A DNA stretch of 64,000 nt from positions 22,426 through 86,425 of the forward strand of contig CAZZHO010000001.1 of the NCBI GenBank assembly GCA_964653795.1, given 5' to 3'. Each line of letters starts with the position of its first letter. The stretch's first letter is position 1. The notes beneath the pieces are model-generated. The model was not told where the DNA came from, ran no database searches, and saw only the letters and a program-made list of their open reading frames with translations. Below, in pieces: positions 1 through 64,000 of this stretch. Both the position numbers and the translations under genes were made by a program. Source of the DNA: an uncultured Roseivirgaceae bacterium. Lineage in GTDB: Bacteria; Bacteroidota; Bacteroidia; Cytophagales; Cyclobacteriaceae.

Positions 1-196
1 CAAGAAATAAAGGGAGTTTTCGGGAAGTAGCGAGTTATCCGTTTTCTGTATTTGTCTCTGCTCCACTTCAATTGTGCTCAGCCTCAGAGGACAGGATAAG
101 TAGTTTGATCATAAATTTCATCTTCTTTTCCAAGCCAGACCTTTAACTATTGCCTAAGTCTTGTGGTTCTAATAGTAGTATCAATCACGATTGCAG

Positions 197-1102
197 ATGG
201 ATAAAATAGTGATTGCCGGAGGGACCGGTTTTATAGGTTTAAGTTTGGCCGAACACCTTTCAAAAAATGGGTTTCAACCTATCCTAATAGCAAGGAATCA
301 TGTTGAATCAGGTTTTCCGTTTGTCTCTTGGGATGGGCATTCTTTGGGTGAGTGGGTAGAGGTTTTGGATGGAGCCAAAGCTGTCGTGAACCTTGCTGGA
401 AGGACGGTTGATTGCGTTAAGACTCCAGATAATTGTGATTTGATTTTAAGGTCTAGAGTGGACTCCACGAAAGTGTTAGGGAAGGCATTTCAGTCTGTTT
501 CTAATCCTCCCAAAGTTTGGATACAGATGTCAACAGCCCACATTTATGGCGACCCTCCGAAACAAAGATGTACCGAGTCCTCAAGTTTTGGGTTCGGACT
601 TGCTCCTTTCGTTGGTCAAGCTTGGGAAAAGGCTTTTCTAGAGTCTATTCCTAATGGTGTGAGAGGTGTTCGACTTAGAACCAGCTTTGTGATTGGGAAA
701 AATGGAGGGGCTTTGGGTAGCTTGAAGAATATTGTGAGGTTAGGCTTAGGGGGTAAGGTTGGTCATGGAAATCAGGGACTTAGTTGGATTCATGAGTATG
801 ACATGAATGAACTGATCTTGCAGTCAATAATTAACGATAGGTTCAATGACTACTATATAGCAAGTTCACCTAACCCTGTATCCAATAAGGTATTTATGCA
901 GGCATTGAGAAAGGCAATGAAGATGCCTATTGGCCTTCCAGCACCCGAATGGATGGTAAGGCTTGGAGCAAGACTCATTTTCAAAACTGATCCAGAACTG
1001 GCTTTGTATGGGAGATATGTGAGATCTGAGCGACTTGATGGTTTAGGGTTCTCATTCAAATTCCCTCAATTGGAGGCTGCATTGAAGGATTTGATTGATT
1101 AG
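197..1102 (+). CDS. YfcH/TIGR01777-like NAD-dependent epimerase (SDR family with DUF1731-type C-terminus)
   Basis: N-terminal Rossmann motif GGTGFIG and ~300 aa length. The ORF track starts at TTG 191; the first ATG at 197 gives MDKIVIAGGTGFIG. Confidence 0.8.
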   Translation: MDKIVIAGGTGFIGLSLAEHLSKNGFQPILIARNHVESGFPFVSWDGHSLGEWVEVLDGAKAVVNLAGRTVDCVKTPDNCDLILRSRVDSTKVLGKAFQSVSNPPKVWIQMSTAHIYGDPPKQRCTESSSFGFGLAPFVGQAWEKAFLESIPNGVRGVRLRTSFVIGKNGGALGSLKNIVRLGLGGKVGHGNQGLSWIHEYDMNELILQSIINDRFNDYYIASSPNPVSNKVFMQALRKAMKMPIGLPAPEWMVRLGARLIFKTDPELALYGRYVRSERLDGLGFSFKFPQLEAALKDLID

Positions 1103-1129
1103 AACTTTCATGATCATTTACCTGCGCCG

Positions 1130-1342
1130 ATGATAGATGATCTTGAAAAGTCTGGGAGGAGGATAATCGTAATGGGGTTTCTATTGGCTGCATTACCTTT
1201 TCTACATCAATTTGGTTATTTAGTTCTATTCGTGGGGATTTCAGTTCATTGCTCGTCTGATGAAACAATATGGTCAAAATTGAAATGGATTATAGTTCCA
1301 ATTCTCTTATTAACAGCGTTGTATCTATTTCAAAACAGATAA
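1130..1342 (+). CDS. Small hypothetical membrane protein (two hydrophobic helices)
   Basis: 70-aa ORF filling the gap between the flanking genes, with hydrophobic segments GFLLAALPFL and IIVPILLLTALYLF. No recognisable family. Confidence 0.3.
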   Translation: MIDDLEKSGRRIIVMGFLLAALPFLHQFGYLVLFVGISVHCSSDETIWSKLKWIIVPILLLTALYLFQNR

Positions 1343-1361
1343 TTAAAACCCAACACGATTA

Positions 1362-3848
1362 TTACTTCACTTCCAATGGTGCACTCTTGAGAATACTACG
1401 TCCGTCAGAAGTAATACCTTCTATGTAGATTGTGTAATCCGATTTTTCATCTGAAGTATAAAACTCGAAAGAACCTTTCCCTTTTTTGATTTCTACCGAG
1501 GGATTCCAATAAAGTGTACTTCGATAATCCGGTTTGATCTTTTCTTCATCTGTCATCTCCTCATATTGAGGTACATAAAATGTTCTGCTTGGATAGTAGC
1601 CAGTCATCTGAAAGCTCAGAAACCCGACAGGATCTGGTGTAGTAGTTGCCAGGCTCATGTCTTCTTTTAGGTAGATAGCTACCACGCCATTGCCACGAGC
1701 TCCATAGAGCGTAGCGGCAGCTCCTCTTAATACATCTACAAATTCCACTCGTTCTGGGTTGATACCAGCCACAAAGGCTGGTGATGCTGGAGCTCCGTCC
1801 ACTAGCACCAGAGCCGCGTTGTTGCCTAGTATCGTACTAAAACCGCGAATGATAATTTGATAGGGACCTGGGTTCAGGCCGCGTACCTCTACTCCTGGGG
1901 CTTTTCCTCTGAGTAGTTCATAGATGTTGGTGTATCCTCTTGTTCCAGGTAGGGAGTCCAATACAATTCGGCTGTCCGGTTTCGTGTAGGTCATGCTCTC
2001 CCGAAAGAATGGGTCAGCTCTTTGGTCTTTTCGGCCTTCTACCTCTATTTCATCCAGTATGATAACGTCCTCATCAAATTGCGCCTCGATGTTCCTGATC
2101 TTCAGGTTACTCTGGGCTATTTCTTCCAGTTTTTCTTCGTTTACGGTCTCTTCAACCTTCTCTTCCTGGGTGAATCCAATCGATTCAAAGTAGTTAGGGA
2201 ATTGACGATCTACCTTTGGAATGGTAGGTTTATCTACTTTGATGAAAGTACCTCCCTTAGCATTGACGAGATCGCCTTTGCTACCTTCTTTGAGTCTATT
2301 TGTTCTCAAAATGGCGGTAAGCGTGTCCTCTATTTGCAACCCATCAAACCAAAAGGTTCCATCTTTTTCGGAGTTGGCCTCTTGTGCTGCCTCTATGTTC
2401 TCCAAGAAGGATAAAGTGACTTTAGACTGTACCCCTTTACCTCGGTTTAGGTATTTGACCACTTTTCCCTCTATTGAGAAACCTGTTTCCGGGTAGTAAT
2501 TGATGGGGGGTAGTTGCTTCTCCACGACTTTGTTCCAGTTGAACCTTCTCCATCCCTGGGTCATCATCAGTAGGTCCATGTGTTTTTTACGATCGGCATT
2601 GGCGGTATTGAAATACACCTCCGGATGTTCTATATCTCCCACCAAGTCTGAAGTGAGGTTTAAGAACTGCTCTATATTGAGTTTGTTGGAGCCATACTGC
2701 GAATTAGATAGAATGGAAATAGAAACGTTTCCATCCATATTGTATTGACCTATGCCAGCTACCCTGAGATCAAATTTTACTTTTTCTCTGGTGCCCGAAG
2801 TGGCGTTTTTGCTTTGCACTTCCGTGAATACATCTGAGAATGGGCCATAATTAAAGAAGAGACGCTCGGCTTGTGGGAAGCCACGACCATCGAAGAAAGT
2901 GAAGTGGCAAATCCCTGTTGGGAGTTGGTCCAGCGGAAGAGAAGCGTAGATGTAAGGCTTTCCGGCTGTCACCGGGAGTGTCAAAAATACTTCACCTCGA
3001 CTATGAGCTATGACGAAGGAATTTTCCATCGAAAGCAGGTTCGAAGGTTTAACCGTCAGAAATAGTTTAGTAGGTGTTTCTCTCAGGTTTAGGATATAAC
3101 CTTTGTTGGCGGCTTCTGGTAATTCAGAGCGCTTTTTTTGACCTTCAATCTCAGCAAAGTATTTGACCCCTTTCTTCGGAGTAAGTTGAAACCTACCCAT
3201 GCCGAATATGTCTGTTTTGAAGCTGGTGGCTTCGTTTCCTTCGTCATCTACAATAGTACCCGTAATAGGGGTACTGATGCCATAATCGTCAGTGGCTTTA
3301 AAAGCTACGATATTAAGTTTATTAGCAATCAGGTTGCCACCTTCCGGGAAGAACTGAAGATTTATTTTCGGTTCATCGCTTTGGTATACGATAGACTGTC
3401 CCGAAAAACCCACAAGCCTAACAGGTCTGTTGAAAAGAAATTCTTCATCAAAGTTTTTCATGTACCGAGTGTAGGCTCGTATGACATAGTCACCCATTTG
3501 GAGAGAGTCTGCCCAATGGAAATCTCCGAAGGCTATTCCCTCATTGACTTTGAGCGCCAAGGTAGAGATGATAGTATCCCCAGGATTGATCAGATCCACG
3601 TACAACAGTTTTGATATTTGGGAAGGAGTATGACTGTAAGCGTCTAGCACGTAAGCTGTAAACCAAACAGTCTCGCCGGGAGTGAAAATCTCTTTATTGG
3701 TACGTATATACACTTTCTCCTGGGGTGTCTGCCCAATGTGGTTTTGCAGTCGGGAGAGCGTGGAGTCAATTACCGGGATCTGGGCTGAAATTGTAGTGAG
3801 AGCCAATACCAATAGGCTAAAAGCAGTGATTGAGCGTTTAAAATCCAT
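1362..3848 (-). CDS. Large secreted protein with a C-terminal TonB-dependent-receptor Plug domain but no beta-barrel
   Basis: Signal peptide MDFKRSITAFSLLVLALTTISAQ. Plug-like block ...LLRGKAPGVEVRG...IIIRGFSTILGNNAALVLVDGAP...VLRGAAATLYGARGNGVVAIYLK lies near residues 640-730, and only ~100 aa follow it. Confidence 0.75.
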   Translation of the reverse strand: MDFKRSITAFSLLVLALTTISAQIPVIDSTLSRLQNHIGQTPQEKVYIRTNKEIFTPGETVWFTAYVLDAYSHTPSQISKLLYVDLINPGDTIISTLALKVNEGIAFGDFHWADSLQMGDYVIRAYTRYMKNFDEEFLFNRPVRLVGFSGQSIVYQSDEPKINLQFFPEGGNLIANKLNIVAFKATDDYGISTPITGTIVDDEGNEATSFKTDIFGMGRFQLTPKKGVKYFAEIEGQKKRSELPEAANKGYILNLRETPTKLFLTVKPSNLLSMENSFVIAHSRGEVFLTLPVTAGKPYIYASLPLDQLPTGICHFTFFDGRGFPQAERLFFNYGPFSDVFTEVQSKNATSGTREKVKFDLRVAGIGQYNMDGNVSISILSNSQYGSNKLNIEQFLNLTSDLVGDIEHPEVYFNTANADRKKHMDLLMMTQGWRRFNWNKVVEKQLPPINYYPETGFSIEGKVVKYLNRGKGVQSKVTLSFLENIEAAQEANSEKDGTFWFDGLQIEDTLTAILRTNRLKEGSKGDLVNAKGGTFIKVDKPTIPKVDRQFPNYFESIGFTQEEKVEETVNEEKLEEIAQSNLKIRNIEAQFDEDVIILDEIEVEGRKDQRADPFFRESMTYTKPDSRIVLDSLPGTRGYTNIYELLRGKAPGVEVRGLNPGPYQIIIRGFSTILGNNAALVLVDGAPASPAFVAGINPERVEFVDVLRGAAATLYGARGNGVVAIYLKEDMSLATTTPDPVGFLSFQMTGYYPSRTFYVPQYEEMTDEEKIKPDYRSTLYWNPSVEIKKGKGSFEFYTSDEKSDYTIYIEGITSDGRSILKSAPLEVK

Positions 3849-3936
3849 CTAGTAATCGAGTATCTTTCGAAAATAGTAGATATCCGGCGTATTCACATAG
3901 GACGTTTCCTCCGTCCATTATATCAGCATAATAAAA

Positions 3937-5619
3937 ATGAGTAAGGTGAAATTTATATTCCTTTCTGGCTTGATAGCCCTTATCGCTTGTAGGGAAGATA
4001 ACACGGTTGAGCCATCATCAACTGGAGAATGGCTATATCAGAACGGGCAGATATATACTGTCAATCCGGATCAGGAATGGGCTGAAGCGATGTTGGTCAG
4101 AGATGGGGTGATCGTGTCAGTCGGTACCAATACTGAAGTAGGGAATGAAGCTTCTGAAAATGCTCAATTCGTTGACTTGGGGAATCGAATGGTGATGCCA
4201 GGCATTCATGATGTGCATTTGCATCCGTTAGAAGCAGCGTCAGATAATTTTCAGTTTACACTGAATGAAGAAGAGGAAGACCCTGAAAACTATGCTGCTG
4301 AAATTCAGGATGCAGTTAATCAGAACACGGATTCGGAGTGGATTTTGGGATGGGGCTTTGATATTTACACCGTTCTCTCCGCGACCCGTCAACCGATTGC
4401 GATTCTCGATGAGATTTCCACTACTAAACCGATTGCTGTAATGGAGTTGACTTCCCACTCCGTTTGGGTCAATTCTCGCGCGTTAGAACTGGCTGGGATT
4501 GATGGAAGCTCTCCTAACCCGGCGGGGGGAATCATCATGAAGGATAATAATGGAGTTCCAAATGGTCTTTTGATTGATAATGCTGGTAATCTCGTCATTG
4601 ACTTGGCCATAGCCTCTATTCCCAATAGTGAAGAAAATGATTATGATGGTCTGATCAATTTTGCCTTGCCTGAATTAGCTAGAAATGGTATCACGTCCAT
4701 CTGTGACGCACGTACTTACTGGAAAAGAAACCATCATCTTACATGGCAAAGAGCCGAGGAGGAGGGGAATTTGACAGTCAGGGCAAACCTGGGTTTATGG
4801 ATTTATCCAACCGATGATGATGATAGCCAGATTGGCACTATTCAATCTTTATATTCCCACAATGAAGAGAGCTTCCTAAAAGTGAATCAAATCAAGCTGT
4901 ATGTGGATGGCATTGTGATCAACACCACCTCTGCCATGGAGGATGATTTTTTAATTGATCTGTTTGATTTAGAGACCAATAATGGATTGAACTATGTGAC
5001 TGAAAGTCGTATTGCTAGATATATAACGGCTTTGGAACCTATTGGCTTTGATTTCCATATTCACGCCATTGGTAACCGAGGTGTTCATGAGGCCCTTAAT
5101 GCCATAGAAGAAAGCACCGACGGAAGTGGTAGGCATCGCTTGACACATGTGGAGTATATTTTACCATCAGATTACAATCGGTTCAGTCAATTGAATGTGA
5201 CAGCTGATGCGCAGGTGGCTGGAGATTTTGCTCAACCTATTAACTGGGGTGAAACCAACGAACTCGTTGGAGCGGGACTCAATAATGCGAATATTCCGAT
5301 CAAAAGCCTGCAAGAAGCAAATGCCCGGATTACACTCAGTAGCGACTGGGATGTTAGTGCACTCAATCCATTTATAGGCCTTCAAAATGCGGTAACAAGG
5401 GCTCCGCAGGAACTGACCCTCGAGGAGGCGATCAAAGCTTACACCTTAAATGCTGCCTATGTTATGAGGCAGGAGGATAAAGTGGGGTCTTTGGAGGTCG
5501 GCAAAGAAGCTGATTTTGTTGTGCTTAGCCAGAATCTTTTTGAGATTCCGTCAAATGTCATTGACCAAACTCAAGTAATCTCGACCTACCTAAGAGGGGA
5601 ATTGATTTATCAGCAATAG
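3937..5619 (+). CDS. Amidohydrolase-family metal-dependent hydrolase (YtcJ-like), lipoprotein
   Basis: Lipobox LIACRED, metal-binding motif PGIHDVHLH near the N-terminus, HIHAIGNRG in the middle, and an acidic C-terminal amidohydrolase signature. 560 aa. Confidence 0.85.
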   Translation: MSKVKFIFLSGLIALIACREDNTVEPSSTGEWLYQNGQIYTVNPDQEWAEAMLVRDGVIVSVGTNTEVGNEASENAQFVDLGNRMVMPGIHDVHLHPLEAASDNFQFTLNEEEEDPENYAAEIQDAVNQNTDSEWILGWGFDIYTVLSATRQPIAILDEISTTKPIAVMELTSHSVWVNSRALELAGIDGSSPNPAGGIIMKDNNGVPNGLLIDNAGNLVIDLAIASIPNSEENDYDGLINFALPELARNGITSICDARTYWKRNHHLTWQRAEEEGNLTVRANLGLWIYPTDDDDSQIGTIQSLYSHNEESFLKVNQIKLYVDGIVINTTSAMEDDFLIDLFDLETNNGLNYVTESRIARYITALEPIGFDFHIHAIGNRGVHEALNAIEESTDGSGRHRLTHVEYILPSDYNRFSQLNVTADAQVAGDFAQPINWGETNELVGAGLNNANIPIKSLQEANARITLSSDWDVSALNPFIGLQNAVTRAPQELTLEEAIKAYTLNAAYVMRQEDKVGSLEVGKEADFVVLSQNLFEIPSNVIDQTQVISTYLRGELIYQQ

Positions 5620-5714
5620 ACTGAAAGTTCTCATGACTTCAAGTCCGCAAGAATTGGGTGTTTTTGGAATAGGTGGCATTCTAGTTTTACATCAGGATTG
5701 ATATTCACAATAAG

Positions 5715-6554
5715 ATGGAAACCGAAAACGACATCAATTTTCAGAGAATAGAAGCGGCAATCGGATATATCCGTGATCATTTTAAGCTACAACCCAGTCT
5801 TGATGAAGTGGCGGAACATGTACATCTGAGCCCTTATCACTTTCAGCGAATGTTTACAGATTGGGCAGGTGTTAGTCCCAAAAAGTTCCTACAGTATATC
5901 AGTACTAACTATGCCAAAAAGCTACTGAAGGAACATCGGGCGACCTTATCTCAGGCTTCTTTCGAGACAGGGCTTTCGAGTACTGGCCGTCTTCATGATC
6001 TCTTCATCAATATAGAGGGAATGACCCCTGCTGAATATAAAAATGGAGGTAGAAACCTGGAAATTCGTTACAGCACGTTCACAACTTTATTTGGTAAGGT
6101 CATTTTGGCCTCCACAGAGAAAGGCATATGTCACCTTTCCTTTTATGAGCAGGAAAGTGAGGCGCTTACAGCCTTGAAGACGGCTTACCCCAACGCTCAA
6201 ATTATGGAGAGTTTGGAACCAATGCATGAAGTGGCGCTATCCGCTATTTCTCAGGATATCATTCATCCTCATGAGATTAAGCTGCATTTAAAGGGGTCGG
6301 AGTTTCAGCTAAAAGTTTGGGAGGCCCTCATCCACATACCTTCAGGTCAGCTAAGTACTTATGGTAGTGTGGCCAAATTCATTCAGAAGCCCAATGCATT
6401 TCGAGCAGTAGGTACAGCTGTGGGAGATAATCCAGTCGCCTATATCATTCCTTGCCATCGCGTCATTAAATCCTCAGGTGATTTTGGAGAATATCACTGG
6501 GGTAGTAACCGAAAAACGGCCATCATTGGTTGGGAAGCGGCAAAAGCAAATTGA
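5715..6554 (+). CDS. ada: Ada-like fusion: AraC-type HTH plus O6-alkylguanine-DNA methyltransferase, lacking the N-terminal Zn domain
   Basis: AraC HTH (LDEVAEHVHLSPYHFQRMF...GVSPKKFL) followed by an MGMT domain with active site IPCHRVIKSSG. Confidence 0.85.
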   Translation: METENDINFQRIEAAIGYIRDHFKLQPSLDEVAEHVHLSPYHFQRMFTDWAGVSPKKFLQYISTNYAKKLLKEHRATLSQASFETGLSSTGRLHDLFINIEGMTPAEYKNGGRNLEIRYSTFTTLFGKVILASTEKGICHLSFYEQESEALTALKTAYPNAQIMESLEPMHEVALSAISQDIIHPHEIKLHLKGSEFQLKVWEALIHIPSGQLSTYGSVAKFIQKPNAFRAVGTAVGDNPVAYIIPCHRVIKSSGDFGEYHWGSNRKTAIIGWEAAKAN

Positions 6555-6565
6555 TAGCCAAAGTG

Positions 6566-7264
6566 ATGAATATTGATCAGCTAGACTGGAGTCGGATTCA
6601 GGAAGGTTTGAATGCGAAAGGCTTTGCAACAATTGGGGAGCTGGTAGATATCAAGCAATGCGATGAACTGATAGCTTTATGGGGGAAGGCAGAGCTTTAT
6701 AGAAAGAAGGTGGTGATGGAACGTCACCGATTTGGTATGGGCGAATATCAGTATTTCAATTATCCACTGCCAAGGATTATTCAGCAATTGCGTGAAGAAA
6801 TTTATCCTTATCTGGTAGCCATTGCCAATCGATGGATGCAGGTCTTAAGAACAGATGTCCAATATCCTGATAGCCACGAATCATTCCTTCAACAATGCCA
6901 TGACAAAGGGCAAAAGCAGGCTACTCCTTTGATTTTGAAGTATGAAAAGGGAGGCTACAACACCTTGCACCAGGATCTTTACGGAGAAGTCTCTTTTCCA
7001 TTGCAACTGGTGCTATTCCTTTCTGAATATGAACAGGATTATGAGGGTGGAGAATTCGTCATCACCGAGCAGGTGCCAAGAGCCCAGTCAAAGGTCAATG
7101 TGATCAAACCTAAGAAGGGTGATGTCCTATTATTTGCCACTTCCTACTGTCCAGTGCAAGGGGTGAAAGGGTACTACAGGGCCAACTTAAGACATGGTGT
7201 GAGTGAGGTTTCCTCCGGGGATCGCCTTACCCTAGGTATTATCTTTCACGATGCCACAAACTAG
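6566..7264 (+). CDS. 2OG-Fe(II) oxygenase, not canonical AlkB
   Basis: HxD...H facial triad (LHQDL ... LRHGVSEV) and a distal Arg (GDRLTLGIIF). The ORF track start is TTG 6530, inside the upstream gene; ATG 6566 lies 12 nt after the ada-like stop. Confidence 0.75.
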   Translation: MNIDQLDWSRIQEGLNAKGFATIGELVDIKQCDELIALWGKAELYRKKVVMERHRFGMGEYQYFNYPLPRIIQQLREEIYPYLVAIANRWMQVLRTDVQYPDSHESFLQQCHDKGQKQATPLILKYEKGGYNTLHQDLYGEVSFPLQLVLFLSEYEQDYEGGEFVITEQVPRAQSKVNVIKPKKGDVLLFATSYCPVQGVKGYYRANLRHGVSEVSSGDRLTLGIIFHDATN

Positions 7265-7265
7265 C

Positions 7266-7505
7266 ATGATAGACCATTCTTCTATTAAGAGTAGATCTCT
7301 TCTTAGTTTACTGAGATCAGGAGCAGTTCAATTTGCGGGGAATAAGAAACTGAGAATCTATGGAAGATTGGACTGTAGTTCTGGCAAGAGAATGAAGAAA
7401 GCCAATCGCGTGTTTTTCCAAGATCAGGAGGAGGCCATTGCAGCCGGTTTTAGGCCTTGTGGTCATTGCATGCGCAGAGAATACAATTCCTGGAAGAAAA
7501 CCTAA
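7266..7505 (+). CDS. Stand-alone Ada N-terminal Zn-binding-domain-like protein
   Basis: IYGRLDCSSGKRMKKANRVFFQDQEEAIAAGFRPCGHCMR aligns to the E. coli Ada segment IFCRPSCRARHALRENVSFYANASEALAAGFRPCKRC. An alternative ATG at 7251 overlaps the upstream gene. Confidence 0.7.
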   Translation: MIDHSSIKSRSLLSLLRSGAVQFAGNKKLRIYGRLDCSSGKRMKKANRVFFQDQEEAIAAGFRPCGHCMRREYNSWKKT

Positions 7506-7511
7506 GGCCAG

Positions 7512-8012
7512 TTACTGCTCTAGCTCGATCTCGAAAGATCTGGCTAGTAACTCGGCAGTTTTTACCGCTTCTTCCTCTTTTTGATATGAAAAAGAGAAAT
7601 GAGGTATCCCGGCATCTAATGCGTAAGCGAAGACAGTATGGTCGGTAATGTCCCCTGAAAGCGTTGGGCTCACCCCATTGGGTGGATTGGTGACGTGAGA
7701 AGTTTTGGTGACCAGTTTGATCGCTGATATGGCAGGTAAATCATCCCACCTTCCAAATTTCACACCCATGAAGGAGGTATAATACTTGACCTGCTTTTGT
7801 GACAGGTCTATTTGCGTTCCTTCATAAGCTGTTGCCATCATCAACCCAAATGCAATGGCACCTCCGCCTACGACTAATATCCTGGTCATAGAGACGCTTA
7901 CTTCAAAAATTTGAGGAGAGAGCAATCCGAAAATGCCGGCCAATATGACTAAGAAGCCGATTAATCTATGCCCTTGAAAAACGCCGGTGTTCTTGTAGTT
8001 GAATAATGTCAT
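7512..8012 (-). CDS. Hypothetical membrane protein (two N-terminal TM helices plus a soluble domain)
   Basis: 166-aa ORF with a 4-nt ATGA overlap onto the upstream DUF418-like gene. No family recognised. Confidence 0.55.
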   Translation of the reverse strand: MTLFNYKNTGVFQGHRLIGFLVILAGIFGLLSPQIFEVSVSMTRILVVGGGAIAFGLMMATAYEGTQIDLSQKQVKYYTSFMGVKFGRWDDLPAISAIKLVTKTSHVTNPPNGVSPTLSGDITDHTVFAYALDAGIPHFSFSYQKEEEAVKTAELLARSFEIELEQ

Positions 8013-9085
8013 ATGCTGCTAAGCTTTTTCATCGTCCATTCCAGGGGACCTACTTCAAAACGCAATAACCAAACATGTGCGAATAGCGCACAAGCCAAGC
8101 TAAAAAATAAACTGTAAATCACAGTGAAACTAAGCGTATATTCTCCCAGAGGAATTGTGCTTACCATTTCTAGCAAGCCCATCCCGATGATGACATGGGC
8201 AACGTAGAATGTAAGTGCTAATTGGCCGGTCTTCTTCAGTAAGTTGATCACTATTGATTGACCGAAGTGGTGACCTAGCAGAATACATCCTGCAATCACT
8301 GCGAAGGCTGTAGCTGTTCCAACTAGCAGGTATAGTGGCAGAGGAGGCATAGGGCTGGTTTCAAAAAAGAGGGTCAGTTCAGCATATTCGGGACCGAGTG
8401 CGGTAATATAGATGGTGCAGACCTTGGCAAAAAAATGGACAAGTAAAACAAGGATTGAAGAGATGAATAGCGTCTTTTTTAAGAATCTCTGGCTCCTTAG
8501 GTCCTGACGTCCAAACCATAGGCCGAAAAGCATAAAAGCCACCCAGGGTATTACAGGATGAAACCCATTGATAAAAAGATTATGGAGGAATCCTTTGAGA
8601 GTCCAAAACCCGGAATAAGTCATGGCCTTGAAATCCCAGCCCGATTCATAATCTATGAATAGCATTAGGAAAGGGAAAAGCAAAATGATAGCTATGGCTC
8701 CAAAAAGGATAACCTGCTTCGACTGACGCAGAAACAGAATGGCTACGATCATATATACTCCATAGAAGTGCAAAATATCCGCTGGCCAGATTGGTATATA
8801 GGATAGACCAATCACAAAAAGGAAAAAAGCTCTTTTGAGAATCCCGTATCTGATATTAGATAACCTGGCGCTATCCTGATCTTGAATGGCCCGATTCGTA
8901 GATAGTGCTATGCCCACTCCGACCAATACGACAAAGGTGGCAGCTGCCTTGCCTTCCAGTAATCCTACTGCTTGTTGGAGCCAAGCTTGCCCATTGTCTC
9001 CCAAAACGATCTGGAAATTGACCAATATCATCCCAAAGACCGCCAAGGCCCTGGCTACGTCAATGCCGACTATTCTATTGGTCAT
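8009..9085 (-). CDS. DUF418/DUF1624-type (YeiB-like) polytopic membrane protein
   Basis: N-terminal RIVGIDVARALAVFGMILVNF signature followed by ~10 hydrophobic helices. The likely start is MTNRIVG at 9085 rather than the track start at 9115. Confidence 0.7.
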   Translation of the reverse strand: MTNRIVGIDVARALAVFGMILVNFQIVLGDNGQAWLQQAVGLLEGKAAATFVVLVGVGIALSTNRAIQDQDSARLSNIRYGILKRAFFLFVIGLSYIPIWPADILHFYGVYMIVAILFLRQSKQVILFGAIAIILLFPFLMLFIDYESGWDFKAMTYSGFWTLKGFLHNLFINGFHPVIPWVAFMLFGLWFGRQDLRSQRFLKKTLFISSILVLLVHFFAKVCTIYITALGPEYAELTLFFETSPMPPLPLYLLVGTATAFAVIAGCILLGHHFGQSIVINLLKKTGQLALTFYVAHVIIGMGLLEMVSTIPLGEYTLSFTVIYSLFFSLACALFAHVWLLRFEVGPLEWTMKKLSSI

Positions 9086-9248
9086 TTTTCTTTCGTCGCT
9101 CATAAATGGCGACAAATATCAATGACACACCAATGGTCAAACCTCCTATGTTGTGAAAAACAGCTTCGGTTTTGATCATCGAGTGAATGGAGGCTAGCAT
9201 GGTTAGGCAGCCAATAACAATAAGAAAAATGTAAACTGATTTAGTCAA
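9075..9248 (-). CDS. Possible small membrane protein (57 aa, TTG start), below the ORF-track cutoff
   Basis: My own translation gives (M)TKSVYIFLIVIGCLTMLASIHSMIKTEAVFHNIGGLTIGVSLIFVAIYERRKKNDQ, with two hydrophobic helices. Its stop overlaps the MTNR start of the downstream gene. Confidence 0.25.
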   Translation of the reverse strand: MTKSVYIFLIVIGCLTMLASIHSMIKTEAVFHNIGGLTIGVSLIFVAIYERRKKNDQ

Positions 9249-9267
9249 GACTTTCTGTGGATGAATG

Positions 9268-10026
9268 CTATTGGTGAAGATACCAATCTTGCATTTCTTC
9301 TCTAAGTGCCTTTTCAGATAGTTCCGATGTTATGACTTCATCGTAGGACATGTTTTTTATGTTCAATGCATATTGCATAAGCAGCCAATGATCATAATAT
9401 ACCCTTGGTGCAATCGTGGAATCCTCGAAAAGAATACCCCAAGCTTCAGGCTTTTCTTGCCTTGCCAGTGCTACTCTCTCGATATTCTCGGTCAATGAGG
9501 ATTGATGTTGGCCTTTCCGTGAAGCATATTCGGCATATCCTTCCCACTTCCACTCAGGGTGTCCTGCAAGAGGATTGGAATTGAGCCAGCCGAAATGATT
9601 ATGCTGCATGCAGTGTGTGATTTCATGAACAAACAATTGTTCCAGGTTCCAATCATATCCATTCAGATGAACCCTGTTCTTTTTGAAGTCAGCTTTGCCG
9701 TAAAGCACTGCTTTATTGGAGAATCCCCATCCAAAGGCGATACCTCGGAGTTTTCTCATCATTTCAGGATATAGGGAGCCATCGTTCAGACAAATCTCAA
9801 TCTCAAAATTCGGATCATAGATTGCACTTGCTTTGACCATTTTGTCGATTGCCGATAGTCGCTCTCCAAAAGCACTATCAAGGTCTTGATGATGCCGTAT
9901 TGTGTAATTACCTATTGTTGTCTTATTGGCATAGAGAACTCCAGGATTGAATACAGCTGCAACTATAGTGAAGGTAAGGCCAGTGGCTGCCAATCGTAGC
10001 GCCCAGGTTTTGATTTTACTTTTCAT
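9268..10026 (-). CDS. Putative MA-clan-like zinc metallopeptidase (HExxH), membrane-anchored or secreted
   Basis: N-terminal hydrophobic anchor. HEITH motif in FVHEITHCMQH, with a downstream EGYAEYAS that could supply a third-ligand Glu. Confidence 0.55.
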   Translation of the reverse strand: MKSKIKTWALRLAATGLTFTIVAAVFNPGVLYANKTTIGNYTIRHHQDLDSAFGERLSAIDKMVKASAIYDPNFEIEICLNDGSLYPEMMRKLRGIAFGWGFSNKAVLYGKADFKKNRVHLNGYDWNLEQLFVHEITHCMQHNHFGWLNSNPLAGHPEWKWEGYAEYASRKGQHQSSLTENIERVALARQEKPEAWGILFEDSTIAPRVYYDHWLLMQYALNIKNMSYDEVITSELSEKALREEMQDWYLHQ

Positions 10027-10070
10027 TGGATTGAGTTTACACGATTAGTGCAGGATTCTCCTTTTTTATT

Positions 10071-10586
10071 TCATTTTTGGACGAATAAAAGCACGACCTC
10101 TCCTTCTTCAGAAAGCCTGATATCTCTAACATGCTGCATTCCTAGCTTCTGCAATAGGGTTTTGGAAGCCTTATTATCTCTGGTGGTAATTGCTTTCAAT
10201 TCTTTGATTTCAAATTCTTCAATCGCAGCGCGCTTCAATTCTCTAGCTGCTTCTAAGGCATAACCCGTACCTTCAAAAGCCGGAAGTAATGCAAAGCCAA
10301 TGTCAATTCCTTCCAGTCCTTCACGGTCGTACAATCCACAAACGCCCACTTTTAAATTGTCACTCTTTCTACGGATGGTGTAGTTGCCATACCCTAGTCG
10401 ATCAAATTGCGGGATCATATTCTCCCTGATGTATTGCCCAGCCGCGGTTGGAGATTTGATGTTTCTATCTCCGATATTTTGAAGCCATTTAGGAGAGTTG
10501 AAGAGTTGGAAAATGAATTCAGCATCTCCCTCCGAAGTAGGTGTCAATTGGAGTCTAGATGTTTCGAATGATTTCAACTGTAGCAT
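10071..10586 (-). CDS. GNAT-family N-acetyltransferase (RimJ/RimL-like)
   Basis: 171 aa with a typical acetyl-CoA-binding core, ...GFALLPAFEGTGYALEAARELKRAAIEE... Confidence 0.75.
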   Translation of the reverse strand: MLQLKSFETSRLQLTPTSEGDAEFIFQLFNSPKWLQNIGDRNIKSPTAAGQYIRENMIPQFDRLGYGNYTIRRKSDNLKVGVCGLYDREGLEGIDIGFALLPAFEGTGYALEAARELKRAAIEEFEIKELKAITTRDNKASKTLLQKLGMQHVRDIRLSEEGEVVLLFVQK

Positions 10587-10608
10587 CCTGACTCCAAAGA
10601 TGACTTAA

Positions 10609-10977
10609 TCAGTAAAAGAATTGCTCTTTTATGATTTTTCCGTTTTTGACTTGATAGACGATTATTTCCTCCAACTTGATCTCCTGTCCGTTCTGTAGAA
10701 GGAAATGAGCCTTCATACTGATGCTAAAATGATTCCCAATCACAATGGGGTTCGACACTTGCAGTTCCCTCCAGGTATCAATTCCAGCAACCAACTGCCT
10801 TTCTTTTTCGAGGAGCAATGCCAGGCCCTCCGTTTTTGGTTTTGGATGAGATGGAGGTTCCAGGCTTATGATTCCAGCATCAAATAACGTTTCTTGAGCT
10901 TCTACAAATTGCTTTTGCCGAAGTAATGAGACCAATGTTTGGCTAATATTAAGAGTATCCATGCTTTTTGATGGCAA
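10609..10977 (-). CDS. SnoaL/NTF2-like small protein
   Basis: ~120 aa ending ...IIVYQVKNGKIIKEQFFY, which is typical of NTF2-fold proteins. The assignment is tentative. Confidence 0.45.
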   Translation of the reverse strand: MPSKSMDTLNISQTLVSLLRQKQFVEAQETLFDAGIISLEPPSHPKPKTEGLALLLEKERQLVAGIDTWRELQVSNPIVIGNHFSISMKAHFLLQNGQEIKLEEIIVYQVKNGKIIKEQFFY

Positions 10978-11013
10978 GGAAGAATTTCCACAAATGGAAA
11001 AACTTGCTGAATA

Positions 11014-11589
11014 TCAAGAAAAACCTTTAGTCTTTTGCTTAAGACGGCTGAGGGTCTCCTGGGAGATCCCTAGCATAGAGGCAATGTATTTTGATGGAAC
11101 ATCCAGAAATAAGCTTGGATTTCTTTCGAACAAGAGCCTGAATCTTTCTTCAGCTTTCAGATTCATCAATTCGTAATTCCTGAACTCCAAAGCCTCGATG
11201 GCCTTAGATAACAACATATTTTCAAAGTCCAGCCAGCACCTATGACGTTCACACAAACGAAAATGGCTGTCTCTTTTGATGAGATGAATGGTGGCATCTG
11301 TAAGTGCTTCTATCTGCCACCTGCTAGGTTGCTGATGAACAAAGCTTGAGATGGCTGTGACGAATTTTCCTTTACCGGCGATTAGTAAGGTATTATCTTT
11401 TCCATTTTCTACTCGAAACATTCTCAGATAGCCCGATTCAATCAAAATCAGCTGCTTGGCTATCTCTCCAACTCTGGTAATGATGGATTTTCTTTTGAGA
11501 TCAGTACGATGAAAGCATGAGGAAATTTCTGCCAATTCGTGTTCTTCTGCCTTGACGTAATATGATATGGTTTCAGAAATAAAGCTCAT
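11014..11589 (-). CDS. Crp/Fnr-family transcriptional regulator (cNMP-binding domain plus HTH)
   Basis: 191 aa with a C-terminal HTH (YIASMLGISQETLSRLK). It overlaps the upstream kinase gene by 4 nt. Confidence 0.8.
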   Translation of the reverse strand: MSFISETISYYVKAEEHELAEISSCFHRTDLKRKSIITRVGEIAKQLILIESGYLRMFRVENGKDNTLLIAGKGKFVTAISSFVHQQPSRWQIEALTDATIHLIKRDSHFRLCERHRCWLDFENMLLSKAIEALEFRNYELMNLKAEERFRLLFERNPSLFLDVPSKYIASMLGISQETLSRLKQKTKGFS

Positions 11590-12911
11590 AGAGCGCCTTC
11601 CTCTGATTTTGGTAACACGATCCTAAAACAGCTTAGGTCCTCTGGCGTCCTTAAATATCTCAACTGACCCCCATGGGCTTTTATGATCTTACGAGACAAT
11701 GCAAGCCCAACACCAGATCCCGTTTCTTTGGTAGTGAAAAACGGTATAAAAATCTTATGAAGATTATCTGGTTTTACTCCGGGTCCATTATCCATGATGT
11801 CAATCACCACATCATGTTCATTTTCATAAACATCAATGGAAACGGACCCATCAGCCATGTTCGCTGTTGCTTCTTGTGCATTCAAAATCAAGTTGACTAA
11901 GACCTGCATTATTAACGCCTTATCGATCATTAAATGGTCTTTAAAGCGATCTTCAATATTGATGTCACTAGCAGATTGAAGCTCCTTCAAAGAAATGATT
12001 TGATCCAATAATTCCTTTGATGTCTCTGAAGAAATTCTGGGAGCGATAGGACGGTTGATTTTCCTGTAGGATTGCACAAATTCAAGCATTCCACCTGTTC
12101 TTTCTTCAATGGCCTTTAAGCTTTTTGCTACATTTTGCTGATCTCTCTTTTCTAGTGATTTGAGCTCGTTATTATCGATGAGCTTCTTATTCACTACTTG
12201 AACTAGCGAGAGGATGGGGGTGGAAGAGTTCATGATCTCGTGAGTGAGCACACTCAGTAACTTTTGATAATTCTCTAGCTCGTACCCTTCTAATGTGTTG
12301 GCCACATCGGTCAAGGATACTAGTAAGTATTCGCGTTCTTCCTCTATGAACCTTTCCTTCTTTACCAGTAATTTTTTATTTCCAGATTCGATGATCTCTT
12401 CGGAGCTAGTACTAGCTATCGATTGAGAAATCAGTGGCCATGTAGCCTTGATTTTAGCGAGATTCGGGCCTTTTTGAGTACCAAGAATTTTTAAGAATGG
12501 ACCATTGGCAAATACATTCTCTCCTTCATAATCAAAACAAGCTAACCCCAGAGGGATGTGTCCAATAAGCGTTTGAAGGAAAATTTGCTCCGATTGCTGC
12601 TCTTTTTTTATGGTTTCAAAAGCCTGGGTAATCTGATGATAAGCTTCTTTTAGTTCTTTGGAAGCGCTTGAGTTTTGATAGCTGCGGGCAAAGTCATGAA
12701 GCTTAACCGATTCAAGAAACCTGCTCCATTCTCTTTCTTGTTTCCTCAAAAACCAGTAGAGCTCGGCGATGGTAACGATCAGGAATAGACTGAATATGAA
12801 AGGCGTGACGATGAACTCCGTCCGCAGATAGCTGTAGCTAATTCCTAGTCCGAAAAACGCTAACAGTAGCACTCTTGCTATTACCTGAATGAAGCCTTTA
12901 CTAGAGACCAT
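11586..12911 (-). CDS. Sensor histidine kinase (NtrB/AtoS-like) with two closely spaced TM helices and no periplasmic domain
   Basis: H-box LTHEIMNSSTPIL, N-box LINLILNAQEA, G-boxes DNGPGV and GSGVGLALSRKII. The N-terminal helices are joined by about 4 residues (YL-RTEF-IV). Confidence 0.9.
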   Translation of the reverse strand: MVSSKGFIQVIARVLLLAFFGLGISYSYLRTEFIVTPFIFSLFLIVTIAELYWFLRKQEREWSRFLESVKLHDFARSYQNSSASKELKEAYHQITQAFETIKKEQQSEQIFLQTLIGHIPLGLACFDYEGENVFANGPFLKILGTQKGPNLAKIKATWPLISQSIASTSSEEIIESGNKKLLVKKERFIEEEREYLLVSLTDVANTLEGYELENYQKLLSVLTHEIMNSSTPILSLVQVVNKKLIDNNELKSLEKRDQQNVAKSLKAIEERTGGMLEFVQSYRKINRPIAPRISSETSKELLDQIISLKELQSASDINIEDRFKDHLMIDKALIMQVLVNLILNAQEATANMADGSVSIDVYENEHDVVIDIMDNGPGVKPDNLHKIFIPFFTTKETGSGVGLALSRKIIKAHGGQLRYLRTPEDLSCFRIVLPKSEEGAL

Positions 12912-14277
12912 ATTTCTTTAGTTTTCGGTAAAGCGTATTGCGACCGATGCCCAATTCTTGGGCAGCTCGCGAAATGTTGCCACTGTGTCTTGCCAGGATC
13001 TCTTGGATCTTTTGCTTTTCAACGGAATAAAGGTTGTCATCGGAAACGGACTCATTTGGGATGATTCCGCCTTCGGATTTACCCATGATCACCATTTTCT
13101 CGATTGTGTTTTTTAGTTCCCTTACATTCCCGGGCCAATGGTGCTTTTTGAAACCCTTAATATCTTCTTTGTCCAACTTCACTTTTTTATGATAGCGTCT
13201 GTTGAACTCCTCTAGAAATAGTAGCGCTAAGGGCTTAATGTCTTCTGGTCGGTATCGTAGAGGAGGAATTTCGATGGTGATGGTATTCACTCTGTACAAT
13301 AAATCCTGTCTGAATTTGGTCTCGTCTGCAAGCTCCTTTTCAGAAAAATGAGTGGTAGTAATTAATCTGATATCAACCGGTCTAGCACGATGCTCTCCGA
13401 TACGGGTGATCATTCGATTTTGAAGAGCACTGAGTAGTTTGCTCTGAAGGGGCAGAGGGAGCTCCCCTATTTCATCAAGAAGAAGAGAGCCGAAATTGGC
13501 CATTTCCATCATGCCTATCCTGTCTTGTTGGGCGTCGGTAAATGAACCCTTTTTGTGGCCAAATAGCGTGGATTCAAAAAGGCTTGGTGTAATGGCTCCC
13601 AGATCAGCATGGATTAGAGGCTGGGTAAATCTTGACGAACTCTGATGGATCAGTCTGGCCATTACTTCTTTACCCGAGCCATGTTCTCCGGTGATAAGAA
13701 TAGAAGCATCAGTTCCAGCGGCTTTTTCTATTGTTTTTTGTAGTGTGGCCATGCTTTGTGACCTGCCGAAGACTACTGGACCTAGTTTGTTGAGCTCACC
13801 TGATAATAAGGTGTTTTGAGTATTCGCATCATTCAAGGCAGATGTAGTTGATGACATTTTCAATGCACTTTTTACAGTTGCCACCATTTTCTCGTTAGAG
13901 AATGGCTTTTCCAGAAAGTCATCAGCTCCTTGTTTCAGCGAGGCAACCGCTATGTTTAGAAACCCGTGGGCTGTGAGTATAATGATAAAAAGGTGAGGGT
14001 ATTTCTCCTTGAGTTTTTTTATCCAGATCAGACCTTCTTTACCATCCTCATCACCTTTAGAAAAGTTGAGATCAAGAATCAAAACCTTGATGTCATGATG
14101 ATCAATTAAGTCCTCAATTCTGTTGGGGTCGGTTGTGGTTCCTACTTCACCAAAATCATCCTCGAGGACCATTTGGATGGTATGGAGTAATATCGGGTCA
14201 TCATCAGCTGCTAAAATTTCCACATAGGAAATATACTTATTTTGCTGTTCCACCTCGGAACAGTTGATTGTTCTCAT
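12901..14277 (-). CDS. Sigma-54-dependent response regulator (REC + AAA+ + Fis-type HTH, NtrC family)
   Basis: Walker A GEHGSGKE, sigma-54 contact loop GSFTDA, C-terminal HTH AAQELGIGRNTLYRKLKKYG. The true start may be GTG 14223 (see findings). Confidence 0.9.
   Translation of the reverse strand: MRTINCSEVEQQNKYISYVEILAADDDPILLHTIQMVLEDDFGEVGTTTDPNRIEDLIDHHDIKVLILDLNFSKGDEDGKEGLIWIKKLKEKYPHLFIIILTAHGFLNIAVASLKQGADDFLEKPFSNEKMVATVKSALKMSSTTSALNDANTQNTLLSGELNKLGPVVFGRSQSMATLQKTIEKAAGTDASILITGEHGSGKEVMARLIHQSSSRFTQPLIHADLGAITPSLFESTLFGHKKGSFTDAQQDRIGMMEMANFGSLLLDEIGELPLPLQSKLLSALQNRMITRIGEHRARPVDIRLITTTHFSEKELADETKFRQDLLYRVNTITIEIPPLRYRPEDIKPLALLFLEEFNRRYHKKVKLDKEDIKGFKKHHWPGNVRELKNTIEKMVIMGKSEGGIIPNESVSDDNLYSVEKQKIQEILARHSGNISRAAQELGIGRNTLYRKLKKYGL
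14245..14263. promoter_or_regulatory. Perfect dyad CTGTTCC-N5-GGAACAG, a candidate enhancer-binding-protein site
   Basis: 7-bp arms with a 5-nt spacer. It has the same TGTTyC-N5-GrAACA architecture as the dyads at 29079-29124 and lies 22 nt upstream of the alternative GTG start of the regulator. Confidence 0.4.
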
Positions 14278-14387
14278 TTGGTCAGAAATGACGTGTTTCA
14301 GTTTAATTTTTTGATTAAGTAGCTGATAGTCAGATATATGTAGTTTATGGAGCAGAAATGGACATATAGAGTGAAAATTGGAATGAC

Positions 14388-16811
14388 ATGTTGAAGACTT
14401 ACTTTATATCGATACTTCGGAATCTCTGGAAAAACAGAGTGACCTCAGCCATTAACGTTTTGGCTTTGACGCTTGGTCTCAGTAGCGTAATGTTTCTGTT
14501 TATCTCAGAGACTTACGAGCGCAGCTTTGATACTCACCACGCCAAGGCAGATCAGATTTATCGAGTAAATACGACGATGAAGTATCCGAACCAGCTTTTC
14601 AAAGATGGCAACACACCATCTATGCTCGTCAAGGCCATGAGAAATGAGTTTGAGGAGTTGGAGGCTACGTTTCAGACCGTAGGCCCTAACGATGCTTTGG
14701 TTACAATTGATCCGGGCTCACAAAAAGCCAGGACTTTCGAAGAGGATTTCAACATGTTCTACGCTGACAGTGTGTTCCTCAAATACATGGATTACGACTT
14801 TTTAGCAGGGAATCCTCGAAATGCGCTAGATACCAGGAATGCTATTGTACTCTCTACCAAGATGGTGGAGAAGTATTATCCTGATTTTGTAGGGCGTGAA
14901 ATTGAGTTGTTAGGTACGGAAATTGGGCTATTCGATTCGTTGAGGGTCTATGTAACTGGGGTTATTGACAATCCGCCTAGCAATAGCAACTTCCCTTTCC
15001 AGCTATTGGTCTCTAATGAGATCTACTATACCCTTAACGAGTGGGATCGAGACTATTGGGGGAATATATCAGCAGGTATGACTTTCGCTGTACTGCCAGC
15101 GGGGATGGATCCAAATCGTATAGAGGCACAGTTTCCCGATTTTGTACAGAAATATCGAAAAGGGGAAATGGCCAAAATTGTGAGTTATAGTCTCCTTAAC
15201 CTGAAGGAGCTTCATAACAATACCAATTGGGGGTTTTTCAATGGTAACTACACCAATTCTCCCGCTATGACCATTGGGTTTTTGGCGGTAGGTCTATTCA
15301 TTTTGATCTCAGCATGCATCAATTTCATAAATCTTCAGACCGCTCAGGCGGTAAACAGATCCAAAGAGGTAGGTATACGGAAAGTGATGGGAGGTAAGCG
15401 ATTCCAGCTTGTGTTTCAGTTTCTGGTAGAGACTTTCATTCTCACATTTGTCGCTTTCATTTTCGCGCTTTGGATTACTGAGTTGGCATTAGATGGCTGG
15501 AATGGTCTGTTGACTGTGGTAAGAATGGATTTACAGTTGACATGGTCCTCAGTGATCTTCGGATTGTTTGTGGTATTGCTGGTCACCATTCTCGCAGGTA
15601 TCTATCCTGCTCTAAAGCTTTCCTCTTTCAATCCATCAGAATCATTGAGAAGCGGTTTCTCACTGCTTAATGAGAAAAAAGGTAGTCTTAGTCTGAGACA
15701 AATATTAGTAGTTACTCAATTTGTCATTACCCAAATCCTGATTATAGGTACTATTGTCATATCCCAACAGATGAGTTATTTCATTAACAAAGACATGGGA
15801 TTCGATAAGGATGGAGTGATCACCGTCACTACTTACAAACCAAATAGGCAGAAAGTCGATCGATTAGTACAAGGTATCATGGCAATGCCAGAGATACAGT
15901 CTTTCTCCATGACATCCGGCCCTCCCATGGATGGTCGATATTCCACAAGTTTTAGGGAAGTAGGACATGAGGACAAAGGAGATATTCAAACAAGAAATAA
16001 GTTCGTAGACCATCGCTATCTAGATAACTATAAGATCAAGCTGGTAGCGGGAAGAAATTTCCGGTCGGATGAATATAATGACACAATCGATGCCTTTATT
16101 GTGAACGAAGCCTTGGTCAAACTACTAGAGGTAAGTAGTCCTGAGGAAGCAATTGGCAAGCAGATAAGGTGTTACGGTACCAGAGCTAATATTGTGGGAG
16201 TGATGCAAGACTATCATAGTGATAAGCTTGACAAGCCGATAGAGCCGATGGTATTGTTTCCTTGGCACAATCAGGTAAATGGTGCGGATCTGAGACTTTA
16301 CCCAAATCAACTGGGGTCAGTACTTCCAAAGCTGAGATCTCTTTGGGCCGAAGTATTTCCGACACGTATTTTCGAATTCCAAACCATCGATGAATTTATG
16401 CTCAAGGCTTATCTGGTTGAGGAGGTAATGTTGAAGAGCATCAGGGTCTTCTCCATCATCGCCATATTGATTGGATGTCTGGGACTCTATGGGCTAGTTT
16501 CATTTATGGCCAACAGGAGGATCAAAGAAATCGGCGTTAGAAAGGTATTAGGAGCTTCTTTTGGTCAAATACTTTACAGTTTCTCTAAGAAGTTTTACAT
16601 ACTGACATTCATTGCTTTTGTGATAAGTGCGCCTGTTGCCTATAAAGCGATGGAGGTATGGTTAAGCAACTATGTGTATAGGATTCCTCTGGATTGGAAA
16701 GTATTCTCATTGGCACTCTTAATGACCTTGGTGCTAACAAGTATTACGGTCATCTACAAAGCGATTAAAACAGCCTTGATGAACCCCGCGGATACGCTGC
16801 AGTTCGAGTAG
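14388..16811 (+). CDS. MacB/FtsX-family ABC-type permease (fused double module, ~800 aa)
   Basis: N-terminal MLKTYFISILRNLWKNR...TM signature, two large extracytoplasmic domains and two FtsX 3-TM modules (...EVGIRKVMGG... and ...EIGVRKVLGAS...). Confidence 0.9.
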   Translation: MLKTYFISILRNLWKNRVTSAINVLALTLGLSSVMFLFISETYERSFDTHHAKADQIYRVNTTMKYPNQLFKDGNTPSMLVKAMRNEFEELEATFQTVGPNDALVTIDPGSQKARTFEEDFNMFYADSVFLKYMDYDFLAGNPRNALDTRNAIVLSTKMVEKYYPDFVGREIELLGTEIGLFDSLRVYVTGVIDNPPSNSNFPFQLLVSNEIYYTLNEWDRDYWGNISAGMTFAVLPAGMDPNRIEAQFPDFVQKYRKGEMAKIVSYSLLNLKELHNNTNWGFFNGNYTNSPAMTIGFLAVGLFILISACINFINLQTAQAVNRSKEVGIRKVMGGKRFQLVFQFLVETFILTFVAFIFALWITELALDGWNGLLTVVRMDLQLTWSSVIFGLFVVLLVTILAGIYPALKLSSFNPSESLRSGFSLLNEKKGSLSLRQILVVTQFVITQILIIGTIVISQQMSYFINKDMGFDKDGVITVTTYKPNRQKVDRLVQGIMAMPEIQSFSMTSGPPMDGRYSTSFREVGHEDKGDIQTRNKFVDHRYLDNYKIKLVAGRNFRSDEYNDTIDAFIVNEALVKLLEVSSPEEAIGKQIRCYGTRANIVGVMQDYHSDKLDKPIEPMVLFPWHNQVNGADLRLYPNQLGSVLPKLRSLWAEVFPTRIFEFQTIDEFMLKAYLVEEVMLKSIRVFSIIAILIGCLGLYGLVSFMANRRIKEIGVRKVLGASFGQILYSFSKKFYILTFIAFVISAPVAYKAMEVWLSNYVYRIPLDWKVFSLALLMTLVLTSITVIYKAIKTALMNPADTLQFE

Positions 16812-16836
16812 GTTGTGGGTTGAGTAAAGGGGTTGG

Positions 16837-16995
16837 TCAGTGGGTGGCTAATCCCTCGATTCTTATATCCTCTCGATAGTAGGAGATGGAGGTCGCAAGC
16901 ATTTGAACTAGCTTATGGATGAGTACTAAACTAATCGCAATCAGATAGCAAGCAGGACGAAGAGCGAAAAGTAGTATTAAAAAAAGTAGAGCCAT
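16837..16995 (-). CDS. Possible small hydrophobic protein (52 aa), below the ORF-track cutoff
   Basis: My own translation gives MALLFLILLFALRPACYLIAISLVLIHKLVQMLATSISYYREDIRIEGLATH. It sits in an otherwise empty 269-bp gap. Confidence 0.2.
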   Translation of the reverse strand: MALLFLILLFALRPACYLIAISLVLIHKLVQMLATSISYYREDIRIEGLATH

Positions 16996-17080
16996 GATTA
17001 TGATGTTTGACTCTAGTTCGCAACTACTTCAAAAAGGGTTGCGTCCCTTTTAGCTTATCAAAATTCTATTGGAATGCTGA

Positions 17081-17761
17081 CTAACTATTGCCGGAATGGA
17101 AGCCATGTTTGAACCAGCGGCTCTTTTTTGGAGAAGACCTGGAAAGTACACGATACTTATTGAGCACTTTGAGTGTGGCATTCTCTAAAAACTTATCAGA
17201 AAGGAAGCTGTCACCGAAAACACCGGAGGCGTAGCCTTGCCAAACATTTTTGCTGGCTTTTCTATCGTAAAAACTTATTAATACGGTGCCCTCGCGAAGC
17301 TTATATGACTTTAGGTCGTAGTTCTCTTTTCTATGAACCGATGCGCCAATTAGAGGCTTTGATTCCGGTGAGGTCTCTATTAGGGATGCAGCCAATAGCT
17401 TAGAGGAAAATTTGTGAGTGATCCAGTTTTCAAAAATAGGTTGCTCATAGCCCTTCATTTCAAAATCATCATAGTAAAAACGATAGAGAACAATGAGGTC
17501 AGGTTTTTTCTCCTTTTTCTCATAACCCCATTTTTTAAGCTTATTATCTATGAAGTTTTCGATCAGGTGTCTTTGATTCTCCGTACCTTCAAAGGAGTTA
17601 TCCACCACAAACTGATAGGAGTTGTAACTGCCAAACCTGCCGGAAAAACTGTAGTCTGATTCAACTATTCGATCGTAGTGGTTTCCGCAGCCAATGAGAC
17701 TGAATGCCGCAAAAAGAACAGAAGCAACTTTAAAAAGTGCGGTAGTTTTTTGACCCATCAT
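17081..17761 (-). CDS. DUF4136-family lipoprotein
   Basis: Lipobox SLIGCGN and a family-typical EGTVLISFYDRKASKNVWQGYASG block. It is a paralog of 42809-43465. Confidence 0.75.
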   Translation of the reverse strand: MMGQKTTALFKVASVLFAAFSLIGCGNHYDRIVESDYSFSGRFGSYNSYQFVVDNSFEGTENQRHLIENFIDNKLKKWGYEKKEKKPDLIVLYRFYYDDFEMKGYEQPIFENWITHKFSSKLLAASLIETSPESKPLIGASVHRKENYDLKSYKLREGTVLISFYDRKASKNVWQGYASGVFGDSFLSDKFLENATLKVLNKYRVLSRSSPKKSRWFKHGFHSGNS

Positions 17762-17823
17762 TCTAAGATAATCTAACCTCAGAACATCGCAAAAGAGAAG
17801 CCGTCTGTAGAGTAGTTGGAGGA

Positions 17824-18405
17824 TCAGTGGTTGTCTTTCAAAAGCCCTTTGGTCAGTTCATTGAGCTTTTCCACTTTTTCCTCAAAATCACCTTTTATAG
17901 TCTTTCTAAAATCATTTAGGTTTTTCACCAGGTCATTCACATCTTCTGGTATCACCTCTTCAAAAAACTGTCTTAGGCGTTTGGCAGTAGTGGGGGACTG
18001 GCCATTAGTTGAAATAGCAATTTTGACGTTGCCTTTGGTCACTATTCCGCCCATATAAAAATCGCAGTAGGGCGGGTTGTCTGCCACATTCACAAGGGTG
18101 CCCTTTTCTCTGCACAGGTGATAGATTTCTTCGTTTAATTGCTCATTATCCGTAGAGGCGATTACGATATGAAACCCCTCAATATCTGAAGGTTCGAAGT
18201 GCTTCTCTTCGGTGGTTACATCACCTTTTGATGCTATTTCTAAAGTTCCCTCTCTGAAGAATGTAGCAACCAGTTTCACGTGCGCATCGGGGCTGGATTT
18301 CAAAAGAAATGTTAGTTTCTCTTCTGCTACGAAGCCTCCGCCCACGATGAGTACTTTGAGGTTACTCATTTTGAGAAAAACAGGATAAAGGTTGTTGCGT
18401 TCCAT
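17824..18405 (-). CDS. Precorrin-2 dehydrogenase / sirohydrochlorin ferrochelatase (siroheme synthase N-terminal-domain type)
   Basis: NAD motif VLIVGGGFVAEEK and ~190 aa. It is coupled by a 1-nt overlap to cobA within the sulfite reductase operon. Confidence 0.8.
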   Translation of the reverse strand: MERNNLYPVFLKMSNLKVLIVGGGFVAEEKLTFLLKSSPDAHVKLVATFFREGTLEIASKGDVTTEEKHFEPSDIEGFHIVIASTDNEQLNEEIYHLCREKGTLVNVADNPPYCDFYMGGIVTKGNVKIAISTNGQSPTTAKRLRQFFEEVIPEDVNDLVKNLNDFRKTIKGDFEEKVEKLNELTKGLLKDNH

Positions 18406-19172
18406 TAGGCAATTTTCAAAGCATCGTTTTCAGCAAACAATGCTTGTAGCTGATACGAATGTCGTACAACTTCTCCAATTACAATCACGGCAGGATTGGA
18501 AAGTCCATCCTTGGCAACTTCCACCTCTATATTTTCAATGGTACCTGCTACGCTCCTTTCATTTTTCAAAGTAGCATTCTGTACGATCGCAATTGGAGTA
18601 TCACACTTGCCGATGGATTTAAAAATCGAGACTATAGAAGAGAGCTTTGACATTCCCATCAAGATCACCAAAGTAGCGCTGGTAGAGGCAGCTGTTTGGA
18701 TATCTTGAGCCAAGGTACTTTCAGATGTGGTGCCGGTCAATATCCATACACTTTGTGATACATGCCGTTGAGTTACAGCAATTCCCAAAGAGGATGGTCC
18801 TGCCACTGAGGAGGTAATACCGGGGATCACTTCAACCTCAATACCGAACGTTTTGGTGTGATCAATTTCTTCAGTACCGCGCCCAAAGACGAATGGGTCT
18901 CCGCCTTTTAGTCGTACTACATGACCATTTTGAAAAGCTTCTTTTACAATTAGCTCATTGATTTCCTCCTGAGAGTAGGCCTTGAAGCCCCTTCTTTTGC
19001 CAACGAATATTTTACGAGCAGACTTAGCATAATCAAGCAACTCAGGAGCCACAAGAGCATCAAATAAAACCACATCAGCAGCTTCAAGAGCTTTTATTCC
19101 CTTTAACGTTATGAGATCTGGATCACCTGGTCCAGCTCCAACCAATGTAAGTTTTGGATGAACCTTAGGCAT
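18405..19172 (-). CDS. cobA: Uroporphyrinogen-III C-methyltransferase
   Basis: LVGAGPGDPDLITLKG SAM-methylase signature and 255 aa. It overlaps the sulfite reductase stop by 8 nt. Confidence 0.9.
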   Translation of the reverse strand: MPKVHPKLTLVGAGPGDPDLITLKGIKALEAADVVLFDALVAPELLDYAKSARKIFVGKRRGFKAYSQEEINELIVKEAFQNGHVVRLKGGDPFVFGRGTEEIDHTKTFGIEVEVIPGITSSVAGPSSLGIAVTQRHVSQSVWILTGTTSESTLAQDIQTAASTSATLVILMGMSKLSSIVSIFKSIGKCDTPIAIVQNATLKNERSVAGTIENIEVEVAKDGLSNPAVIVIGEVVRHSYQLQALFAENDALKIA

Positions 19173-21267
19173 CGACTAACTCTTTGGCCCTTTGCCGATC
19201 AATCAAATGATAGAAGTCCTTGGCTGCTGCTAAGTATGACTTAGCAAAGTCCTCCGATGGTTGCTCCTCGTTCATTTGATAGACTAATTCGGAGAATGAG
19301 GTAGGTAAAATGACTTTTGCTGTTGATACGTAGTACTCGTCAAACCCTTTTATGATACTAGCATGAGAGTTGGTCTTGTGTCCATCAACAGTCAACTGAG
19401 CTTTAGCAGTGTTTACCAAGGCCGTGTAAGCATGATAAATGCTATCTGCCCATTTACCTTGATCAAAAGCTTTAGTGGCGTTTTCAAGTTTTTCTTCACT
19501 TTCAAATAGTAAGGTGGAGACCAAATCGATCACAACACCTGCGCATTCACCGATACCAATTGCTTTGACATAGTCAGCATCATGTCCCCAATCGATGAAG
19601 TCCGACTCCTGCAGATTGTCAGTGCGGGCTAATTCCTTCAATAGTTCGAAGAAGTAGATTTTGCCCTGTCTGTCATAGTAACCTAGAAAATCTTCATTTT
19701 CCTCTGCATTGGCTTCAAAATCATTCAATAATGTTCGCAATGCTTCCGGACCCCTTTTTGAAGGGATTTTAGTGACCTTATCAGAGAAACGGCCCTTACC
19801 ATCTCCTATAACACCACCACCAATTAGGACTTGAAGAGCAGGTGCTAACCTAGCACCAGATTTGATCGACATACCTTGGAAGCCAATATGTGCCATACTG
19901 TGCTGTCCGCAGGCATTCATACAGCCACTTATTTTGATGGTTAGGTCCTTGCTTTGAAGGTATTGAGGGTACTCAGCTTTTAGTACTTTCTCTAATTCTG
20001 TAGCTATGCCGGTGCTACTAGATATTCCCAGGTTACAAGTATCTGTTCCAGGGCAAGCCGTGATATCGGCGATGGTATTGTAACCTTCATCTGCCAGACC
20101 CATTTCCTTAAGTTCTTGATAGAAGAATGGCACCAAATCTTCTCTAATATTCCGAATAAGGATATCCTGTCTTAGTGTGAAGCGCAATTCATTGGCACCA
20201 TAAGACTTGATCAGTTTCGCCAGTTTCCTTGCTTGGCCAGTGTAGAAGTCACCTAAATGAACTTTAACACCGACGGCCACCAAACCTTCTTGTTTCTGTG
20301 AAATAACGTTAGTGCTTTTCCAGGTATTGAAAGCCTCAATATCCTCAATATCCACGCTTTTAACTTCTGCCGTAGAAGTGCTTATATATTGGATCGCAGC
20401 CAGGTCAATGACTACTTGCTGGACTTTTAGAGCTTTTCTTTGTTGATCAACAAGCTTCAAAAACTCATCCATTCCAATTTCTTTGATCAGGAACTTGAGT
20501 CTGGCTTTATTTCTTTTCTCTCTTTCTCCATATCGGTCAAACACCCTCAAAACACTTTCGATAACAGGAATGACCAAGTCTTCCTCCAGGAACTCATACA
20601 TCACCTCAGCATGGGCAGGTTGGGATCCCAGACCTCCAGCCAGCATCACTTTGAAACCTCTTTTCTGTTGGCCTTCAACCTCTTGGGTTTTAGCGATGAA
20701 GCCAAGGTCATGCATAAAACTCAAAGCATCATCCTCGTCTGTCGCCGAGAATGAAATCTTGAATTTTCTCCCCATCTCCTGGCAAACCGGGTTCCTTAAA
20801 AAGAATTGGAATACCGCATGTGCATAAGGCGATACATCGAATGGTTCTTTTGGATCCACTCCGGCTGTAGGGCTAGCCGTTACATTTCTGACAGTATTGC
20901 CGCATGCCTCTCTTAATGTGATATCATCTTTTTCCAGTTGCGCCCATAGCTCGGGAGTTCTATCGAGACTCACATGGTGAATTTGAATATCTTGTCGTGT
21001 GGTGATATGTAATCTTCCCGTGGAATACTCATCGGAAACATCAGAAATTCGCAATAGCTGTTCACTGCTGACTCTGCCAAAAGGCAGTTTGATACGAATC
21101 ATCTGCACACCAAGCTGTCTTTGGCCATAAACGCCTCTAGCCAGGCGCAAAGAGCGGAATCGCTCTTCATCTATTTTACCATCATGGAATAGCTTGATTC
21201 GACGTTCCAGGTCAATGATATCTTGCTCAACGACTGGATTCTCCAACTCTGTTCTAAAACTCTGCAT
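19165..21267 (-). CDS. Siroheme/[4Fe-4S] sulfite reductase hemoprotein with a ~140-aa helical C-terminal extension
   Basis: Cluster/siroheme Cys motifs ACPGTDTCNLG (C405, C411) and SGCMNACGQH (C449, C453). At 700 aa, it has 247 residues after the last Cys. Confidence 0.85.
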   Translation of the reverse strand: MQSFRTELENPVVEQDIIDLERRIKLFHDGKIDEERFRSLRLARGVYGQRQLGVQMIRIKLPFGRVSSEQLLRISDVSDEYSTGRLHITTRQDIQIHHVSLDRTPELWAQLEKDDITLREACGNTVRNVTASPTAGVDPKEPFDVSPYAHAVFQFFLRNPVCQEMGRKFKISFSATDEDDALSFMHDLGFIAKTQEVEGQQKRGFKVMLAGGLGSQPAHAEVMYEFLEEDLVIPVIESVLRVFDRYGEREKRNKARLKFLIKEIGMDEFLKLVDQQRKALKVQQVVIDLAAIQYISTSTAEVKSVDIEDIEAFNTWKSTNVISQKQEGLVAVGVKVHLGDFYTGQARKLAKLIKSYGANELRFTLRQDILIRNIREDLVPFFYQELKEMGLADEGYNTIADITACPGTDTCNLGISSSTGIATELEKVLKAEYPQYLQSKDLTIKISGCMNACGQHSMAHIGFQGMSIKSGARLAPALQVLIGGGVIGDGKGRFSDKVTKIPSKRGPEALRTLLNDFEANAEENEDFLGYYDRQGKIYFFELLKELARTDNLQESDFIDWGHDADYVKAIGIGECAGVVIDLVSTLLFESEEKLENATKAFDQGKWADSIYHAYTALVNTAKAQLTVDGHKTNSHASIIKGFDEYYVSTAKVILPTSFSELVYQMNEEQPSEDFAKSYLAAAKDFYHLIDRQRAKELVDA

Positions 21268-21324
21268 CTACTTATCGTCAAATTTTGGATTAATGGGTCT
21301 TGGTAGTTCTTAATGAAGAAGGGA

Positions 21325-21948
21325 TTAGCCAACCAGGTGAATTCCGCATTCGCGTGACTGCAGTGCTTTCACCGGATCGAAATAATCAATATTTTTTGGA
21401 AGACTATTTTGAGTCAAATAATCATCCAGGTCCTCGTCAGTCCAGTAGTAAAAGGGGCTGATCTTAAGTATGCCGTCGTTGCTGTAGCTTAAAATGTCTT
21501 TTGAGTCCCTGTAGGAAGTCTGTCTGACTCGGATGTTAGTAAACCAAATTTCGGGCTGATGTTCAGCTAAGGCTCTTCTAAATGGTTCGAGTTTGACTAC
21601 TTCAGTGAATTCCTCATGCTTTGGGTCATCTACCATGGGAAGCCCCAAGGTAGCGTCGATAAAACCTCTCGTATTTTTAGGAACATAAGTATGGATATTC
21701 AAATTCAGATCTTCTATCAGCTTTGCAGCGTGTTCGTAGGTCTGATAATTATTGTATCCAGTATCACACCAGATGACATCAATGTTCGGGTCTTTTCTCG
21801 AGAAGGTCGAAAGCAAAATGGCGGAGTAGACACCAAAACTCGTAGTGACGATCCTTTTTTCTGTGAGAGGAAGGGCCCACTCGATTATTTCATCTGGAGT
21901 CTTATGACGTAAAAAATTGTTGTGTTCGGTTAAATCGATCTTGATCAT
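21325..21948 (-). CDS. cysH: Phosphoadenosine phosphosulfate (PAPS) reductase
   Basis: PAPS_reduct fold with the C-terminal catalytic ECGIH motif. It has no CC...CxxC Fe-S motif, so it looks like the thioredoxin-dependent PAPS type. Confidence 0.85.
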   Translation of the reverse strand: MIKIDLTEHNNFLRHKTPDEIIEWALPLTEKRIVTTSFGVYSAILLSTFSRKDPNIDVIWCDTGYNNYQTYEHAAKLIEDLNLNIHTYVPKNTRGFIDATLGLPMVDDPKHEEFTEVVKLEPFRRALAEHQPEIWFTNIRVRQTSYRDSKDILSYSNDGILKISPFYYWTDEDLDDYLTQNSLPKNIDYFDPVKALQSRECGIHLVG

Positions 21949-21963
21949 TCTATAAAAATTGAT

Positions 21964-21979
21964 TTATCCTATCGGATAA
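21964..21979. promoter_or_regulatory. Inverted repeat TTATCC-N4-GGATAA just upstream of cysH (possible operator)
   Basis: 6-bp arms, 16-31 nt upstream of the cysH ATG and downstream of the Rrf2 regulator gene. Confidence 0.25.
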
Positions 21980-22064
21980 GTAGACTAAACGTAAAGTTAG
22001 ATTTTTAGTTCCTAACCGCAATGGAATTTTAAGGGATCAAGTAATTATTTTGAGATTTCGGATT

Positions 22065-22499
22065 TTAGGCTTCCAAAATGTAATTATCACTTTTAATCAA
22101 GTCTGAAAGGGATGTATTATTGAGTATTTCCAATGTGTTATCCCGTACCTGAATCATCAGTTTATGCACGCTACAGGTCTTTTCATCTGGGCAGTCGTCG
22201 CATTTTTCATAGAAATTCAGACTTACGCAAGGAACCATGGCTATTGGACCCTCCAATAATCGATAGACTTCTGAAATCGATATTTCCTCTGGTGGTTTAA
22301 GCAAGTAATAGCCTCCGCCTTTTCCCTTTTTGGAGCCCAAGAATCCTGATTTCCTAAGACTCAACAAGATACTTTCTAAGAACTTTTGGGGAATATTTTC
22401 AGACTGAGAAATGGTAGCAATCTGGGTGGGGCCTTCCGCATCTTGGCGAGCTAGGTAGCTCAATGCTTTAAGTCCGTATTTGGTCTTTTTCGATAGCAC
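22065..22499 (-). CDS. Rrf2-family transcriptional regulator (IscR/CymR-like, Cys-rich cluster-binding region)
   Basis: N-terminal wHTH (KTKYGLKALSYLA...) and Cys cluster PCVSLNFYEKCDDCPDEKTC. GTG start. Confidence 0.85.
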   Translation of the reverse strand: MLSKKTKYGLKALSYLARQDAEGPTQIATISQSENIPQKFLESILLSLRKSGFLGSKKGKGGGYYLLKPPEEISISEVYRLLEGPIAMVPCVSLNFYEKCDDCPDEKTCSVHKLMIQVRDNTLEILNNTSLSDLIKSDNYILEA

Positions 22500-22563
22500 A
22501 TCTAAAATTACTTAATTGCTCTTAAAATGCGATCCTTCCAAAAGTGCCTACGTTGTTGGTTAA

Positions 22564-22941
22564 ATGCCATATTTTCGAAATATGGAAGAATCAGAGCGTT
22601 TGTGCTTGGAATGTGAGAGGCCGGTGTTTGGTCGATCAGATAAGAAATTCTGTTCTGACGGATGCAGAGCTGCTTTCAACAACAAGCAAAACGCCGTTTC
22701 GGTCACCATTAGGAAGGTCAATATTATTCTCCGGAAGAATAGAAAAATTTTAGAAGTCCTAAATCCTGAAGGTAAGCGAACTACACACCGGGACGAGTTA
22801 CTCAAAAGAGGTTTTGACTTCCAGTACTTTACAAATGTGCATCGGACAAAGGCTGGTGACGAATACCGTTTTTGCTATGATCAGGGCTTTCTGGAATTGC
22901 AAAAAGGTTTTGTATTGTTAGTAAAAAAGTTTGAGTCTTAA
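22564..22941 (+). CDS. Zinc-ribbon hypothetical protein (CxxC...FCSxxC, DUF2116-like N-terminus)
   Basis: CLECERPVFGRSDKKFCSDGCRAAF motif. The start could instead be MEESERL at 22582. Confidence 0.55.
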   Translation: MPYFRNMEESERLCLECERPVFGRSDKKFCSDGCRAAFNNKQNAVSVTIRKVNIILRKNRKILEVLNPEGKRTTHRDELLKRGFDFQYFTNVHRTKAGDEYRFCYDQGFLELQKGFVLLVKKFES

Positions 22942-23043
22942 TCACAATTCGCGTACTCCGCTTAATTTTGGTGTGGAGCATCGTTGAACTAGGATCAATT
23001 CCACGAAGGAAAACCCCAAGATCCTTTTAACTGCATTTGTCTT

Positions 23044-24072
23044 ATGAAAGGAAATCCTGTTACACTTAAGGACATTGCCAATGAATTGGGGGTTTCGATG
23101 GGTACCGTTTCCAGGGCCCTGAAAGATTATCCAGGGATCAGTGATAAAACGAAGAAGGCCGTTAAGGATTTAGCTAAAAAGCTGAAGTACAGACCAAACC
23201 CAGTTGCACTAAACCTCAAGCGTCAGAGATCCAAGATCATAGGTGTGGTCTGCCCTAAGATTTTCCATACCTTTTTCAGCTCTGTCATCAATGGTATAAT
23301 GAAAGCCGCGGATAAAGAAGGTTATACAGTTATACTGGTGCAGACGGATGAATCTTACAAGAAAGAGGTAAAGGAAGCCAAGGTACTATTGCAAAGCCCT
23401 CTGGAAGGGCTACTCATATCTACCACGTTTGAGACACAGCATTACACTCACCTAGAGCAATTCCTTGATTATGGTATTCCTGTGGTTCAATATGATCGTA
23501 TCAATGATGATTTAGATACCTCTAAAATCCATGTTGATGACTATGATGGTGCTTTTCAAGCCACCCAGCACCTAATTGATCAAGGCTGCAAGCACATTGC
23601 TTTGGTAAGAGGGAAACTTATTCCTTTGATTAAGCGCAGATTGGAGGGCTTTCAAGACGCTCTCAAAGCTAATGGTCTTTCTTACTCTGATGAAATGGTA
23701 TTGGAGACCAAAACTTCAGAGATAGAAGAAGGGGTAGAGTTGACAGATGATTTATTAAAACTGAGTCAAAGACCTGATGGTGTTCTTTCTTTTGCGGATG
23801 TCACCGCACTTGGTTTGATGAAAGGGCTGAAAGCCCGAGGAATTAGGATACCAGAGGACATAGCCATTGTTGGGTTTAATGATTCGGACATGTCCACCTT
23901 GGTGGAACCATCTCTCACAGCAGTAGCCCAACCTGGGTATAAGATGGGCAAAACAGCTGCCAATATTTTGTTCCGGGAGATTGAAGTGGTGAAGAACGAT
24001 GACGATCCTATCCCTGAAGAGGTTACCCTGAAAACAGAGCTTGTCATCAGGGAATCCTCCAAAAAGAACTAG
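23044..24072 (+). CDS. LacI-family transcriptional regulator
   Basis: N-terminal HTH VTLKDIANELGVSMGTVSRALKD plus a periplasmic-binding-fold sugar-sensor domain. 342 aa. Confidence 0.9.
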   Translation: MKGNPVTLKDIANELGVSMGTVSRALKDYPGISDKTKKAVKDLAKKLKYRPNPVALNLKRQRSKIIGVVCPKIFHTFFSSVINGIMKAADKEGYTVILVQTDESYKKEVKEAKVLLQSPLEGLLISTTFETQHYTHLEQFLDYGIPVVQYDRINDDLDTSKIHVDDYDGAFQATQHLIDQGCKHIALVRGKLIPLIKRRLEGFQDALKANGLSYSDEMVLETKTSEIEEGVELTDDLLKLSQRPDGVLSFADVTALGLMKGLKARGIRIPEDIAIVGFNDSDMSTLVEPSLTAVAQPGYKMGKTAANILFREIEVVKNDDDPIPEEVTLKTELVIRESSKKN

Positions 24073-24080
24073 CCGATCAT

Positions 24081-26552
24081 CTATTCATACTTGAGAGAGT
24101 CTACTGGATTCAAGGAAATAGATCTTAGAATTCTACTCACTATAGTCAAGGCTGCCACGAAGCAAACGAATGCTAAAGGGACAACCAACAGCCACCATCC
24201 CAGATCAATGCTAAAATGATAGTTCTCTAGCCAGCTACTGAGCGCAAACCAACAAATTGGCATAGCAATCAAGTAGGCTATAGAGATAATGCTAGCATAG
24301 TTTCTTGAGAGTAAGAGTGTAAGTCCAAGGGATTTTGCTCCTAGTACTTTCCGTATGCCTATTTCCTTGATTCGTTGCTGAAGAGTGAAGGTGGTCAAAC
24401 CATAAAGTCCCAAACACGCTATTACTATCGCAAGCACTGAGAAAGTACCGAAGATTTTACCAAACTGCTCATCGGCAGCATACTGCTGGTTAAAGTTGTC
24501 ATCCAGAAAGAAGTAGTCCATAGGAGTATCCGTAAAACTGTTACTCCATTCGTTTTCAATCAAACTCATCGTTTGACTAAGAGCTTTGGCTCTTTGAGCT
24601 GGCTCTTCCTGTGTGAGATTCATCTTGACGAAATAAAATTCCGTCCAGCTACTCTGTATGTACATAATTGGATCATAATCACTATGTAATGAAACTTGGT
24701 GATGGTTTTTAGCTACCCCTACTATCATGGTTGGGTTTCGACTATAGAAGCCTTCCAATTTTTTCCCTAGTGCATCCTCGGGGTTTTCGAAACCTAATAG
24801 TCTGGCTAGTTTTTCATTGATCACAACTGCTCCATTTCCCCAGGCACTGTCTTGAGGACCTAATTTTCTGCCTGCTACGATCTCGATCTCAAAGAAGTCC
24901 ATGAATCCTCTTCCGACAGTCATGAAGCTGGTTCCTATGGATTCGTCAGAATTTTTACCGGGTAGTTTCACCTCTCCACCCCATGTAATGGGTTCTCCGG
25001 GGATTTCTCCCGCATTGGTAATGGAAACAATCTCTGACCTTCCGTCCAGGGCTGTCTTGAAGCTGTTGAATTTCTTAACATCGGGCCGATCTTGCTGACT
25101 CACGTCGCCCGGAGGTGATTTTATCACCAAAATATCACTGATATCCAACCCAAGGTCACTTGCCTTCATAAAAGAGATCTGCTTGTAGATAGTGATGGTC
25201 ACACCTATCAATAGGAAAGTGATGATAAATTGGAATGAGACTAAAATGCTCCTTAGACTAAAACCAGATAGCTTCTGAGTCTTTTTATTGCCTGTGAGAA
25301 TGTTAGCCGTATCGAATCCTTTTAAAATGATGGCTGGATATGAGCCTATGAGGAACGCTCCCAAAATCACCACCATGAAAGCCATGATGAGGATATCGGT
25401 GCTTTGAAGAATACCAAAGTTGATACCCGTTAGCTGAAGGATAAGAGGGGATGAAAGTTGGACAATTGTGATGGCCAGAAGGAAAGCAAATGAATTTAGA
25501 AGAACCGCCTCGAGTAGGAACAGTAAGGTTATTTGCTGGGTTTTTGAACCCATGACCTTACGAATCCCAACTTCTTTCAATCGATCAAGGATTTTGACCA
25601 ATGATAGATTTAAATAGTTGATCCAGGCAACAATCAGTATAATGATCGCAATGGTAGAAAGTGCATAGATCATTCTATAATCTACAGAAGGCTTAAAGTC
25701 GGTGCTGGCTGTTGAGTATAGATGTAAATCTTTCAATCCCATCAGCGAATAATCAATGATATAGCCATATTGATCGAGCTTCTCTCTAGCACTTTCTTTA
25801 TGTATCCGATAGATGTCTTTTTCGATTTCAGCGACAGTTGCTTGAGGCTCTAAGAGGAGATAGGTATAGAAGGCAAAATTTCCCCAGTTGTCAAGCTTAA
25901 TACCATATTCATTTTCAATGCTTTGAGTTGATAATAAGGAGCTAAACTGAAAATGAGACTGTTTCGGTAGGTCCTCGATGACTCCAATTATTTCGAAGCT
26001 TCTCTCACCATTGTTGGAGGCTATGTTCATAGGCTTTCCAATTAGCTTTTTGAAATCGTTGGTATACTTCTTTGCTATCGACTCTGTAAGAATCAAAGTC
26101 CTGTTTTGGTCGAACTTTTCTGCATTACCGGCAATGAATTCAACTTCGAACATATCGAAGAAGGCTTTATCCGTACTGTATGTTCCTCTTTCTTGAAAGG
26201 AGAGCAAGTTTCCTGCATCCTCCAGACTAAATGTATTGTTTAGATAATCGAGGTTATAGAATCTTGTGACCGATGCTACCAAAGGGTTTGATTCCGAAAT
26301 CATTCGTCCCATCTGAGGAGAGCATCTTGCTGATTCGCCCTCACTCAGGCCAGACTTGGTGGCCATTGTCTGAATTCGGTAGATATTGTCGCTATTCCTC
26401 CAATTTTTATCAAACTCAGCATGGTATTGGACGTATTGAGCGATTGTAATGCAGGCAGCAATCCCTAGCGCTAGGCCCAATATGTTGATGACTGAATAAA
26501 GCCGGTTCTTCTTAATCTGTCTAAGTATCGTGATAAAGTAATTGCGAAGCAT
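24081..26552 (-). CDS. MacB/FtsX-family ABC-type permease (fused double module)
   Basis: MLRNYFITILRQIKKNR N-terminus, and two FtsX modules with EVGIRKVMGS and EIGIRKVLGA loops. 823 aa. Confidence 0.9.
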   Translation of the reverse strand: MLRNYFITILRQIKKNRLYSVINILGLALGIAACITIAQYVQYHAEFDKNWRNSDNIYRIQTMATKSGLSEGESARCSPQMGRMISESNPLVASVTRFYNLDYLNNTFSLEDAGNLLSFQERGTYSTDKAFFDMFEVEFIAGNAEKFDQNRTLILTESIAKKYTNDFKKLIGKPMNIASNNGERSFEIIGVIEDLPKQSHFQFSSLLSTQSIENEYGIKLDNWGNFAFYTYLLLEPQATVAEIEKDIYRIHKESAREKLDQYGYIIDYSLMGLKDLHLYSTASTDFKPSVDYRMIYALSTIAIIILIVAWINYLNLSLVKILDRLKEVGIRKVMGSKTQQITLLFLLEAVLLNSFAFLLAITIVQLSSPLILQLTGINFGILQSTDILIMAFMVVILGAFLIGSYPAIILKGFDTANILTGNKKTQKLSGFSLRSILVSFQFIITFLLIGVTITIYKQISFMKASDLGLDISDILVIKSPPGDVSQQDRPDVKKFNSFKTALDGRSEIVSITNAGEIPGEPITWGGEVKLPGKNSDESIGTSFMTVGRGFMDFFEIEIVAGRKLGPQDSAWGNGAVVINEKLARLLGFENPEDALGKKLEGFYSRNPTMIVGVAKNHHQVSLHSDYDPIMYIQSSWTEFYFVKMNLTQEEPAQRAKALSQTMSLIENEWSNSFTDTPMDYFFLDDNFNQQYAADEQFGKIFGTFSVLAIVIACLGLYGLTTFTLQQRIKEIGIRKVLGAKSLGLTLLLSRNYASIISIAYLIAMPICWFALSSWLENYHFSIDLGWWLLVVPLAFVCFVAALTIVSRILRSISLNPVDSLKYE

Positions 26553-26582
26553 GGTGAGGTTTTTTAAAAGGTCTTGATTTGA

Positions 26583-28982
26583 TTATTGATATCTCAAAGA
26601 GTCAATAGGGTTGGCTTTCGCGATGCTCAAGCTCTTTCTACCCACTGTGGTGATCGTGATGAAGACGGTGATGCCAAATGATATCAGGAAGTACATGGCG
26701 CTGATGCTAATTTGATATTCAAATCCATTCAACCATTCTCTGCATAGTAAATAGGAGCAAGGCGCGGCTATGATGAATGCCAGCGTCATGAGAATAGCAA
26801 TATCAGAGGAAAAGGCTCGTAAAATGTTGGAGATAGATGCTCCAAATACTTTTCTGATGCTGATGCTTTTTCTATTGCGAGCTGCCATGAAAGAAACTAA
26901 ACCATACAACCCGAACACACCAATCAAGATTGCGAGTACCACGAAGAATTGGAAGACGGTATAAATCAGATTTTCAACGATGTAGCTCTGAACTAACATG
27001 TCATTGATAAACCTTGCTTCAAAGTAAGCTTTAGGTGCAAATTCTCTGAAGATTCTTTCTATTTCAGGGAGGACTGTCTGTAAGTCGTGTGTATTTAGCT
27101 GAATGTTAATTTGATGCATATTACCGGGCATGTGGGAGAGCATAACGGGTACTATTTTATTCTGCAATGATTCTGCGTGATAGTCTTCGACTACCCCAAT
27201 GATCTTACCTTTCCAGGATCCGAAGTACTTCACTTCTAATCCAAGTGCATCTTCAATTGCAATATTTGCTCTTTTGAGGAATTCCCGATTTACCAGCAGT
27301 TGCATCGTACTATCTGAAGTGAATTTGTTTTCAACATTTCTGCCTGACAAAAGGGGTACACCGTAGAGGTCCAAATAAGCTTCATCAATGAATTTGACGT
27401 TCATGTGCATGTCTTCAGTTGTTTCCTGACCTTCTATGCTATAACCACTACCCCAGTAGACGTTGGCCTGTGGCGCCGCCATACACCAGGAGGCTTTCTC
27501 CACAAAGTTCAATGCTCTATACTCATTGAGGATGGTCGGCATTTTATCGGAGACTTTCTTTGGAAATTCAATGCTTAAGATATTCTCACGATTGAATCCA
27601 AGGTCCTTATTCTTCACATAGTGCATCTGAGCTGCCACTATTACTGTGGTGATGATGAGAAGATTAGCAATCACAAACTGAAATACCACCAATCCCTTAC
27701 GGATAAAGGATTTGCCAGCGCCTTGATTTAGAGTGACCTGATTTTTTAAAGCGGTAATAGGATTGTATCCTGATATAATCATTGCGGGGTAAAAACCAGC
27801 AAGCAGGCTTACTACGATTCCTAGTAGAAGTGAGAAGAGAATAACTGTTAAATCATATGAAACGTCGAATCTCACGATAGCCAAAAGTTCATTGAGTTTC
27901 AACATGAGGAATTGACCAAGAGTAAACGCTATCAATGTGGCTATAGAAACGATGATGGCGGTCTCACCGATGAACTGAGCTATGAGGCTGCCTTTTCCAC
28001 TGCCCAATGTCTTTTTAATTCCTACTTCTTTGGACCGCTGCACGGCTAAAGCAGTAGAAAGGTTAATGAAGTTGAGAATAGAGGCAGTTAGGGTAATGAC
28101 CGCCAATAGCACGAAACCAATTAATACCTCTTTCGGGGAAACATAGGTGGTAGTTTGCTCATATCTGGAATCTGTGTGTACCTCAGACAGAGGTTGAAGG
28201 AAGTACTCAGTTCTTTCTTTCTCATATTCTGAGACGTGTTGATGCGCTATGTGGGTTATTTTCTCCTCAACTTCCGAAGTACTCTCACTATCTTCTTTGA
28301 CGAAATATGCAGAAGCCGTCCAGTAAGCTTCCCAACTTTTCACATAGTCATTATAAAGACTCGGCATTGTCTTATGAGAGATGATCATGTCAAAAGGTGT
28401 ATTGGTATAAGAGGGCGGGTTTTCTATTACACCCGCTACTTCTAAATCCACATACTCACCTACAGTGACGATTCTACCTACCGGATTGGCGCTACCAAAA
28501 TAGGTTTCGGCCTTTTTCTCAGTAAGAAAGATTTTGAAAGGTTCATCCAGAGCTTCGGAGCCAGCGCCTCTTAATATGTTAAAATCAAGGTGTTTTATGA
28601 AGCTGCTATTGGTGAAGAGAATGGCGTCTTCTTTGAATACCAGGTGTCTCGCTTCAAAATCGAATTCAATAGTCGAGCTCTGAGGACCGTTCATAGGGAT
28701 AATTTGGCTACCATAGTTGGCCGTATGTGCAAGTGCTTCTCCCATAGCGTTAGGAATGATACCTCGGTAGTTTACCCCATAATCTCCCAGGCTATGCTCA
28801 ACGATTCTGTAGACACTTTCCTTTTTCTGATGGAAACTGTCAAACCGCAGTTCATATCTCATGATGGAATAGACTACCAGACAGCATGTAATGCCGATAC
28901 TGAGGCCCAGGATGTTGACCAAAGTATAAAACTGGTTCTTACGGAAGTTTCTTAACGCTGTAGTAAAGTAGTGCTTTAACAT
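26583..28982 (-). CDS. MacB/FtsX-family ABC-type permease (fused double module)
   Basis: The family N-terminus MLKHYFTTALRNFRKNQ begins at 28982; the track start at 29006 adds 8 residues and would overlap the -24/-12-like element. It has two FtsX modules. Confidence 0.9.
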   Translation of the reverse strand: MLKHYFTTALRNFRKNQFYTLVNILGLSIGITCCLVVYSIMRYELRFDSFHQKKESVYRIVEHSLGDYGVNYRGIIPNAMGEALAHTANYGSQIIPMNGPQSSTIEFDFEARHLVFKEDAILFTNSSFIKHLDFNILRGAGSEALDEPFKIFLTEKKAETYFGSANPVGRIVTVGEYVDLEVAGVIENPPSYTNTPFDMIISHKTMPSLYNDYVKSWEAYWTASAYFVKEDSESTSEVEEKITHIAHQHVSEYEKERTEYFLQPLSEVHTDSRYEQTTTYVSPKEVLIGFVLLAVITLTASILNFINLSTALAVQRSKEVGIKKTLGSGKGSLIAQFIGETAIIVSIATLIAFTLGQFLMLKLNELLAIVRFDVSYDLTVILFSLLLGIVVSLLAGFYPAMIISGYNPITALKNQVTLNQGAGKSFIRKGLVVFQFVIANLLIITTVIVAAQMHYVKNKDLGFNRENILSIEFPKKVSDKMPTILNEYRALNFVEKASWCMAAPQANVYWGSGYSIEGQETTEDMHMNVKFIDEAYLDLYGVPLLSGRNVENKFTSDSTMQLLVNREFLKRANIAIEDALGLEVKYFGSWKGKIIGVVEDYHAESLQNKIVPVMLSHMPGNMHQINIQLNTHDLQTVLPEIERIFREFAPKAYFEARFINDMLVQSYIVENLIYTVFQFFVVLAILIGVFGLYGLVSFMAARNRKSISIRKVFGASISNILRAFSSDIAILMTLAFIIAAPCSYLLCREWLNGFEYQISISAMYFLISFGITVFITITTVGRKSLSIAKANPIDSLRYQ

Positions 28983-29012
28983 CTCTTCAAAAGTTATTCT
29001 GACCACTACATA

Positions 29013-29027
29013 TGCAAAAAGGTGCCA
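29013..29027 (-). promoter_or_regulatory. Sigma-54 (-24/-12)-like element TGGCACCTTTTTGCA, with non-canonical GG-N9-GC spacing
   Basis: The minus strand reads TGGCAC C TTTT TGCA, ~30 nt upstream of the permease start at 28982. The spacing is 1 nt shorter than the consensus TGGCAC-N5-TTGC. Confidence 0.35.
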
Positions 29028-29078
29028 TAATTATAAAATATTGATAATCAGTATTTTAATATGTTTTGGGCTAGTAAA

Positions 29079-29124
29079 AAGTGTTTCTTTATGAAACACT
29101 TAATTGTTTTCAAATGAAACAATT
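29079..29124. promoter_or_regulatory. Two abutting 23-bp dyads (AAGTGTTTC-TTTAT-GAAACACTT and AATTGTTTT-CAAAT-GAAACAATT), a candidate UAS/operator
   Basis: The first dyad has perfect 9-bp arms and the second matches 8/9. They lie ~50-110 bp upstream of the -24/-12-like element and 30 nt upstream of the regulator ATG. Confidence 0.5.
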
Positions 29125-29154
29125 GGTTAATTCATGCTACAAAATGGGCATTAA

Positions 29155-30519
29155 ATGAGAAAAAGTGGACACATATTGATAGTCGATGATGATCAGGACG
29201 TCCTTTTCACGGCGAAAACCATCTTGAAAAGGGAGTATCTAAAAGTATCAGTTGAGAGTAGTCCAAATCGGCTTGAGACTTTGCTTAAGAAAGAAGAGCT
29301 GGATATTGTGATATTGGATATGAACTTCAAAGCGGGTGTTACAAGTGGTAATGAAGGTCTATTCTGGCTCAAGAGGATTAAAGAAATAGATCCTTCGGTG
29401 CATGTCATTCTCAATACCGCCTACGGGGATATTAACCTGGCGGTACAGTCAATGAAAGATGGAGCTACCGACTTCCTTGTAAAGCCATGGGAAAAGGAGA
29501 AGCTATTGACCACAGTGGCTAATGTCTTTGAGCTTCGCCAATCTGGAAAGAAAATCAAGAAGCTTGAAGCTACAGAAACGGCTCTGACCGAGGATATTGA
29601 TTCCGGCTATTCAGAGCTTGTTTTTCAATCCGCCAGGATGGGTAAAGTAATGGATACAATTAAAAAGGTGGCACAAACCGACGCTTCTGTGCTCATTCTA
29701 GGAGAGAACGGAACCGGTAAAGAGGTGGTGGCCCGAACGATCCATCGCCTTTCAGGAAGAAATAAGAATGCCATGATAAAAGTGGACTTGGGTGCTTTGG
29801 CTGAATCTTTATTTGAATCAGAACTGTTCGGTCATAAGAAAGGGGCTTTCACAGATGCCAAAGAAGATAGGACGGGCCGTTTCGAGATAGCCGATGGTGG
29901 GACCATTTTTCTGGATGAGATAGGTAATTTGAGTTTAGCGATGCAAGTGAAGCTGCTTTCAGTTTTGCAAAACCGTCAGTTTACTCCCGTTGGCTCTAGC
30001 AAAGCAATTGATTTTGACACTCGGGTAATTAGTGCTACCAATCAGTCATTGTACGATATGGTTTCAGACGGAGATTTCCGGCAGGATTTACTGTATAGAA
30101 TAAATGTTGTGGAAATAGAATTACCTCCACTGAGGGAGAGGAGGGAGGATATACCTCTTCTAGCAAATCACTATCTGGCCACCTACGCTCAGAAGTATCA
30201 GCGTCCAGGATTAAAAATTGAAGATAGATGTCTTTCTCAGCTTGGTAGTTATCCATGGCCAGGCAATATTCGAGAGTTACAACATGCAGTGGAAAGGGCG
30301 GTAATAATGGCTCCAGGTCGAGTACTGAAGTCAGATGACTTTTTATTGCCAAAGACCACCCGGGTCGTATCTCAAAATTCTTTAAATATGGAAGATGTGG
30401 AAAAAGAAGCTATTTTGAAGGCGATTGAAAAATATGAAGGTAATTTGAGTAAAGCGTCAGAAGAACTAGGTATGGGGCGAACGACGCTTTATCGAAAAAT
30501 TAAAAAATACGGATTGTAG
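29155..30519 (+). CDS. Sigma-54-dependent response regulator (REC + AAA+ + Fis-type HTH, NtrC family)
   Basis: REC domain (ILIVDDDQDVLF...D at ILDMNF), Walker A GENGTGKE, loop GAFTDA, HTH ASEELGMGRTTLYRKIKKYG. Confidence 0.92.
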   Translation: MRKSGHILIVDDDQDVLFTAKTILKREYLKVSVESSPNRLETLLKKEELDIVILDMNFKAGVTSGNEGLFWLKRIKEIDPSVHVILNTAYGDINLAVQSMKDGATDFLVKPWEKEKLLTTVANVFELRQSGKKIKKLEATETALTEDIDSGYSELVFQSARMGKVMDTIKKVAQTDASVLILGENGTGKEVVARTIHRLSGRNKNAMIKVDLGALAESLFESELFGHKKGAFTDAKEDRTGRFEIADGGTIFLDEIGNLSLAMQVKLLSVLQNRQFTPVGSSKAIDFDTRVISATNQSLYDMVSDGDFRQDLLYRINVVEIELPPLRERREDIPLLANHYLATYAQKYQRPGLKIEDRCLSQLGSYPWPGNIRELQHAVERAVIMAPGRVLKSDDFLLPKTTRVVSQNSLNMEDVEKEAILKAIEKYEGNLSKASEELGMGRTTLYRKIKKYGL

Positions 30520-31887
30520 TTGGAGACTTATTTGAAGTTCAGGTGGCAGGTATTAGGTCGAACATTTCTAATAATTGGTTTCGCCTTTGGTGCTTTTTAT
30601 TTCTGGAACTATACACCATTTTCATTGATGGTGTTTTGGATGATATTGTTTTCGATACTTTCCCTCGTGGAACTTATTCGGTTTGTTGAGAGGTCCAATA
30701 GAGACCTACGAAACTTTCTAATTGGTATAAAACAGAATGACTTTTCGACTATCTACCCTCAAAAGGAAAGCCAGAAGAATCACCTGTATCATGCTTTCAA
30801 TCTCATTACAAGAGAGTTTATTAAGCTCAGAAGCGAGAAAGAGAGTAACTACCACTTTTTCAAGACGGTAGTAGAGCACAGTCGGGTACCACTCATTGCT
30901 TACACTCTTGAAGAACAGCAGGTTACATTGGTGAATGAGGCCGCCAAGGAGCTTTTTGGAATTCCATACATATCAAAGCTTTCCTCCTTGAAAAATGTTG
31001 ACGAACAGCTTTACAACTCGGTGGTTGATTTGCAAAGCGAAAAGAAAATCTTGTTGAAGGTCCAGGTAAAAAATGATCCCATTACACTTTCTATCGTCTC
31101 GAAAGTGTTGGTCTTACAAGAAAACACCTATAAAGTATTGGCATTTTATAACCTCAATTCTGAGTTGGATCAACAGGAGGTAGAGTCTTGGCAGAAACTC
31201 ATTAGGGTGCTGACACATGAGATTAAAAATAGTGTCATCCCAATTTCTACTTTATCGGAAGTAGTCAATCAGATGATTACAGAGCAAGATGGTTCTGAAA
31301 AAGCTATTGAAGAGCTTGATGAGGAGGATCAAGATGATTTACGAATTAGTTTGAGGACAATCGAAAAGAGGAGCAAGGGATTGGTCAAGTTTGTAAATTC
31401 ATATGGGGATCTTGCCAGAACTCCAAAACTAGAGCTTGAAGAAGTTGACGTAATAAAACTTGTGCAACAGGTTTTGGACCTTGAGTCGGAGGAGCTGAGA
31501 AAGAGAGATATTAGATTAGAAACCTCATTTCCTAATCGTCCAGTTTCGACGATGGTGGATACATCAGCTATCGATCAAATCTTAATCAATATTTCCAAAA
31601 ATGCGATTGAGGCCATGGAGGGAGGTGGCGATTCTCTATTGAATGTATCAGTGTTAGAAGCTGAAGGGTTCGCAAAAATTTCTATTGAGGACAATGGGCC
31701 TGGTATTGATGATGAAACTCTCAGCAATATCTTTATTCCTTTCTACACTACTAAGGAAGGAGGCTCTGGTATAGGTCTGCCGCTTTCTAAGCAGCTGATA
31801 AGGGCGCATGGAGGAAACATTCAAGTAAAATCCACTGTGGGTAGTGGTACTAGGTTTGAAATTTCCATACCCATCAGGAATAAATAA
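30520..31887 (+). CDS. Sensor histidine kinase (NtrB/AtoS-like) with two closely spaced TM helices and no periplasmic domain
   Basis: TTG start immediately after the regulator stop. H-box LTHEIKNSVIPIS, N-box LINISKNAIEA, G-boxes DNGPGI and GSGIGLPLSKQLI. The TM helices are joined by NYTP. Confidence 0.9.
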   Translation: METYLKFRWQVLGRTFLIIGFAFGAFYFWNYTPFSLMVFWMILFSILSLVELIRFVERSNRDLRNFLIGIKQNDFSTIYPQKESQKNHLYHAFNLITREFIKLRSEKESNYHFFKTVVEHSRVPLIAYTLEEQQVTLVNEAAKELFGIPYISKLSSLKNVDEQLYNSVVDLQSEKKILLKVQVKNDPITLSIVSKVLVLQENTYKVLAFYNLNSELDQQEVESWQKLIRVLTHEIKNSVIPISTLSEVVNQMITEQDGSEKAIEELDEEDQDDLRISLRTIEKRSKGLVKFVNSYGDLARTPKLELEEVDVIKLVQQVLDLESEELRKRDIRLETSFPNRPVSTMVDTSAIDQILINISKNAIEAMEGGGDSLLNVSVLEAEGFAKISIEDNGPGIDDETLSNIFIPFYTTKEGGSGIGLPLSKQLIRAHGGNIQVKSTVGSGTRFEISIPIRNK

Positions 31888-31918
31888 GGGTATTCTCTAA
31901 GAGTCTTTTTTAGCTAAT

Positions 31919-33025
31919 ATGAGCTTTAGTTTATTAGATCTTTTTCTGGCAATGGGCATCGGTCAGGGTTTGGTCCTAGTATTGGCCATAGCAAGGTTTG
32001 GTAGTGGAAATAAGGGCGCCAATAAGCTTTTGCAGGTTATCATCGTCATGTCAATGTTAATGCTGGTTGGACGAATCCTGGCTTTCGGTAAGTTATCTGA
32101 GTTGTCCCTTCGTTTAGGCACATTTGTAGATATCACAATCTTTCTGTTCGGACCTGTATCCTTACTTTTTGCCAAGTCCTACACTGATAGAAAAGCGAAA
32201 ATATCCATCCTTCATTGGGTGCCAGCCTCCATTCACTTTGTGTTCTTTATTTGGACTTGTTTTCTATCATATGAATCATATGCTCAATACCTCCGTGCAG
32301 GGTTTTTCATCTGGGCATTCTTCATAATGGAGACTTTGGGTTTAATCTCGATGATAGTCTACACATTGGCCTCACTGAGACTTGTAAGAATCACTTTCCA
32401 AAGAGTTGGCTTTGTCCAAAGTCCACAAAAGCCATTTTTATATGCTCTTTTCGGTAGCCTTTTGGCAATTGAAGTATTTTGGGTATTTGGTTATCTGGAG
32501 TCCAACTTCTTTCAAGTAGGATTCAACATTTTGGCTTATCAGAATATTTGGACGTTCATTCCAATCTTCTTCAGTGCCATTACCATCTTTGGTCTATTTA
32601 ATCCAAAAGTGCTAAAGAGAATAGGTAGTATACCAACAATATCGGAGAGGGTAAGAGACGAAAAGAAAGTCGCTATTATGAAGAACCTGCTGAAGGTGAT
32701 GGAAGAGGGGGTTTACCTTAATGCAGATCTCAGTTTGCCTGGATTGGCCGCAGAAATAGGTGTGTCAGCCAATGACTTGTCCTGGTTTTTAAATGCTGAA
32801 TATGGTCGAGGTTTTTACGAGTTCATAAATGAGAGGAGGTTGAAGGCCTTTGAAGAAAAAATTAGAAATCGTGAACATAAGGAAAGGACACTGCTGGCCT
32901 TAGCGTATGAGGTAGGTTTTAATTCGAAAACTACTTTCAATAAGGTATTCAAGGAGATGAGAAAAGAGACACCTAGTAGTCTGGTCAAAAAAATCGAAAA
33001 AGAGAGGGAGAAAATGGTGGCCTAA
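31919..33025 (+). CDS. Membrane-embedded AraC-family transcriptional regulator (polytopic N-terminus plus C-terminal HTH)
   Basis: About 7 hydrophobic helices over residues 1-230, then an AraC HTH (LPGLAAEIGVSANDLSWFLN ... LALAYEVGFNSKTTFNKVFK). Confidence 0.8.
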   Translation: MSFSLLDLFLAMGIGQGLVLVLAIARFGSGNKGANKLLQVIIVMSMLMLVGRILAFGKLSELSLRLGTFVDITIFLFGPVSLLFAKSYTDRKAKISILHWVPASIHFVFFIWTCFLSYESYAQYLRAGFFIWAFFIMETLGLISMIVYTLASLRLVRITFQRVGFVQSPQKPFLYALFGSLLAIEVFWVFGYLESNFFQVGFNILAYQNIWTFIPIFFSAITIFGLFNPKVLKRIGSIPTISERVRDEKKVAIMKNLLKVMEEGVYLNADLSLPGLAAEIGVSANDLSWFLNAEYGRGFYEFINERRLKAFEEKIRNREHKERTLLALAYEVGFNSKTTFNKVFKEMRKETPSSLVKKIEKEREKMVA

Positions 33026-33102
33026 GAAGTCCGCATGTGCCCAAAAGGCCGATTCAGCCTGGTTGAGAAGGTTTTTTTGAAGAAAATTCTAAACTCAATC
33101 GA

Positions 33103-33564
33103 ATGAAATTTTTAACGAAGATCAATCAATTTTTTCTAGTAGGAATATCATTCTCGCTACTACTAACATCTTGCGGTGGTGAGGAAGATCAAGCTGTAGA
33201 GGATACCATATCAGGACGATATGTTGGAGGCTGGAATTCTAATCCTCCAACATCAAACATTTATGAGAATTACCCTATATCTGCCATTGTCACGCTGGTT
33301 TCGGAAAACGAGTATGAAGGCGAATTTTTCTTTACTAACTCCCATGTTTCTTGTTGTGGTAGCGAAAATGATGGAACCATTAAAATGTCCATTTCAGGGA
33401 CGTCCATAACATCCTGGACATACGATGATAGGGTACGAGGTTGTTTTGGTGAGTTTATGGGTTCTGGCACGATTGAATCTGATGGAAGACTCTTCATAGA
33501 TTTTACCGGAGGCGATTGTGAAGGTGAGCATGCCGATGCTTTCCTCTTTTTAAGAAAGGAATAG
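33103..33564 (+). CDS. Small Cys-rich lipoprotein, uncharacterised family (tandem paralog 1)
   Basis: Lipobox LLTSCGGEEDQ. The conserved CC...C...DCEGEH pattern is shared with the next gene. Confidence 0.65.
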   Translation: MKFLTKINQFFLVGISFSLLLTSCGGEEDQAVEDTISGRYVGGWNSNPPTSNIYENYPISAIVTLVSENEYEGEFFFTNSHVSCCGSENDGTIKMSISGTSITSWTYDDRVRGCFGEFMGSGTIESDGRLFIDFTGGDCEGEHADAFLFLRKE

Positions 33565-33576
33565 GCGTCTGGTTGA

Positions 33577-34059
33577 ATGCGAATGATGAAGTCTATGAAG
33601 AGGTTTATGCAGTTTTTGTTGCTGAGCGGTTCGTTTACTATGCTCCTTGCCTTTGTACTAACACCTAAGAAAATTAAAGCACAGAATAGTTTTGGTGGAA
33701 TAGAGGGCGAGTATGTAGGTGAATGGACATCAGATCCTCCTAATGACAACCGATACAATCAAATTCCAATCTCCGCTATCCTTAGGAGAGTGGATGGAGA
33801 TCAATATTCCGGTGAATTCTTTTTTACTAAACACCTTGTTCCTTGCTGTGGGGGAGTTGATCACAACGGAACCTTAGAGGTACGATTGGAAGGTCGCAAA
33901 GTAGTGAGCTGGATTTATAAGGATGAGATACCAAATTGCAATGGATTGTTTGAAGGTACTGGTGCTATAAATGAGGACGGAGAGATTTCTATTGAATTTG
34001 GTGGCAGTGATTGTGAAGGAGAGCACTCCGGGGGCTATTTAGTCTTGCTGAAGGAGTAA
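33577..34059 (+). CDS. Small Cys-rich secreted protein, uncharacterised family (tandem paralog 2)
   Basis: Signal peptide ending KAQN. About 45% identical to 33103-33564, with all four Cys and the GEFFFT, PISAI and DCEGEH blocks conserved. Confidence 0.65.
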   Translation: MRMMKSMKRFMQFLLLSGSFTMLLAFVLTPKKIKAQNSFGGIEGEYVGEWTSDPPNDNRYNQIPISAILRRVDGDQYSGEFFFTKHLVPCCGGVDHNGTLEVRLEGRKVVSWIYKDEIPNCNGLFEGTGAINEDGEISIEFGGSDCEGEHSGGYLVLLKE

Positions 34060-34060
34060 G

Positions 34061-34585
34061 TCAGACTGTACTAGATGAGGATTTTAAGATCTTTAAACTT
34101 TGGAGTAAGAAACTTCTTATCTCATCGATTTTCTCATCCTCATCTCTCCTAAACTCTAACCGCATTAGTTTCAATCGCTTTACCGGCGTATCCAGCATGA
34201 AATTGTAAATAATATCTTCGTTTCCTTCTTGAAAAGGGCTTGTTTCTGAGCTCTTCCTGACTTTTTCAACTTGCAGTTCCGTGATGTGTTCTTCTCTGAT
34301 TTTGTTGATATTGGGGATAATATTACCTGTTTCCAATATTAGATAGCCTTCTTTAGAGAATATGATTTTCTGAGGGAATCGCCACTGTCTACTAATCCAT
34401 GGAAGCAAAACCAGCAAAAGACCAAATAGCAATATTTGTACGTTGGTATAGGATCCAAGTATCAATAATCCTATGCCAAAAAGCCACGAAAGGGCTACAG
34501 AAAAATAATGTTTGGATTTACGGGTAATTATTAAATCGCCCTCTTGCAATGTAGAATCGTAATATTCTGCAATTGGATTGGTCAA
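34061..34585 (-). CDS. Hypothetical membrane protein (two TM helices followed by a possible bacterial PH-like domain)
   Basis: 174-aa ORF with a hydrophobic hairpin (residues ~30-65). It overlaps the upstream 71-aa ORF by 4 nt. Confidence 0.5.
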   Translation of the reverse strand: MTNPIAEYYDSTLQEGDLIITRKSKHYFSVALSWLFGIGLLILGSYTNVQILLFGLLLVLLPWISRQWRFPQKIIFSKEGYLILETGNIIPNINKIREEHITELQVEKVRKSSETSPFQEGNEDIIYNFMLDTPVKRLKLMRLEFRRDEDEKIDEIRSFLLQSLKILKSSSSTV

Positions 34586-34797
34586 AGCCCTCTGTTTCTA
34601 AATACTTTGGAGAGTTCCTCCTCTTTGAACCCTTTGTATGCGGGTTGTGATAGAATATCAGAAATTTCTTGATCTGAAAATGCCAATTGATCTATTAAAT
34701 TGGTGACATTGATCTTCTCCAGAAAACTTCTTGAGCGATCATCAAGAAATTGCAATTTGTCATAATTGTTCAATCCTACAGAGGACTTATCTATCAT
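34582..34797 (-). CDS. Hypothetical small soluble protein (71 aa)
   Basis: ORF translationally coupled to 34061-34585. No family recognised. Confidence 0.4.
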   Translation of the reverse strand: MIDKSSVGLNNYDKLQFLDDRSRSFLEKINVTNLIDQLAFSDQEISDILSQPAYKGFKEEELSKVFRNRGL

Positions 34798-34958
34798 GGC
34801 AGTGGTGGTTTACATCAAGATTATCGTAAGTTCTATTACCTAACGGAGAAATCCGAATGAGAGTGTCACCGTTGAAGTAAAAAAACTAAACTTTCGTCCA
34901 ATAGAACACCACCTAAGTCCTGAAGACACTACTTCTTTATTAAAATTTTTTTTTTGCA

Positions 34959-36200
34959 ATGAGACGAGTCGTAATCACTGGAATGGGAGCTCTTACTCCC
35001 ATAGGTAACAATGTTTCTGAATTTTCATCTGCCCTAAAGGCTGGTAAGTCGGGAGGAGGTGAGATTACCTATTTTGATACAGCTAATTTCAAAACGAAAA
35101 TAGCCTGCCAGCTTCAAGGGTTTGACTTGAAAGGCCACTTAGATAGAAAGGAGATTAGAACCAACGATCTTTATGTGCAATATGCATTGGTTGCTACGGA
35201 AGAGGCTATTAAAGATGCAGAAGTAGACTTTAATACAGTTGATAGAACAAGGGTCGGTGTAATCTGGGGTACGGGAAATGGAGGAATTCAGAGCTTTCAG
35301 GATGAGGTATTGGAATATGCTCAGGGAAATGGCACTCCAAGATTCAATCCTTATTTCGTGCCGAAGATAATAGTGAACATGGCAGCAGGTGTAATTTCAA
35401 TCAAATACGGACTGAAGGGCATTTCATTCACGCCAGTTTCTGCATGTGCAACTGGTAACACTGCCATTATTGAAGCAGCCAATTATATCAAATGGGGTCA
35501 GGCTGATATGGTGGTAGCAGGTGGTTCTGATGCCGCTATTTGTGAGTCTGGTATTGCAGGATTCAATGCAAATAAGGCCTTGAGTACACGAAATGATGAA
35601 CCAGGGACTGCTTCAAGACCTTTTGATGCTTCGCGTGATGGATTTGTAATGGGCGAAGGAGCAGGTACCCTGATTTTGGAAGAGTATGAACATGCTAAAA
35701 GACGTGGAGCAAAAATTTATGCGGAATATGCTGGAGGAGCCATGACTAGCGATGCGCATCACCTTACCGCAACCCATCCAGAGGGAGAAGGGGCTCAGAG
35801 AGCAATTTATTTGGGGATGAACGAAGCTGGTATTTCACCATCGGATATTGGCTATGTGAATATGCATGCTACATCGACTCCCATGGGGGATATAAGTGAA
35901 TTGAAGGCTTTAAGCGCAGTTTTTGGTAGTCTGTCTCCCAAGATTAGCGCAACTAAGTCAATGACAGGTCATTTGTTAGGTGGAGCCGGAGCTGTCGAAG
36001 GAATAGCATCCATCTTGGCTATGAACAAGGGATTTATTCCACCCACCATCAATACGAAAGATCTAGATGATCAGGTTCCTGTAGGGCTAGATATTGTACT
36101 GGGAGAAGCTGAAAACTCAGATTTCAATTTTGCATTGAGTAATACTTTCGGCTTTGGAGGACACAATGCCATTGTAATTTTTAAGAAAGTAGGTCAGTGA
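34959..36200 (+). CDS. fabF: Beta-ketoacyl-ACP synthase II
   Basis: MRRVVITGMGALTPIGN N-terminus, active-site Cys in SACATGN, His motifs in HATSTPMGD and SMTGHLLGGAG. 413 aa. Confidence 0.95.
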   Translation: MRRVVITGMGALTPIGNNVSEFSSALKAGKSGGGEITYFDTANFKTKIACQLQGFDLKGHLDRKEIRTNDLYVQYALVATEEAIKDAEVDFNTVDRTRVGVIWGTGNGGIQSFQDEVLEYAQGNGTPRFNPYFVPKIIVNMAAGVISIKYGLKGISFTPVSACATGNTAIIEAANYIKWGQADMVVAGGSDAAICESGIAGFNANKALSTRNDEPGTASRPFDASRDGFVMGEGAGTLILEEYEHAKRRGAKIYAEYAGGAMTSDAHHLTATHPEGEGAQRAIYLGMNEAGISPSDIGYVNMHATSTPMGDISELKALSAVFGSLSPKISATKSMTGHLLGGAGAVEGIASILAMNKGFIPPTINTKDLDDQVPVGLDIVLGEAENSDFNFALSNTFGFGGHNAIVIFKKVGQ

Positions 36201-36249
36201 AATCGCAAATTACCCGCTGTAAGCCGGTTGGCAGTCTGGGTTCTAGATG

Positions 36250-36277
36250 AATGATAGTGCCTGAACTATCATTTTTG
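36250..36277 (+). terminator. Rho-independent terminator downstream of fabF
   Basis: Perfect 9-bp stem AATGATAGT/ACTATCATT with loop GCCTGA, followed by a T-rich run (TTTTGTT). Confidence 0.7.
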
Positions 36278-36723
36278 TTGGTTTGGAGATCAGCTAAACA
36301 TGTCTAATCCGATCAAACAAAAAGTAATGATCATGTTGATTGACAAGAAGATTTTTTGTTTGGTGTTCATTTTGAAAATAGTCATAATCGTTTCTTTTTT
36401 TCGAATGTAGATTACCTCAGAAAGGGATAAAGTGAATTTTAGATCACTGGCAGTTTTTAAACGATAACCACACGAAATGCCAGATAAACGAATCTTTTAG
36501 GTTTTGAATTCTAACGCTTTTGAACAATTATTTAAAAATTGTAGTTGGAGGTTCATTCACTGAAAAAATGTCAAAATCCACCAATGATTATTTGTAGTCT
36601 TTAATCATATGGTAAATTTTATTGTGATCCTTGAAATTGCCTGGTTATTTTCTTTGAAGTTATTGTTAAGGGTTTCACATTTGTAGATGTTCCAAAAGAG
36701 GAATTTGATAATAATTAAGAGTT

Positions 36724-37239
36724 ATGAGAAGAAATTTTCTATTTATAGCGGTGCTGTTTTTGTCTTTCGGCGCTTTAGGTCAGCAGTCATTTAGGTTCAA
36801 TTATGCTGAAGGGCAGCTAGATGATTCAGAAATCCTTGACTCGGATTTGAGACCTCACTACTTAGGTCAGGAATTTAGTTTGAAAATGGCGATGCTTTGG
36901 AAATCTTACACATGGTTGGAAGAGGCGAGTGCGGTTAACCCTGCTCCCAAAAGAGTAACGGATAAGACGCCAATTTTTACAGCTATGAAGAAATTGAATA
37001 GTTATTACAAAAAGCAATTGAAAGCAGGGACTATCACTGAAGCCTTAGCAAAGGAGAAATTGCAGAGAGTCATGGACATAGTACTGTGTATCAGATATCA
37101 AAATACAATTGAATTCGAAGAGTTCTTATTGCAGAAAGCGAATAAAAAACCAGCGGCCTTAGATGAATTGTTTAGCCAGAGAGTGACGCTTTCAGGATCT
37201 TCTAAATACAACACTGCACTATCAAGCGCAGGTAACTAG
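36724..37239 (+). CDS. Hypothetical secreted protein
   Basis: Signal peptide MRRNFLFIAVLFLSFGALGQ. 171 aa, no family recognised. Confidence 0.55.
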   Translation: MRRNFLFIAVLFLSFGALGQQSFRFNYAEGQLDDSEILDSDLRPHYLGQEFSLKMAMLWKSYTWLEEASAVNPAPKRVTDKTPIFTAMKKLNSYYKKQLKAGTITEALAKEKLQRVMDIVLCIRYQNTIEFEEFLLQKANKKPAALDELFSQRVTLSGSSKYNTALSSAGN

Positions 37240-38459
37240 TAAGACATTTCAATTCCGACACTTTTTAAGTCCTCCCAATAACCAGGGTAGGACTTTTTTA
37301 TTACCTCTGGCTCCTTAACAGTAAGATCACTTCTTAATGCCAATGGTCCAAAAGCCATGGCCATCCTGTGATCCTCATAGGTCTCTATCTCTGGGGCCTC
37401 AAAATCGTCATTTCCTGGTACCAGCTGCCATTTGGTTCCATCAGCATTTTCTATTAGTTGAGTGCCAATTTTGCTCAGCTCCCTTCTCATAGCATCAATC
37501 CTGTCGGTCTCTTTGATTTTCAGGGTTTCCAGACCTGTCATATGTAGGGTTATTCTTTTCAGAGCAGCTGCTACCATTACACCTTGAGCTAGATCAGGAC
37601 ATGTTTTGAAGTCAATTGACAATTCTTTTTCAAATTCTTCCTCTTTGCGAATTGTAAGTTGGTTGTCTTCAAAGTCTGTAGTAACTCCGAAAGATTTCAT
37701 TATTTCTACTATGCGGCTATCACCTTGAAGACTTTGTTTTTTTAATCCTTTCAGTGTCAATTCAGCTTCTTCCGCTACAGCAGCCATTACATACCAATAG
37801 CTTGCTCCTGACCAATCACTCTCTACTGTGTGATCTTTGCTCTGATAGGGTTGCGGCTTTATTGAGATAGTGTTGTCAGACCAGATGTGGCTTATGCCGA
37901 ACTCTTGCATTAAGCTCAATGTCATTTCTATGTATGGCCTGCTAAATATATCTTCAGTCAAAGTAAGGTTCAAACCGTCTGGCAAAGACGGGGCGATCAT
38001 AAGTAAGGCACTTATAAATTGACTGGATATATTGCCAGGTACGCTTATCGCATTTCTTTTTTGGTGCCTTAATGCATTGATACTCAAAGGGGGGTATCCA
38101 GTGTTTTCAAGATATTTGATTTCACATCCGAGCTCGTTTAGTGCATCTACCAAAATACCTATCGGTCTCTGTTTCATTCTTTCAGTTCCGGTAATGGTAT
38201 GCCCTTGACCTTTCAAAGCAAGGTAGGCAGTACAGAACCTCATGGTCGTTCCAGCTTCCATCACATCCCACAGCTTATCTTCCTGGTTGAGCAATCGAAG
38301 CATCGTCTGGGTGTCCTTAGCATCACTTACATTCTTTAGATCAAAAGGCTTTTCCGAGAGGGCGGACATGAGTAAAAGTCTGTTGCTCTCGCTCTTGGAA
38401 GAGGAAAGATGGATGGTACCGTGAAGTTTGGCACTGGATTTGTATAAGTGTAGGCTCAC
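37236..38459 (-). CDS. aroA: 3-phosphoshikimate 1-carboxyvinyltransferase (EPSP synthase)
   Basis: SSSKSESNRLLLMSAL signature and 407 aa. GTG start. Confidence 0.9.
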   Translation of the reverse strand: MSLHLYKSSAKLHGTIHLSSSKSESNRLLLMSALSEKPFDLKNVSDAKDTQTMLRLLNQEDKLWDVMEAGTTMRFCTAYLALKGQGHTITGTERMKQRPIGILVDALNELGCEIKYLENTGYPPLSINALRHQKRNAISVPGNISSQFISALLMIAPSLPDGLNLTLTEDIFSRPYIEMTLSLMQEFGISHIWSDNTISIKPQPYQSKDHTVESDWSGASYWYVMAAVAEEAELTLKGLKKQSLQGDSRIVEIMKSFGVTTDFEDNQLTIRKEEEFEKELSIDFKTCPDLAQGVMVAAALKRITLHMTGLETLKIKETDRIDAMRRELSKIGTQLIENADGTKWQLVPGNDDFEAPEIETYEDHRMAMAFGPLALRSDLTVKEPEVIKKSYPGYWEDLKSVGIEMSY

Positions 38460-38465
38460 TGTAAG

Positions 38466-38675
38466 GTGTTATTCAAAAACAAAAACCGAAATAAATACGT
38501 CTTTAATCTTATGGCAACTTTAGGCAAAACTATTCTCTCTATTATCGCTTCATCTTTGTTAGCTGCGCTTACTATAGTGTTCGTTTCACCGAAGAAAGTG
38601 TTCAAAAGTAAAACGGTCGTTCAGAAGACAAGCACTTCCAAATCAAAAGAAGACAAAGACAATCTATTCATATAG
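38466..38675 (+). CDS. Possible small membrane protein with a Lys-rich tail
   Basis: 69-aa ORF filling the aroB-aroA gap on the opposite strand, with one hydrophobic helix (ILSIIASSLLAALTIVFV). It may be spurious. Confidence 0.25.
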   Translation: MLFKNKNRNKYVFNLMATLGKTILSIIASSLLAALTIVFVSPKKVFKSKTVVQKTSTSKSKEDKDNLFI

Positions 38676-39704
38676 GGCATTGTAAAACTCATATGCTTCT
38701 GCAATGTCGGAAGTAGTGACTCGTATATTCCATTCGCATTTCCCTATTGACGAAAGGAGGGAAAAGTTGATTTGATTTCCCTCATTCTTTTTGTCTTGTT
38801 TCAAAAGACTGGCAATTTCTTCGATCTCTGGTAAGTCCACTTTATCAAAGTTTCCTGCTATATACCCAGATATACCCAGGAGCTCACGATTTGTTAGCCC
38901 CAGCGACATCTCAGATAATTTTGCTTCTAAAATCATCCCCACGGCGATAGCTTCTCCGTGCAAAAGACTGTTTGCTTTTTCTAAAAAATGGGTTTCAATA
39001 GCATGCCCGAGAGTATGACCAAAATTCAAAATTTTCCGCAGCCCCTTTTCGGTTGGATCTACTTTCACCACTTCTCCTTTAATATAGACCGATCGCTCCA
39101 GAAGCCGATTCCAGTCTAGTCTCTCACTAAACTTCTCTTGAGAAATGGCCAACCAGTAATTATGGTCATAGATCAATCCATGCTTTATCACTTCTGCAAA
39201 ACCTGACCTTAGCTGCCTTTCGTCCAAAGTATCTAGAAAAGTTGTATCCAAGATTACCAGGTTGGGTTCTTGAAAGACTCCAATATGATTTTTCAGTCCC
39301 TCAAAATCGACTCCCACCTTTCCTCCAATACTGGCATCCACCTGCGCCAACAAGGTTGTGGGGATGTTACAGAAATTAATGCCTCTTTTGTAGGTGGCAG
39401 CCACGAAGCCACCCATATCTGTGATTACGCCGCCTCCTAGGTTAATCATCAAAGAATTACGAGAAAGTTGCATGGAAGTCAAACCCCTCCAGATATTCTG
39501 GCAAGTAGCAAGGGTCTTCTCCGTTTCTCCACTTTTTACTTCTATGATCTGATAAGAAAAGTCTAACTGAAGTTTGGGTAAGCAATATTGATTACTGTTT
39601 TCATCTACAAGAAATACAATTTTATCAAAGGAATTTTCTCGTATGAAATTCTGCAGTACTTCCGATACAGCATCAGTCAAAACTACATTTTTCGGTATGG
39701 ACAT
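38664..39704 (-). CDS. aroB: 3-dehydroquinate synthase
   Basis: GGGVITDMGGFVAATYKRGINFCNIPTTLLAQVDASIGGKVGVD and metal-binding HGEAIA motifs. Confidence 0.92.
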   Translation of the reverse strand: MSIPKNVVLTDAVSEVLQNFIRENSFDKIVFLVDENSNQYCLPKLQLDFSYQIIEVKSGETEKTLATCQNIWRGLTSMQLSRNSLMINLGGGVITDMGGFVAATYKRGINFCNIPTTLLAQVDASIGGKVGVDFEGLKNHIGVFQEPNLVILDTTFLDTLDERQLRSGFAEVIKHGLIYDHNYWLAISQEKFSERLDWNRLLERSVYIKGEVVKVDPTEKGLRKILNFGHTLGHAIETHFLEKANSLLHGEAIAVGMILEAKLSEMSLGLTNRELLGISGYIAGNFDKVDLPEIEEIASLLKQDKKNEGNQINFSLLSSIGKCEWNIRVTTSDIAEAYEFYNALYE

Positions 39705-39800
39705 AGAAGTAATAAATTCGAATGGCGAATTAACAGAATCTTTAGTGTTTTACAGAGAATTGGTCTTCATATTGCTGAACAATCAAAGACCCCTACAAAT

Positions 39801-39808
39801 TATATTTG
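39801..39808 (+). promoter_or_regulatory. Bacteroidota-type -7 promoter box TATATTTG
   Basis: Exact match to TAnnTTTG, 22 nt upstream of ATG 39830. Confidence 0.4.
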
Positions 39809-39829
39809 CATCGCTTTTTTGATGATTAC

Positions 39830-41011
39830 ATGGCAGACCCCAGAATTACATTTGAAGACACCTCCGTAGCTTTTGCCTCAAAGACTAATTGGGATTTGAA
39901 AAAGGCCCGATTGGTTTTTGAAACCATGAAATATCCTTGGATGGTGAAGCTTGGTACGACCCTTACTACTCGGGCTTTAAATTGGCATTTACCGGTAAAA
40001 GGCTTGATCAAGAATACGTTGTTTAGCCAATTCTGTGGAGGAGAGTCTATTCGTGATTGTCAAGCAACAATTGATGCTTTAGGTCAATATGGTGTTCAGA
40101 CTATATTAGACTATTCAGTGGAAGGGCAGGAGAATGAAGACAGCTTTGATGCTACGCTGAGGGAGTCGTTGGAGGTTGTAAGTTTTGCGAAGAACCAAGA
40201 GCATATAGCTTTTTGTGTTATCAAGTTTACTGGGTTGGGGTCCGCTGCTTTAATGACAAAGGTGCAAGCAGGTGAGACACTTACTTCAGAGGAAAAAGAA
40301 CAATACGAGCGCTTTGAGAATAGGGTGCATGTGCTTGCTGAGGCGGTTGCTCAGAATGGCCTTAGGCTGATGGTGGATGCGGAAGAAACCTGGATCCAGG
40401 ATGAGATAGATCGATTGACTTACGAACTGATGATGCTTCACAATAAAGAGGAAGCCATAGTTTACAATACCTACCAACTATACCGCCATGAGGCGCTCAA
40501 GAATATGCAGAGGGCATATGATCGATTGGGTGGTAAAGGTTTTTTCTTCGGTGCCAAAGTAGTACGAGGTGCATATATGGAAAAGGAGCGCGCTAGAGCT
40601 GAGTCATTAGGTTATGTCGACCCCATCCAGCCAGACAAAGCATCCACTGATAAGGATTATAATCTGGCGCTTGATTTTGCTTTGGCTCATATCGAGAAGT
40701 TCAGACTTTGTGCAGGAACGCACAATGAATTATCATCTTCTACACTTGCGGATAAGTTCGAGGAGGCAGGTATCGAAAAGGGAGATAAAAGAATATTTTT
40801 TGCTCAGCTTCTTGGTATGAGCGACAATATCAGCTTTCAGTTAGCTAAGTCTGGCTACAATGTCGCTAAGTATGTGCCATATGGCCCTGTGAAGGAGGTT
40901 TTACCTTATCTATTTAGGCGTGCGGATGAGAATACTTCCATCGCTGGTCAAAGTGGACGAGAGTTGACTTTGGTAAAAAAGGAAATTCAAAGACGTAGGC
41001 AGGTTGGTTGA
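39830..41011 (+). CDS. Proline dehydrogenase (monofunctional PRODH)
   Basis: Proline dehydrogenase barrel motifs (...GAKVVRGAYMEKERARA..., ...FAQLLGMSD...). The track start TTG 39806 lies inside the -7 box, so ATG 39830 is preferred. Confidence 0.85.
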   Translation: MADPRITFEDTSVAFASKTNWDLKKARLVFETMKYPWMVKLGTTLTTRALNWHLPVKGLIKNTLFSQFCGGESIRDCQATIDALGQYGVQTILDYSVEGQENEDSFDATLRESLEVVSFAKNQEHIAFCVIKFTGLGSAALMTKVQAGETLTSEEKEQYERFENRVHVLAEAVAQNGLRLMVDAEETWIQDEIDRLTYELMMLHNKEEAIVYNTYQLYRHEALKNMQRAYDRLGGKGFFFGAKVVRGAYMEKERARAESLGYVDPIQPDKASTDKDYNLALDFALAHIEKFRLCAGTHNELSSSTLADKFEEAGIEKGDKRIFFAQLLGMSDNISFQLAKSGYNVAKYVPYGPVKEVLPYLFRRADENTSIAGQSGRELTLVKKEIQRRRQVG

Positions 41012-41034
41012 TGGTTCCTACCAGCTAGGAATGC

Positions 41035-41042
41035 TACTTTTG
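41035..41042 (+). promoter_or_regulatory. Bacteroidota-type -7 promoter box TACTTTTG
   Basis: Exact TAnnTTTG match, 52 nt upstream of the lysS ATG. Confidence 0.35.
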
Positions 41043-41093
41043 CGTTTTGAAAAATTGAAATAGGCTTACTCGGCTATCAAGAGAATATTATCT

Positions 41094-42812
41094 ATGCTAA
41101 GCGAACAGGAAATTCAGAGAAGACAGGCACGTGAAGAATTGATGCAAATGGATATCAATCCGTATCCGCCGGAGTTGTTCCCGGTATCAACCACTGCTGA
41201 AGAAATCGCTAACGAATTTGAAAGCAATCCAGATAAGTTCAAACAGGTAGCCATCGCGGGTAGGATTATGTCTCGTCGGATTATGGGTTCGGCAAGCTTT
41301 TCTGAACTCCAGGATCATACTGGGAGGGTGCAGTTCTACGTGAGAAGAGATGATATCTGCCAGGGAGATGACAAAGAGCTGTATAACACGGTATTCAAGA
41401 AGAAGCTGGATATTGGAGATATTATAGGGATTGAAGGCTTTGTATTCAAAACACAGGTTGGAGAGATATCTATTCATGTTACTTCTCTGAAAGTTTTAAA
41501 TAAGTCTTTGAGGCCTTTACCCATTGTAAAAGAGGCGGTAGACGAAGAAGGAAACAAAAAGACTTGGGATGCCTTCAGCGATCCAGAGCAGAGGTATCGT
41601 CAGCGCTATTTGGATCTAATAGTCAACCCCGAGATCAAAAAAGTATTCCATCAGAGGGCTACGCTTGTTAATACCATTCGAGAATTTTTCAATGGCAAAG
41701 GATATCTCGAAGTAGAAACACCAATATTACAACCCATACACGGTGGAGCTGCCGCAAGGCCTTTTAAAACCCATCACAATACCTTGGATATGCCATTATA
41801 TCTGAGGATAGCGAATGAGCTTTATCTAAAGAGGTTGATAGTAGGAGGATTTGAAGGCGTATATGAATTCGCCAAAGACTTTCGAAATGAAGGTATGTCC
41901 CGTTTTCATAACCCTGAGTTCACTCAAGTCGAATTGTACGTCGCTTACAAAGACTACTTCTGGATGATGGATTTGATGGAGGAGGTAGTCGAGAAAATTG
42001 CATTAAACCTGCATGGAGATACCAAGGTGAAAGTGGGGGAAAATGTTATAGATTTTCAACGTCCCTGGAAGCGATTTACCATGTTCGAAGCTATTGAACA
42101 CTTTGCGGGTATCGATATCTCCGAGATGGAGGAAGAACAGCTCCGAGAGACTGCCAAGTCTTTGCAAGTGCCTTTGGATGATACCATGGGTAAAGCCAAA
42201 ATCATTGATGAGATATTTGGAGAGAAATGTGAGGCCCAATTGATACAGCCCACCTTTATTATGGATTATCCTGAGGAGATGTCTCCTCTGACCAAGAAAC
42301 ACAGATCGAAGCAAGGATTGGTCGAGCGGTTTGAGGCAATATGTAATGGAAAAGAGATCATGAATGCCTACTCCGAGCTTAATGATCCTATTGACCAAAG
42401 GAAACGATTCGAAGACCAACTGGAATTGGCGAAAAGGGGCGATGAGGAAGCGATGGTGCTTGACGAGGACTTTTTGAGAGCCTTGGAATATGGAATGCCA
42501 CCAACTTCTGGAGTTGGATTAGGTATTGATCGCATGACCATGATCATGACGGATTCTCACAGTATCCAGGATGTGCTGTTTTTTCCTCAGATGAGGCCAG
42601 AGAAGAAGTCCAAAGGGGCTGACCTTGCTGGTGATGAGAAAGATGTTTTTGAGGCGCTGGAAAAAGAAGGGAGCATGGATTTGACTGTACTCAAAGAGCA
42701 AGCAGGTTTATCCAATAAAAAATGGGACAAAGCCATAAAGAAGCTGACCCAAGGTGGGTATGCTAAAGTCACTAAGACTGAGGAAGGTTTGACGGTGGAA
42801 GTATTGGGCTAG
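41094..42812 (+). CDS. lysS: Lysine--tRNA ligase (class II) with a ~70-aa C-terminal extension
   Basis: OB anticodon-binding domain plus class II motifs (FRNEG, GLGIDR). 572 aa. Confidence 0.95.
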   Translation: MLSEQEIQRRQAREELMQMDINPYPPELFPVSTTAEEIANEFESNPDKFKQVAIAGRIMSRRIMGSASFSELQDHTGRVQFYVRRDDICQGDDKELYNTVFKKKLDIGDIIGIEGFVFKTQVGEISIHVTSLKVLNKSLRPLPIVKEAVDEEGNKKTWDAFSDPEQRYRQRYLDLIVNPEIKKVFHQRATLVNTIREFFNGKGYLEVETPILQPIHGGAAARPFKTHHNTLDMPLYLRIANELYLKRLIVGGFEGVYEFAKDFRNEGMSRFHNPEFTQVELYVAYKDYFWMMDLMEEVVEKIALNLHGDTKVKVGENVIDFQRPWKRFTMFEAIEHFAGIDISEMEEEQLRETAKSLQVPLDDTMGKAKIIDEIFGEKCEAQLIQPTFIMDYPEEMSPLTKKHRSKQGLVERFEAICNGKEIMNAYSELNDPIDQRKRFEDQLELAKRGDEEAMVLDEDFLRALEYGMPPTSGVGLGIDRMTMIMTDSHSIQDVLFFPQMRPEKKSKGADLAGDEKDVFEALEKEGSMDLTVLKEQAGLSNKKWDKAIKKLTQGGYAKVTKTEEGLTVEVLG

Positions 42813-43465
42813 CTATTGCTAGCCACTGACTTATTAGCCAATACCCGATATTTATCCATGATTCTGAAAACGATGTGCCTAATGAATCGATCATTATCGA
42901 ATCTGTCGTTTCCAAAAATTCCGGAAGCATAGCCTTGCCATACGGTCTTTTTCTTTCTTCTATCGTAAAAAGAAATTAGTAGTGTTCCTTCTCGAAGGTC
43001 ACATTGAATAGGGTCATACCTTTCTCTAGAGCTAGCTCCGTAGGTACCGCCCTCTACATATGGATTGAAAGAAGTAATAACCGAATCCTGTTCTCCGCCG
43101 GAAGAAGCTCGGTCGCTTATACTTGCTGAAAAATTTTCCTGAACCCATTGCTCGAAGTTGGGCTGGCTATATCCTTGAAGCTTGAAGTCTTCATAATAGA
43201 GCTTATAGAAAACCAATAGATTGGGTTTCTTTTCCTTTTGTTGATATCCCCATCTGGTGAGGTTCTGACCCATAAATTTTTCTATTAACTCCTTGTGCAA
43301 CTCTGATCCTTCGAAATGCTTATCAGCTACGAAAGCATAAGATGAGTATTTTCCGAAGTTTCCGTCAAAACTGTAATCGGATTCGATGAGGTGACCATAA
43401 TAGTTTCCGCAACCGCTCAAAACCACAACCATCACAACCATTGGTAAAAAGCTTCTCATATTCAA
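42809..43465 (-). CDS. DUF4136-family lipoprotein
   Basis: Lipobox LSGCGN and the EGTLLISFYDRRKKKTVWQGYASG block. It is a paralog of 17081-17761. Confidence 0.75.
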   Translation of the reverse strand: MNMRSFLPMVVMVVVLSGCGNYYGHLIESDYSFDGNFGKYSSYAFVADKHFEGSELHKELIEKFMGQNLTRWGYQQKEKKPNLLVFYKLYYEDFKLQGYSQPNFEQWVQENFSASISDRASSGGEQDSVITSFNPYVEGGTYGASSRERYDPIQCDLREGTLLISFYDRRKKKTVWQGYASGIFGNDRFDNDRFIRHIVFRIMDKYRVLANKSVASNS

Positions 43466-43598
43466 ATTTTCTTGTCAGGTGGAATATACTATTCTTCAAC
43501 AACAATCGTTTACAAAACCCTTGAGTACCTAGCATATTTATTTCAAATGTACGTGTAAACCAATTATTTACGCTGCATGCATACTAAGTGCTTCTGAT

Positions 43599-43606
43599 TA
43601 TTTTTG
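43599..43606 (+). promoter_or_regulatory. Bacteroidota-type -7 promoter box TATTTTTG
   Basis: Exact TAnnTTTG match, 23 nt upstream of ATG 43629. Confidence 0.4.
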
Positions 43607-43628
43607 TGTAACCCAAAAATGACAGTTT

Positions 43629-44891
43629 ATGCAAGCATATGTAGCTGTTCTCAATTACGCTATACCCTTTTTTATTGTCCTCCTGCTGACGGAAGTACTA
43701 GTTGCCTGGCGAAAGAAGGCCAAAGTCATTCGATCAGTGGACACGCTCGCAAGTCTCAGTTCTGGGTTGACCAATGTTATCAAGGATGTACTAGGGTTGA
43801 CAGTAGTGATCATTTCCTATGCATGGGTTGAGGAGCGCGTAGGAGTACTGGATATAGAAGCAACGTGGTGGGTATATCTCGTAGCTTTTCTTGGGATTGA
43901 TTTTGCTGGTTACTGGTCTCACCGACTGTCTCATCAGGTCAATTATTTTTGGAACCATCACATTATCCATCATAGTAGTGAGGAGTTCAATCTTGGGTGT
44001 GCTCTGCGGCAAACTATATCCGCATGGTTCTCCATGTCTTTTATTTTCCTTTTCCCTGTTGCTCTATTGGGGGTTCCTCCAGCGGTAATTGCGGTGATTC
44101 AACCATTGCACCTGTTTGCCCAATATTGGTATCATACCAGGCTCATCGGAAAGATGGGATTTTTAGAGCATATCATCGTGACGCCATCTCATCATCGCGT
44201 TCATCATGCTATTAACGAAGTTTACTTGGATAAGAACCTCTCTCAGATCTTTATCTTCTGGGATAAGCTATTTGGTACTTTTCAGGAAGAATTGGATAGC
44301 GAGCCTCCAGTTTACGGAGTAAAAAGACCACTCAGGACCTGGAATCCGATTATCATCAACTTCTCGCACTTGTGGCTTTTGATCAAAGATGCATGGAGGA
44401 CGGAATCATTAGCTGCAAAATTCAAGATATGGTTTATGCCCACCGGATGGAGGCCTGAAGATGTAGTGGAAAAGTTTCCAGAGGAGGTCATTACCGATGT
44501 TCATTCCTATGAGAAATACGATAGCAAACCTTCATTAGGTCTACTTTGGTGGTCCTGGATACAATGGTTGGCAACATTTATAGTCATGATGCTGATGTTC
44601 AATAGTATTCCTGCTATCGGGATGTCAAATGCAATTTTGGTGGGGGCATTTCTGGTTTACACGATTTTTTCTTTTACAATGCTCATGGACAAACATCCAT
44701 GGTCTCTTATGGTGGAGTTCATTCGAGTAGCATTTGCTGTAGCAATCGTCTATTTTCAGTCCAATTCATTGGGTTTAAACTCAATGGCAGGCTACTTGAT
44801 TTTAGGATATAGTATGCTGTCCTTAATTCTAACTTTTTACTTCTTTAACACGGAGAAAAGGAGTTCCGGCTTGGTTGAGGCAACAGCCTAG
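43629..44891 (+). CDS. Fatty-acid hydroxylase / sterol desaturase-family membrane di-iron enzyme with an extra C-terminal TM region
   Basis: His boxes HRLSH, HHIIHH and HHRVHH. 420 aa. Confidence 0.8.
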   Translation: MQAYVAVLNYAIPFFIVLLLTEVLVAWRKKAKVIRSVDTLASLSSGLTNVIKDVLGLTVVIISYAWVEERVGVLDIEATWWVYLVAFLGIDFAGYWSHRLSHQVNYFWNHHIIHHSSEEFNLGCALRQTISAWFSMSFIFLFPVALLGVPPAVIAVIQPLHLFAQYWYHTRLIGKMGFLEHIIVTPSHHRVHHAINEVYLDKNLSQIFIFWDKLFGTFQEELDSEPPVYGVKRPLRTWNPIIINFSHLWLLIKDAWRTESLAAKFKIWFMPTGWRPEDVVEKFPEEVITDVHSYEKYDSKPSLGLLWWSWIQWLATFIVMMLMFNSIPAIGMSNAILVGAFLVYTIFSFTMLMDKHPWSLMVEFIRVAFAVAIVYFQSNSLGLNSMAGYLILGYSMLSLILTFYFFNTEKRSSGLVEATA

Positions 44892-44895
44892 GGCA

Positions 44896-45741
44896 TTATT
44901 TCCTTCTCAGGTCATAGAACACCCCTAAAGAAATAGAAGGGCTGGCCAGAATATTTTGACCTTTAAAAGCACCTAGTACAGACCCAGATATTCCCAATCC
45001 ACCTTTGAAATTATAGGCCACTTCTGGTCCAAAAGAAATGTATTCTGTGTTGTTTGAGAATATGCCGGTTTGGCTTGCTTCAGCATTTCCATTTTGTAGG
45101 CTCTCTACCCAATCCATTTTCAATGCTAAGAACCATGAATTTATGGAGGTACCAGCTTCCAGTCCTGCTCTAAATTCATCAGAGAATCCATTCGTCCTGT
45201 TATTGATGCCTAAATACCCGGCGGCATAGAATGGTTTTGGGTAAAAGGAATAGCCTGCATGGACTCTGAGTATTTGGTTGAATTCACCGTCACCTGATTG
45301 AAGTAGTTGTGAATTACCACCGTTTGTTTGACCTGAGGGAATCCCAAAGACCAAGCTTGTAGATAAAACGAATGGCCCCTTTTTCAAGATTCCATACTGT
45401 AATCCCAGATTTACATCTCCAAAGCTATTTGCTTCATCAGCCTCTTCCATGTTTGGAGAAAGAGTGAATTCTTGAGCGTTAATTGTATTTCTAAAGAAGA
45501 ATGGTACATAAGCAACTGCTGTTAAATTATTTGTTAGTCCATATTCTCCATAGAAGCTTGAGATATAAACACCAGCTGTTTTGATGTCTCTGATAGTACC
45601 TTCAGGAGTATAGAAACTCTCCGACACTATTATGGTCTCTGACAATTTAAAAAATCCCTCACCTTTAGCTTTTGGCCATGCGCCCTGCGCCGAACCGCAA
45701 AGTGATGCTAAAGAAAATATAGCGATAAGTGCTTGTTTCAT
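44896..45741 (-). CDS. Putative outer-membrane beta-barrel protein
   Basis: Signal peptide ending SAQG, alternating amphipathic strands, and a C-terminal aromatic-containing strand (LGVFYDLRRK). 281 aa. Confidence 0.55.
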   Translation of the reverse strand: MKQALIAIFSLASLCGSAQGAWPKAKGEGFFKLSETIIVSESFYTPEGTIRDIKTAGVYISSFYGEYGLTNNLTAVAYVPFFFRNTINAQEFTLSPNMEEADEANSFGDVNLGLQYGILKKGPFVLSTSLVFGIPSGQTNGGNSQLLQSGDGEFNQILRVHAGYSFYPKPFYAAGYLGINNRTNGFSDEFRAGLEAGTSINSWFLALKMDWVESLQNGNAEASQTGIFSNNTEYISFGPEVAYNFKGGLGISGSVLGAFKGQNILASPSISLGVFYDLRRK

Positions 45742-45743
45742 GA

Positions 45744-46688
45744 TTAATTGCTTAGTTCAGCTGTTCCAAATCCAACACCAAAAGGCTTGCAGTAGAGAAT
45801 TACAAAGTTGAAGTCACCAATCCCTACACCACTTGGGATTTCATAGATGTCTGCTCCCCTTGTCGATCTTAAATCTCCGAGCTCAATACCGCCAGTAACA
45901 CCTGTAGCCGAATTGCTCAAATAGACATATAATCCGGGACCATTTTGTATAGAAAAATTGTCGGAAAACTCTAACTGAATACTTCCATCACTATTGGTTA
46001 CGAGACTAACGGAGCCAGAGGCTGTATAGCCGTTTAACCCTCTGATATCCCCTGACCTTGTTAGTGCTTCAGATGATCCGATGGTGAGATCAATAAAACC
46101 TTGAGCAGAACCGGAAGAAACTAAAATCCTTACCATGCCATCGCTAACGCCTGTAACAAGCCCGTTTTCATCGACAGTTGCTATTGATTCATCTCCGCTG
46201 CTCCATGCTACTTCTACGCCGCTTACTTCCATTCCACTTACGTTAAGGGCTCTGCTGCTCAACTGTAAAGTACCTTCCACATCCAATAGCGCGTTATCAC
46301 CAACAGAATTGACTTCTAAAATTGCTACTGCCTCTGCGTCATCTATTACCGCAATCATAATAGGTTCGCTTGCTACCCCTAGTGCCTCGGCGGTTACGAA
46401 TGCATTTCCAGTACTCAAAGCTTCTACCATTCCAGTTTCTGATATACTGACAATGTTAGGGTCCGAACTACTCCATATGGCATCTTCGAATGCAAAAGAT
46501 CCTCCTAAATCACTAGTGGCGATTAGATCTAATGAAGCAGTTTCGCCAACCAACTTGGCGAAGTTGCCATTGACTGTGGTAACGTCGCTTGGCGGCACAA
46601 TTTCAAGAGATGCTAAAGTGTCCTCCACCAGGTCAATGCCGGTACAAGCTGGAAGTACAAGGAGAAAAAGCAGTTTTCGAAGATTCAT
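45744..46688 (-). CDS. Lipoprotein with Big_2-like Ig repeats and a C-terminal DM13-like domain
   Basis: Lipobox LPACTG, two Ig-like repeats (...WSSSDPNIVSISETGMVEALSTGNAFVTA...; ...WSSGDESIATVDENGLVTGVSDGMVRILV...) and a C-terminal ...GSVSLV...QLEFSDNFSIQNGPGLYVYLS... block. Confidence 0.6.
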   Translation of the reverse strand: MNLRKLLFLLVLPACTGIDLVEDTLASLEIVPPSDVTTVNGNFAKLVGETASLDLIATSDLGGSFAFEDAIWSSSDPNIVSISETGMVEALSTGNAFVTAEALGVASEPIMIAVIDDAEAVAILEVNSVGDNALLDVEGTLQLSSRALNVSGMEVSGVEVAWSSGDESIATVDENGLVTGVSDGMVRILVSSGSAQGFIDLTIGSSEALTRSGDIRGLNGYTASGSVSLVTNSDGSIQLEFSDNFSIQNGPGLYVYLSNSATGVTGGIELGDLRSTRGADIYEIPSGVGIGDFNFVILYCKPFGVGFGTAELSN

Positions 46689-46800
46689 TCTGATTCTATT
46701 ATGATCCTCAGTACTGAAATGTGTACCTACAGGTTTCTTAGCACCTGTGTCTATCCTCCTTGTTTGTCAATGAGAAGACCTTCAGGCGGGCATAGAGCCC

Positions 46801-49575
46801 TTAAAAAGAGTCTAAGAAGTTTCTTCTTCTTTTCAATTTCAGTTCTTGTAGTAATGGATCTCTAGGCTGGATAACTAGCTGGAAAGATTGGAATCTTCCA
46901 AAAGGAACTACATTAAAACTTAGCGTCCAGCAGTGCAGGTCTCTGTTTATGCTGATTCTTGTCGTTGTGAAATCTTTGGCTTCAAGATCATATCCAGAGT
47001 TAAATGATACCTGAGTCTTTGGCGTTAGTGCAAGTGAACCGCTGAAGGCGAGCGTTTGCGTGATATTGGGATCTTCAAAACCTACCTTACTCCTGGAAAT
47101 GGAATAGTTCACAGATAACCTCCAAGGCAGATTGAAATCTACATAGGCTTCTGGGTTATTCTGAATTTGAGCTATTTCGTCTTGAGTGCCAAAGCCATCG
47201 GCTATAGACGGATCATCAAAAAAGCTGGTCCCCAGCCCCCCGCTTTGATTGGCAGAGTCATTTGTATCCTCAGGTTTTTTATCTCTTTTGAAGGTATTGG
47301 GACTAAGGCTTAAGGATATATTGGAGCCGATTCTCTGTAGTTGTCCTATACCTCTGCCAGCATCCCAGGCAAAGCGATTGACTCTTCTTTGTTCCACTCT
47401 TCTGTTACCAGTAATGGAAGTTTCTTCACTTATCAGTTCATATATATATGGGTCCACATTACCTGTCAGGTTGATGCTGATCGTGTTTTGGAACAAACTG
47501 GTTCTTGCTCGAAAGGAAAAGTCACTGAGCTGAAAAGAATCTGCTGCAAAGTTGTATCCCGTACTCGCCGATAGGTTATCGAATATCTTGATTTTCCGAA
47601 ACTCTTCACCAGTTGTGTCTTTCAAGTTTCTAACCTTCATTTCAAGGTTATTTTGAAGGCTGAATCCCACAGTTTGGCTTTCTCCAGGAGGATTAGTTTG
47701 ATAGAGGAATCCTTCGTATTTACTTAATCGCCTGGTGTTACCGATACTGTCTATTTGTACCTCTGATATTACACCTCTGCTAGGGTCAGTGAAGTCAGGG
47801 TTGTAAGAAAAGGATAAACTAGGGGTGATGACATGTCTTATCGCTTCAATTCTTTTGCCTTTTACGAAATAAGTACCATACGTAACAGTATTGATGGAAG
47901 CTCCGGTCCGCCAGTTTCCAGTTCTACTAAACTGATTGAGTGTATCTACTCTCACACCATTCAACTCTGCATCATACTCGTAAGAGAGCTCCTTAGTGTA
48001 CCAAAACTCCTGGTAGTTAAAAGTTGGAGACAGTGTGAAATGCTTTAAAACATTCAAAGATGTAGAGATGGGTATAGTATGTCGGCCTCCAAGCCTGGAC
48101 CTTTCGAAAACTCTATCTAACTCATTGAAGAACTCCAATGTGTCCGAATCTGCCTCGTTCTGATTCACAATATTCACACCTGATATGGAGGAGGAAACAG
48201 GGGAATTTGAGAACTCACTGCTTGCTACAAAATTGTGGCTGAGGTTAAGCTTCGCGAGAGGTGATTTACTGTCTCTTACAACCTTTTTCAAAGGATTAAT
48301 TCGATTTACGTTGAAAGTCATCTCCGGAAAGGTGATTCTCTGAATGTTGGTAGTAATGTTCTGGTTTTGCCTGGCTGCGAGCGAAAGCGAAGCCCATCTA
48401 TATCGTTGTTGGAAGCTTACATTGGAAGCAAATTGTGAGTTGATACTTCGTTGGAAATCTTGATTAACGAGGTTGTTATTTTGGTTGAATGACGAAGTAC
48501 CTGCAGAGACCGAAGCACTGAAACTGGACCTTCCTCTTGTCTGGGGAGTATGACTCCATCGAATCCATTGATCATTCACCTTAGTACCGCCCTCTACGTC
48601 ATCAGTTATGGTCCTATTGAAAGTGTAGGAAAAGTTTCCTCCGTACTTATACCGCTTCTTATATCGAGATGAGACATCAAAAGCGGATCCTCCAATCGTG
48701 TAAATATCCCCTGTTACCTGCAGATCAATATATTCACTTATGGCCCAGTAATATCCGCCATTTCTCAAGTAATAACCTCTGCGTCTTTCAGTACCCCATT
48801 GCGGGAAAATGACTCCAGAAACCTTTTTCTTGGGTTGAGGAAACATCCCAAAAGGGAACGCCAATGGGGTAGTTAGAGACTTATTTTCAGTAGATCGAAA
48901 TTTCAGGACAAAAGGCCCAGAAACGACCTTGTCTCCCGGAATCAATTTCAATTTGCTGGACTCTATAAAAAAGTGAGGATCTGCAAGGCTACACGTTGTG
49001 TATCGCGCATCTCGAATGAATAGCTCATCATTTTCATTCTTCTTGACTTTGTCACCATGCATGAAAGCACCATCCTGTTCTGTGACAACACCCTGAATTA
49101 CAGCCCGCTTGTTTTTGAAATTGTATACAATATCCTCTGTTTCGTAAACATCCTTTCCATCCGAAAAAATAGGTTTGCCAACCTTCCGGCCAACACTGTC
49201 TTTCAAGTACGCGGATTTTATAGTTTGATTTTGCCAATTCACAGTTGTCTTTTCAGCGTCGAGACTAATCTCTGCATAGTCGATGTGACTTTCACCGTAC
49301 ATACTAATGGCCTGATTCTTTACATCGAAAAAGATGGAATCTCGAGCGTTGTAGTTGATAGTGGTTTCAATTTCCGACTGGGCGGGAGCCTTAATTGGCA
49401 CACTGTCGCTCTTCGCTTTTCTCTTGGGAAAAAGCGTAGGCAATGAATCCGGTAGCTGGATCGTTGGAGCTAATGTGGCTTTCGACGATAAACTGTCTAC
49501 TTGCAATGAGTCTGCCTGAGAGTAACCAGCAATAGTGAAAACAATGAATAAACAGGAAAAAACAACCCTCCGCAA
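46801..49575 (-). CDS. lptD: Putative LPS-assembly outer-membrane protein LptD (Bacteroidota type)
   Basis: 924 aa with a signal peptide, an OstA-like N-terminal region (...RDARYTTCSLADPHFFIESSKLKLIPG...) and a long beta-rich C-terminus. The divergent amidase neighbour is typical. TTG start. Confidence 0.7.
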   Translation of the reverse strand: MRRVVFSCLFIVFTIAGYSQADSLQVDSLSSKATLAPTIQLPDSLPTLFPKRKAKSDSVPIKAPAQSEIETTINYNARDSIFFDVKNQAISMYGESHIDYAEISLDAEKTTVNWQNQTIKSAYLKDSVGRKVGKPIFSDGKDVYETEDIVYNFKNKRAVIQGVVTEQDGAFMHGDKVKKNENDELFIRDARYTTCSLADPHFFIESSKLKLIPGDKVVSGPFVLKFRSTENKSLTTPLAFPFGMFPQPKKKVSGVIFPQWGTERRRGYYLRNGGYYWAISEYIDLQVTGDIYTIGGSAFDVSSRYKKRYKYGGNFSYTFNRTITDDVEGGTKVNDQWIRWSHTPQTRGRSSFSASVSAGTSSFNQNNNLVNQDFQRSINSQFASNVSFQQRYRWASLSLAARQNQNITTNIQRITFPEMTFNVNRINPLKKVVRDSKSPLAKLNLSHNFVASSEFSNSPVSSSISGVNIVNQNEADSDTLEFFNELDRVFERSRLGGRHTIPISTSLNVLKHFTLSPTFNYQEFWYTKELSYEYDAELNGVRVDTLNQFSRTGNWRTGASINTVTYGTYFVKGKRIEAIRHVITPSLSFSYNPDFTDPSRGVISEVQIDSIGNTRRLSKYEGFLYQTNPPGESQTVGFSLQNNLEMKVRNLKDTTGEEFRKIKIFDNLSASTGYNFAADSFQLSDFSFRARTSLFQNTISINLTGNVDPYIYELISEETSITGNRRVEQRRVNRFAWDAGRGIGQLQRIGSNISLSLSPNTFKRDKKPEDTNDSANQSGGLGTSFFDDPSIADGFGTQDEIAQIQNNPEAYVDFNLPWRLSVNYSISRSKVGFEDPNITQTLAFSGSLALTPKTQVSFNSGYDLEAKDFTTTRISINRDLHCWTLSFNVVPFGRFQSFQLVIQPRDPLLQELKLKRRRNFLDSF

Positions 49576-49656
49576 GCAGTCCTTAAATTTTGATTTTGGG
49601 GAAAAATCTACATTTTTGCGTAAAATTATCGCATTTTAAATTACAACAGCAGGAGG

Positions 49657-50439
49657 GTGAAAAATATTGCGATATTGATGACCTTTTCTTTGCTGCTGAT
49701 CTTGGCATCCTTTTCGCCAACAAATGACCGCAGCGAAATAATCTCCCGAATAGTCATAGATCCGGGACACGGGGGAAAAGACCCTGGAACTCACGGGGCC
49801 ATCTCAAAAGAAAAAGATTTAGCACTCAAAATAGCCAAACATTTGGGGCGTATAATGTCTGAAGAACTTCCGGATGTGGAGGTGCTTTATACCAGGACGG
49901 ACGACAGTTTTCCTACCCTGCAAGAGCGTTCTGATTTCGCTAACAAAAGTGGTGCAGATCTTTTCGTTTCGGTCCATTGCAACTGGATAAGCAATCCTCG
50001 AGTATTTGGTACTGAAACTTACGTAATGGGTCTGCATAAGAACGACGAAAACTTCGAAGTGGCCAGAAGAGAGAATGCGGTCATTCTGCAGGAAGATAAC
50101 TACGAAGAAAATTATGATGGTTTTGATCCGAACTCCCCGGAATCCTACATTTTTCTAACGCTTCAGCAAAGTGCATTTCAGGCAGGTAGCCTCTCGCTGG
50201 CGGAAAAAATAGAAAACCAGTTGGGTACTCGAGCTGGCCGCAGAAGCAGGGGAGTGAAATCTGCAGGCTTCTATGTACTGTTTAATACCACTATGCCTAG
50301 TGTTTTGGTGGAGACAGGTTATTTAAGTAATGCCACTGAAGAAAGAGACCTCAACGATGACTTAAAACAACGCTATATTGCGTCAGGGATCTATCGTGCG
50401 ATCCGCGATTATAAAGAAGAAGTTGAATCCACAAATTAG
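49657..50439 (+). CDS. N-acetylmuramoyl-L-alanine amidase (Amidase_3)
   Basis: IVIDPGHGGKDPG and ...SVHCN... zinc-ligand motifs. GTG start. Confidence 0.88.
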   Translation: MKNIAILMTFSLLLILASFSPTNDRSEIISRIVIDPGHGGKDPGTHGAISKEKDLALKIAKHLGRIMSEELPDVEVLYTRTDDSFPTLQERSDFANKSGADLFVSVHCNWISNPRVFGTETYVMGLHKNDENFEVARRENAVILQEDNYEENYDGFDPNSPESYIFLTLQQSAFQAGSLSLAEKIENQLGTRAGRRSRGVKSAGFYVLFNTTMPSVLVETGYLSNATEERDLNDDLKQRYIASGIYRAIRDYKEEVESTN

Positions 50440-50445
50440 AGGTAG

Positions 50446-51369
50446 GTGTCAAAAGAAATACGAATTGCCATTATAGCCATTGTTTCGGCTGCAATACTGT
50501 ATTATGGTTTCAATTTTTTGAAAGGCTCTGATTTCCTTTCAAGGTCCAATTATTACTACGCCATATATCCAAATATTGGCACTCTGGCAAAATCCAATCC
50601 TGTCAAAATAAATGGGGTGCCTGTTGGTAAAGTAAATGGCATTAAGCTTTTGCCAAATCAAGGAAATAAAGTATTGGTCTCATTTGACGTCCAAGAGGAT
50701 GTGATATTGGGGGATAGCTCGGTTGCGGAGCTCAGCAGTGATCTTTTGGGAGGGAATTCCATCGTCATTAAAGTTGGAAAAGTGCTAACACCTAAAGAGC
50801 CTGGAGATACTATTATCTCGAGAATAGATAAGGGGCTGGAGGAGATCATTGAGAGCGCACAGCCTGTGGCTAACAACTTAAACCTTACCATTAACCGGCT
50901 AAACGAATTGTTGGCGGAATTTCAAGGTCTTGGCACTGAATTGCAGACTACAGTCAAAACCTTAGACACCACTTTGACTACAGTCAATAGGTTGATGGTG
51001 CATAACCAAAGTGCTATTTCCGGAATACTTAGAAATACTAATTCGGTGATGGCGAACGTCAATCAAAGGGTTTTGGAGCTGGAAGGAATCATGACCAAAA
51101 CAGGTGCTGTATTGGATTCAGTAGATGCTGCCAGTATTGCCAATACATTGAAAGAGATGGAGATGCTCACCTCTCAAGTGGCTGATTTGACTCAAAAAAT
51201 TAATGAGGGTGAAGGTACCATTGGCAAGTTGATGACAGATGATAGTCTTTACGCAAACCTGAATAAGCTGTTAATGGATTTAGATACTTTGGTGGTCCAT
51301 TTCGATCAATATCCGAAGGACTTCCTTGCTCCTTTAGGTCGTAAGCACAAAAAATTGAAAGGTAACTAG
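50446..51369 (+). CDS. MlaD/MCE-family protein
   Basis: N-terminal TM helix followed by an MCE domain (...NPVKINGVPVGKVNGIKL...) and a coiled-coil tail. GTG start. Confidence 0.75.
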   Translation: MSKEIRIAIIAIVSAAILYYGFNFLKGSDFLSRSNYYYAIYPNIGTLAKSNPVKINGVPVGKVNGIKLLPNQGNKVLVSFDVQEDVILGDSSVAELSSDLLGGNSIVIKVGKVLTPKEPGDTIISRIDKGLEEIIESAQPVANNLNLTINRLNELLAEFQGLGTELQTTVKTLDTTLTTVNRLMVHNQSAISGILRNTNSVMANVNQRVLELEGIMTKTGAVLDSVDAASIANTLKEMEMLTSQVADLTQKINEGEGTIGKLMTDDSLYANLNKLLMDLDTLVVHFDQYPKDFLAPLGRKHKKLKGN

Positions 51370-51375
51370 AGCTCA

Positions 51376-53025
51376 ATGCCAAAATCGGATATCACATTCA
51401 GTAAGAATGAAGATGAAAACAAACTCCTATTAGATAAACTAAAGCACCGTCTTTCAAAGGTTTATTTGGGTGGAGGGGAGAAGAAAATCGCTTCTCAACA
51501 CAAAAAGAACAAGCTTACTGCAAGGGAGCGTATTGATTATCTTTTGGATAATGGCAAGCCGCAAATGGAAGTTGGAGCATTTGCAGCGGATGGCATGTAT
51601 GAGGAGCAGGGTGGATGTCCATCTGCTGGGGTTGTAGTAGTGATCGGTTATGTCTCGGGAAAACAGTGTGTGGTGGTAGCGAATGATGCGACAGTGAAAG
51701 CTGGCGCTTGGTTCCCTATGACAGCAAAGAAGAACCTCCGAGCTCAGGAAATAGCCATGGAGAATCATCTGCCTATAATTTATTTGGTGGATAGTGCAGG
51801 TGTGTTCCTGCCAATGCAGGATGAGATCTTCCCCGATAAGGAACACTTCGGAAGGCAGTTTAGAAATAATGCTGTGATGTCTTCTAAAGGCATCGTGCAA
51901 ATAGCGGCTATTATGGGAAGTTGCGTCGCCGGAGGGGCTTATTTGCCTATCATGTCAGATGAGGCCTTGATAGTCGATAAAACAGGTTCCATATTCCTTG
52001 CCGGTAGTTATTTGGTCAAGGCTGCTATCGGTGAAGATATTGACAATGAGACACTAGGAGGTGCCACTACGCATTGTGAAATATCCGGGGTTACTGACAA
52101 TAAGTTTGATTCTGATCAGGATTGCCTAGATGCTATAAAGAGGATCTTTGATAAGATTGGCTCAAAAACAGAAGTGAGTTTTGATAGAAAAGAGTCAAAA
52201 CCACCTCAAAAGTCAGAGAAAGATATTTATGGTCTTTTTCCATCAGATAGATCCCAACAGTATGATGCCAGAGATATAATAGAACGGTTGGTTGATAACT
52301 CTGAATTTGACGAGTACAAATCTGATTATGGCAAGACGATAGTATGTGGTACTGCCAGAATTGATGGATGGGCAGTAGGGATTGTAGCCAATCAAAGAAA
52401 AGTTGTCAAAGCCAAGAAAAGCGGAGGGAGTAGCGAAATGCAGCTTGGCGGGGTTATTTATTCTGACTCTGCAGATAAGGCTGCTAGGTTTATCATGAAC
52501 TGCAACCAAAGATTGATACCGTTAATCTTTTTGCATGATGTTAACGGATTTATGATTGGGAGTAGGTCCGAACATGGGGGAATCATTAAGGATGGTGCGA
52601 AAATGGTTAATGCTGTCTCCAATTCTGTAGTACCTAAGTTCAGCATTGTGATGGGGAGTTCCTATGGTGCAGGTAACTATGCCATGTGTGGTAAAGCATA
52701 TGATCCCAGACTTATTTACGCCTGGCCAACCGCTGAGATCGCGGTTATGAGTGGTAATTCTGCCGCCAAAACACTACTTCAGATCAAAATTGCTGGTCTT
52801 GAAGCAAAAGGGCAGGAAATCAGCGAAGAGGAGAAGGACAAGATGCTGAAGGAGATTAAAGATTCTTATGATGAGAAGATCAGTCCATACTATGCGGCAT
52901 CTCAATTGTGGGTGGACGGTATTATAGATCCTCTTGAAACCAGAAAAGTTATTTCTGAAGGCATTAACGCTGCGAGCCATGCTCCCATTGAAAGAAACAT
53001 GAATGTGGGGGTAATCCAGACATGA
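51376..53025 (+). CDS. Acyl-CoA carboxylase carboxyltransferase (beta) subunit (methylcrotonyl-/propionyl-CoA carboxylase type)
   Basis: Carboxyl_trans domain, 549 aa, with motifs ...VVANDATVKAGAW... and ...PKFSIVMGSSYGAGNYAM... Confidence 0.88.
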   Translation: MPKSDITFSKNEDENKLLLDKLKHRLSKVYLGGGEKKIASQHKKNKLTARERIDYLLDNGKPQMEVGAFAADGMYEEQGGCPSAGVVVVIGYVSGKQCVVVANDATVKAGAWFPMTAKKNLRAQEIAMENHLPIIYLVDSAGVFLPMQDEIFPDKEHFGRQFRNNAVMSSKGIVQIAAIMGSCVAGGAYLPIMSDEALIVDKTGSIFLAGSYLVKAAIGEDIDNETLGGATTHCEISGVTDNKFDSDQDCLDAIKRIFDKIGSKTEVSFDRKESKPPQKSEKDIYGLFPSDRSQQYDARDIIERLVDNSEFDEYKSDYGKTIVCGTARIDGWAVGIVANQRKVVKAKKSGGSSEMQLGGVIYSDSADKAARFIMNCNQRLIPLIFLHDVNGFMIGSRSEHGGIIKDGAKMVNAVSNSVVPKFSIVMGSSYGAGNYAMCGKAYDPRLIYAWPTAEIAVMSGNSAAKTLLQIKIAGLEAKGQEISEEEKDKMLKEIKDSYDEKISPYYAASQLWVDGIIDPLETRKVISEGINAASHAPIERNMNVGVIQT

Positions 53026-53867
53026 AAGAATCTGAATTAAAGGCTTTAGTAGTCTTATTGGATGACGAAGATCATGAGGTAATTACCCATGTTGAGCAAC
53101 AGATTATGTCTATGGGCACAAGTATCATCCCCTTCCTGGAACAAGAATGGGAGATTCACTTTAATCCTACTTTGCAGCGTAGATTGGAAGATCTGATTCA
53201 TCAGCTTCAATTTGAGCTAGTCCAAGAGAGGCTTACCAAATGGAGGGAAGGGGAGATGTCTGATTTGTTGGAAGGTCTTTGGATTTTATGCACTTATCAA
53301 TACCCTGATCTAGAGTATCAGACGCTTTCAAATCAAATTGAGGAGTTGTATATCGAAATATGGCGGGAGCTACGTGATGATTTATCACCATTCGATCAAG
53401 TGAAAGTCCTCAATAGTGTATTTTTTGATCGCTTTGGTTTTAGAGCAAATACGAAGAACTTTCATTCTCCCGCTAATTCTATGTTGAATGCAGTGCTAGA
53501 AAGTAAACGGGGAAATCCGATCTCTCTTGGAGCCATTTACTCCTTGGTGTGTTCGAAGCTGGAAATGCCAGTATATGGTGTGAATTTGCCGAATTTGTTC
53601 ATTTTGACTTACAAGTCCGAAAAACTTCAGTTCTATATCAATGTATTTAACAAGGGTCTGATTTTTTCAAAAGAGGACATTGATAATTACATAGACCATT
53701 TGCAACTCACGCCTCAGGAGATGTACTTCCAACCATGCTCAAACTTGGATATTGTCACTCGATTTGCCAGGAACTTGGTGGTGTCCTTTGAAAAGCTAGG
53801 GGAATACCAGAAAGGTGATGAGGTGAAGACCCTATTGAAGTGTTTAGATCAGAATTACCTTTCTTAA
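53022..53867 (+). CDS. Transglutaminase-like / SirB1-family protein
   Basis: ...RGNPISLGAIYSLVCSKLEMPVYGVNLPNLFIL... core. It has a 4-nt overlap with the upstream gene. Confidence 0.65.
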   Translation: MKESELKALVVLLDDEDHEVITHVEQQIMSMGTSIIPFLEQEWEIHFNPTLQRRLEDLIHQLQFELVQERLTKWREGEMSDLLEGLWILCTYQYPDLEYQTLSNQIEELYIEIWRELRDDLSPFDQVKVLNSVFFDRFGFRANTKNFHSPANSMLNAVLESKRGNPISLGAIYSLVCSKLEMPVYGVNLPNLFILTYKSEKLQFYINVFNKGLIFSKEDIDNYIDHLQLTPQEMYFQPCSNLDIVTRFARNLVVSFEKLGEYQKGDEVKTLLKCLDQNYLS

Positions 53868-55156
53868 GAGGTCAGATTCTGACTGTGTTTTAAGATCTTC
53901 TCTTTTAATTCTTTAGGCTTAAATGGCTTGGAGATAAAGTCATTCATGCCTGCGTTCGTGACATCCACGTGAAGGTTCGAGATAGTGTCAGCGGAAATCC
54001 CAATAATGGGAGTTGAATTCATGTTGATTTTCGTTCTTACCATCTTAGTGAATTCATAGCCATCCATTCGAGGCATCTGAAGGTCCAGAAGTACGAGATC
54101 AAAGTGATCATTACTGATCATGTCAAGGGCGTGATCTCCATCTTCAGCTAGATCGTAGCTTATTTCCCATTTTTCAAGAAATTGCCCAATCATGATGCGA
54201 TTCATTTCATTGTCATCTACAACAAGAATTTTCAGGTCACTAGGAATACCATCTTCCCTAATTGCATTTCTGCTTTCTCGGAAAGCCGAACTTTTGGCTA
54301 GACTTACTCTAAACGAAAGAACATTTCTACCACTCTCTTTTTTTGAAATCCATTGTCCTTTGAGTGATTTTACAATTGACTTTGCAATAGCAACAGGCAA
54401 TTCTTCTCCATCAAAATGACTTTCTTTCCTTTTGCTTACCTGATCTGTGTCGAGTAGCAAACTGTCGCTCTTATCCTCACTTCCTTCATAAGCGACACTG
54501 AATTCCACTTCTTCATTCAAATCAGCGTTCCGTACTGGTTTCGCACTCAGAATTACCTCATTTTCAGAGTTTCTTATACCGTGATTTAGCAGGTTTCTAA
54601 GAGTTTGCTTTATCCTCTTGTCATCCCCGGATACGTTGGCGGGTAAGAAAGGATCTATATCTGCAGAAACCTTGACATGGTTTTTATAGGCATTTTCTTT
54701 TGCTTCCTCTATTAGCTCCAACAAAAGAGCTTGTAGGTCAAACTCTACTTTAATTATCTCCAGTTTGGAGGATTTAGCCAGGTCATGATCTAATAGGTCC
54801 TCTAGTAGTTGGATCAAACTGCTTATGGACTTTTCCATACTTCTTGCGTGAGACTTGCTTTCCTCGAGCGTCTTCGCATCTTGTATCAGGTGATTGGTCC
54901 CTGCAATAGCGGTGAGGGGAGTCCTGATTTCGTGGCTCATGATAGACAGAAAATCTTCTCTCGATTTCCTGGGCTTAGACATCAATTCTTTCTTTTGATC
55001 AGGCTTTTCCTCCTCATTTTTTGATGTGGCGCCCGATCTTCTACTTTGTGTAGTTTGTTGAAATACACCAACAAACAGGCCACTAAAAACTGAAAAAATC
55101 AGGAGGTAGAGCCCTTTAAAGGCTGTGGTGAATTCTGTCGCGAGTAGTTTGAGCAT
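53864..55156 (-). CDS. Hybrid histidine kinase / response regulator with a degenerate ATP-binding domain
   Basis: One TM helix, H-box SHEIRTPL, N-box-like LRNLLNHGIRNS, and a C-terminal REC domain (ILVVDDNEMN...LLDLQMP). No DxGxG or GxGxG boxes are visible. Confidence 0.8.
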   Translation of the reverse strand: MLKLLATEFTTAFKGLYLLIFSVFSGLFVGVFQQTTQSRRSGATSKNEEEKPDQKKELMSKPRKSREDFLSIMSHEIRTPLTAIAGTNHLIQDAKTLEESKSHARSMEKSISSLIQLLEDLLDHDLAKSSKLEIIKVEFDLQALLLELIEEAKENAYKNHVKVSADIDPFLPANVSGDDKRIKQTLRNLLNHGIRNSENEVILSAKPVRNADLNEEVEFSVAYEGSEDKSDSLLLDTDQVSKRKESHFDGEELPVAIAKSIVKSLKGQWISKKESGRNVLSFRVSLAKSSAFRESRNAIREDGIPSDLKILVVDDNEMNRIMIGQFLEKWEISYDLAEDGDHALDMISNDHFDLVLLDLQMPRMDGYEFTKMVRTKINMNSTPIIGISADTISNLHVDVTNAGMNDFISKPFKPKELKEKILKHSQNLTS

Positions 55157-55249
55157 TGTTTGTCAAACAATTCTAAATCAAGAATTCTAAGCGTTCCAAA
55201 ACTTTTCGACCATTTGGCCAAAAGCTACGATAGATGGGTTTAAAGAGTC

Positions 55250-55852
55250 TTATCTGCTGTAAACAAGGATATATTGCTTCAGCTTTTCCATGGAGAGTGG
55301 GACATCTGTGATTTCATTTTTTTTGAGAATCTGCCCAGAAATGGAGTCTTCTTGCAAATCGATCAATATGTGGTCTTTCAAGCTCAAATTGCGCTTACCA
55401 TACCGCTTGTATATGGCCTCCTTAGCGGCCCAGATGGTGCATAGTGCGGTAAGGTCGCCTCGGTATTTACTTTCGGCAGGATTCAGGAATTTGTCCTGAA
55501 TACGCTGCATTTTTTGTCGAGGCCATTCCACGTCAATACCACAAGGTTTGGAGGTGTGCAACATGGCCGATGCCACTGGAAAGGAATGAGAAAGGGATAT
55601 CTGTGCCTTGGAGTCAATGAGAAATGGTTTTCCATTTTCATCCTTCTTGATTCCATGGTAACCAATACCAAATTTCTGACATAAGAGCTTTATCAGTATT
55701 CGAGTTGCTAGCCATTCGCCGATTTTATTCCTGTGATAGTCCTGGCTAGCCTCTTCATCATGAAGTGCTTGTAACTGACTATTTGTTTCTGAAATTTTCC
55801 ACACAGCATATGCTGCGCTCTCGTCTATTTTCTTTGAAAGTAGTAATGGCAT
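55250..55852 (-). CDS. 4'-phosphopantetheinyl transferase (Sfp type)
   Basis: ISLSHS, GIDVE and WAAKEAIYK motifs. 200 aa. Confidence 0.8.
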   Translation of the reverse strand: MPLLLSKKIDESAAYAVWKISETNSQLQALHDEEASQDYHRNKIGEWLATRILIKLLCQKFGIGYHGIKKDENGKPFLIDSKAQISLSHSFPVASAMLHTSKPCGIDVEWPRQKMQRIQDKFLNPAESKYRGDLTALCTIWAAKEAIYKRYGKRNLSLKDHILIDLQEDSISGQILKKNEITDVPLSMEKLKQYILVYSR

Positions 55853-55881
55853 TTACCCAACAGGAATCGGAAGCAATGTAA

Positions 55882-55889
55882 TAATTTTG
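55882..55889 (+). promoter_or_regulatory. Bacteroidota-type -7 promoter box TAATTTTG
   Basis: Exact TAnnTTTG match. It overlaps the ORF-track TTG start (55887) of the WD40 gene. Confidence 0.3.
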
Positions 55890-56801
55890 CCTCTCAAGCA
55901 GTTGAGAGTGGTTGAAGTAAATAAAGAACACACGCTTACAGGGCATAAAGATTCACTGTATACCATAGCCGTACAGAGCGATTCCAAACTTCTTTCCGCT
56001 GGAGGTGACGGAGCGGTTGTTAGCTGGGATTTAAGCACACCAGACCAGGGGAGAGTTGTGGCGAAAGTTGATTCATCGATTTACGCGATACATGCTGAAG
56101 ACAATGAATTAATAATAGCGCAAAATTTCGAAGGAATCCACCTTGTGAATACAGAGGGAAAGGCCGTCACAAACTCTCTGAAACTCACTGACAAATCCAT
56201 TTTTGATGTTAAAAAGATACTAGGTAATTACTGGCTGGTTACTGGCGGAGGAGAGGTGTTAGTAGTGGATGAAAGTATGAGGATACTTTACCGACAACAA
56301 CATTCCCAAGAAAATGGCAGATGCATCCAATATATTCAGGAAAGAGAAGAAGTTGCTGTGGGATTTAGCGATAACACAATAAAAATATTTGATGCTAAGT
56401 TATTCGAACGGCGATGGGAGTTTGATGCCCACGGGAACTCTGTATTCGGATTAGCCCTTACATCTGATAGTAAGTTTTTGTTGAGTTGTGGTAGAGATGC
56501 TAGGTTCAAAGTCTGGAATACCGATAATTACACACTTGAAACGGAGGTGGTGGCACATATGTATGCCGTGAATTCTTTGGATTTCAGCCCCAGTGGTCAA
56601 TATTTCGTAACTTGTAGCATGGATAAGTCGGTTAAAGTATGGGAAACTGCAACTTTCCGATTGTTAAAAGTGATAGACAAAGCTAGACACGCAGGTCACG
56701 GAACCTCCGTTAATAAGGTCAAATGGATGTCAGAAAATAGAATTGCATCATGCAGTGATGACAGAACAGTTTCGATTTGGTCCGTGAAAATTTCCATCTA
56801 A
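55887..56801 (+). CDS. WD40-repeat protein
   Basis: Repeated GH...WD-type units (LTGHKDSLYT...VVSWD, AHGNSVFGL...FKVWN, AHMYAVNSL...VKVWE, GHGTSVNKV...VSIWS). The start is uncertain (TTG 55887, TTG 55902 or GTG 55908). Confidence 0.8.
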   Translation: MPLKQLRVVEVNKEHTLTGHKDSLYTIAVQSDSKLLSAGGDGAVVSWDLSTPDQGRVVAKVDSSIYAIHAEDNELIIAQNFEGIHLVNTEGKAVTNSLKLTDKSIFDVKKILGNYWLVTGGGEVLVVDESMRILYRQQHSQENGRCIQYIQEREEVAVGFSDNTIKIFDAKLFERRWEFDAHGNSVFGLALTSDSKFLLSCGRDARFKVWNTDNYTLETEVVAHMYAVNSLDFSPSGQYFVTCSMDKSVKVWETATFRLLKVIDKARHAGHGTSVNKVKWMSENRIASCSDDRTVSIWSVKISI

Positions 56802-56802
56802 T

Positions 56803-57711
56803 ATGAGGATTACTCCATTAGAGATAAGGCAAAAGGATTTTGAGAAGAAACTCCGAGGTTATGATAAGGATGAGGTAAATGCCTTTTTACAATCACTATC
56901 CAATGAGTGGGAACGGATACTTGATGAAAACAAGGAGACCAAAATCAGGCTTGATCAAGCTGAGAAGGAAGTTCAAAAACTGAGAGAAGTTGAGAATTCA
57001 TTATTCAAGACTTTAAAAACAGCAGAGGATACAGGCGCAAATCTTATTGATCAGGCCAACAAAGCAGCCGAACTGCATATGAAAGAAACAGATATGCAAG
57101 CAGAAGCGCTCTTAAGCGAGTCTAAGTCCAAGGCTAGAGGAATATTAGAAAGGGCAGAACTTCAGGCAAAGGAGATGATTGAGGAAATGCAGGAAGCCCT
57201 GAAAGATCTGGAAAAAAACTATAGAAGCTTAGAAAATCAGCGAGATAACTTGCTGGCAGAGCTTAAAATATTGTCCTCAGATATAATGGAGAGGCTAGAT
57301 CGTACTAACCGACAAAATACTCCTTTCAAGGTGGAAGACCATATGAAGAGAGTCAGGGACATGGTGCGTGAGTCGGAGCAGCGAATCAACGAGCAAAAGC
57401 TGGAGGGAGTTGATGAAAAGACCCTAAATAAGATTCCGGAAATTAACCCCAAGGATGAAAATAGTTTGAATCAGCTTCAGGATTTCATAAGCAGTAAGAC
57501 AGAACCGAAGGAATCAGAGAAAAGCGTTGTAGAACCCGTAAAATCAACGGATTTAATAGATAAACCAGTCTCAAAGGAGCAACCGAAAAGAATAAAAAGG
57601 ATCCAGAACGGGGTGACTCGATCATCTGAACACGCTCCGAAAAAGCCAGGTCCTGCTAAACGGGCTAATTCTTCTGATGAGGAAGAAGGTAGTTTCTTTG
57701 ACTCTTTGTAA
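56803..57711 (+). CDS. DivIVA-domain protein with a coiled coil and a disordered C-terminal tail
   Basis: N-terminal MRITPLEIRQKDFEKKLRGYDKDEVNAFL signature. Confidence 0.85.
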   Translation: MRITPLEIRQKDFEKKLRGYDKDEVNAFLQSLSNEWERILDENKETKIRLDQAEKEVQKLREVENSLFKTLKTAEDTGANLIDQANKAAELHMKETDMQAEALLSESKSKARGILERAELQAKEMIEEMQEALKDLEKNYRSLENQRDNLLAELKILSSDIMERLDRTNRQNTPFKVEDHMKRVRDMVRESEQRINEQKLEGVDEKTLNKIPEINPKDENSLNQLQDFISSKTEPKESEKSVVEPVKSTDLIDKPVSKEQPKRIKRIQNGVTRSSEHAPKKPGPAKRANSSDEEEGSFFDSL

Positions 57712-57726
57712 TTCATAATTTGAAAT

Positions 57727-58074
57727 ATGGGTGTTATTCGACTGGAGGGAATAGAATTCTGGGCCTACCACGGAGTTTATGAATCTGAGAAAAAGAAAGG
57801 AAACAAATTTGAAGTAGATATTGCGGTACATTATCCCTTTGAATCTGAACTAAATGACGAGCTAAGTAATACAATCAACTATGAGCGTATTTACGAATTG
57901 GTAAGTGCGGTGATGGCCGAATCTAGTAATCTGATTGAACAGGTTGCCGTTGATATTGCCAGGAAAGTGCAGGATGCTTTTAAAGACTTAGAAAAAGTTA
58001 GCGTTAAGGTATCTAAGTTCAATCCACCCATAGCTGGAGAGGTTCGCTGTGCTAGTGCTGAGGTAGAACTATAA
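57727..58074 (+). CDS. folB: Dihydroneopterin aldolase
   Basis: 115 aa, with IEFWAYHGVYESEKKKGNKFEVD typical of the FolB tunnelling fold. Confidence 0.85.
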   Translation: MGVIRLEGIEFWAYHGVYESEKKKGNKFEVDIAVHYPFESELNDELSNTINYERIYELVSAVMAESSNLIEQVAVDIARKVQDAFKDLEKVSVKVSKFNPPIAGEVRCASAEVEL

Positions 58075-58425
58075 ATCAGTAAAATGGAATCCTCTGGCGT
58101 CTGAGCCTTCGTAAAACTCGATCCTTTTGCCCATAATAAACATCAGTTCCCTTTTTTGTATCAGCACTGGAATAGATTGAATCTCAAGCTTTAGATCATC
58201 TTCTTTATCCTTATCAAACCCCAATGTCAGCTGCACACCAGCACAACCTTGACCACCTTTCACCGTTACCCTCAGCTTGTAGTCTTGAGGGATATTTTTA
58301 GTTTTGAATATTCCTTTAATTTCTGATGCGGCCTGAGGAGTAATCTCTATTGGAGCTTCTTCTGGATTTGCGATCATATTGAAGTTTTGGAACTCTTTAA
58401 AATACAAAAGAAGCAACCTTATCAT
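58069..58425 (-). CDS. HesB/IscA-like protein lacking the C-terminal Cys pair
   Basis: IscA-like core ...LRVTVKGGQGCAGVQLTLGFD..., but the C-terminus reads EGSDARGFHFTDL instead of CGCGxSF. The likely start is MIANPEE at 58377. Confidence 0.6.
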   Translation of the reverse strand: MIRLLLLYFKEFQNFNMIANPEEAPIEITPQAASEIKGIFKTKNIPQDYKLRVTVKGGQGCAGVQLTLGFDKDKEDDLKLEIQSIPVLIQKRELMFIMGKRIEFYEGSDARGFHFTDL

Positions 58426-58430
58426 CTAAA

Positions 58431-58952
58431 ATGGACGATTTCGTAGAATTAATTAAAATATTGGGTCCAGCAGGCTTGGTCCTTTACCTCGCTTTCCTTC
58501 TGGTAAGATCATTTCTCCAAAAACAACTTGGGGAGATTCAATTGCAAGTATCTCAGAAAAATCAGGAGGTAGTTTTACCAATCAGATTACAGGCATATGA
58601 ACGAATCTGCTTATTACTTGAAAGGGTTTCGGTCAATAATTTGGTTACCCGCTTAAACAATTCTGAGTATACAGCAAAGCAGCTCCAAAACGTTTTAGTA
58701 TCTGAAATAAGGGAAGAGTTTAATCATAATCTGTCCCAACAGGTATATATGTCAGATGAAGCTTGGTCTAAAGTTTCAAATGCCATCGAAAGCAATGTTT
58801 CTTTGATCAATGAGGCAGGAGAAAGTATGACGGCCGAAGACCATTCCCTCAGCTTGGCTAAGAAGATTTTTGAGTTGGATATGGCCAAAGAGAGTGATCC
58901 AATTCAATCAGCATTATTTTTCGTCAAAGATGAAATAAGAAGTGTTTTTTGA
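58431..58952 (+). CDS. Hypothetical protein with an N-terminal TM helix
   Basis: 173-aa ORF. No family recognised. Confidence 0.55.
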   Translation: MDDFVELIKILGPAGLVLYLAFLLVRSFLQKQLGEIQLQVSQKNQEVVLPIRLQAYERICLLLERVSVNNLVTRLNNSEYTAKQLQNVLVSEIREEFNHNLSQQVYMSDEAWSKVSNAIESNVSLINEAGESMTAEDHSLSLAKKIFELDMAKESDPIQSALFFVKDEIRSVF

Positions 58953-59042
58953 TATGCTCCAGAGCAATAATCTGCAACTTCAAAGCATTAAAAAGATTGT
59001 ATTTCAGCGTCTGAAAGATCACACTTTAATTACCCATAGCTT

Positions 59043-59495
59043 TTGAGATTAATCCTGCAACGAGTTAGCCATGCTTCGGTCCAAGTGAATGCCGAAACTT
59101 TAGGGGATATAGATGCTGGTTTTCTGGTATTGCTTGGAGTAGAGGAAGTTGACGATATGACCGATATTGAATGGCTCACTTCCAAGATTGTCAACATGAG
59201 GGTATTTCCGGATGAAGAGGGTAGGATGAACCTTAGTGCGCTGGATTCAGGCTGTGAGTTCCTGGTTATTAGCCAGTTTACACTTTATGCCAGCACTAAA
59301 AAAGGTAATCGCCCTTCTTTCATACGGTCAGCAAGCCCAGAGCATGCAAAAAAAATGTACAATAGTTTTGTTGATTTACTAAGAACAAAAACCTCAGAAA
59401 AAGTGGCCACAGGTGAATTTGGAGCTGATATGAAAGTGTCTCTGGTGAATGATGGTCCTGTCACGATCCACATAGATTCTCGCAACCGGGAATGA
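59043..59495 (+). CDS. dtd: D-aminoacyl-tRNA deacylase
   Basis: (M)RLILQRV N-terminus and SQFTLYA, NDGPVT motifs. The TTG start is supported by the conserved N-terminus. Confidence 0.92.
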   Translation: MRLILQRVSHASVQVNAETLGDIDAGFLVLLGVEEVDDMTDIEWLTSKIVNMRVFPDEEGRMNLSALDSGCEFLVISQFTLYASTKKGNRPSFIRSASPEHAKKMYNSFVDLLRTKTSEKVATGEFGADMKVSLVNDGPVTIHIDSRNRE

Positions 59496-59521
59496 CCATG
59501 AAAGAATGTGAATGCTATTGC

Positions 59522-59529
59522 TATTTTTG
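59522..59529 (+). promoter_or_regulatory. Bacteroidota-type -7 promoter box TATTTTTG
   Basis: Exact TAnnTTTG match, 24 nt upstream of the lepA ATG. Confidence 0.4.
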
Positions 59530-59552
59530 CACCTCTTTTTGGTAGGAGATAG

Positions 59553-61343
59553 ATGGATCACATTCGGAATTTTTGCATAATCGCCCACATTGATCACGGT
59601 AAGAGCACGCTAGCTGATAGGCTATTGGAAGCTACCCAAACCGTTACCCAGCGGGAAATGCAAGCCCAATTGTTGGACAATATGGACCTGGAGAGGGAGC
59701 GTGGTATTACGATCAAAAGTCACGCAATCCAGATGAACTATACATCTGAAAATGGGGAGTTCGTTCTCAATCTGATTGATACCCCTGGTCATGTGGATTT
59801 CTCGTATGAAGTCAGTAGATCTATTGCAGCTTGTGAAGGAGCGTTACTGGTAGTTGATGCCGCCCAAGGTATTGAAGCACAAACCATCTCAAATCTGTAT
59901 CTGGCGCTTGAGCATGATTTAGAGATAATACCGGTTCTGAATAAAATTGACCTTCCCGGAGCCATGCCAGATGAAGTCAGCGACCAGATCATTGACTTGA
60001 TAGGTTGCGATAAAGAGGATATTATCCATGCTAGTGCCAAAGAAGGAATAGGGATTCAGGACATACTTGAGGCGGTAGTAGAAAGAATTCCTGCCCCTGA
60101 AGGAGATGTTGACGGGGAATTGCAGGCCATGATTTTTGACTCTGTATTCAATTCTTATCGAGGAATAGAGGTTTATTTCCGGGTATTCAATGGTCAAATG
60201 AAAAAGGGTGACAAAGTGAAATTTGTCAATACTGGTAAGACTTATGACGCTGATGAAATAGGCGTTTTGAGGCTAGACCATGAGCCTCAGCAGGTCATTT
60301 CTACAGGTAATGTTGGATATCTGATTTCGGGTATAAAGGTGGCAAAAGAGGTGAAAGTAGGGGATACGATCACTCATGTTGATCGGCCAACGCAACTGGC
60401 GGTAAAGGGCTTTGAAGACGTAAAACCCATGGTTTTTGCTGGTATTTATCCAGTTGAAACAAGTGAATTCGAAGAGTTGAGGGCTTCTATGGAAAAGCTA
60501 CAACTCAATGATGCCTCCTTAGTATGGGAGCCAGAAACCTCCGCTGCACTTGGGTTCGGCTTTCGATGTGGTTTCCTGGGTATGCTCCATATGGAAATAA
60601 TCCAGGAACGCCTGGAGAGGGAGTTTGACATGACCGTTATCACCACAGTTCCATCAGTAAAATTCCATGCGGTTGATACCCAAGGAGAAATTATTCAGGT
60701 AAGTGCCCCTTCAGAGATGCCTGAGCCCAATACTATTTCACATATTGAAGAGCCATTTATCAAGGCGCAGATCATTTCCAAAGCTGAATACATAGGTCCG
60801 ATCATTGCCTTATGTATGGATAAAAGGGGTGAGATCAAGAATCAGGTTTATCTAACGAGTGATAGGGTAGAATTAACTTTTGATTTACCCCTTTCGGAAA
60901 TAGTTTTTGACTTTTTTGACAGGCTAAAAACAATCTCTAGAGGATATGCATCCTTGGACTATGAGCTTGCAGGATATCGTCAATCGACCATGGTCAAGTT
61001 GGACATCATGCTAAATGGTGAGAAAGTAGATGCGCTCTCAGCCATAGTCCACAGAGATAAAGCATATGAATGGGGTAAGCGGCTTTGTGAGAAATTACGA
61101 GAGTTACTTCCTAGACAGATGTTTGAGATAGCCATCCAGGCTAGTATCGGTACCAAAATTATTGCCAGGGAGACTGTGAAGGCACTTCGTAAGAATGTTA
61201 TTGCAAAATGCTATGGCGGAGATATATCAAGAAAAAGAAAGCTATTAGAAAAGCAGAAAAAAGGAAAGAAAAGAATGCGTCAGGTGGGTAGCGTTGAGAT
61301 TCCTCAGGAAGCTTTTATGGCAGTATTGAAATTAGACAGCTAG
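59553..61343 (+). CDS. lepA: Translation elongation factor 4
   Basis: [21 protein letters not shown]1 motif, DTPGH, NKID, and the LepA-specific C-terminal domain. 596 aa. Confidence 0.97.
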
Positions 61344-61346
61344 ATC

Positions 61347-62216
61347 ATGGCGAAACTATTGGACGGAAAGGCAGTAGCCTCACAAATTAAAAAAGAGATA
61401 GAGGTTAAGGTTAGGCTCTTGAAAGAGGATGGCAAACGTGCCCCTCATTTGGCTATTATTTTGGTTGGGGATGACGCAGCTAGCCATACCTATGTGGGAG
61501 GTAAGATCAAAGCATGCAAAGAAGTTGGTTTCGACTACACGTTGCTACAATTTGCAAACACTATTTCGGAAGAAAAGCTTGTTAAGCATATTCGCCAGTT
61601 GAATAAAGATGAAGATATCGATGGCTTCATTGTTCAGCTGCCTCTTCCGGATCACATATCAAACGAGATTATCATTGATGCTATAAGTCCTGCAAAGGAT
61701 GTAGATGGATTTACTAACCAAAACTTTGGTAGTATTCTTTCTGACAATCAACTTTTACTACCTGCGACACCTTTTGGGGTTATGGAGCTTTTGAGTCGCT
61801 ACAATGTTTCCCTTAAGGGTAAAAATGCCGTTGTTGTAGGCGCGAGCAGAATTGCAGGAGCACCTCTCAGCTTAATGCTACAACTAGAGGATGCGACTGT
61901 TACTGTTTGCAATAAATTCACAAATGACTTGAGCCTGCACACCAGAAATGCTGATGTGCTGATTGTGGCGGCTGGGAAACCAGGCTTGATTACATCCGAT
62001 ATGGTAAAAGACGGAGCAGTAGTTGTGGATGTTGGAACTACAAGAGTAAAAGACGAAAGTAGAAAAAGTGGCTATCGTCTTTCAGGGGATGTAGATTTTG
62101 AAAATGTACAGGCAAAAGTAAGTTACATCACACCGGTGCCTGGTGGCGTAGGGCCTATGACCATAGCGTCATTACTAGTCAATACTTTCAAGGCATATGA
62201 AAGCCTCCAGGGCTAA
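61347..62216 (+). CDS. folD: Bifunctional methylenetetrahydrofolate dehydrogenase / methenyl-THF cyclohydrolase
   Basis: MAKLLDGKAVA...YVGGKIKAC...VQLPLP...PGGVGPMT motifs. Confidence 0.95.
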   Translation: MAKLLDGKAVASQIKKEIEVKVRLLKEDGKRAPHLAIILVGDDAASHTYVGGKIKACKEVGFDYTLLQFANTISEEKLVKHIRQLNKDEDIDGFIVQLPLPDHISNEIIIDAISPAKDVDGFTNQNFGSILSDNQLLLPATPFGVMELLSRYNVSLKGKNAVVVGASRIAGAPLSLMLQLEDATVTVCNKFTNDLSLHTRNADVLIVAAGKPGLITSDMVKDGAVVVDVGTTRVKDESRKSGYRLSGDVDFENVQAKVSYITPVPGGVGPMTIASLLVNTFKAYESLQG

Positions 62217-62823
62217 GGGTTTCAATTCAGAGCTTCCGGTCATGGAGGCTTTCTACACATTACAAGGGGAGGGTTATCACGTAGGTACTCCAGCTTATTT
62301 TGTTAGGCTAGGAGGTTGTGATGTGGGCTGTCATTGGTGCGATGTGAAAGAGTCCTGGGAAGCTTCTGATCATCCTTCAAAGACGATAGATCAAATTGTT
62401 GAAGATAGTTTGGCTTCTGGATCTAAGAGAGTCGTCATAACAGGTGGTGAACCGCTAATGTATGATTTGACTGAACTAACCAACAAACTACAAGGAGCAG
62501 GAATCAAAACACACTTGGAAACGGCAGGAGTTTATCCTTTGACCGGTTCTTGGGATTGGATATGTTTTTCTCCTAAGAAGTTTAAAAAGCCTTTGGATGA
62601 ATACTACGAGGTTAGTCAGGAACTAAAAGTCATAGTCTTCAACAGGTCAGACTTTGATTGGGCAAAATTACATGGAGATAAGATGCATGAAGAGTGCAAA
62701 TTATTCGTTCAGCCAGAGTGGTCAAAAGAAAACGAGAACTTACCTGCCCTTATCCAATTCGTGAAAGAAAATCAGGATTGGCGAATATCTTTACAAACTC
62801 ACAAGTACATGAATATTCCTTGA
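62197..62823 (+). CDS. queE: 7-carboxy-7-deazaguanine synthase (radical SAM)
   Basis: LPVMEAFYTLQGEG N-terminus and the radical-SAM CDVGCHWC (CxxxCxxC) motif. It overlaps folD by 20 nt if the ATG at 62197 is used. Confidence 0.88.
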   Translation: MKASRAKGFNSELPVMEAFYTLQGEGYHVGTPAYFVRLGGCDVGCHWCDVKESWEASDHPSKTIDQIVEDSLASGSKRVVITGGEPLMYDLTELTNKLQGAGIKTHLETAGVYPLTGSWDWICFSPKKFKKPLDEYYEVSQELKVIVFNRSDFDWAKLHGDKMHEECKLFVQPEWSKENENLPALIQFVKENQDWRISLQTHKYMNIP

Positions 62824-64000
62824 GGTATCTTCTTCTTACCATTTGCTTAGTTCTTTCTACCCACAGTCTTCATTGCCAGGTAATGGACTCGGAAGATAAA
62901 AAGGCAATCAAGTTCGTAGAAAAAGCAGATGATCAAATCAAAGCAAGAGAGTTTGACGAAGCAGTTCAGAATTTGAAAAAGGCCATTAAAAAAGACCCCA
63001 AGTTCTCTTCGGCTTATTATAAACTGGCCAATCTGTATTCTTTTCTTCGGCTTATAGATTCATCATACTCCTATTACCAGAGGTATTTTTTTGTAGTAGA
63101 TAAAACTAAAATAGGCTCTAAAACGGCCTTAGCCTTAAGTAGTAGATTTTTTCAGCGTGGTGATTATGATTTAGCTCGGCAGGCATTTGATTTTGCTGGA
63201 ATTGAAGAGAGTATGAGTGCAAAAGACTCACTACTCAACCTATCAATCGACTATGCAATGGAGTCTTTAGCAGATCCAATTGAACTGGAGATTAGGCCTA
63301 TGGACGAGAACATAAATAGTTTTCCTCTCCAATATTTCCCAGTAATGACCATTGATAGACAAAAAATTTTCTATACGAGACGTCTAGGATCTGGCCCTCA
63401 GTATGATGAAGATATCGTGCTTTCGGTAAGAGATGGTGATGTGTGGGCGAAACCAGTATCAGTATCACGGAATATCAACTCAGTATATAATGAAGGAGCC
63501 TGTTCGGTTTCTGCCGACGGCAATACGATGATTCTAACACTCTGTGAAGGTCGGAAGACAATCGGTAATTGTGATTTGTTTATCTCACGTTTCGTAGATG
63601 ATTGGAGTGAACCAGAGAATATGGGGCGTGAAGTGAATTCACCCTTTTGGGATTCTCAACCAAGTTTATCCGCCGACGGTAAGACATTGTACTTTTCGTC
63701 AAACAGATCTGGAGGATTTGGAAAGAGGGATTTATGGGTCACGCAATTTGAGGAGGGTTCGTGGACTAAACCTGAAAACCTTGGTCCTTCGATCAATACG
63801 CCTTACGACGACACGACTCCTTTTATTCACTTCAACAGCGAAACGTTATTCTTTTCTTCCCAGGGACACACAGGCATGGGTGGCTTTGATATTTACAAGA
63901 CAGAAGAGGATGCTGGGAGTTGGTCGTCCCCCTCTAATCTCGGATATCCTATCAATGACCATGAAAATCAGATAGGGCTTTTTATTTCTTCGGATGGCAC
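62820..64000 (+). CDS. TPR + PD40 (TolB-like beta-propeller repeat) protein, N-terminal part, running off the window end
   Basis: Not in the ORF track because there is no stop in the window. My translation gives a TTG start overlapping the queE stop (TTGA) and a signal peptide RYLLLTICLVLSTHSLHC. A TPR-like KFSSAYYKLANLY segment follows, then PD40 repeats (SLSADGKTLYFSSNRSGGFGKRDLWV; PFIHFNSETLFFSSQGHTGMGGFDIYK). Confidence 0.75.
   Translation, partial: MRYLLLTICLVLSTHSLHCQVMDSEDKKAIKFVEKADDQIKAREFDEAVQNLKKAIKKDPKFSSAYYKLANLYSFLRLIDSSYSYYQRYFFVVDKTKIGSKTALALSSRFFQRGDYDLARQAFDFAGIEESMSAKDSLLNLSIDYAMESLADPIELEIRPMDENINSFPLQYFPVMTIDRQKIFYTRRLGSGPQYDEDIVLSVRDGDVWAKPVSVSRNINSVYNEGACSVSADGNTMILTLCEGRKTIGNCDLFISRFVDDWSEPENMGREVNSPFWDSQPSLSADGKTLYFSSNRSGGFGKRDLWVTQFEEGSWTKPENLGPSINTPYDDTTPFIHFNSETLFFSSQGHTGMGGFDIYKTEEDAGSWSSPSNLGYPINDHENQIGLFISSDG

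Follow-up and report, generated by a model that had tools for sequence, protein, structure and literature searches.

The permease, activator, and kinase genes described here, which lie within an analysed stretch of 64 kb (the window), form what is on balance likely to be a two-component module that acts through sigma-54 to induce exporter permeases of the MacB type (type VII ABC). The genome carries at least two paralogous copies of this module. A kinase and a sigma-54 activator placed back-to-back with duplicated MacB/FtsX permeases constitute a widespread and unstudied bacterial module; judged from sequence, the arrangement is far beyond chance and recurs in orthologous loci and across phyla. 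It provides a regulatory handle on an ATPase-less MacB/FtsX-type permease family of unknown function. The first-pass annotation regarded the combination as uncharacterised, which is correct for the module itself. The link between sigma-54 and FtsX-type permeases, however, is not new, since an independent PSSM study from 2025 had already predicted sigma-54 promoters computationally upstream of COG0577 permeases in Bacteroidia (PMC12316311).

All four genes proposed for the first triad were confirmed as real by the ORF check and by their Pfam domains. The distal operon gene, permA (24081-26552, minus strand), encodes an 823-aa permease with two periplasmic domains, and the first gene, permB (26583-28982, minus strand), a permease of about 799 aa. 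The longest permB ORF (26583-29006, minus strand) begins with GTG and a shorter one with ATG at 28982. The latter is the likely start, because the longer GTG ORF would cross the promoter; its start-codon context, ATGTTAAAGCAC, is common to L081. In both proteins, MacB_PCD and FtsX were recognised by Pfam in two stretches (for permA, at 8e-29 and 6e-21, respectively), and the hydropathy pattern of TM1, a large loop, and TM2-4 occurred twice; therefore, eight TM helices are predicted per permease, in agreement with the duplicated architecture described earlier. The 30-bp gap between permB and permA contained no terminator-like site, in line with the single operon thought probable at first. Orthologs of permA were found in L082, L084, and L085, and its PDB relatives are MacB, Spr0695, and 3is6. 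Among NCBIfam models, permA gave a full-length sub-threshold match to the acidobacterial duplicated orphan permeases (ADOP, TIGR03434) and a match to DarB.

The adjacent, divergent gene EBP1 (29155-30519, plus strand) encodes a 454-aa NtrC-type response regulator with D55 in the REC domain, an AAA+ sigma-54 interaction domain carrying a GAFTDA loop, and a Fis-type HTH. Its Pfam domains (Response_reg, Sigma54_activat, AAA_lid_14, and HTH_8) bear out the domain order originally read for it, and its best NCBIfam matches (PrsR, AtoC, NtrC, and ZraR) were all under cut-off. The GAFTDA loop is the norm across the activator family, including loci with canonical promoters, and has been reported to be compatible with sigma-54 activation and functional elsewhere (PMC4641369). 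The putative sigma-54 promoter of permB-permA (TGGCACCTTTTTGCAT; 29012-29027, minus strand) comprises a perfect -24 hexamer, TGGCAC (29027-29022), and a -12 GC one base too close (GG-N9-GC); no permB promoter with canonical -24/-12 spacing was found. The pattern TGGCAC-N3-6-TTGC has two matches in the 64 kb, one of them the permB site, where 0.4 would be expected. TGGCAC occupies the corresponding position in L081, L082, and L086, and L084 carries the canonical TGGCATTATCCGTGCC; the -12 element is not conserved in the closest orthologs (TACAT in L081, TTAAC in L082). Candidate activator site 1 (29082-29098) is a perfect 17-bp palindrome, the sole zero-mismatch TGTTTC-N5-GAAACA in the window, with its centre some 65 bp upstream of the -24 GG. 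The same GG is about 88 bp downstream of candidate site 2 (TGTTTTCAAATGAAACA; 29105-29121), which has one mismatch to the palindrome and precedes the EBP1 ATG by 34 bp. Site 1 is kept in L081-L086 and site 2 in orthologs, and these tandem conserved 17-bp palindromes are likely activator sites.

A paralogous second triad, missed in the first-pass annotation, occupies positions 11586-16811 of the window. Its kinase, HK2 (11586-12911, minus strand), is 32% identical to HK1, the kinase of the first triad, has the same TM hairpin, and forms an ortholog group apart from HK1; its neighbourhood recurs in L087, L088, L089, and L092. The NtrC-type activator EBP2 (12901-14277, minus strand) is 43% identical to EBP1 and carries a GSFTDA loop. 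Its true start is probably the GTG at 14223, as suggested by ortholog lengths of 425-439 aa and by a 17-bp palindrome inside the longest ORF. This palindrome, the candidate EBP2 site (TGTTCCACCTCGGAACA; 14246-14262), is a paralog-specific variant, TGTTCC-N5-GGAACA, with the counterparts TGTTCCACCCCGGAACA (L087, L088), TGTTCTAGGTTGGAACA (L089), and TGTTCCAGGGCGGAACA (L092). The gene permC (14388-16811, plus strand) encodes an 807-aa duplicated MacB_PCD/FtsX permease with an orthologous single permease in the same four loci, and the permeases of the two triads are strongly diverged (25-31% identity). The putative sigma-54 promoter of permC (TGGAGCAGAAATGGAC; 14348-14363, plus strand) has the form GG-N10-GA, with GA in place of GC at -12. 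Its conserved footprint in L087/L088 is TGGTAGCATTTTGGAC, and L089 and L092 carry the canonical GG-N10-GC (TGGCAGATTTTTGGCC and TGGCAGCCTTTTGGCC). The two departures at -12, off by one in triad 1 and GA for GC in triad 2, speak against a sigma-54 reading.

Synteny is kept at 53-82% kinase identity for triad 1 and at 43-52% for triad 2. In an unbiased kinase-anchored scan, the activator was located directly upstream of the kinase at 76 of 80 loci, and conservation of the activator-kinase pair extends through Bacteroidota to other phyla. The gene-neighbourhood check upheld the conservation of the whole triad, in both paralog groups and across phyla. Adjacent divergent MacB-type pump genes were present at 32 of the 53 informative loci, each with at least 5 kb upstream, and 15 of the 53 were without pump genes nearby; the pair can therefore have other or distant targets. 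A sigma-54-type motif, defined after the data were seen, occurred on the pump strand at 21 of 32 pump-adjacent loci, whereas none of the 15 loci lacking pump genes had it (Fisher p=1.4e-5). By the same definition, only 2 of the 32 pump-adjacent loci carried it on the activator strand (p=9e-7). Perfect canonical sigma-54 promoters are found, for example, in L068 and L078. Because of the conserved TGGCAC, the upstream tandem palindromes, and this family-wide tie between motif and pump, the output of triad 1 is very probably a sigma-54 promoter. The -24/-12 promoter postulated at first therefore holds for its -24 hexamer and for the family association, but not for the local -12 element. It is very unlikely that the adjacency is non-regulatory, with a housekeeping sigma factor driving the permeases and the pair controlling other genes, such as the AraC-type gene downstream of HK1 or distant targets. 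The non-canonical -12 element, the loci without pump genes, and the retention of the AraC-type gene in L081 and L082 would fit such an arrangement, but the triad is kept in both paralog groups, the motifs are tied strand-specifically to pump-adjacent loci, and both TGGCAC and the palindromes have been retained between the divergent genes.

A search of the whole window for an ABC ATPase ORF found none, and eight orthologous loci likewise had no ATPase within +/-10 kb. The designation of the permeases as orphans is thus appropriate locally, but not for their relatives, whose ATPase gene is either part of the operon or found at another, paralogous locus. Permease homologs share an operon with a 229-aa ABC ATPase at 16 of 53 loci, and the wider family is a MacAB-TolC-like tripartite pump of Gram-negative bacteria, in which an adaptor and an ATPase are often joined by an outer-membrane factor. 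In one related genome, three loci of this type are present, of which L090 comprises adaptor, adaptor, ATPase, and outer-membrane channel without a permease, and L091 and L092 comprise permeases only. This split indicates that the "orphan" permeases probably work with an ATPase whose gene lies elsewhere in the genome. That they work without one, as passive, otherwise energised, or purely signalling or mechanical proteins, as the name "orphan permease" implies for ADOP proteins, is improbable. The missing local ATPase is compatible with that explanation, as is the definition of the ADOP family by the lack of adjacent ATPases. It is opposed by the same-family operons that contain the ATPase, by the locus at which a paralogous activator-kinase pair adjoins an ATPase gene but no permease, and by the N-terminal amphipathic helix (MLKHYFTTALRNFRKN in permB), which is conserved to the same degree whether or not the permease is linked to an ATPase. 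Moreover, the homologous DarB-type duplicated permeases work with an ATPase.

HK1 (30520-31887, plus strand) is a 455-aa histidine kinase composed of a TM hairpin, a HAMP-like helix-loop-helix, a PAS domain, DHp with the H-box at H233, and CA, the last recognised by Pfam as HATPase_c. In the AlphaFold model, a 3-residue turn (32-34) joins helices 2-31 and 35-71, and 0 of 40 aligned relatives have an insertion at this turn; therefore, HK1 has no periplasmic domain, and the topology check agreed with the intramembrane-type layout of the initial description. The further statement that the kinase has no sensor domain is valid for the periplasmic side only, because a PAS fold and a HAMP-like segment are predicted in the cytoplasmic part. 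They fill the stretch between TM2 and the H-box, which is about 180 aa and not about 150 aa as first estimated, and the PAS-like region named there as an alternative proved structurally correct. PAS_8 was detected in HK1 at E=9e-5, just above the Pfam cut-off, and Pfam recognises PAS in 9 of 13 relatives; the model contains five strands at pLDDT 85-90, and the best Foldseek matches are WalK, VicK, and a LOV-kinase. HAMP was not recognised in HK1 by Pfam, and the HAMP-like segment, placed directly after TM2 in the model, is deduced solely from model topology and Foldseek matches. The solved catalytic cores closest to HK1 are those of ZraS and ThkA, and its N-terminal module is represented by 458 clusters (50% identity, E<=1e-10), nearly all of them proteins of about 450 aa.

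Transporter-independent sensing by the PAS domain, with a small-molecule or metabolic cue in the cytoplasm or inner leaflet and the hairpin as an anchor only, is rather doubtful. The predicted PAS fold and its PAS-kinase matches are consistent with it, and the cytoplasmic part is arranged similarly in AtoS, NtrY, and ZraS-type relatives. The PAS domain is, however, among the least conserved parts of HK1 (11 of 99 positions at least 90% conserved, mostly general PAS scaffold residues), and the conservation analysis revealed no cofactor motif in it. Relatively more conserved are the hairpin turn and TM2, in which T32, F34, L36, W40, and L43 each reach 90% conservation or more among 40 relatives, and likewise the juxtamembrane connector QNDFSxxYP, which is not expected of a passive anchor. 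The hairpin may instead detect bilayer perturbation or a lipophilic compound directly, in a LiaS/DesK-like manner that needs neither a permease nor a PAS ligand. This explanation, possible though short of probable, agrees with the hairpin topology and the conserved turn and TM2, and would also account for kinases at permease-less loci; several paralogous modules per genome nevertheless argue for distinct specific signals and not for a generic membrane cue. Also rather doubtful is Bce-like flux sensing, in which HK1 would be unable to sense alone and its hairpin would form a complex with PermB/PermA and the ATPase to read the transport cycle, the permease being the real, self-inducing sensor. 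The outer turn of only three residues, conservation of the five residues above what a simple anchor would lead one to expect, and a modelled HAMP-like segment that may pass signals from the membrane helices point in this direction, and BceS-BceAB offers a precedent (PMC9169098). Each paralogous kinase, moreover, adjoins its own diverged permeases, and sensing specificity could therefore lie in the periplasmic domains. Yet the same-architecture kinase paralog of L090 adjoins adaptor, ATPase, and channel genes without a permease, so that kinase-permease adjacency is not obligatory; the 15 pump-less loci and the PAS domain, absent from BceS, also weigh against flux sensing.

In the mechanism proposed for the sigma-54-dependent module, HK1 would be anchored by its tight TM hairpin, with the conserved T32, F34, and W40, and would take up its signal in the membrane plane, the candidates being a perturbation of the membrane, a compound of lipophilic or amphipathic character, or the state of a working partner permease. 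Relay via the HAMP-like segment and PAS to the DHp/CA core would lead to autophosphorylation on H233 and transfer of the phosphate to D55 of EBP1. Phosphorylated EBP1 may then assemble on the two palindromes (29082-29121), its GAFTDA loop would remodel the sigma-54 holoenzyme bound at TGGCAC, and permB-permA transcription would begin near position 29000. Each duplicated permease may mimic the MacB transmembrane dimer, retaining an N-terminal coupling-type helix, and dock to an ATPase, an adaptor, and an outer-membrane channel whose genes lie elsewhere, probably beside a third paralogous activator-kinase pair like the one in the related genome. The assembled pump would expel its substrate from the periplasm or outer leaflet.

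Among known systems, ZraSR, AtoSC, and NtrYX have the same NtrC-type REC-AAA+-HTH regulator; ZraS and AtoS come nearest to HK1 in the catalytic core, and automatic annotation labels homologs as NtrY. A periplasmic sensor domain is present in ZraS, and additional TM segments in NtrY. The module differs from these systems in its target genes, and its NCBIfam equivalog scores are far under cut-off. DarB of the darobactin exporter DarBCD is a duplicated FtsX-type permease of about 777 aa, homologous over most of its length, and the window permeases scored 95-121 bits against the DarB equivalog (cut-off 700). The DarB gene belongs to a peptide biosynthetic cluster that also supplies its ATPase and adaptor, and such a cluster is not present at the window loci. 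ADOP permeases are similar in length (about 800 aa) and in having two FtsX/MacB units, but the window permeases reach 250-299 bits against a TIGR03434 cut-off of 622 and are therefore relatives, not members. ADOP genes are typically paired with PadR-type regulators, and PadR-permease pairs were seen in L088 and L092; the window permeases, in contrast, are partnered by an activator-kinase pair. ADOP genes have many paralogs per genome, usually without an adjacent ATPase, and their function is unknown (PMC3914696, PMC11573002). Like BceRS-BceAB, which serves in antimicrobial-peptide sensing and resistance, the module places a two-component system beside an ABC permease of FtsX fold (type VII-like), its presumed target of induction, and BceS and HK1 both have two TM helices and no extracellular domain. 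BceB, however, has 10 TM helices and one extracellular domain, BceA is adjacent, BceS is without PAS, and BceR is an OmpR-type regulator acting at a sigma-70-type promoter (PMC9169098). By comparison, permA and permB have eight TM helices, two periplasmic domains, and no local ATPase; the kinase has PAS, the regulator is an NtrC-type activator, and the promoter is of sigma-54 type. Bce modules belong to Firmicutes, whereas the hosts here are Gram-negative, and relatives have an adaptor and outer-membrane partners as well. The "Bce-like cassette rewired" of the first-pass annotation was thus abandoned in favour of a tripartite-pump family with an 8-TM MacB-type (ADOP-like) permease, a non-OmpR regulator, and a PAS kinase, the likeness to Bce being functional only. 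MacAB-TolC (type VII ABC) has the same FtsX unit of four TM helices, with TM1 and TM2 flanking the MacB periplasmic core domain, and relatives' operons add the HlyD-type adaptor, ABC ATPase, and OEP/TolC-type channel. The differences are that ATPase, adaptor, and channel are absent from the locus in the window and in close orthologs, that the ATPase is a separate polypeptide and the permease an internal duplication (a fused pseudo-dimer), and that the window locus has a predicted sigma-54 two-component regulation of its own.

The examined locus belongs to a widespread module in which a sigma-54 two-component system probably controls MacB-type (ADOP-like) exporter parts. The four ORFs of the first triad were confirmed at the positions assigned in the first-pass annotation, namely the permeases permA (24081-26552) and permB (26583-28982) on the minus strand, and the activator EBP1 (29155-30519) and the kinase HK1 (30520-31887) on the plus strand. 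No terminator-like site was detected in the 30-bp gap separating permA and permB. A paralogous triad at 11586-16811 had been missed in that annotation. It consists of the kinase HK2 (11586-12911, minus strand), the activator EBP2 (longest ORF 12901-14277, minus strand) and permC, a single 807-aa duplicated permease (14388-16811, plus strand). The two triads share 43% identity between activators, 32% between kinases and 25-31% between permeases, and the surroundings of their genes are ordinary chromosomal housekeeping genes. The gene at 31919-33025, which begins 31 bp after HK1, encodes a 368-aa AraC-type (HTH_18) regulator; it is conserved in two loci related to the first triad (L081, L082) and could share an operon or circuit with the triad, and AraC-type genes occur also near two orthologs of the second triad (L087, L088). 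A gene for a 191-aa cyclic-nucleotide-binding-domain protein (11014-11589) overlaps the HK2 stop codon by 4 bp and is therefore probably co-transcribed with EBP2 and HK2. Moreover, MG2 and TonB-Plug domains occur in a protein of about 800 aa encoded two genes from the permease in L087 (596-2995) and L088 (672-3053), and a similar protein is found in the window at 1362-3848, about 8 kb from the second triad.

Orthologs of the first triad retain the order permease(s)-activator-kinase without an ATPase, and their kinases are 82% (L081), 62% (L082), 57% (L084), 58% (L085) and 53% (L086) identical to HK1. The orthologs of the second triad, present in four other genomes (L087, L088, L089 and L092; 43-52% identity), carry a single permease divergent from the activator-kinase pair. 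A kinase-anchored scan, in which each species was represented by one genome, yielded 80 loci, whose sources include Bacteroidota, Latescibacterota, Zixibacteria, Ignavibacteria, Acidobacteriota and Cloacimonadota, and in 76 of these loci the activator was located directly upstream of the kinase. MacB-type pump genes were adjacent and divergent in 32 of the 53 loci having at least 5 kb of upstream sequence. Such genes were arranged as adaptor, ATPase and permease(s) in 13 loci, permease(s) only in nine, adaptor, ATPase and channel without a permease in four, adaptor and ATPase in three, and ATPase and permease in a further three; in the remaining 21 loci they were found farther off (6) or not at all (15). 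A mirror-tree style comparison of the co-segregation of kinase and permease paralogs across the 80 loci was uninformative, since every scan locus is nearer to HK1 than to HK2.

The 172-bp intergenic region of the first triad contains a putative sigma-54 element, TGGCACCTTTTTGCAT, on the permease strand (29027-29012), and two candidate 17-bp palindromes, TGTTTC-N5-GAAACA, at 29082-29098 and 29105-29121, whose centres precede the -24 GG by about 65 and 88 bp. These are the only two sites in the window matching this palindrome with no or one mismatch, and the palindromes together with TGGCAC are kept in all orthologs of the first triad. The GC of the -12 element is spaced one base short (GG-N9-GC), and therefore a search of this region for the canonical TGG-N9-TGC spacing gives no match. 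Among the related loci, L081 and L082 have no GC at the -12 position, L086 has TTGAA with the correct spacing, and L084 carries the fully canonical TGGCATTATCCGTGCC. In the second triad, a candidate palindrome, TGTTCCACCTCGGAACA (14246-14262, within the longest EBP2 ORF), and a putative -24/-12-like element, TGGAGCAGAAATGGAC (GG-N10-GA; 14348-14363, 25 bp before the permease ATG), are both conserved in the orthologs, two of which have the canonical GG-N10-GC. Family-wide, 21 of the 32 pump-adjacent loci have the sigma-54-type motif TGGYAY-N5-[TGA][TG]G on the pump strand, as against none of 15 pump-less ones (p=1.4e-5), and on the activator strand it is found in 2 of the 32 (p=9e-7); because the motif was defined after the data had been inspected, the weight lies on these group and strand comparisons and not on the raw count. 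An E. coli-type sigma-70 match, TTAAAA-18-TATAAT, is located beside TGGCAC. It was given no weight, since Bacteroidota housekeeping promoters differ from the E. coli type and such matches are fewer than in shuffled sequences. The sole perfectly canonical -24/-12 string of the window, TGGCACTGAATTGC (50931-50944, plus strand), is placed inside an MlaD-domain ORF (50446-51369) and is probably a chance match. In the related locus L083, which is otherwise syntenic and has a kinase 56% identical to HK1, both permeases are replaced by a gene for a 1623-aa protein without a Pfam hit (3423-8294), whose upstream region still has the palindromes as well as two TGGCAT elements. A permA-permB fusion was considered for this gene, whose length equals their sum, and was rejected because it is similar to neither.

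The activator EBP1 is composed, according to Pfam, of REC, Sigma54_activat (E=4e-67), AAA_lid and HTH_8 domains. The loop contacting sigma-54 reads GAFTDA in EBP1 and GSFTDA in EBP2 instead of the canonical GAFTGA. These variants are the family norm, also at loci with perfect canonical promoters: GAFTDA was counted in 44 activators, GSFTDA in 11 and GAFTGA in only 2, while the loop was unmatched by the search pattern in 12 others. GAFTDA has been listed among the tolerated variants in Desulfovibrio vulgaris (PMC4641369), and its effect has elsewhere been termed unknown (PMC10714721). The EBP2 ORF is probably overcalled, its true start being the GTG at 14223, as the conserved palindrome falls within the first 11 codons of the longest ORF and the orthologs measure 425-439 aa. 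No rpoN was present among the annotated ORFs of the window, which covers only 64 kb of the genome.

The kinase HK1 possesses the H, N, G1, F and G2 boxes. Its AlphaFold model, built with 40 relatives as input (mean pLDDT 82), comprises helix 2-31, a 3-residue turn, helix 35-71, a loop (72-87), helix 88-120, a five-stranded PAS fold (125-211; also delimited as about 113-211), the DHp domain (212-299) with H233 and the catalytic CA domain. None of the 40 relatives has an insertion at the turn between TM1 and TM2. The earlier description of a kinase without a sensor domain is thus correct for the periplasmic side, where there is room only for the 3-residue turn, but not for the cytoplasm, where a HAMP-like and PAS input region exists. 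The alternative put forward with that description, a cytoplasmic PAS domain between TM2 and the H-box, is borne out by Pfam PAS_8 (narrowly above the cut-off in HK1 and present in 9 of 13 relatives), by the model and by Foldseek, in which WalK, VicK and LOV-kinase chimeras were the best matches. The segment following TM2 may be HAMP-like, judging from the topology of the model and the matches to WalK and VicK; Pfam did not recognise HAMP at E<=1 in any of 13 family members. The N-terminal module of HK1 (residues 1-215) recurs in 458 clusters at 50% identity (E<=1e-10), nearly all of them proteins of about 450 aa with the same layout.

The PAS fold of HK1 could bind a cytoplasmic ligand and serve as the only route of signal entry; its sequence, however, lacks a cofactor signature and is invariant at only a few positions. 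Among the 40 relatives in the alignment (31-61% identity to HK1), conservation extends over the turn, TM2 (T32, F34, L36, W40, L43) and the juxtamembrane connector QNDFSxxYP; furthermore, the HAMP-like unit immediately behind TM2 would be compatible with signal entry via the membrane helices. Therefore, sensing in the plane of the membrane, with or without the permease, is favoured over a purely cytoplasmic PAS ligand. Against an obligatory role of the permease as co-sensor stands the existence of kinases with this build at loci without a permease.

Both permeases of the first triad contain two stretches each of the Pfam domains MacB_PCD and FtsX, and their hydropathy profiles show TM1, a large loop and TM2-4, all repeated once. 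Each permease thus has two copies of a 4-TM FtsX unit in which TM1 and TM2 flank a periplasmic core domain. With its 8 predicted TM helices and two periplasmic domains, each protein resembles two MacB-type membrane units joined in a single chain. Their sequence relatives in the PDB are MacB and Spr0695. The internal duplication of the FtsX unit and the lack of an adjacent ATPase are traits shared with ADOP proteins; the window permeases align over the full length of the NCBIfam ADOP model TIGR03434 but score 256, 250 and 299 bits, where the curated cut-off is 622, and they align full-length to the DarB model, also below its cut-off. No ABC ATPase ORF was detected across the 64-kb window, and a cognate one, fused or in the same operon, is absent at the orthologous loci of both triads too; in the family it is present in cis at 16 of 53 loci and, in one related genome, at a separate locus. 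Similarly, no HlyD/MacA adaptor or outer-membrane factor was found beside either triad or in the Pfam-scanned window, which comprises all but a few ORFs beyond 51 kb. Genes for both accompany the same activator-kinase pair in relatives. In permeases of ATPase-linked and of ATPase-less loci alike, the amphipathic N-terminal helix before TM1 is conserved to the same degree; by homology, we take it to correspond to the coupling helix of LolC/E and MacB.

One circular 6.39-Mb genome contains three paralogous activator-kinase loci. The first (L090, 2829-11350) encodes two adaptors, an ABC ATPase and an outer-membrane factor and no permease. An ATPase is lacking from the other two, of which the second (L091, 1-11335) encodes a tandem array of at least four duplicated permeases and the third (L092, 5915-11296) a single permease. 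Such a layout points to separate regulation of the parts from which a pump is assembled. From this layout, and from the equal conservation of the N-terminal helix, we infer that the window permeases are parts of a split pump, whose ATPase, adaptor and channel would be encoded elsewhere and probably regulated separately. It is conceivable, though in our estimation improbable, that the system forms a combinatorial exporter, in which a shared adaptor-ATPase-outer-membrane chassis would serve alternative duplicated permeases, the chassis and each permease set being switched by its own paralogous pair of intramembrane-type kinase and sigma-54 activator, and each kinase reading the working state of its permease (flux sensing with an enhancer-dependent, all-or-none output). 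If so, it would be a Gram-negative, sigma-54 counterpart of the Bce modules and would provide a function for the large ADOP-like permease family. In view of the split arrangement itself, type VII ABC pumps might be built from components under separate control, and intramembrane or transporter-coupled sensing might extend beyond Firmicutes and beyond OmpR-type outputs. L088 (12666-15592) and L092 (18294-21292) also carry a PadR-family gene with the gene of a duplicated FtsX permease of 867-890 aa immediately after it, and such pairs represent another mode of regulation of this permease family within genomes that possess sigma-54 triads as well.

Many genomes of Bacteroidota and Acidobacteria contain tens of duplicated orphan FtsX/MacB (ADOP-like) permeases, which were described in 2009 and have since had no known function or regulation (PMC3914696, PMC11573002). 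The ADOP proteins are a recognised family, which has numerous members in Dyadobacter and, in Psychroflexus, forms a cluster that is strongly translated (PMC11573002, PMC3914696). A conserved, dedicated sigma-54 switch beside such permeases is a direct experimental handle on their inducers, and hence on their substrates. The literature on sigma-54 in connection with MacB, FtsX, Bacteroidetes or intramembrane-sensing kinases yielded no characterised system, and a 2011 survey of sigma-54 makes no mention of MacB/FtsX-type transporters. The sole exception is a 2025 PSSM survey, which reports for Bacteroidia an enrichment of predicted sigma-54 promoters in front of COG0577 FtsX permeases and itself calls this the first such evidence (PMC12316311). 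A cognate kinase-activator pair is absent from its description (PMC12316311), and no other literature describing such a pair for COG0577 permeases was found.

The locus had previously been interpreted as a Bce-like cassette rewired to sigma-54. The unit of sigma-54 two-component system and permease stands, whereas the Bce build does not, and the topology of the kinase, with no extracellular domain, is the sole match. BceB-type permeases have 10 TM helices and one large extracellular domain (PMC9169098), in contrast to the 8 TM helices and two MacB_PCD domains found here. Moreover, the Bce module has a BceA ATPase gene beside the permease, which is missing here, although many distant relatives have one; its kinase has no further input domain, whereas HK1 contains a PAS fold; and its regulator is of the OmpR type, whereas EBP1 combines REC, Sigma54_activat and HTH_8. 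The Bce-like side of the locus would be a plausible but tentative analogy. The catalytic core of HK1 is closest to ZraS and AtoS, and EBP1 is closest to PrsR, AtoC, NtrC and ZraR; membership in PrsK/PrsR, AtoSC, ZraSR or NtrBC was rejected, as all scores were far below the curated NCBIfam cut-offs. Among the known categories, the locus is best classed with pump-linked two-component regulation.
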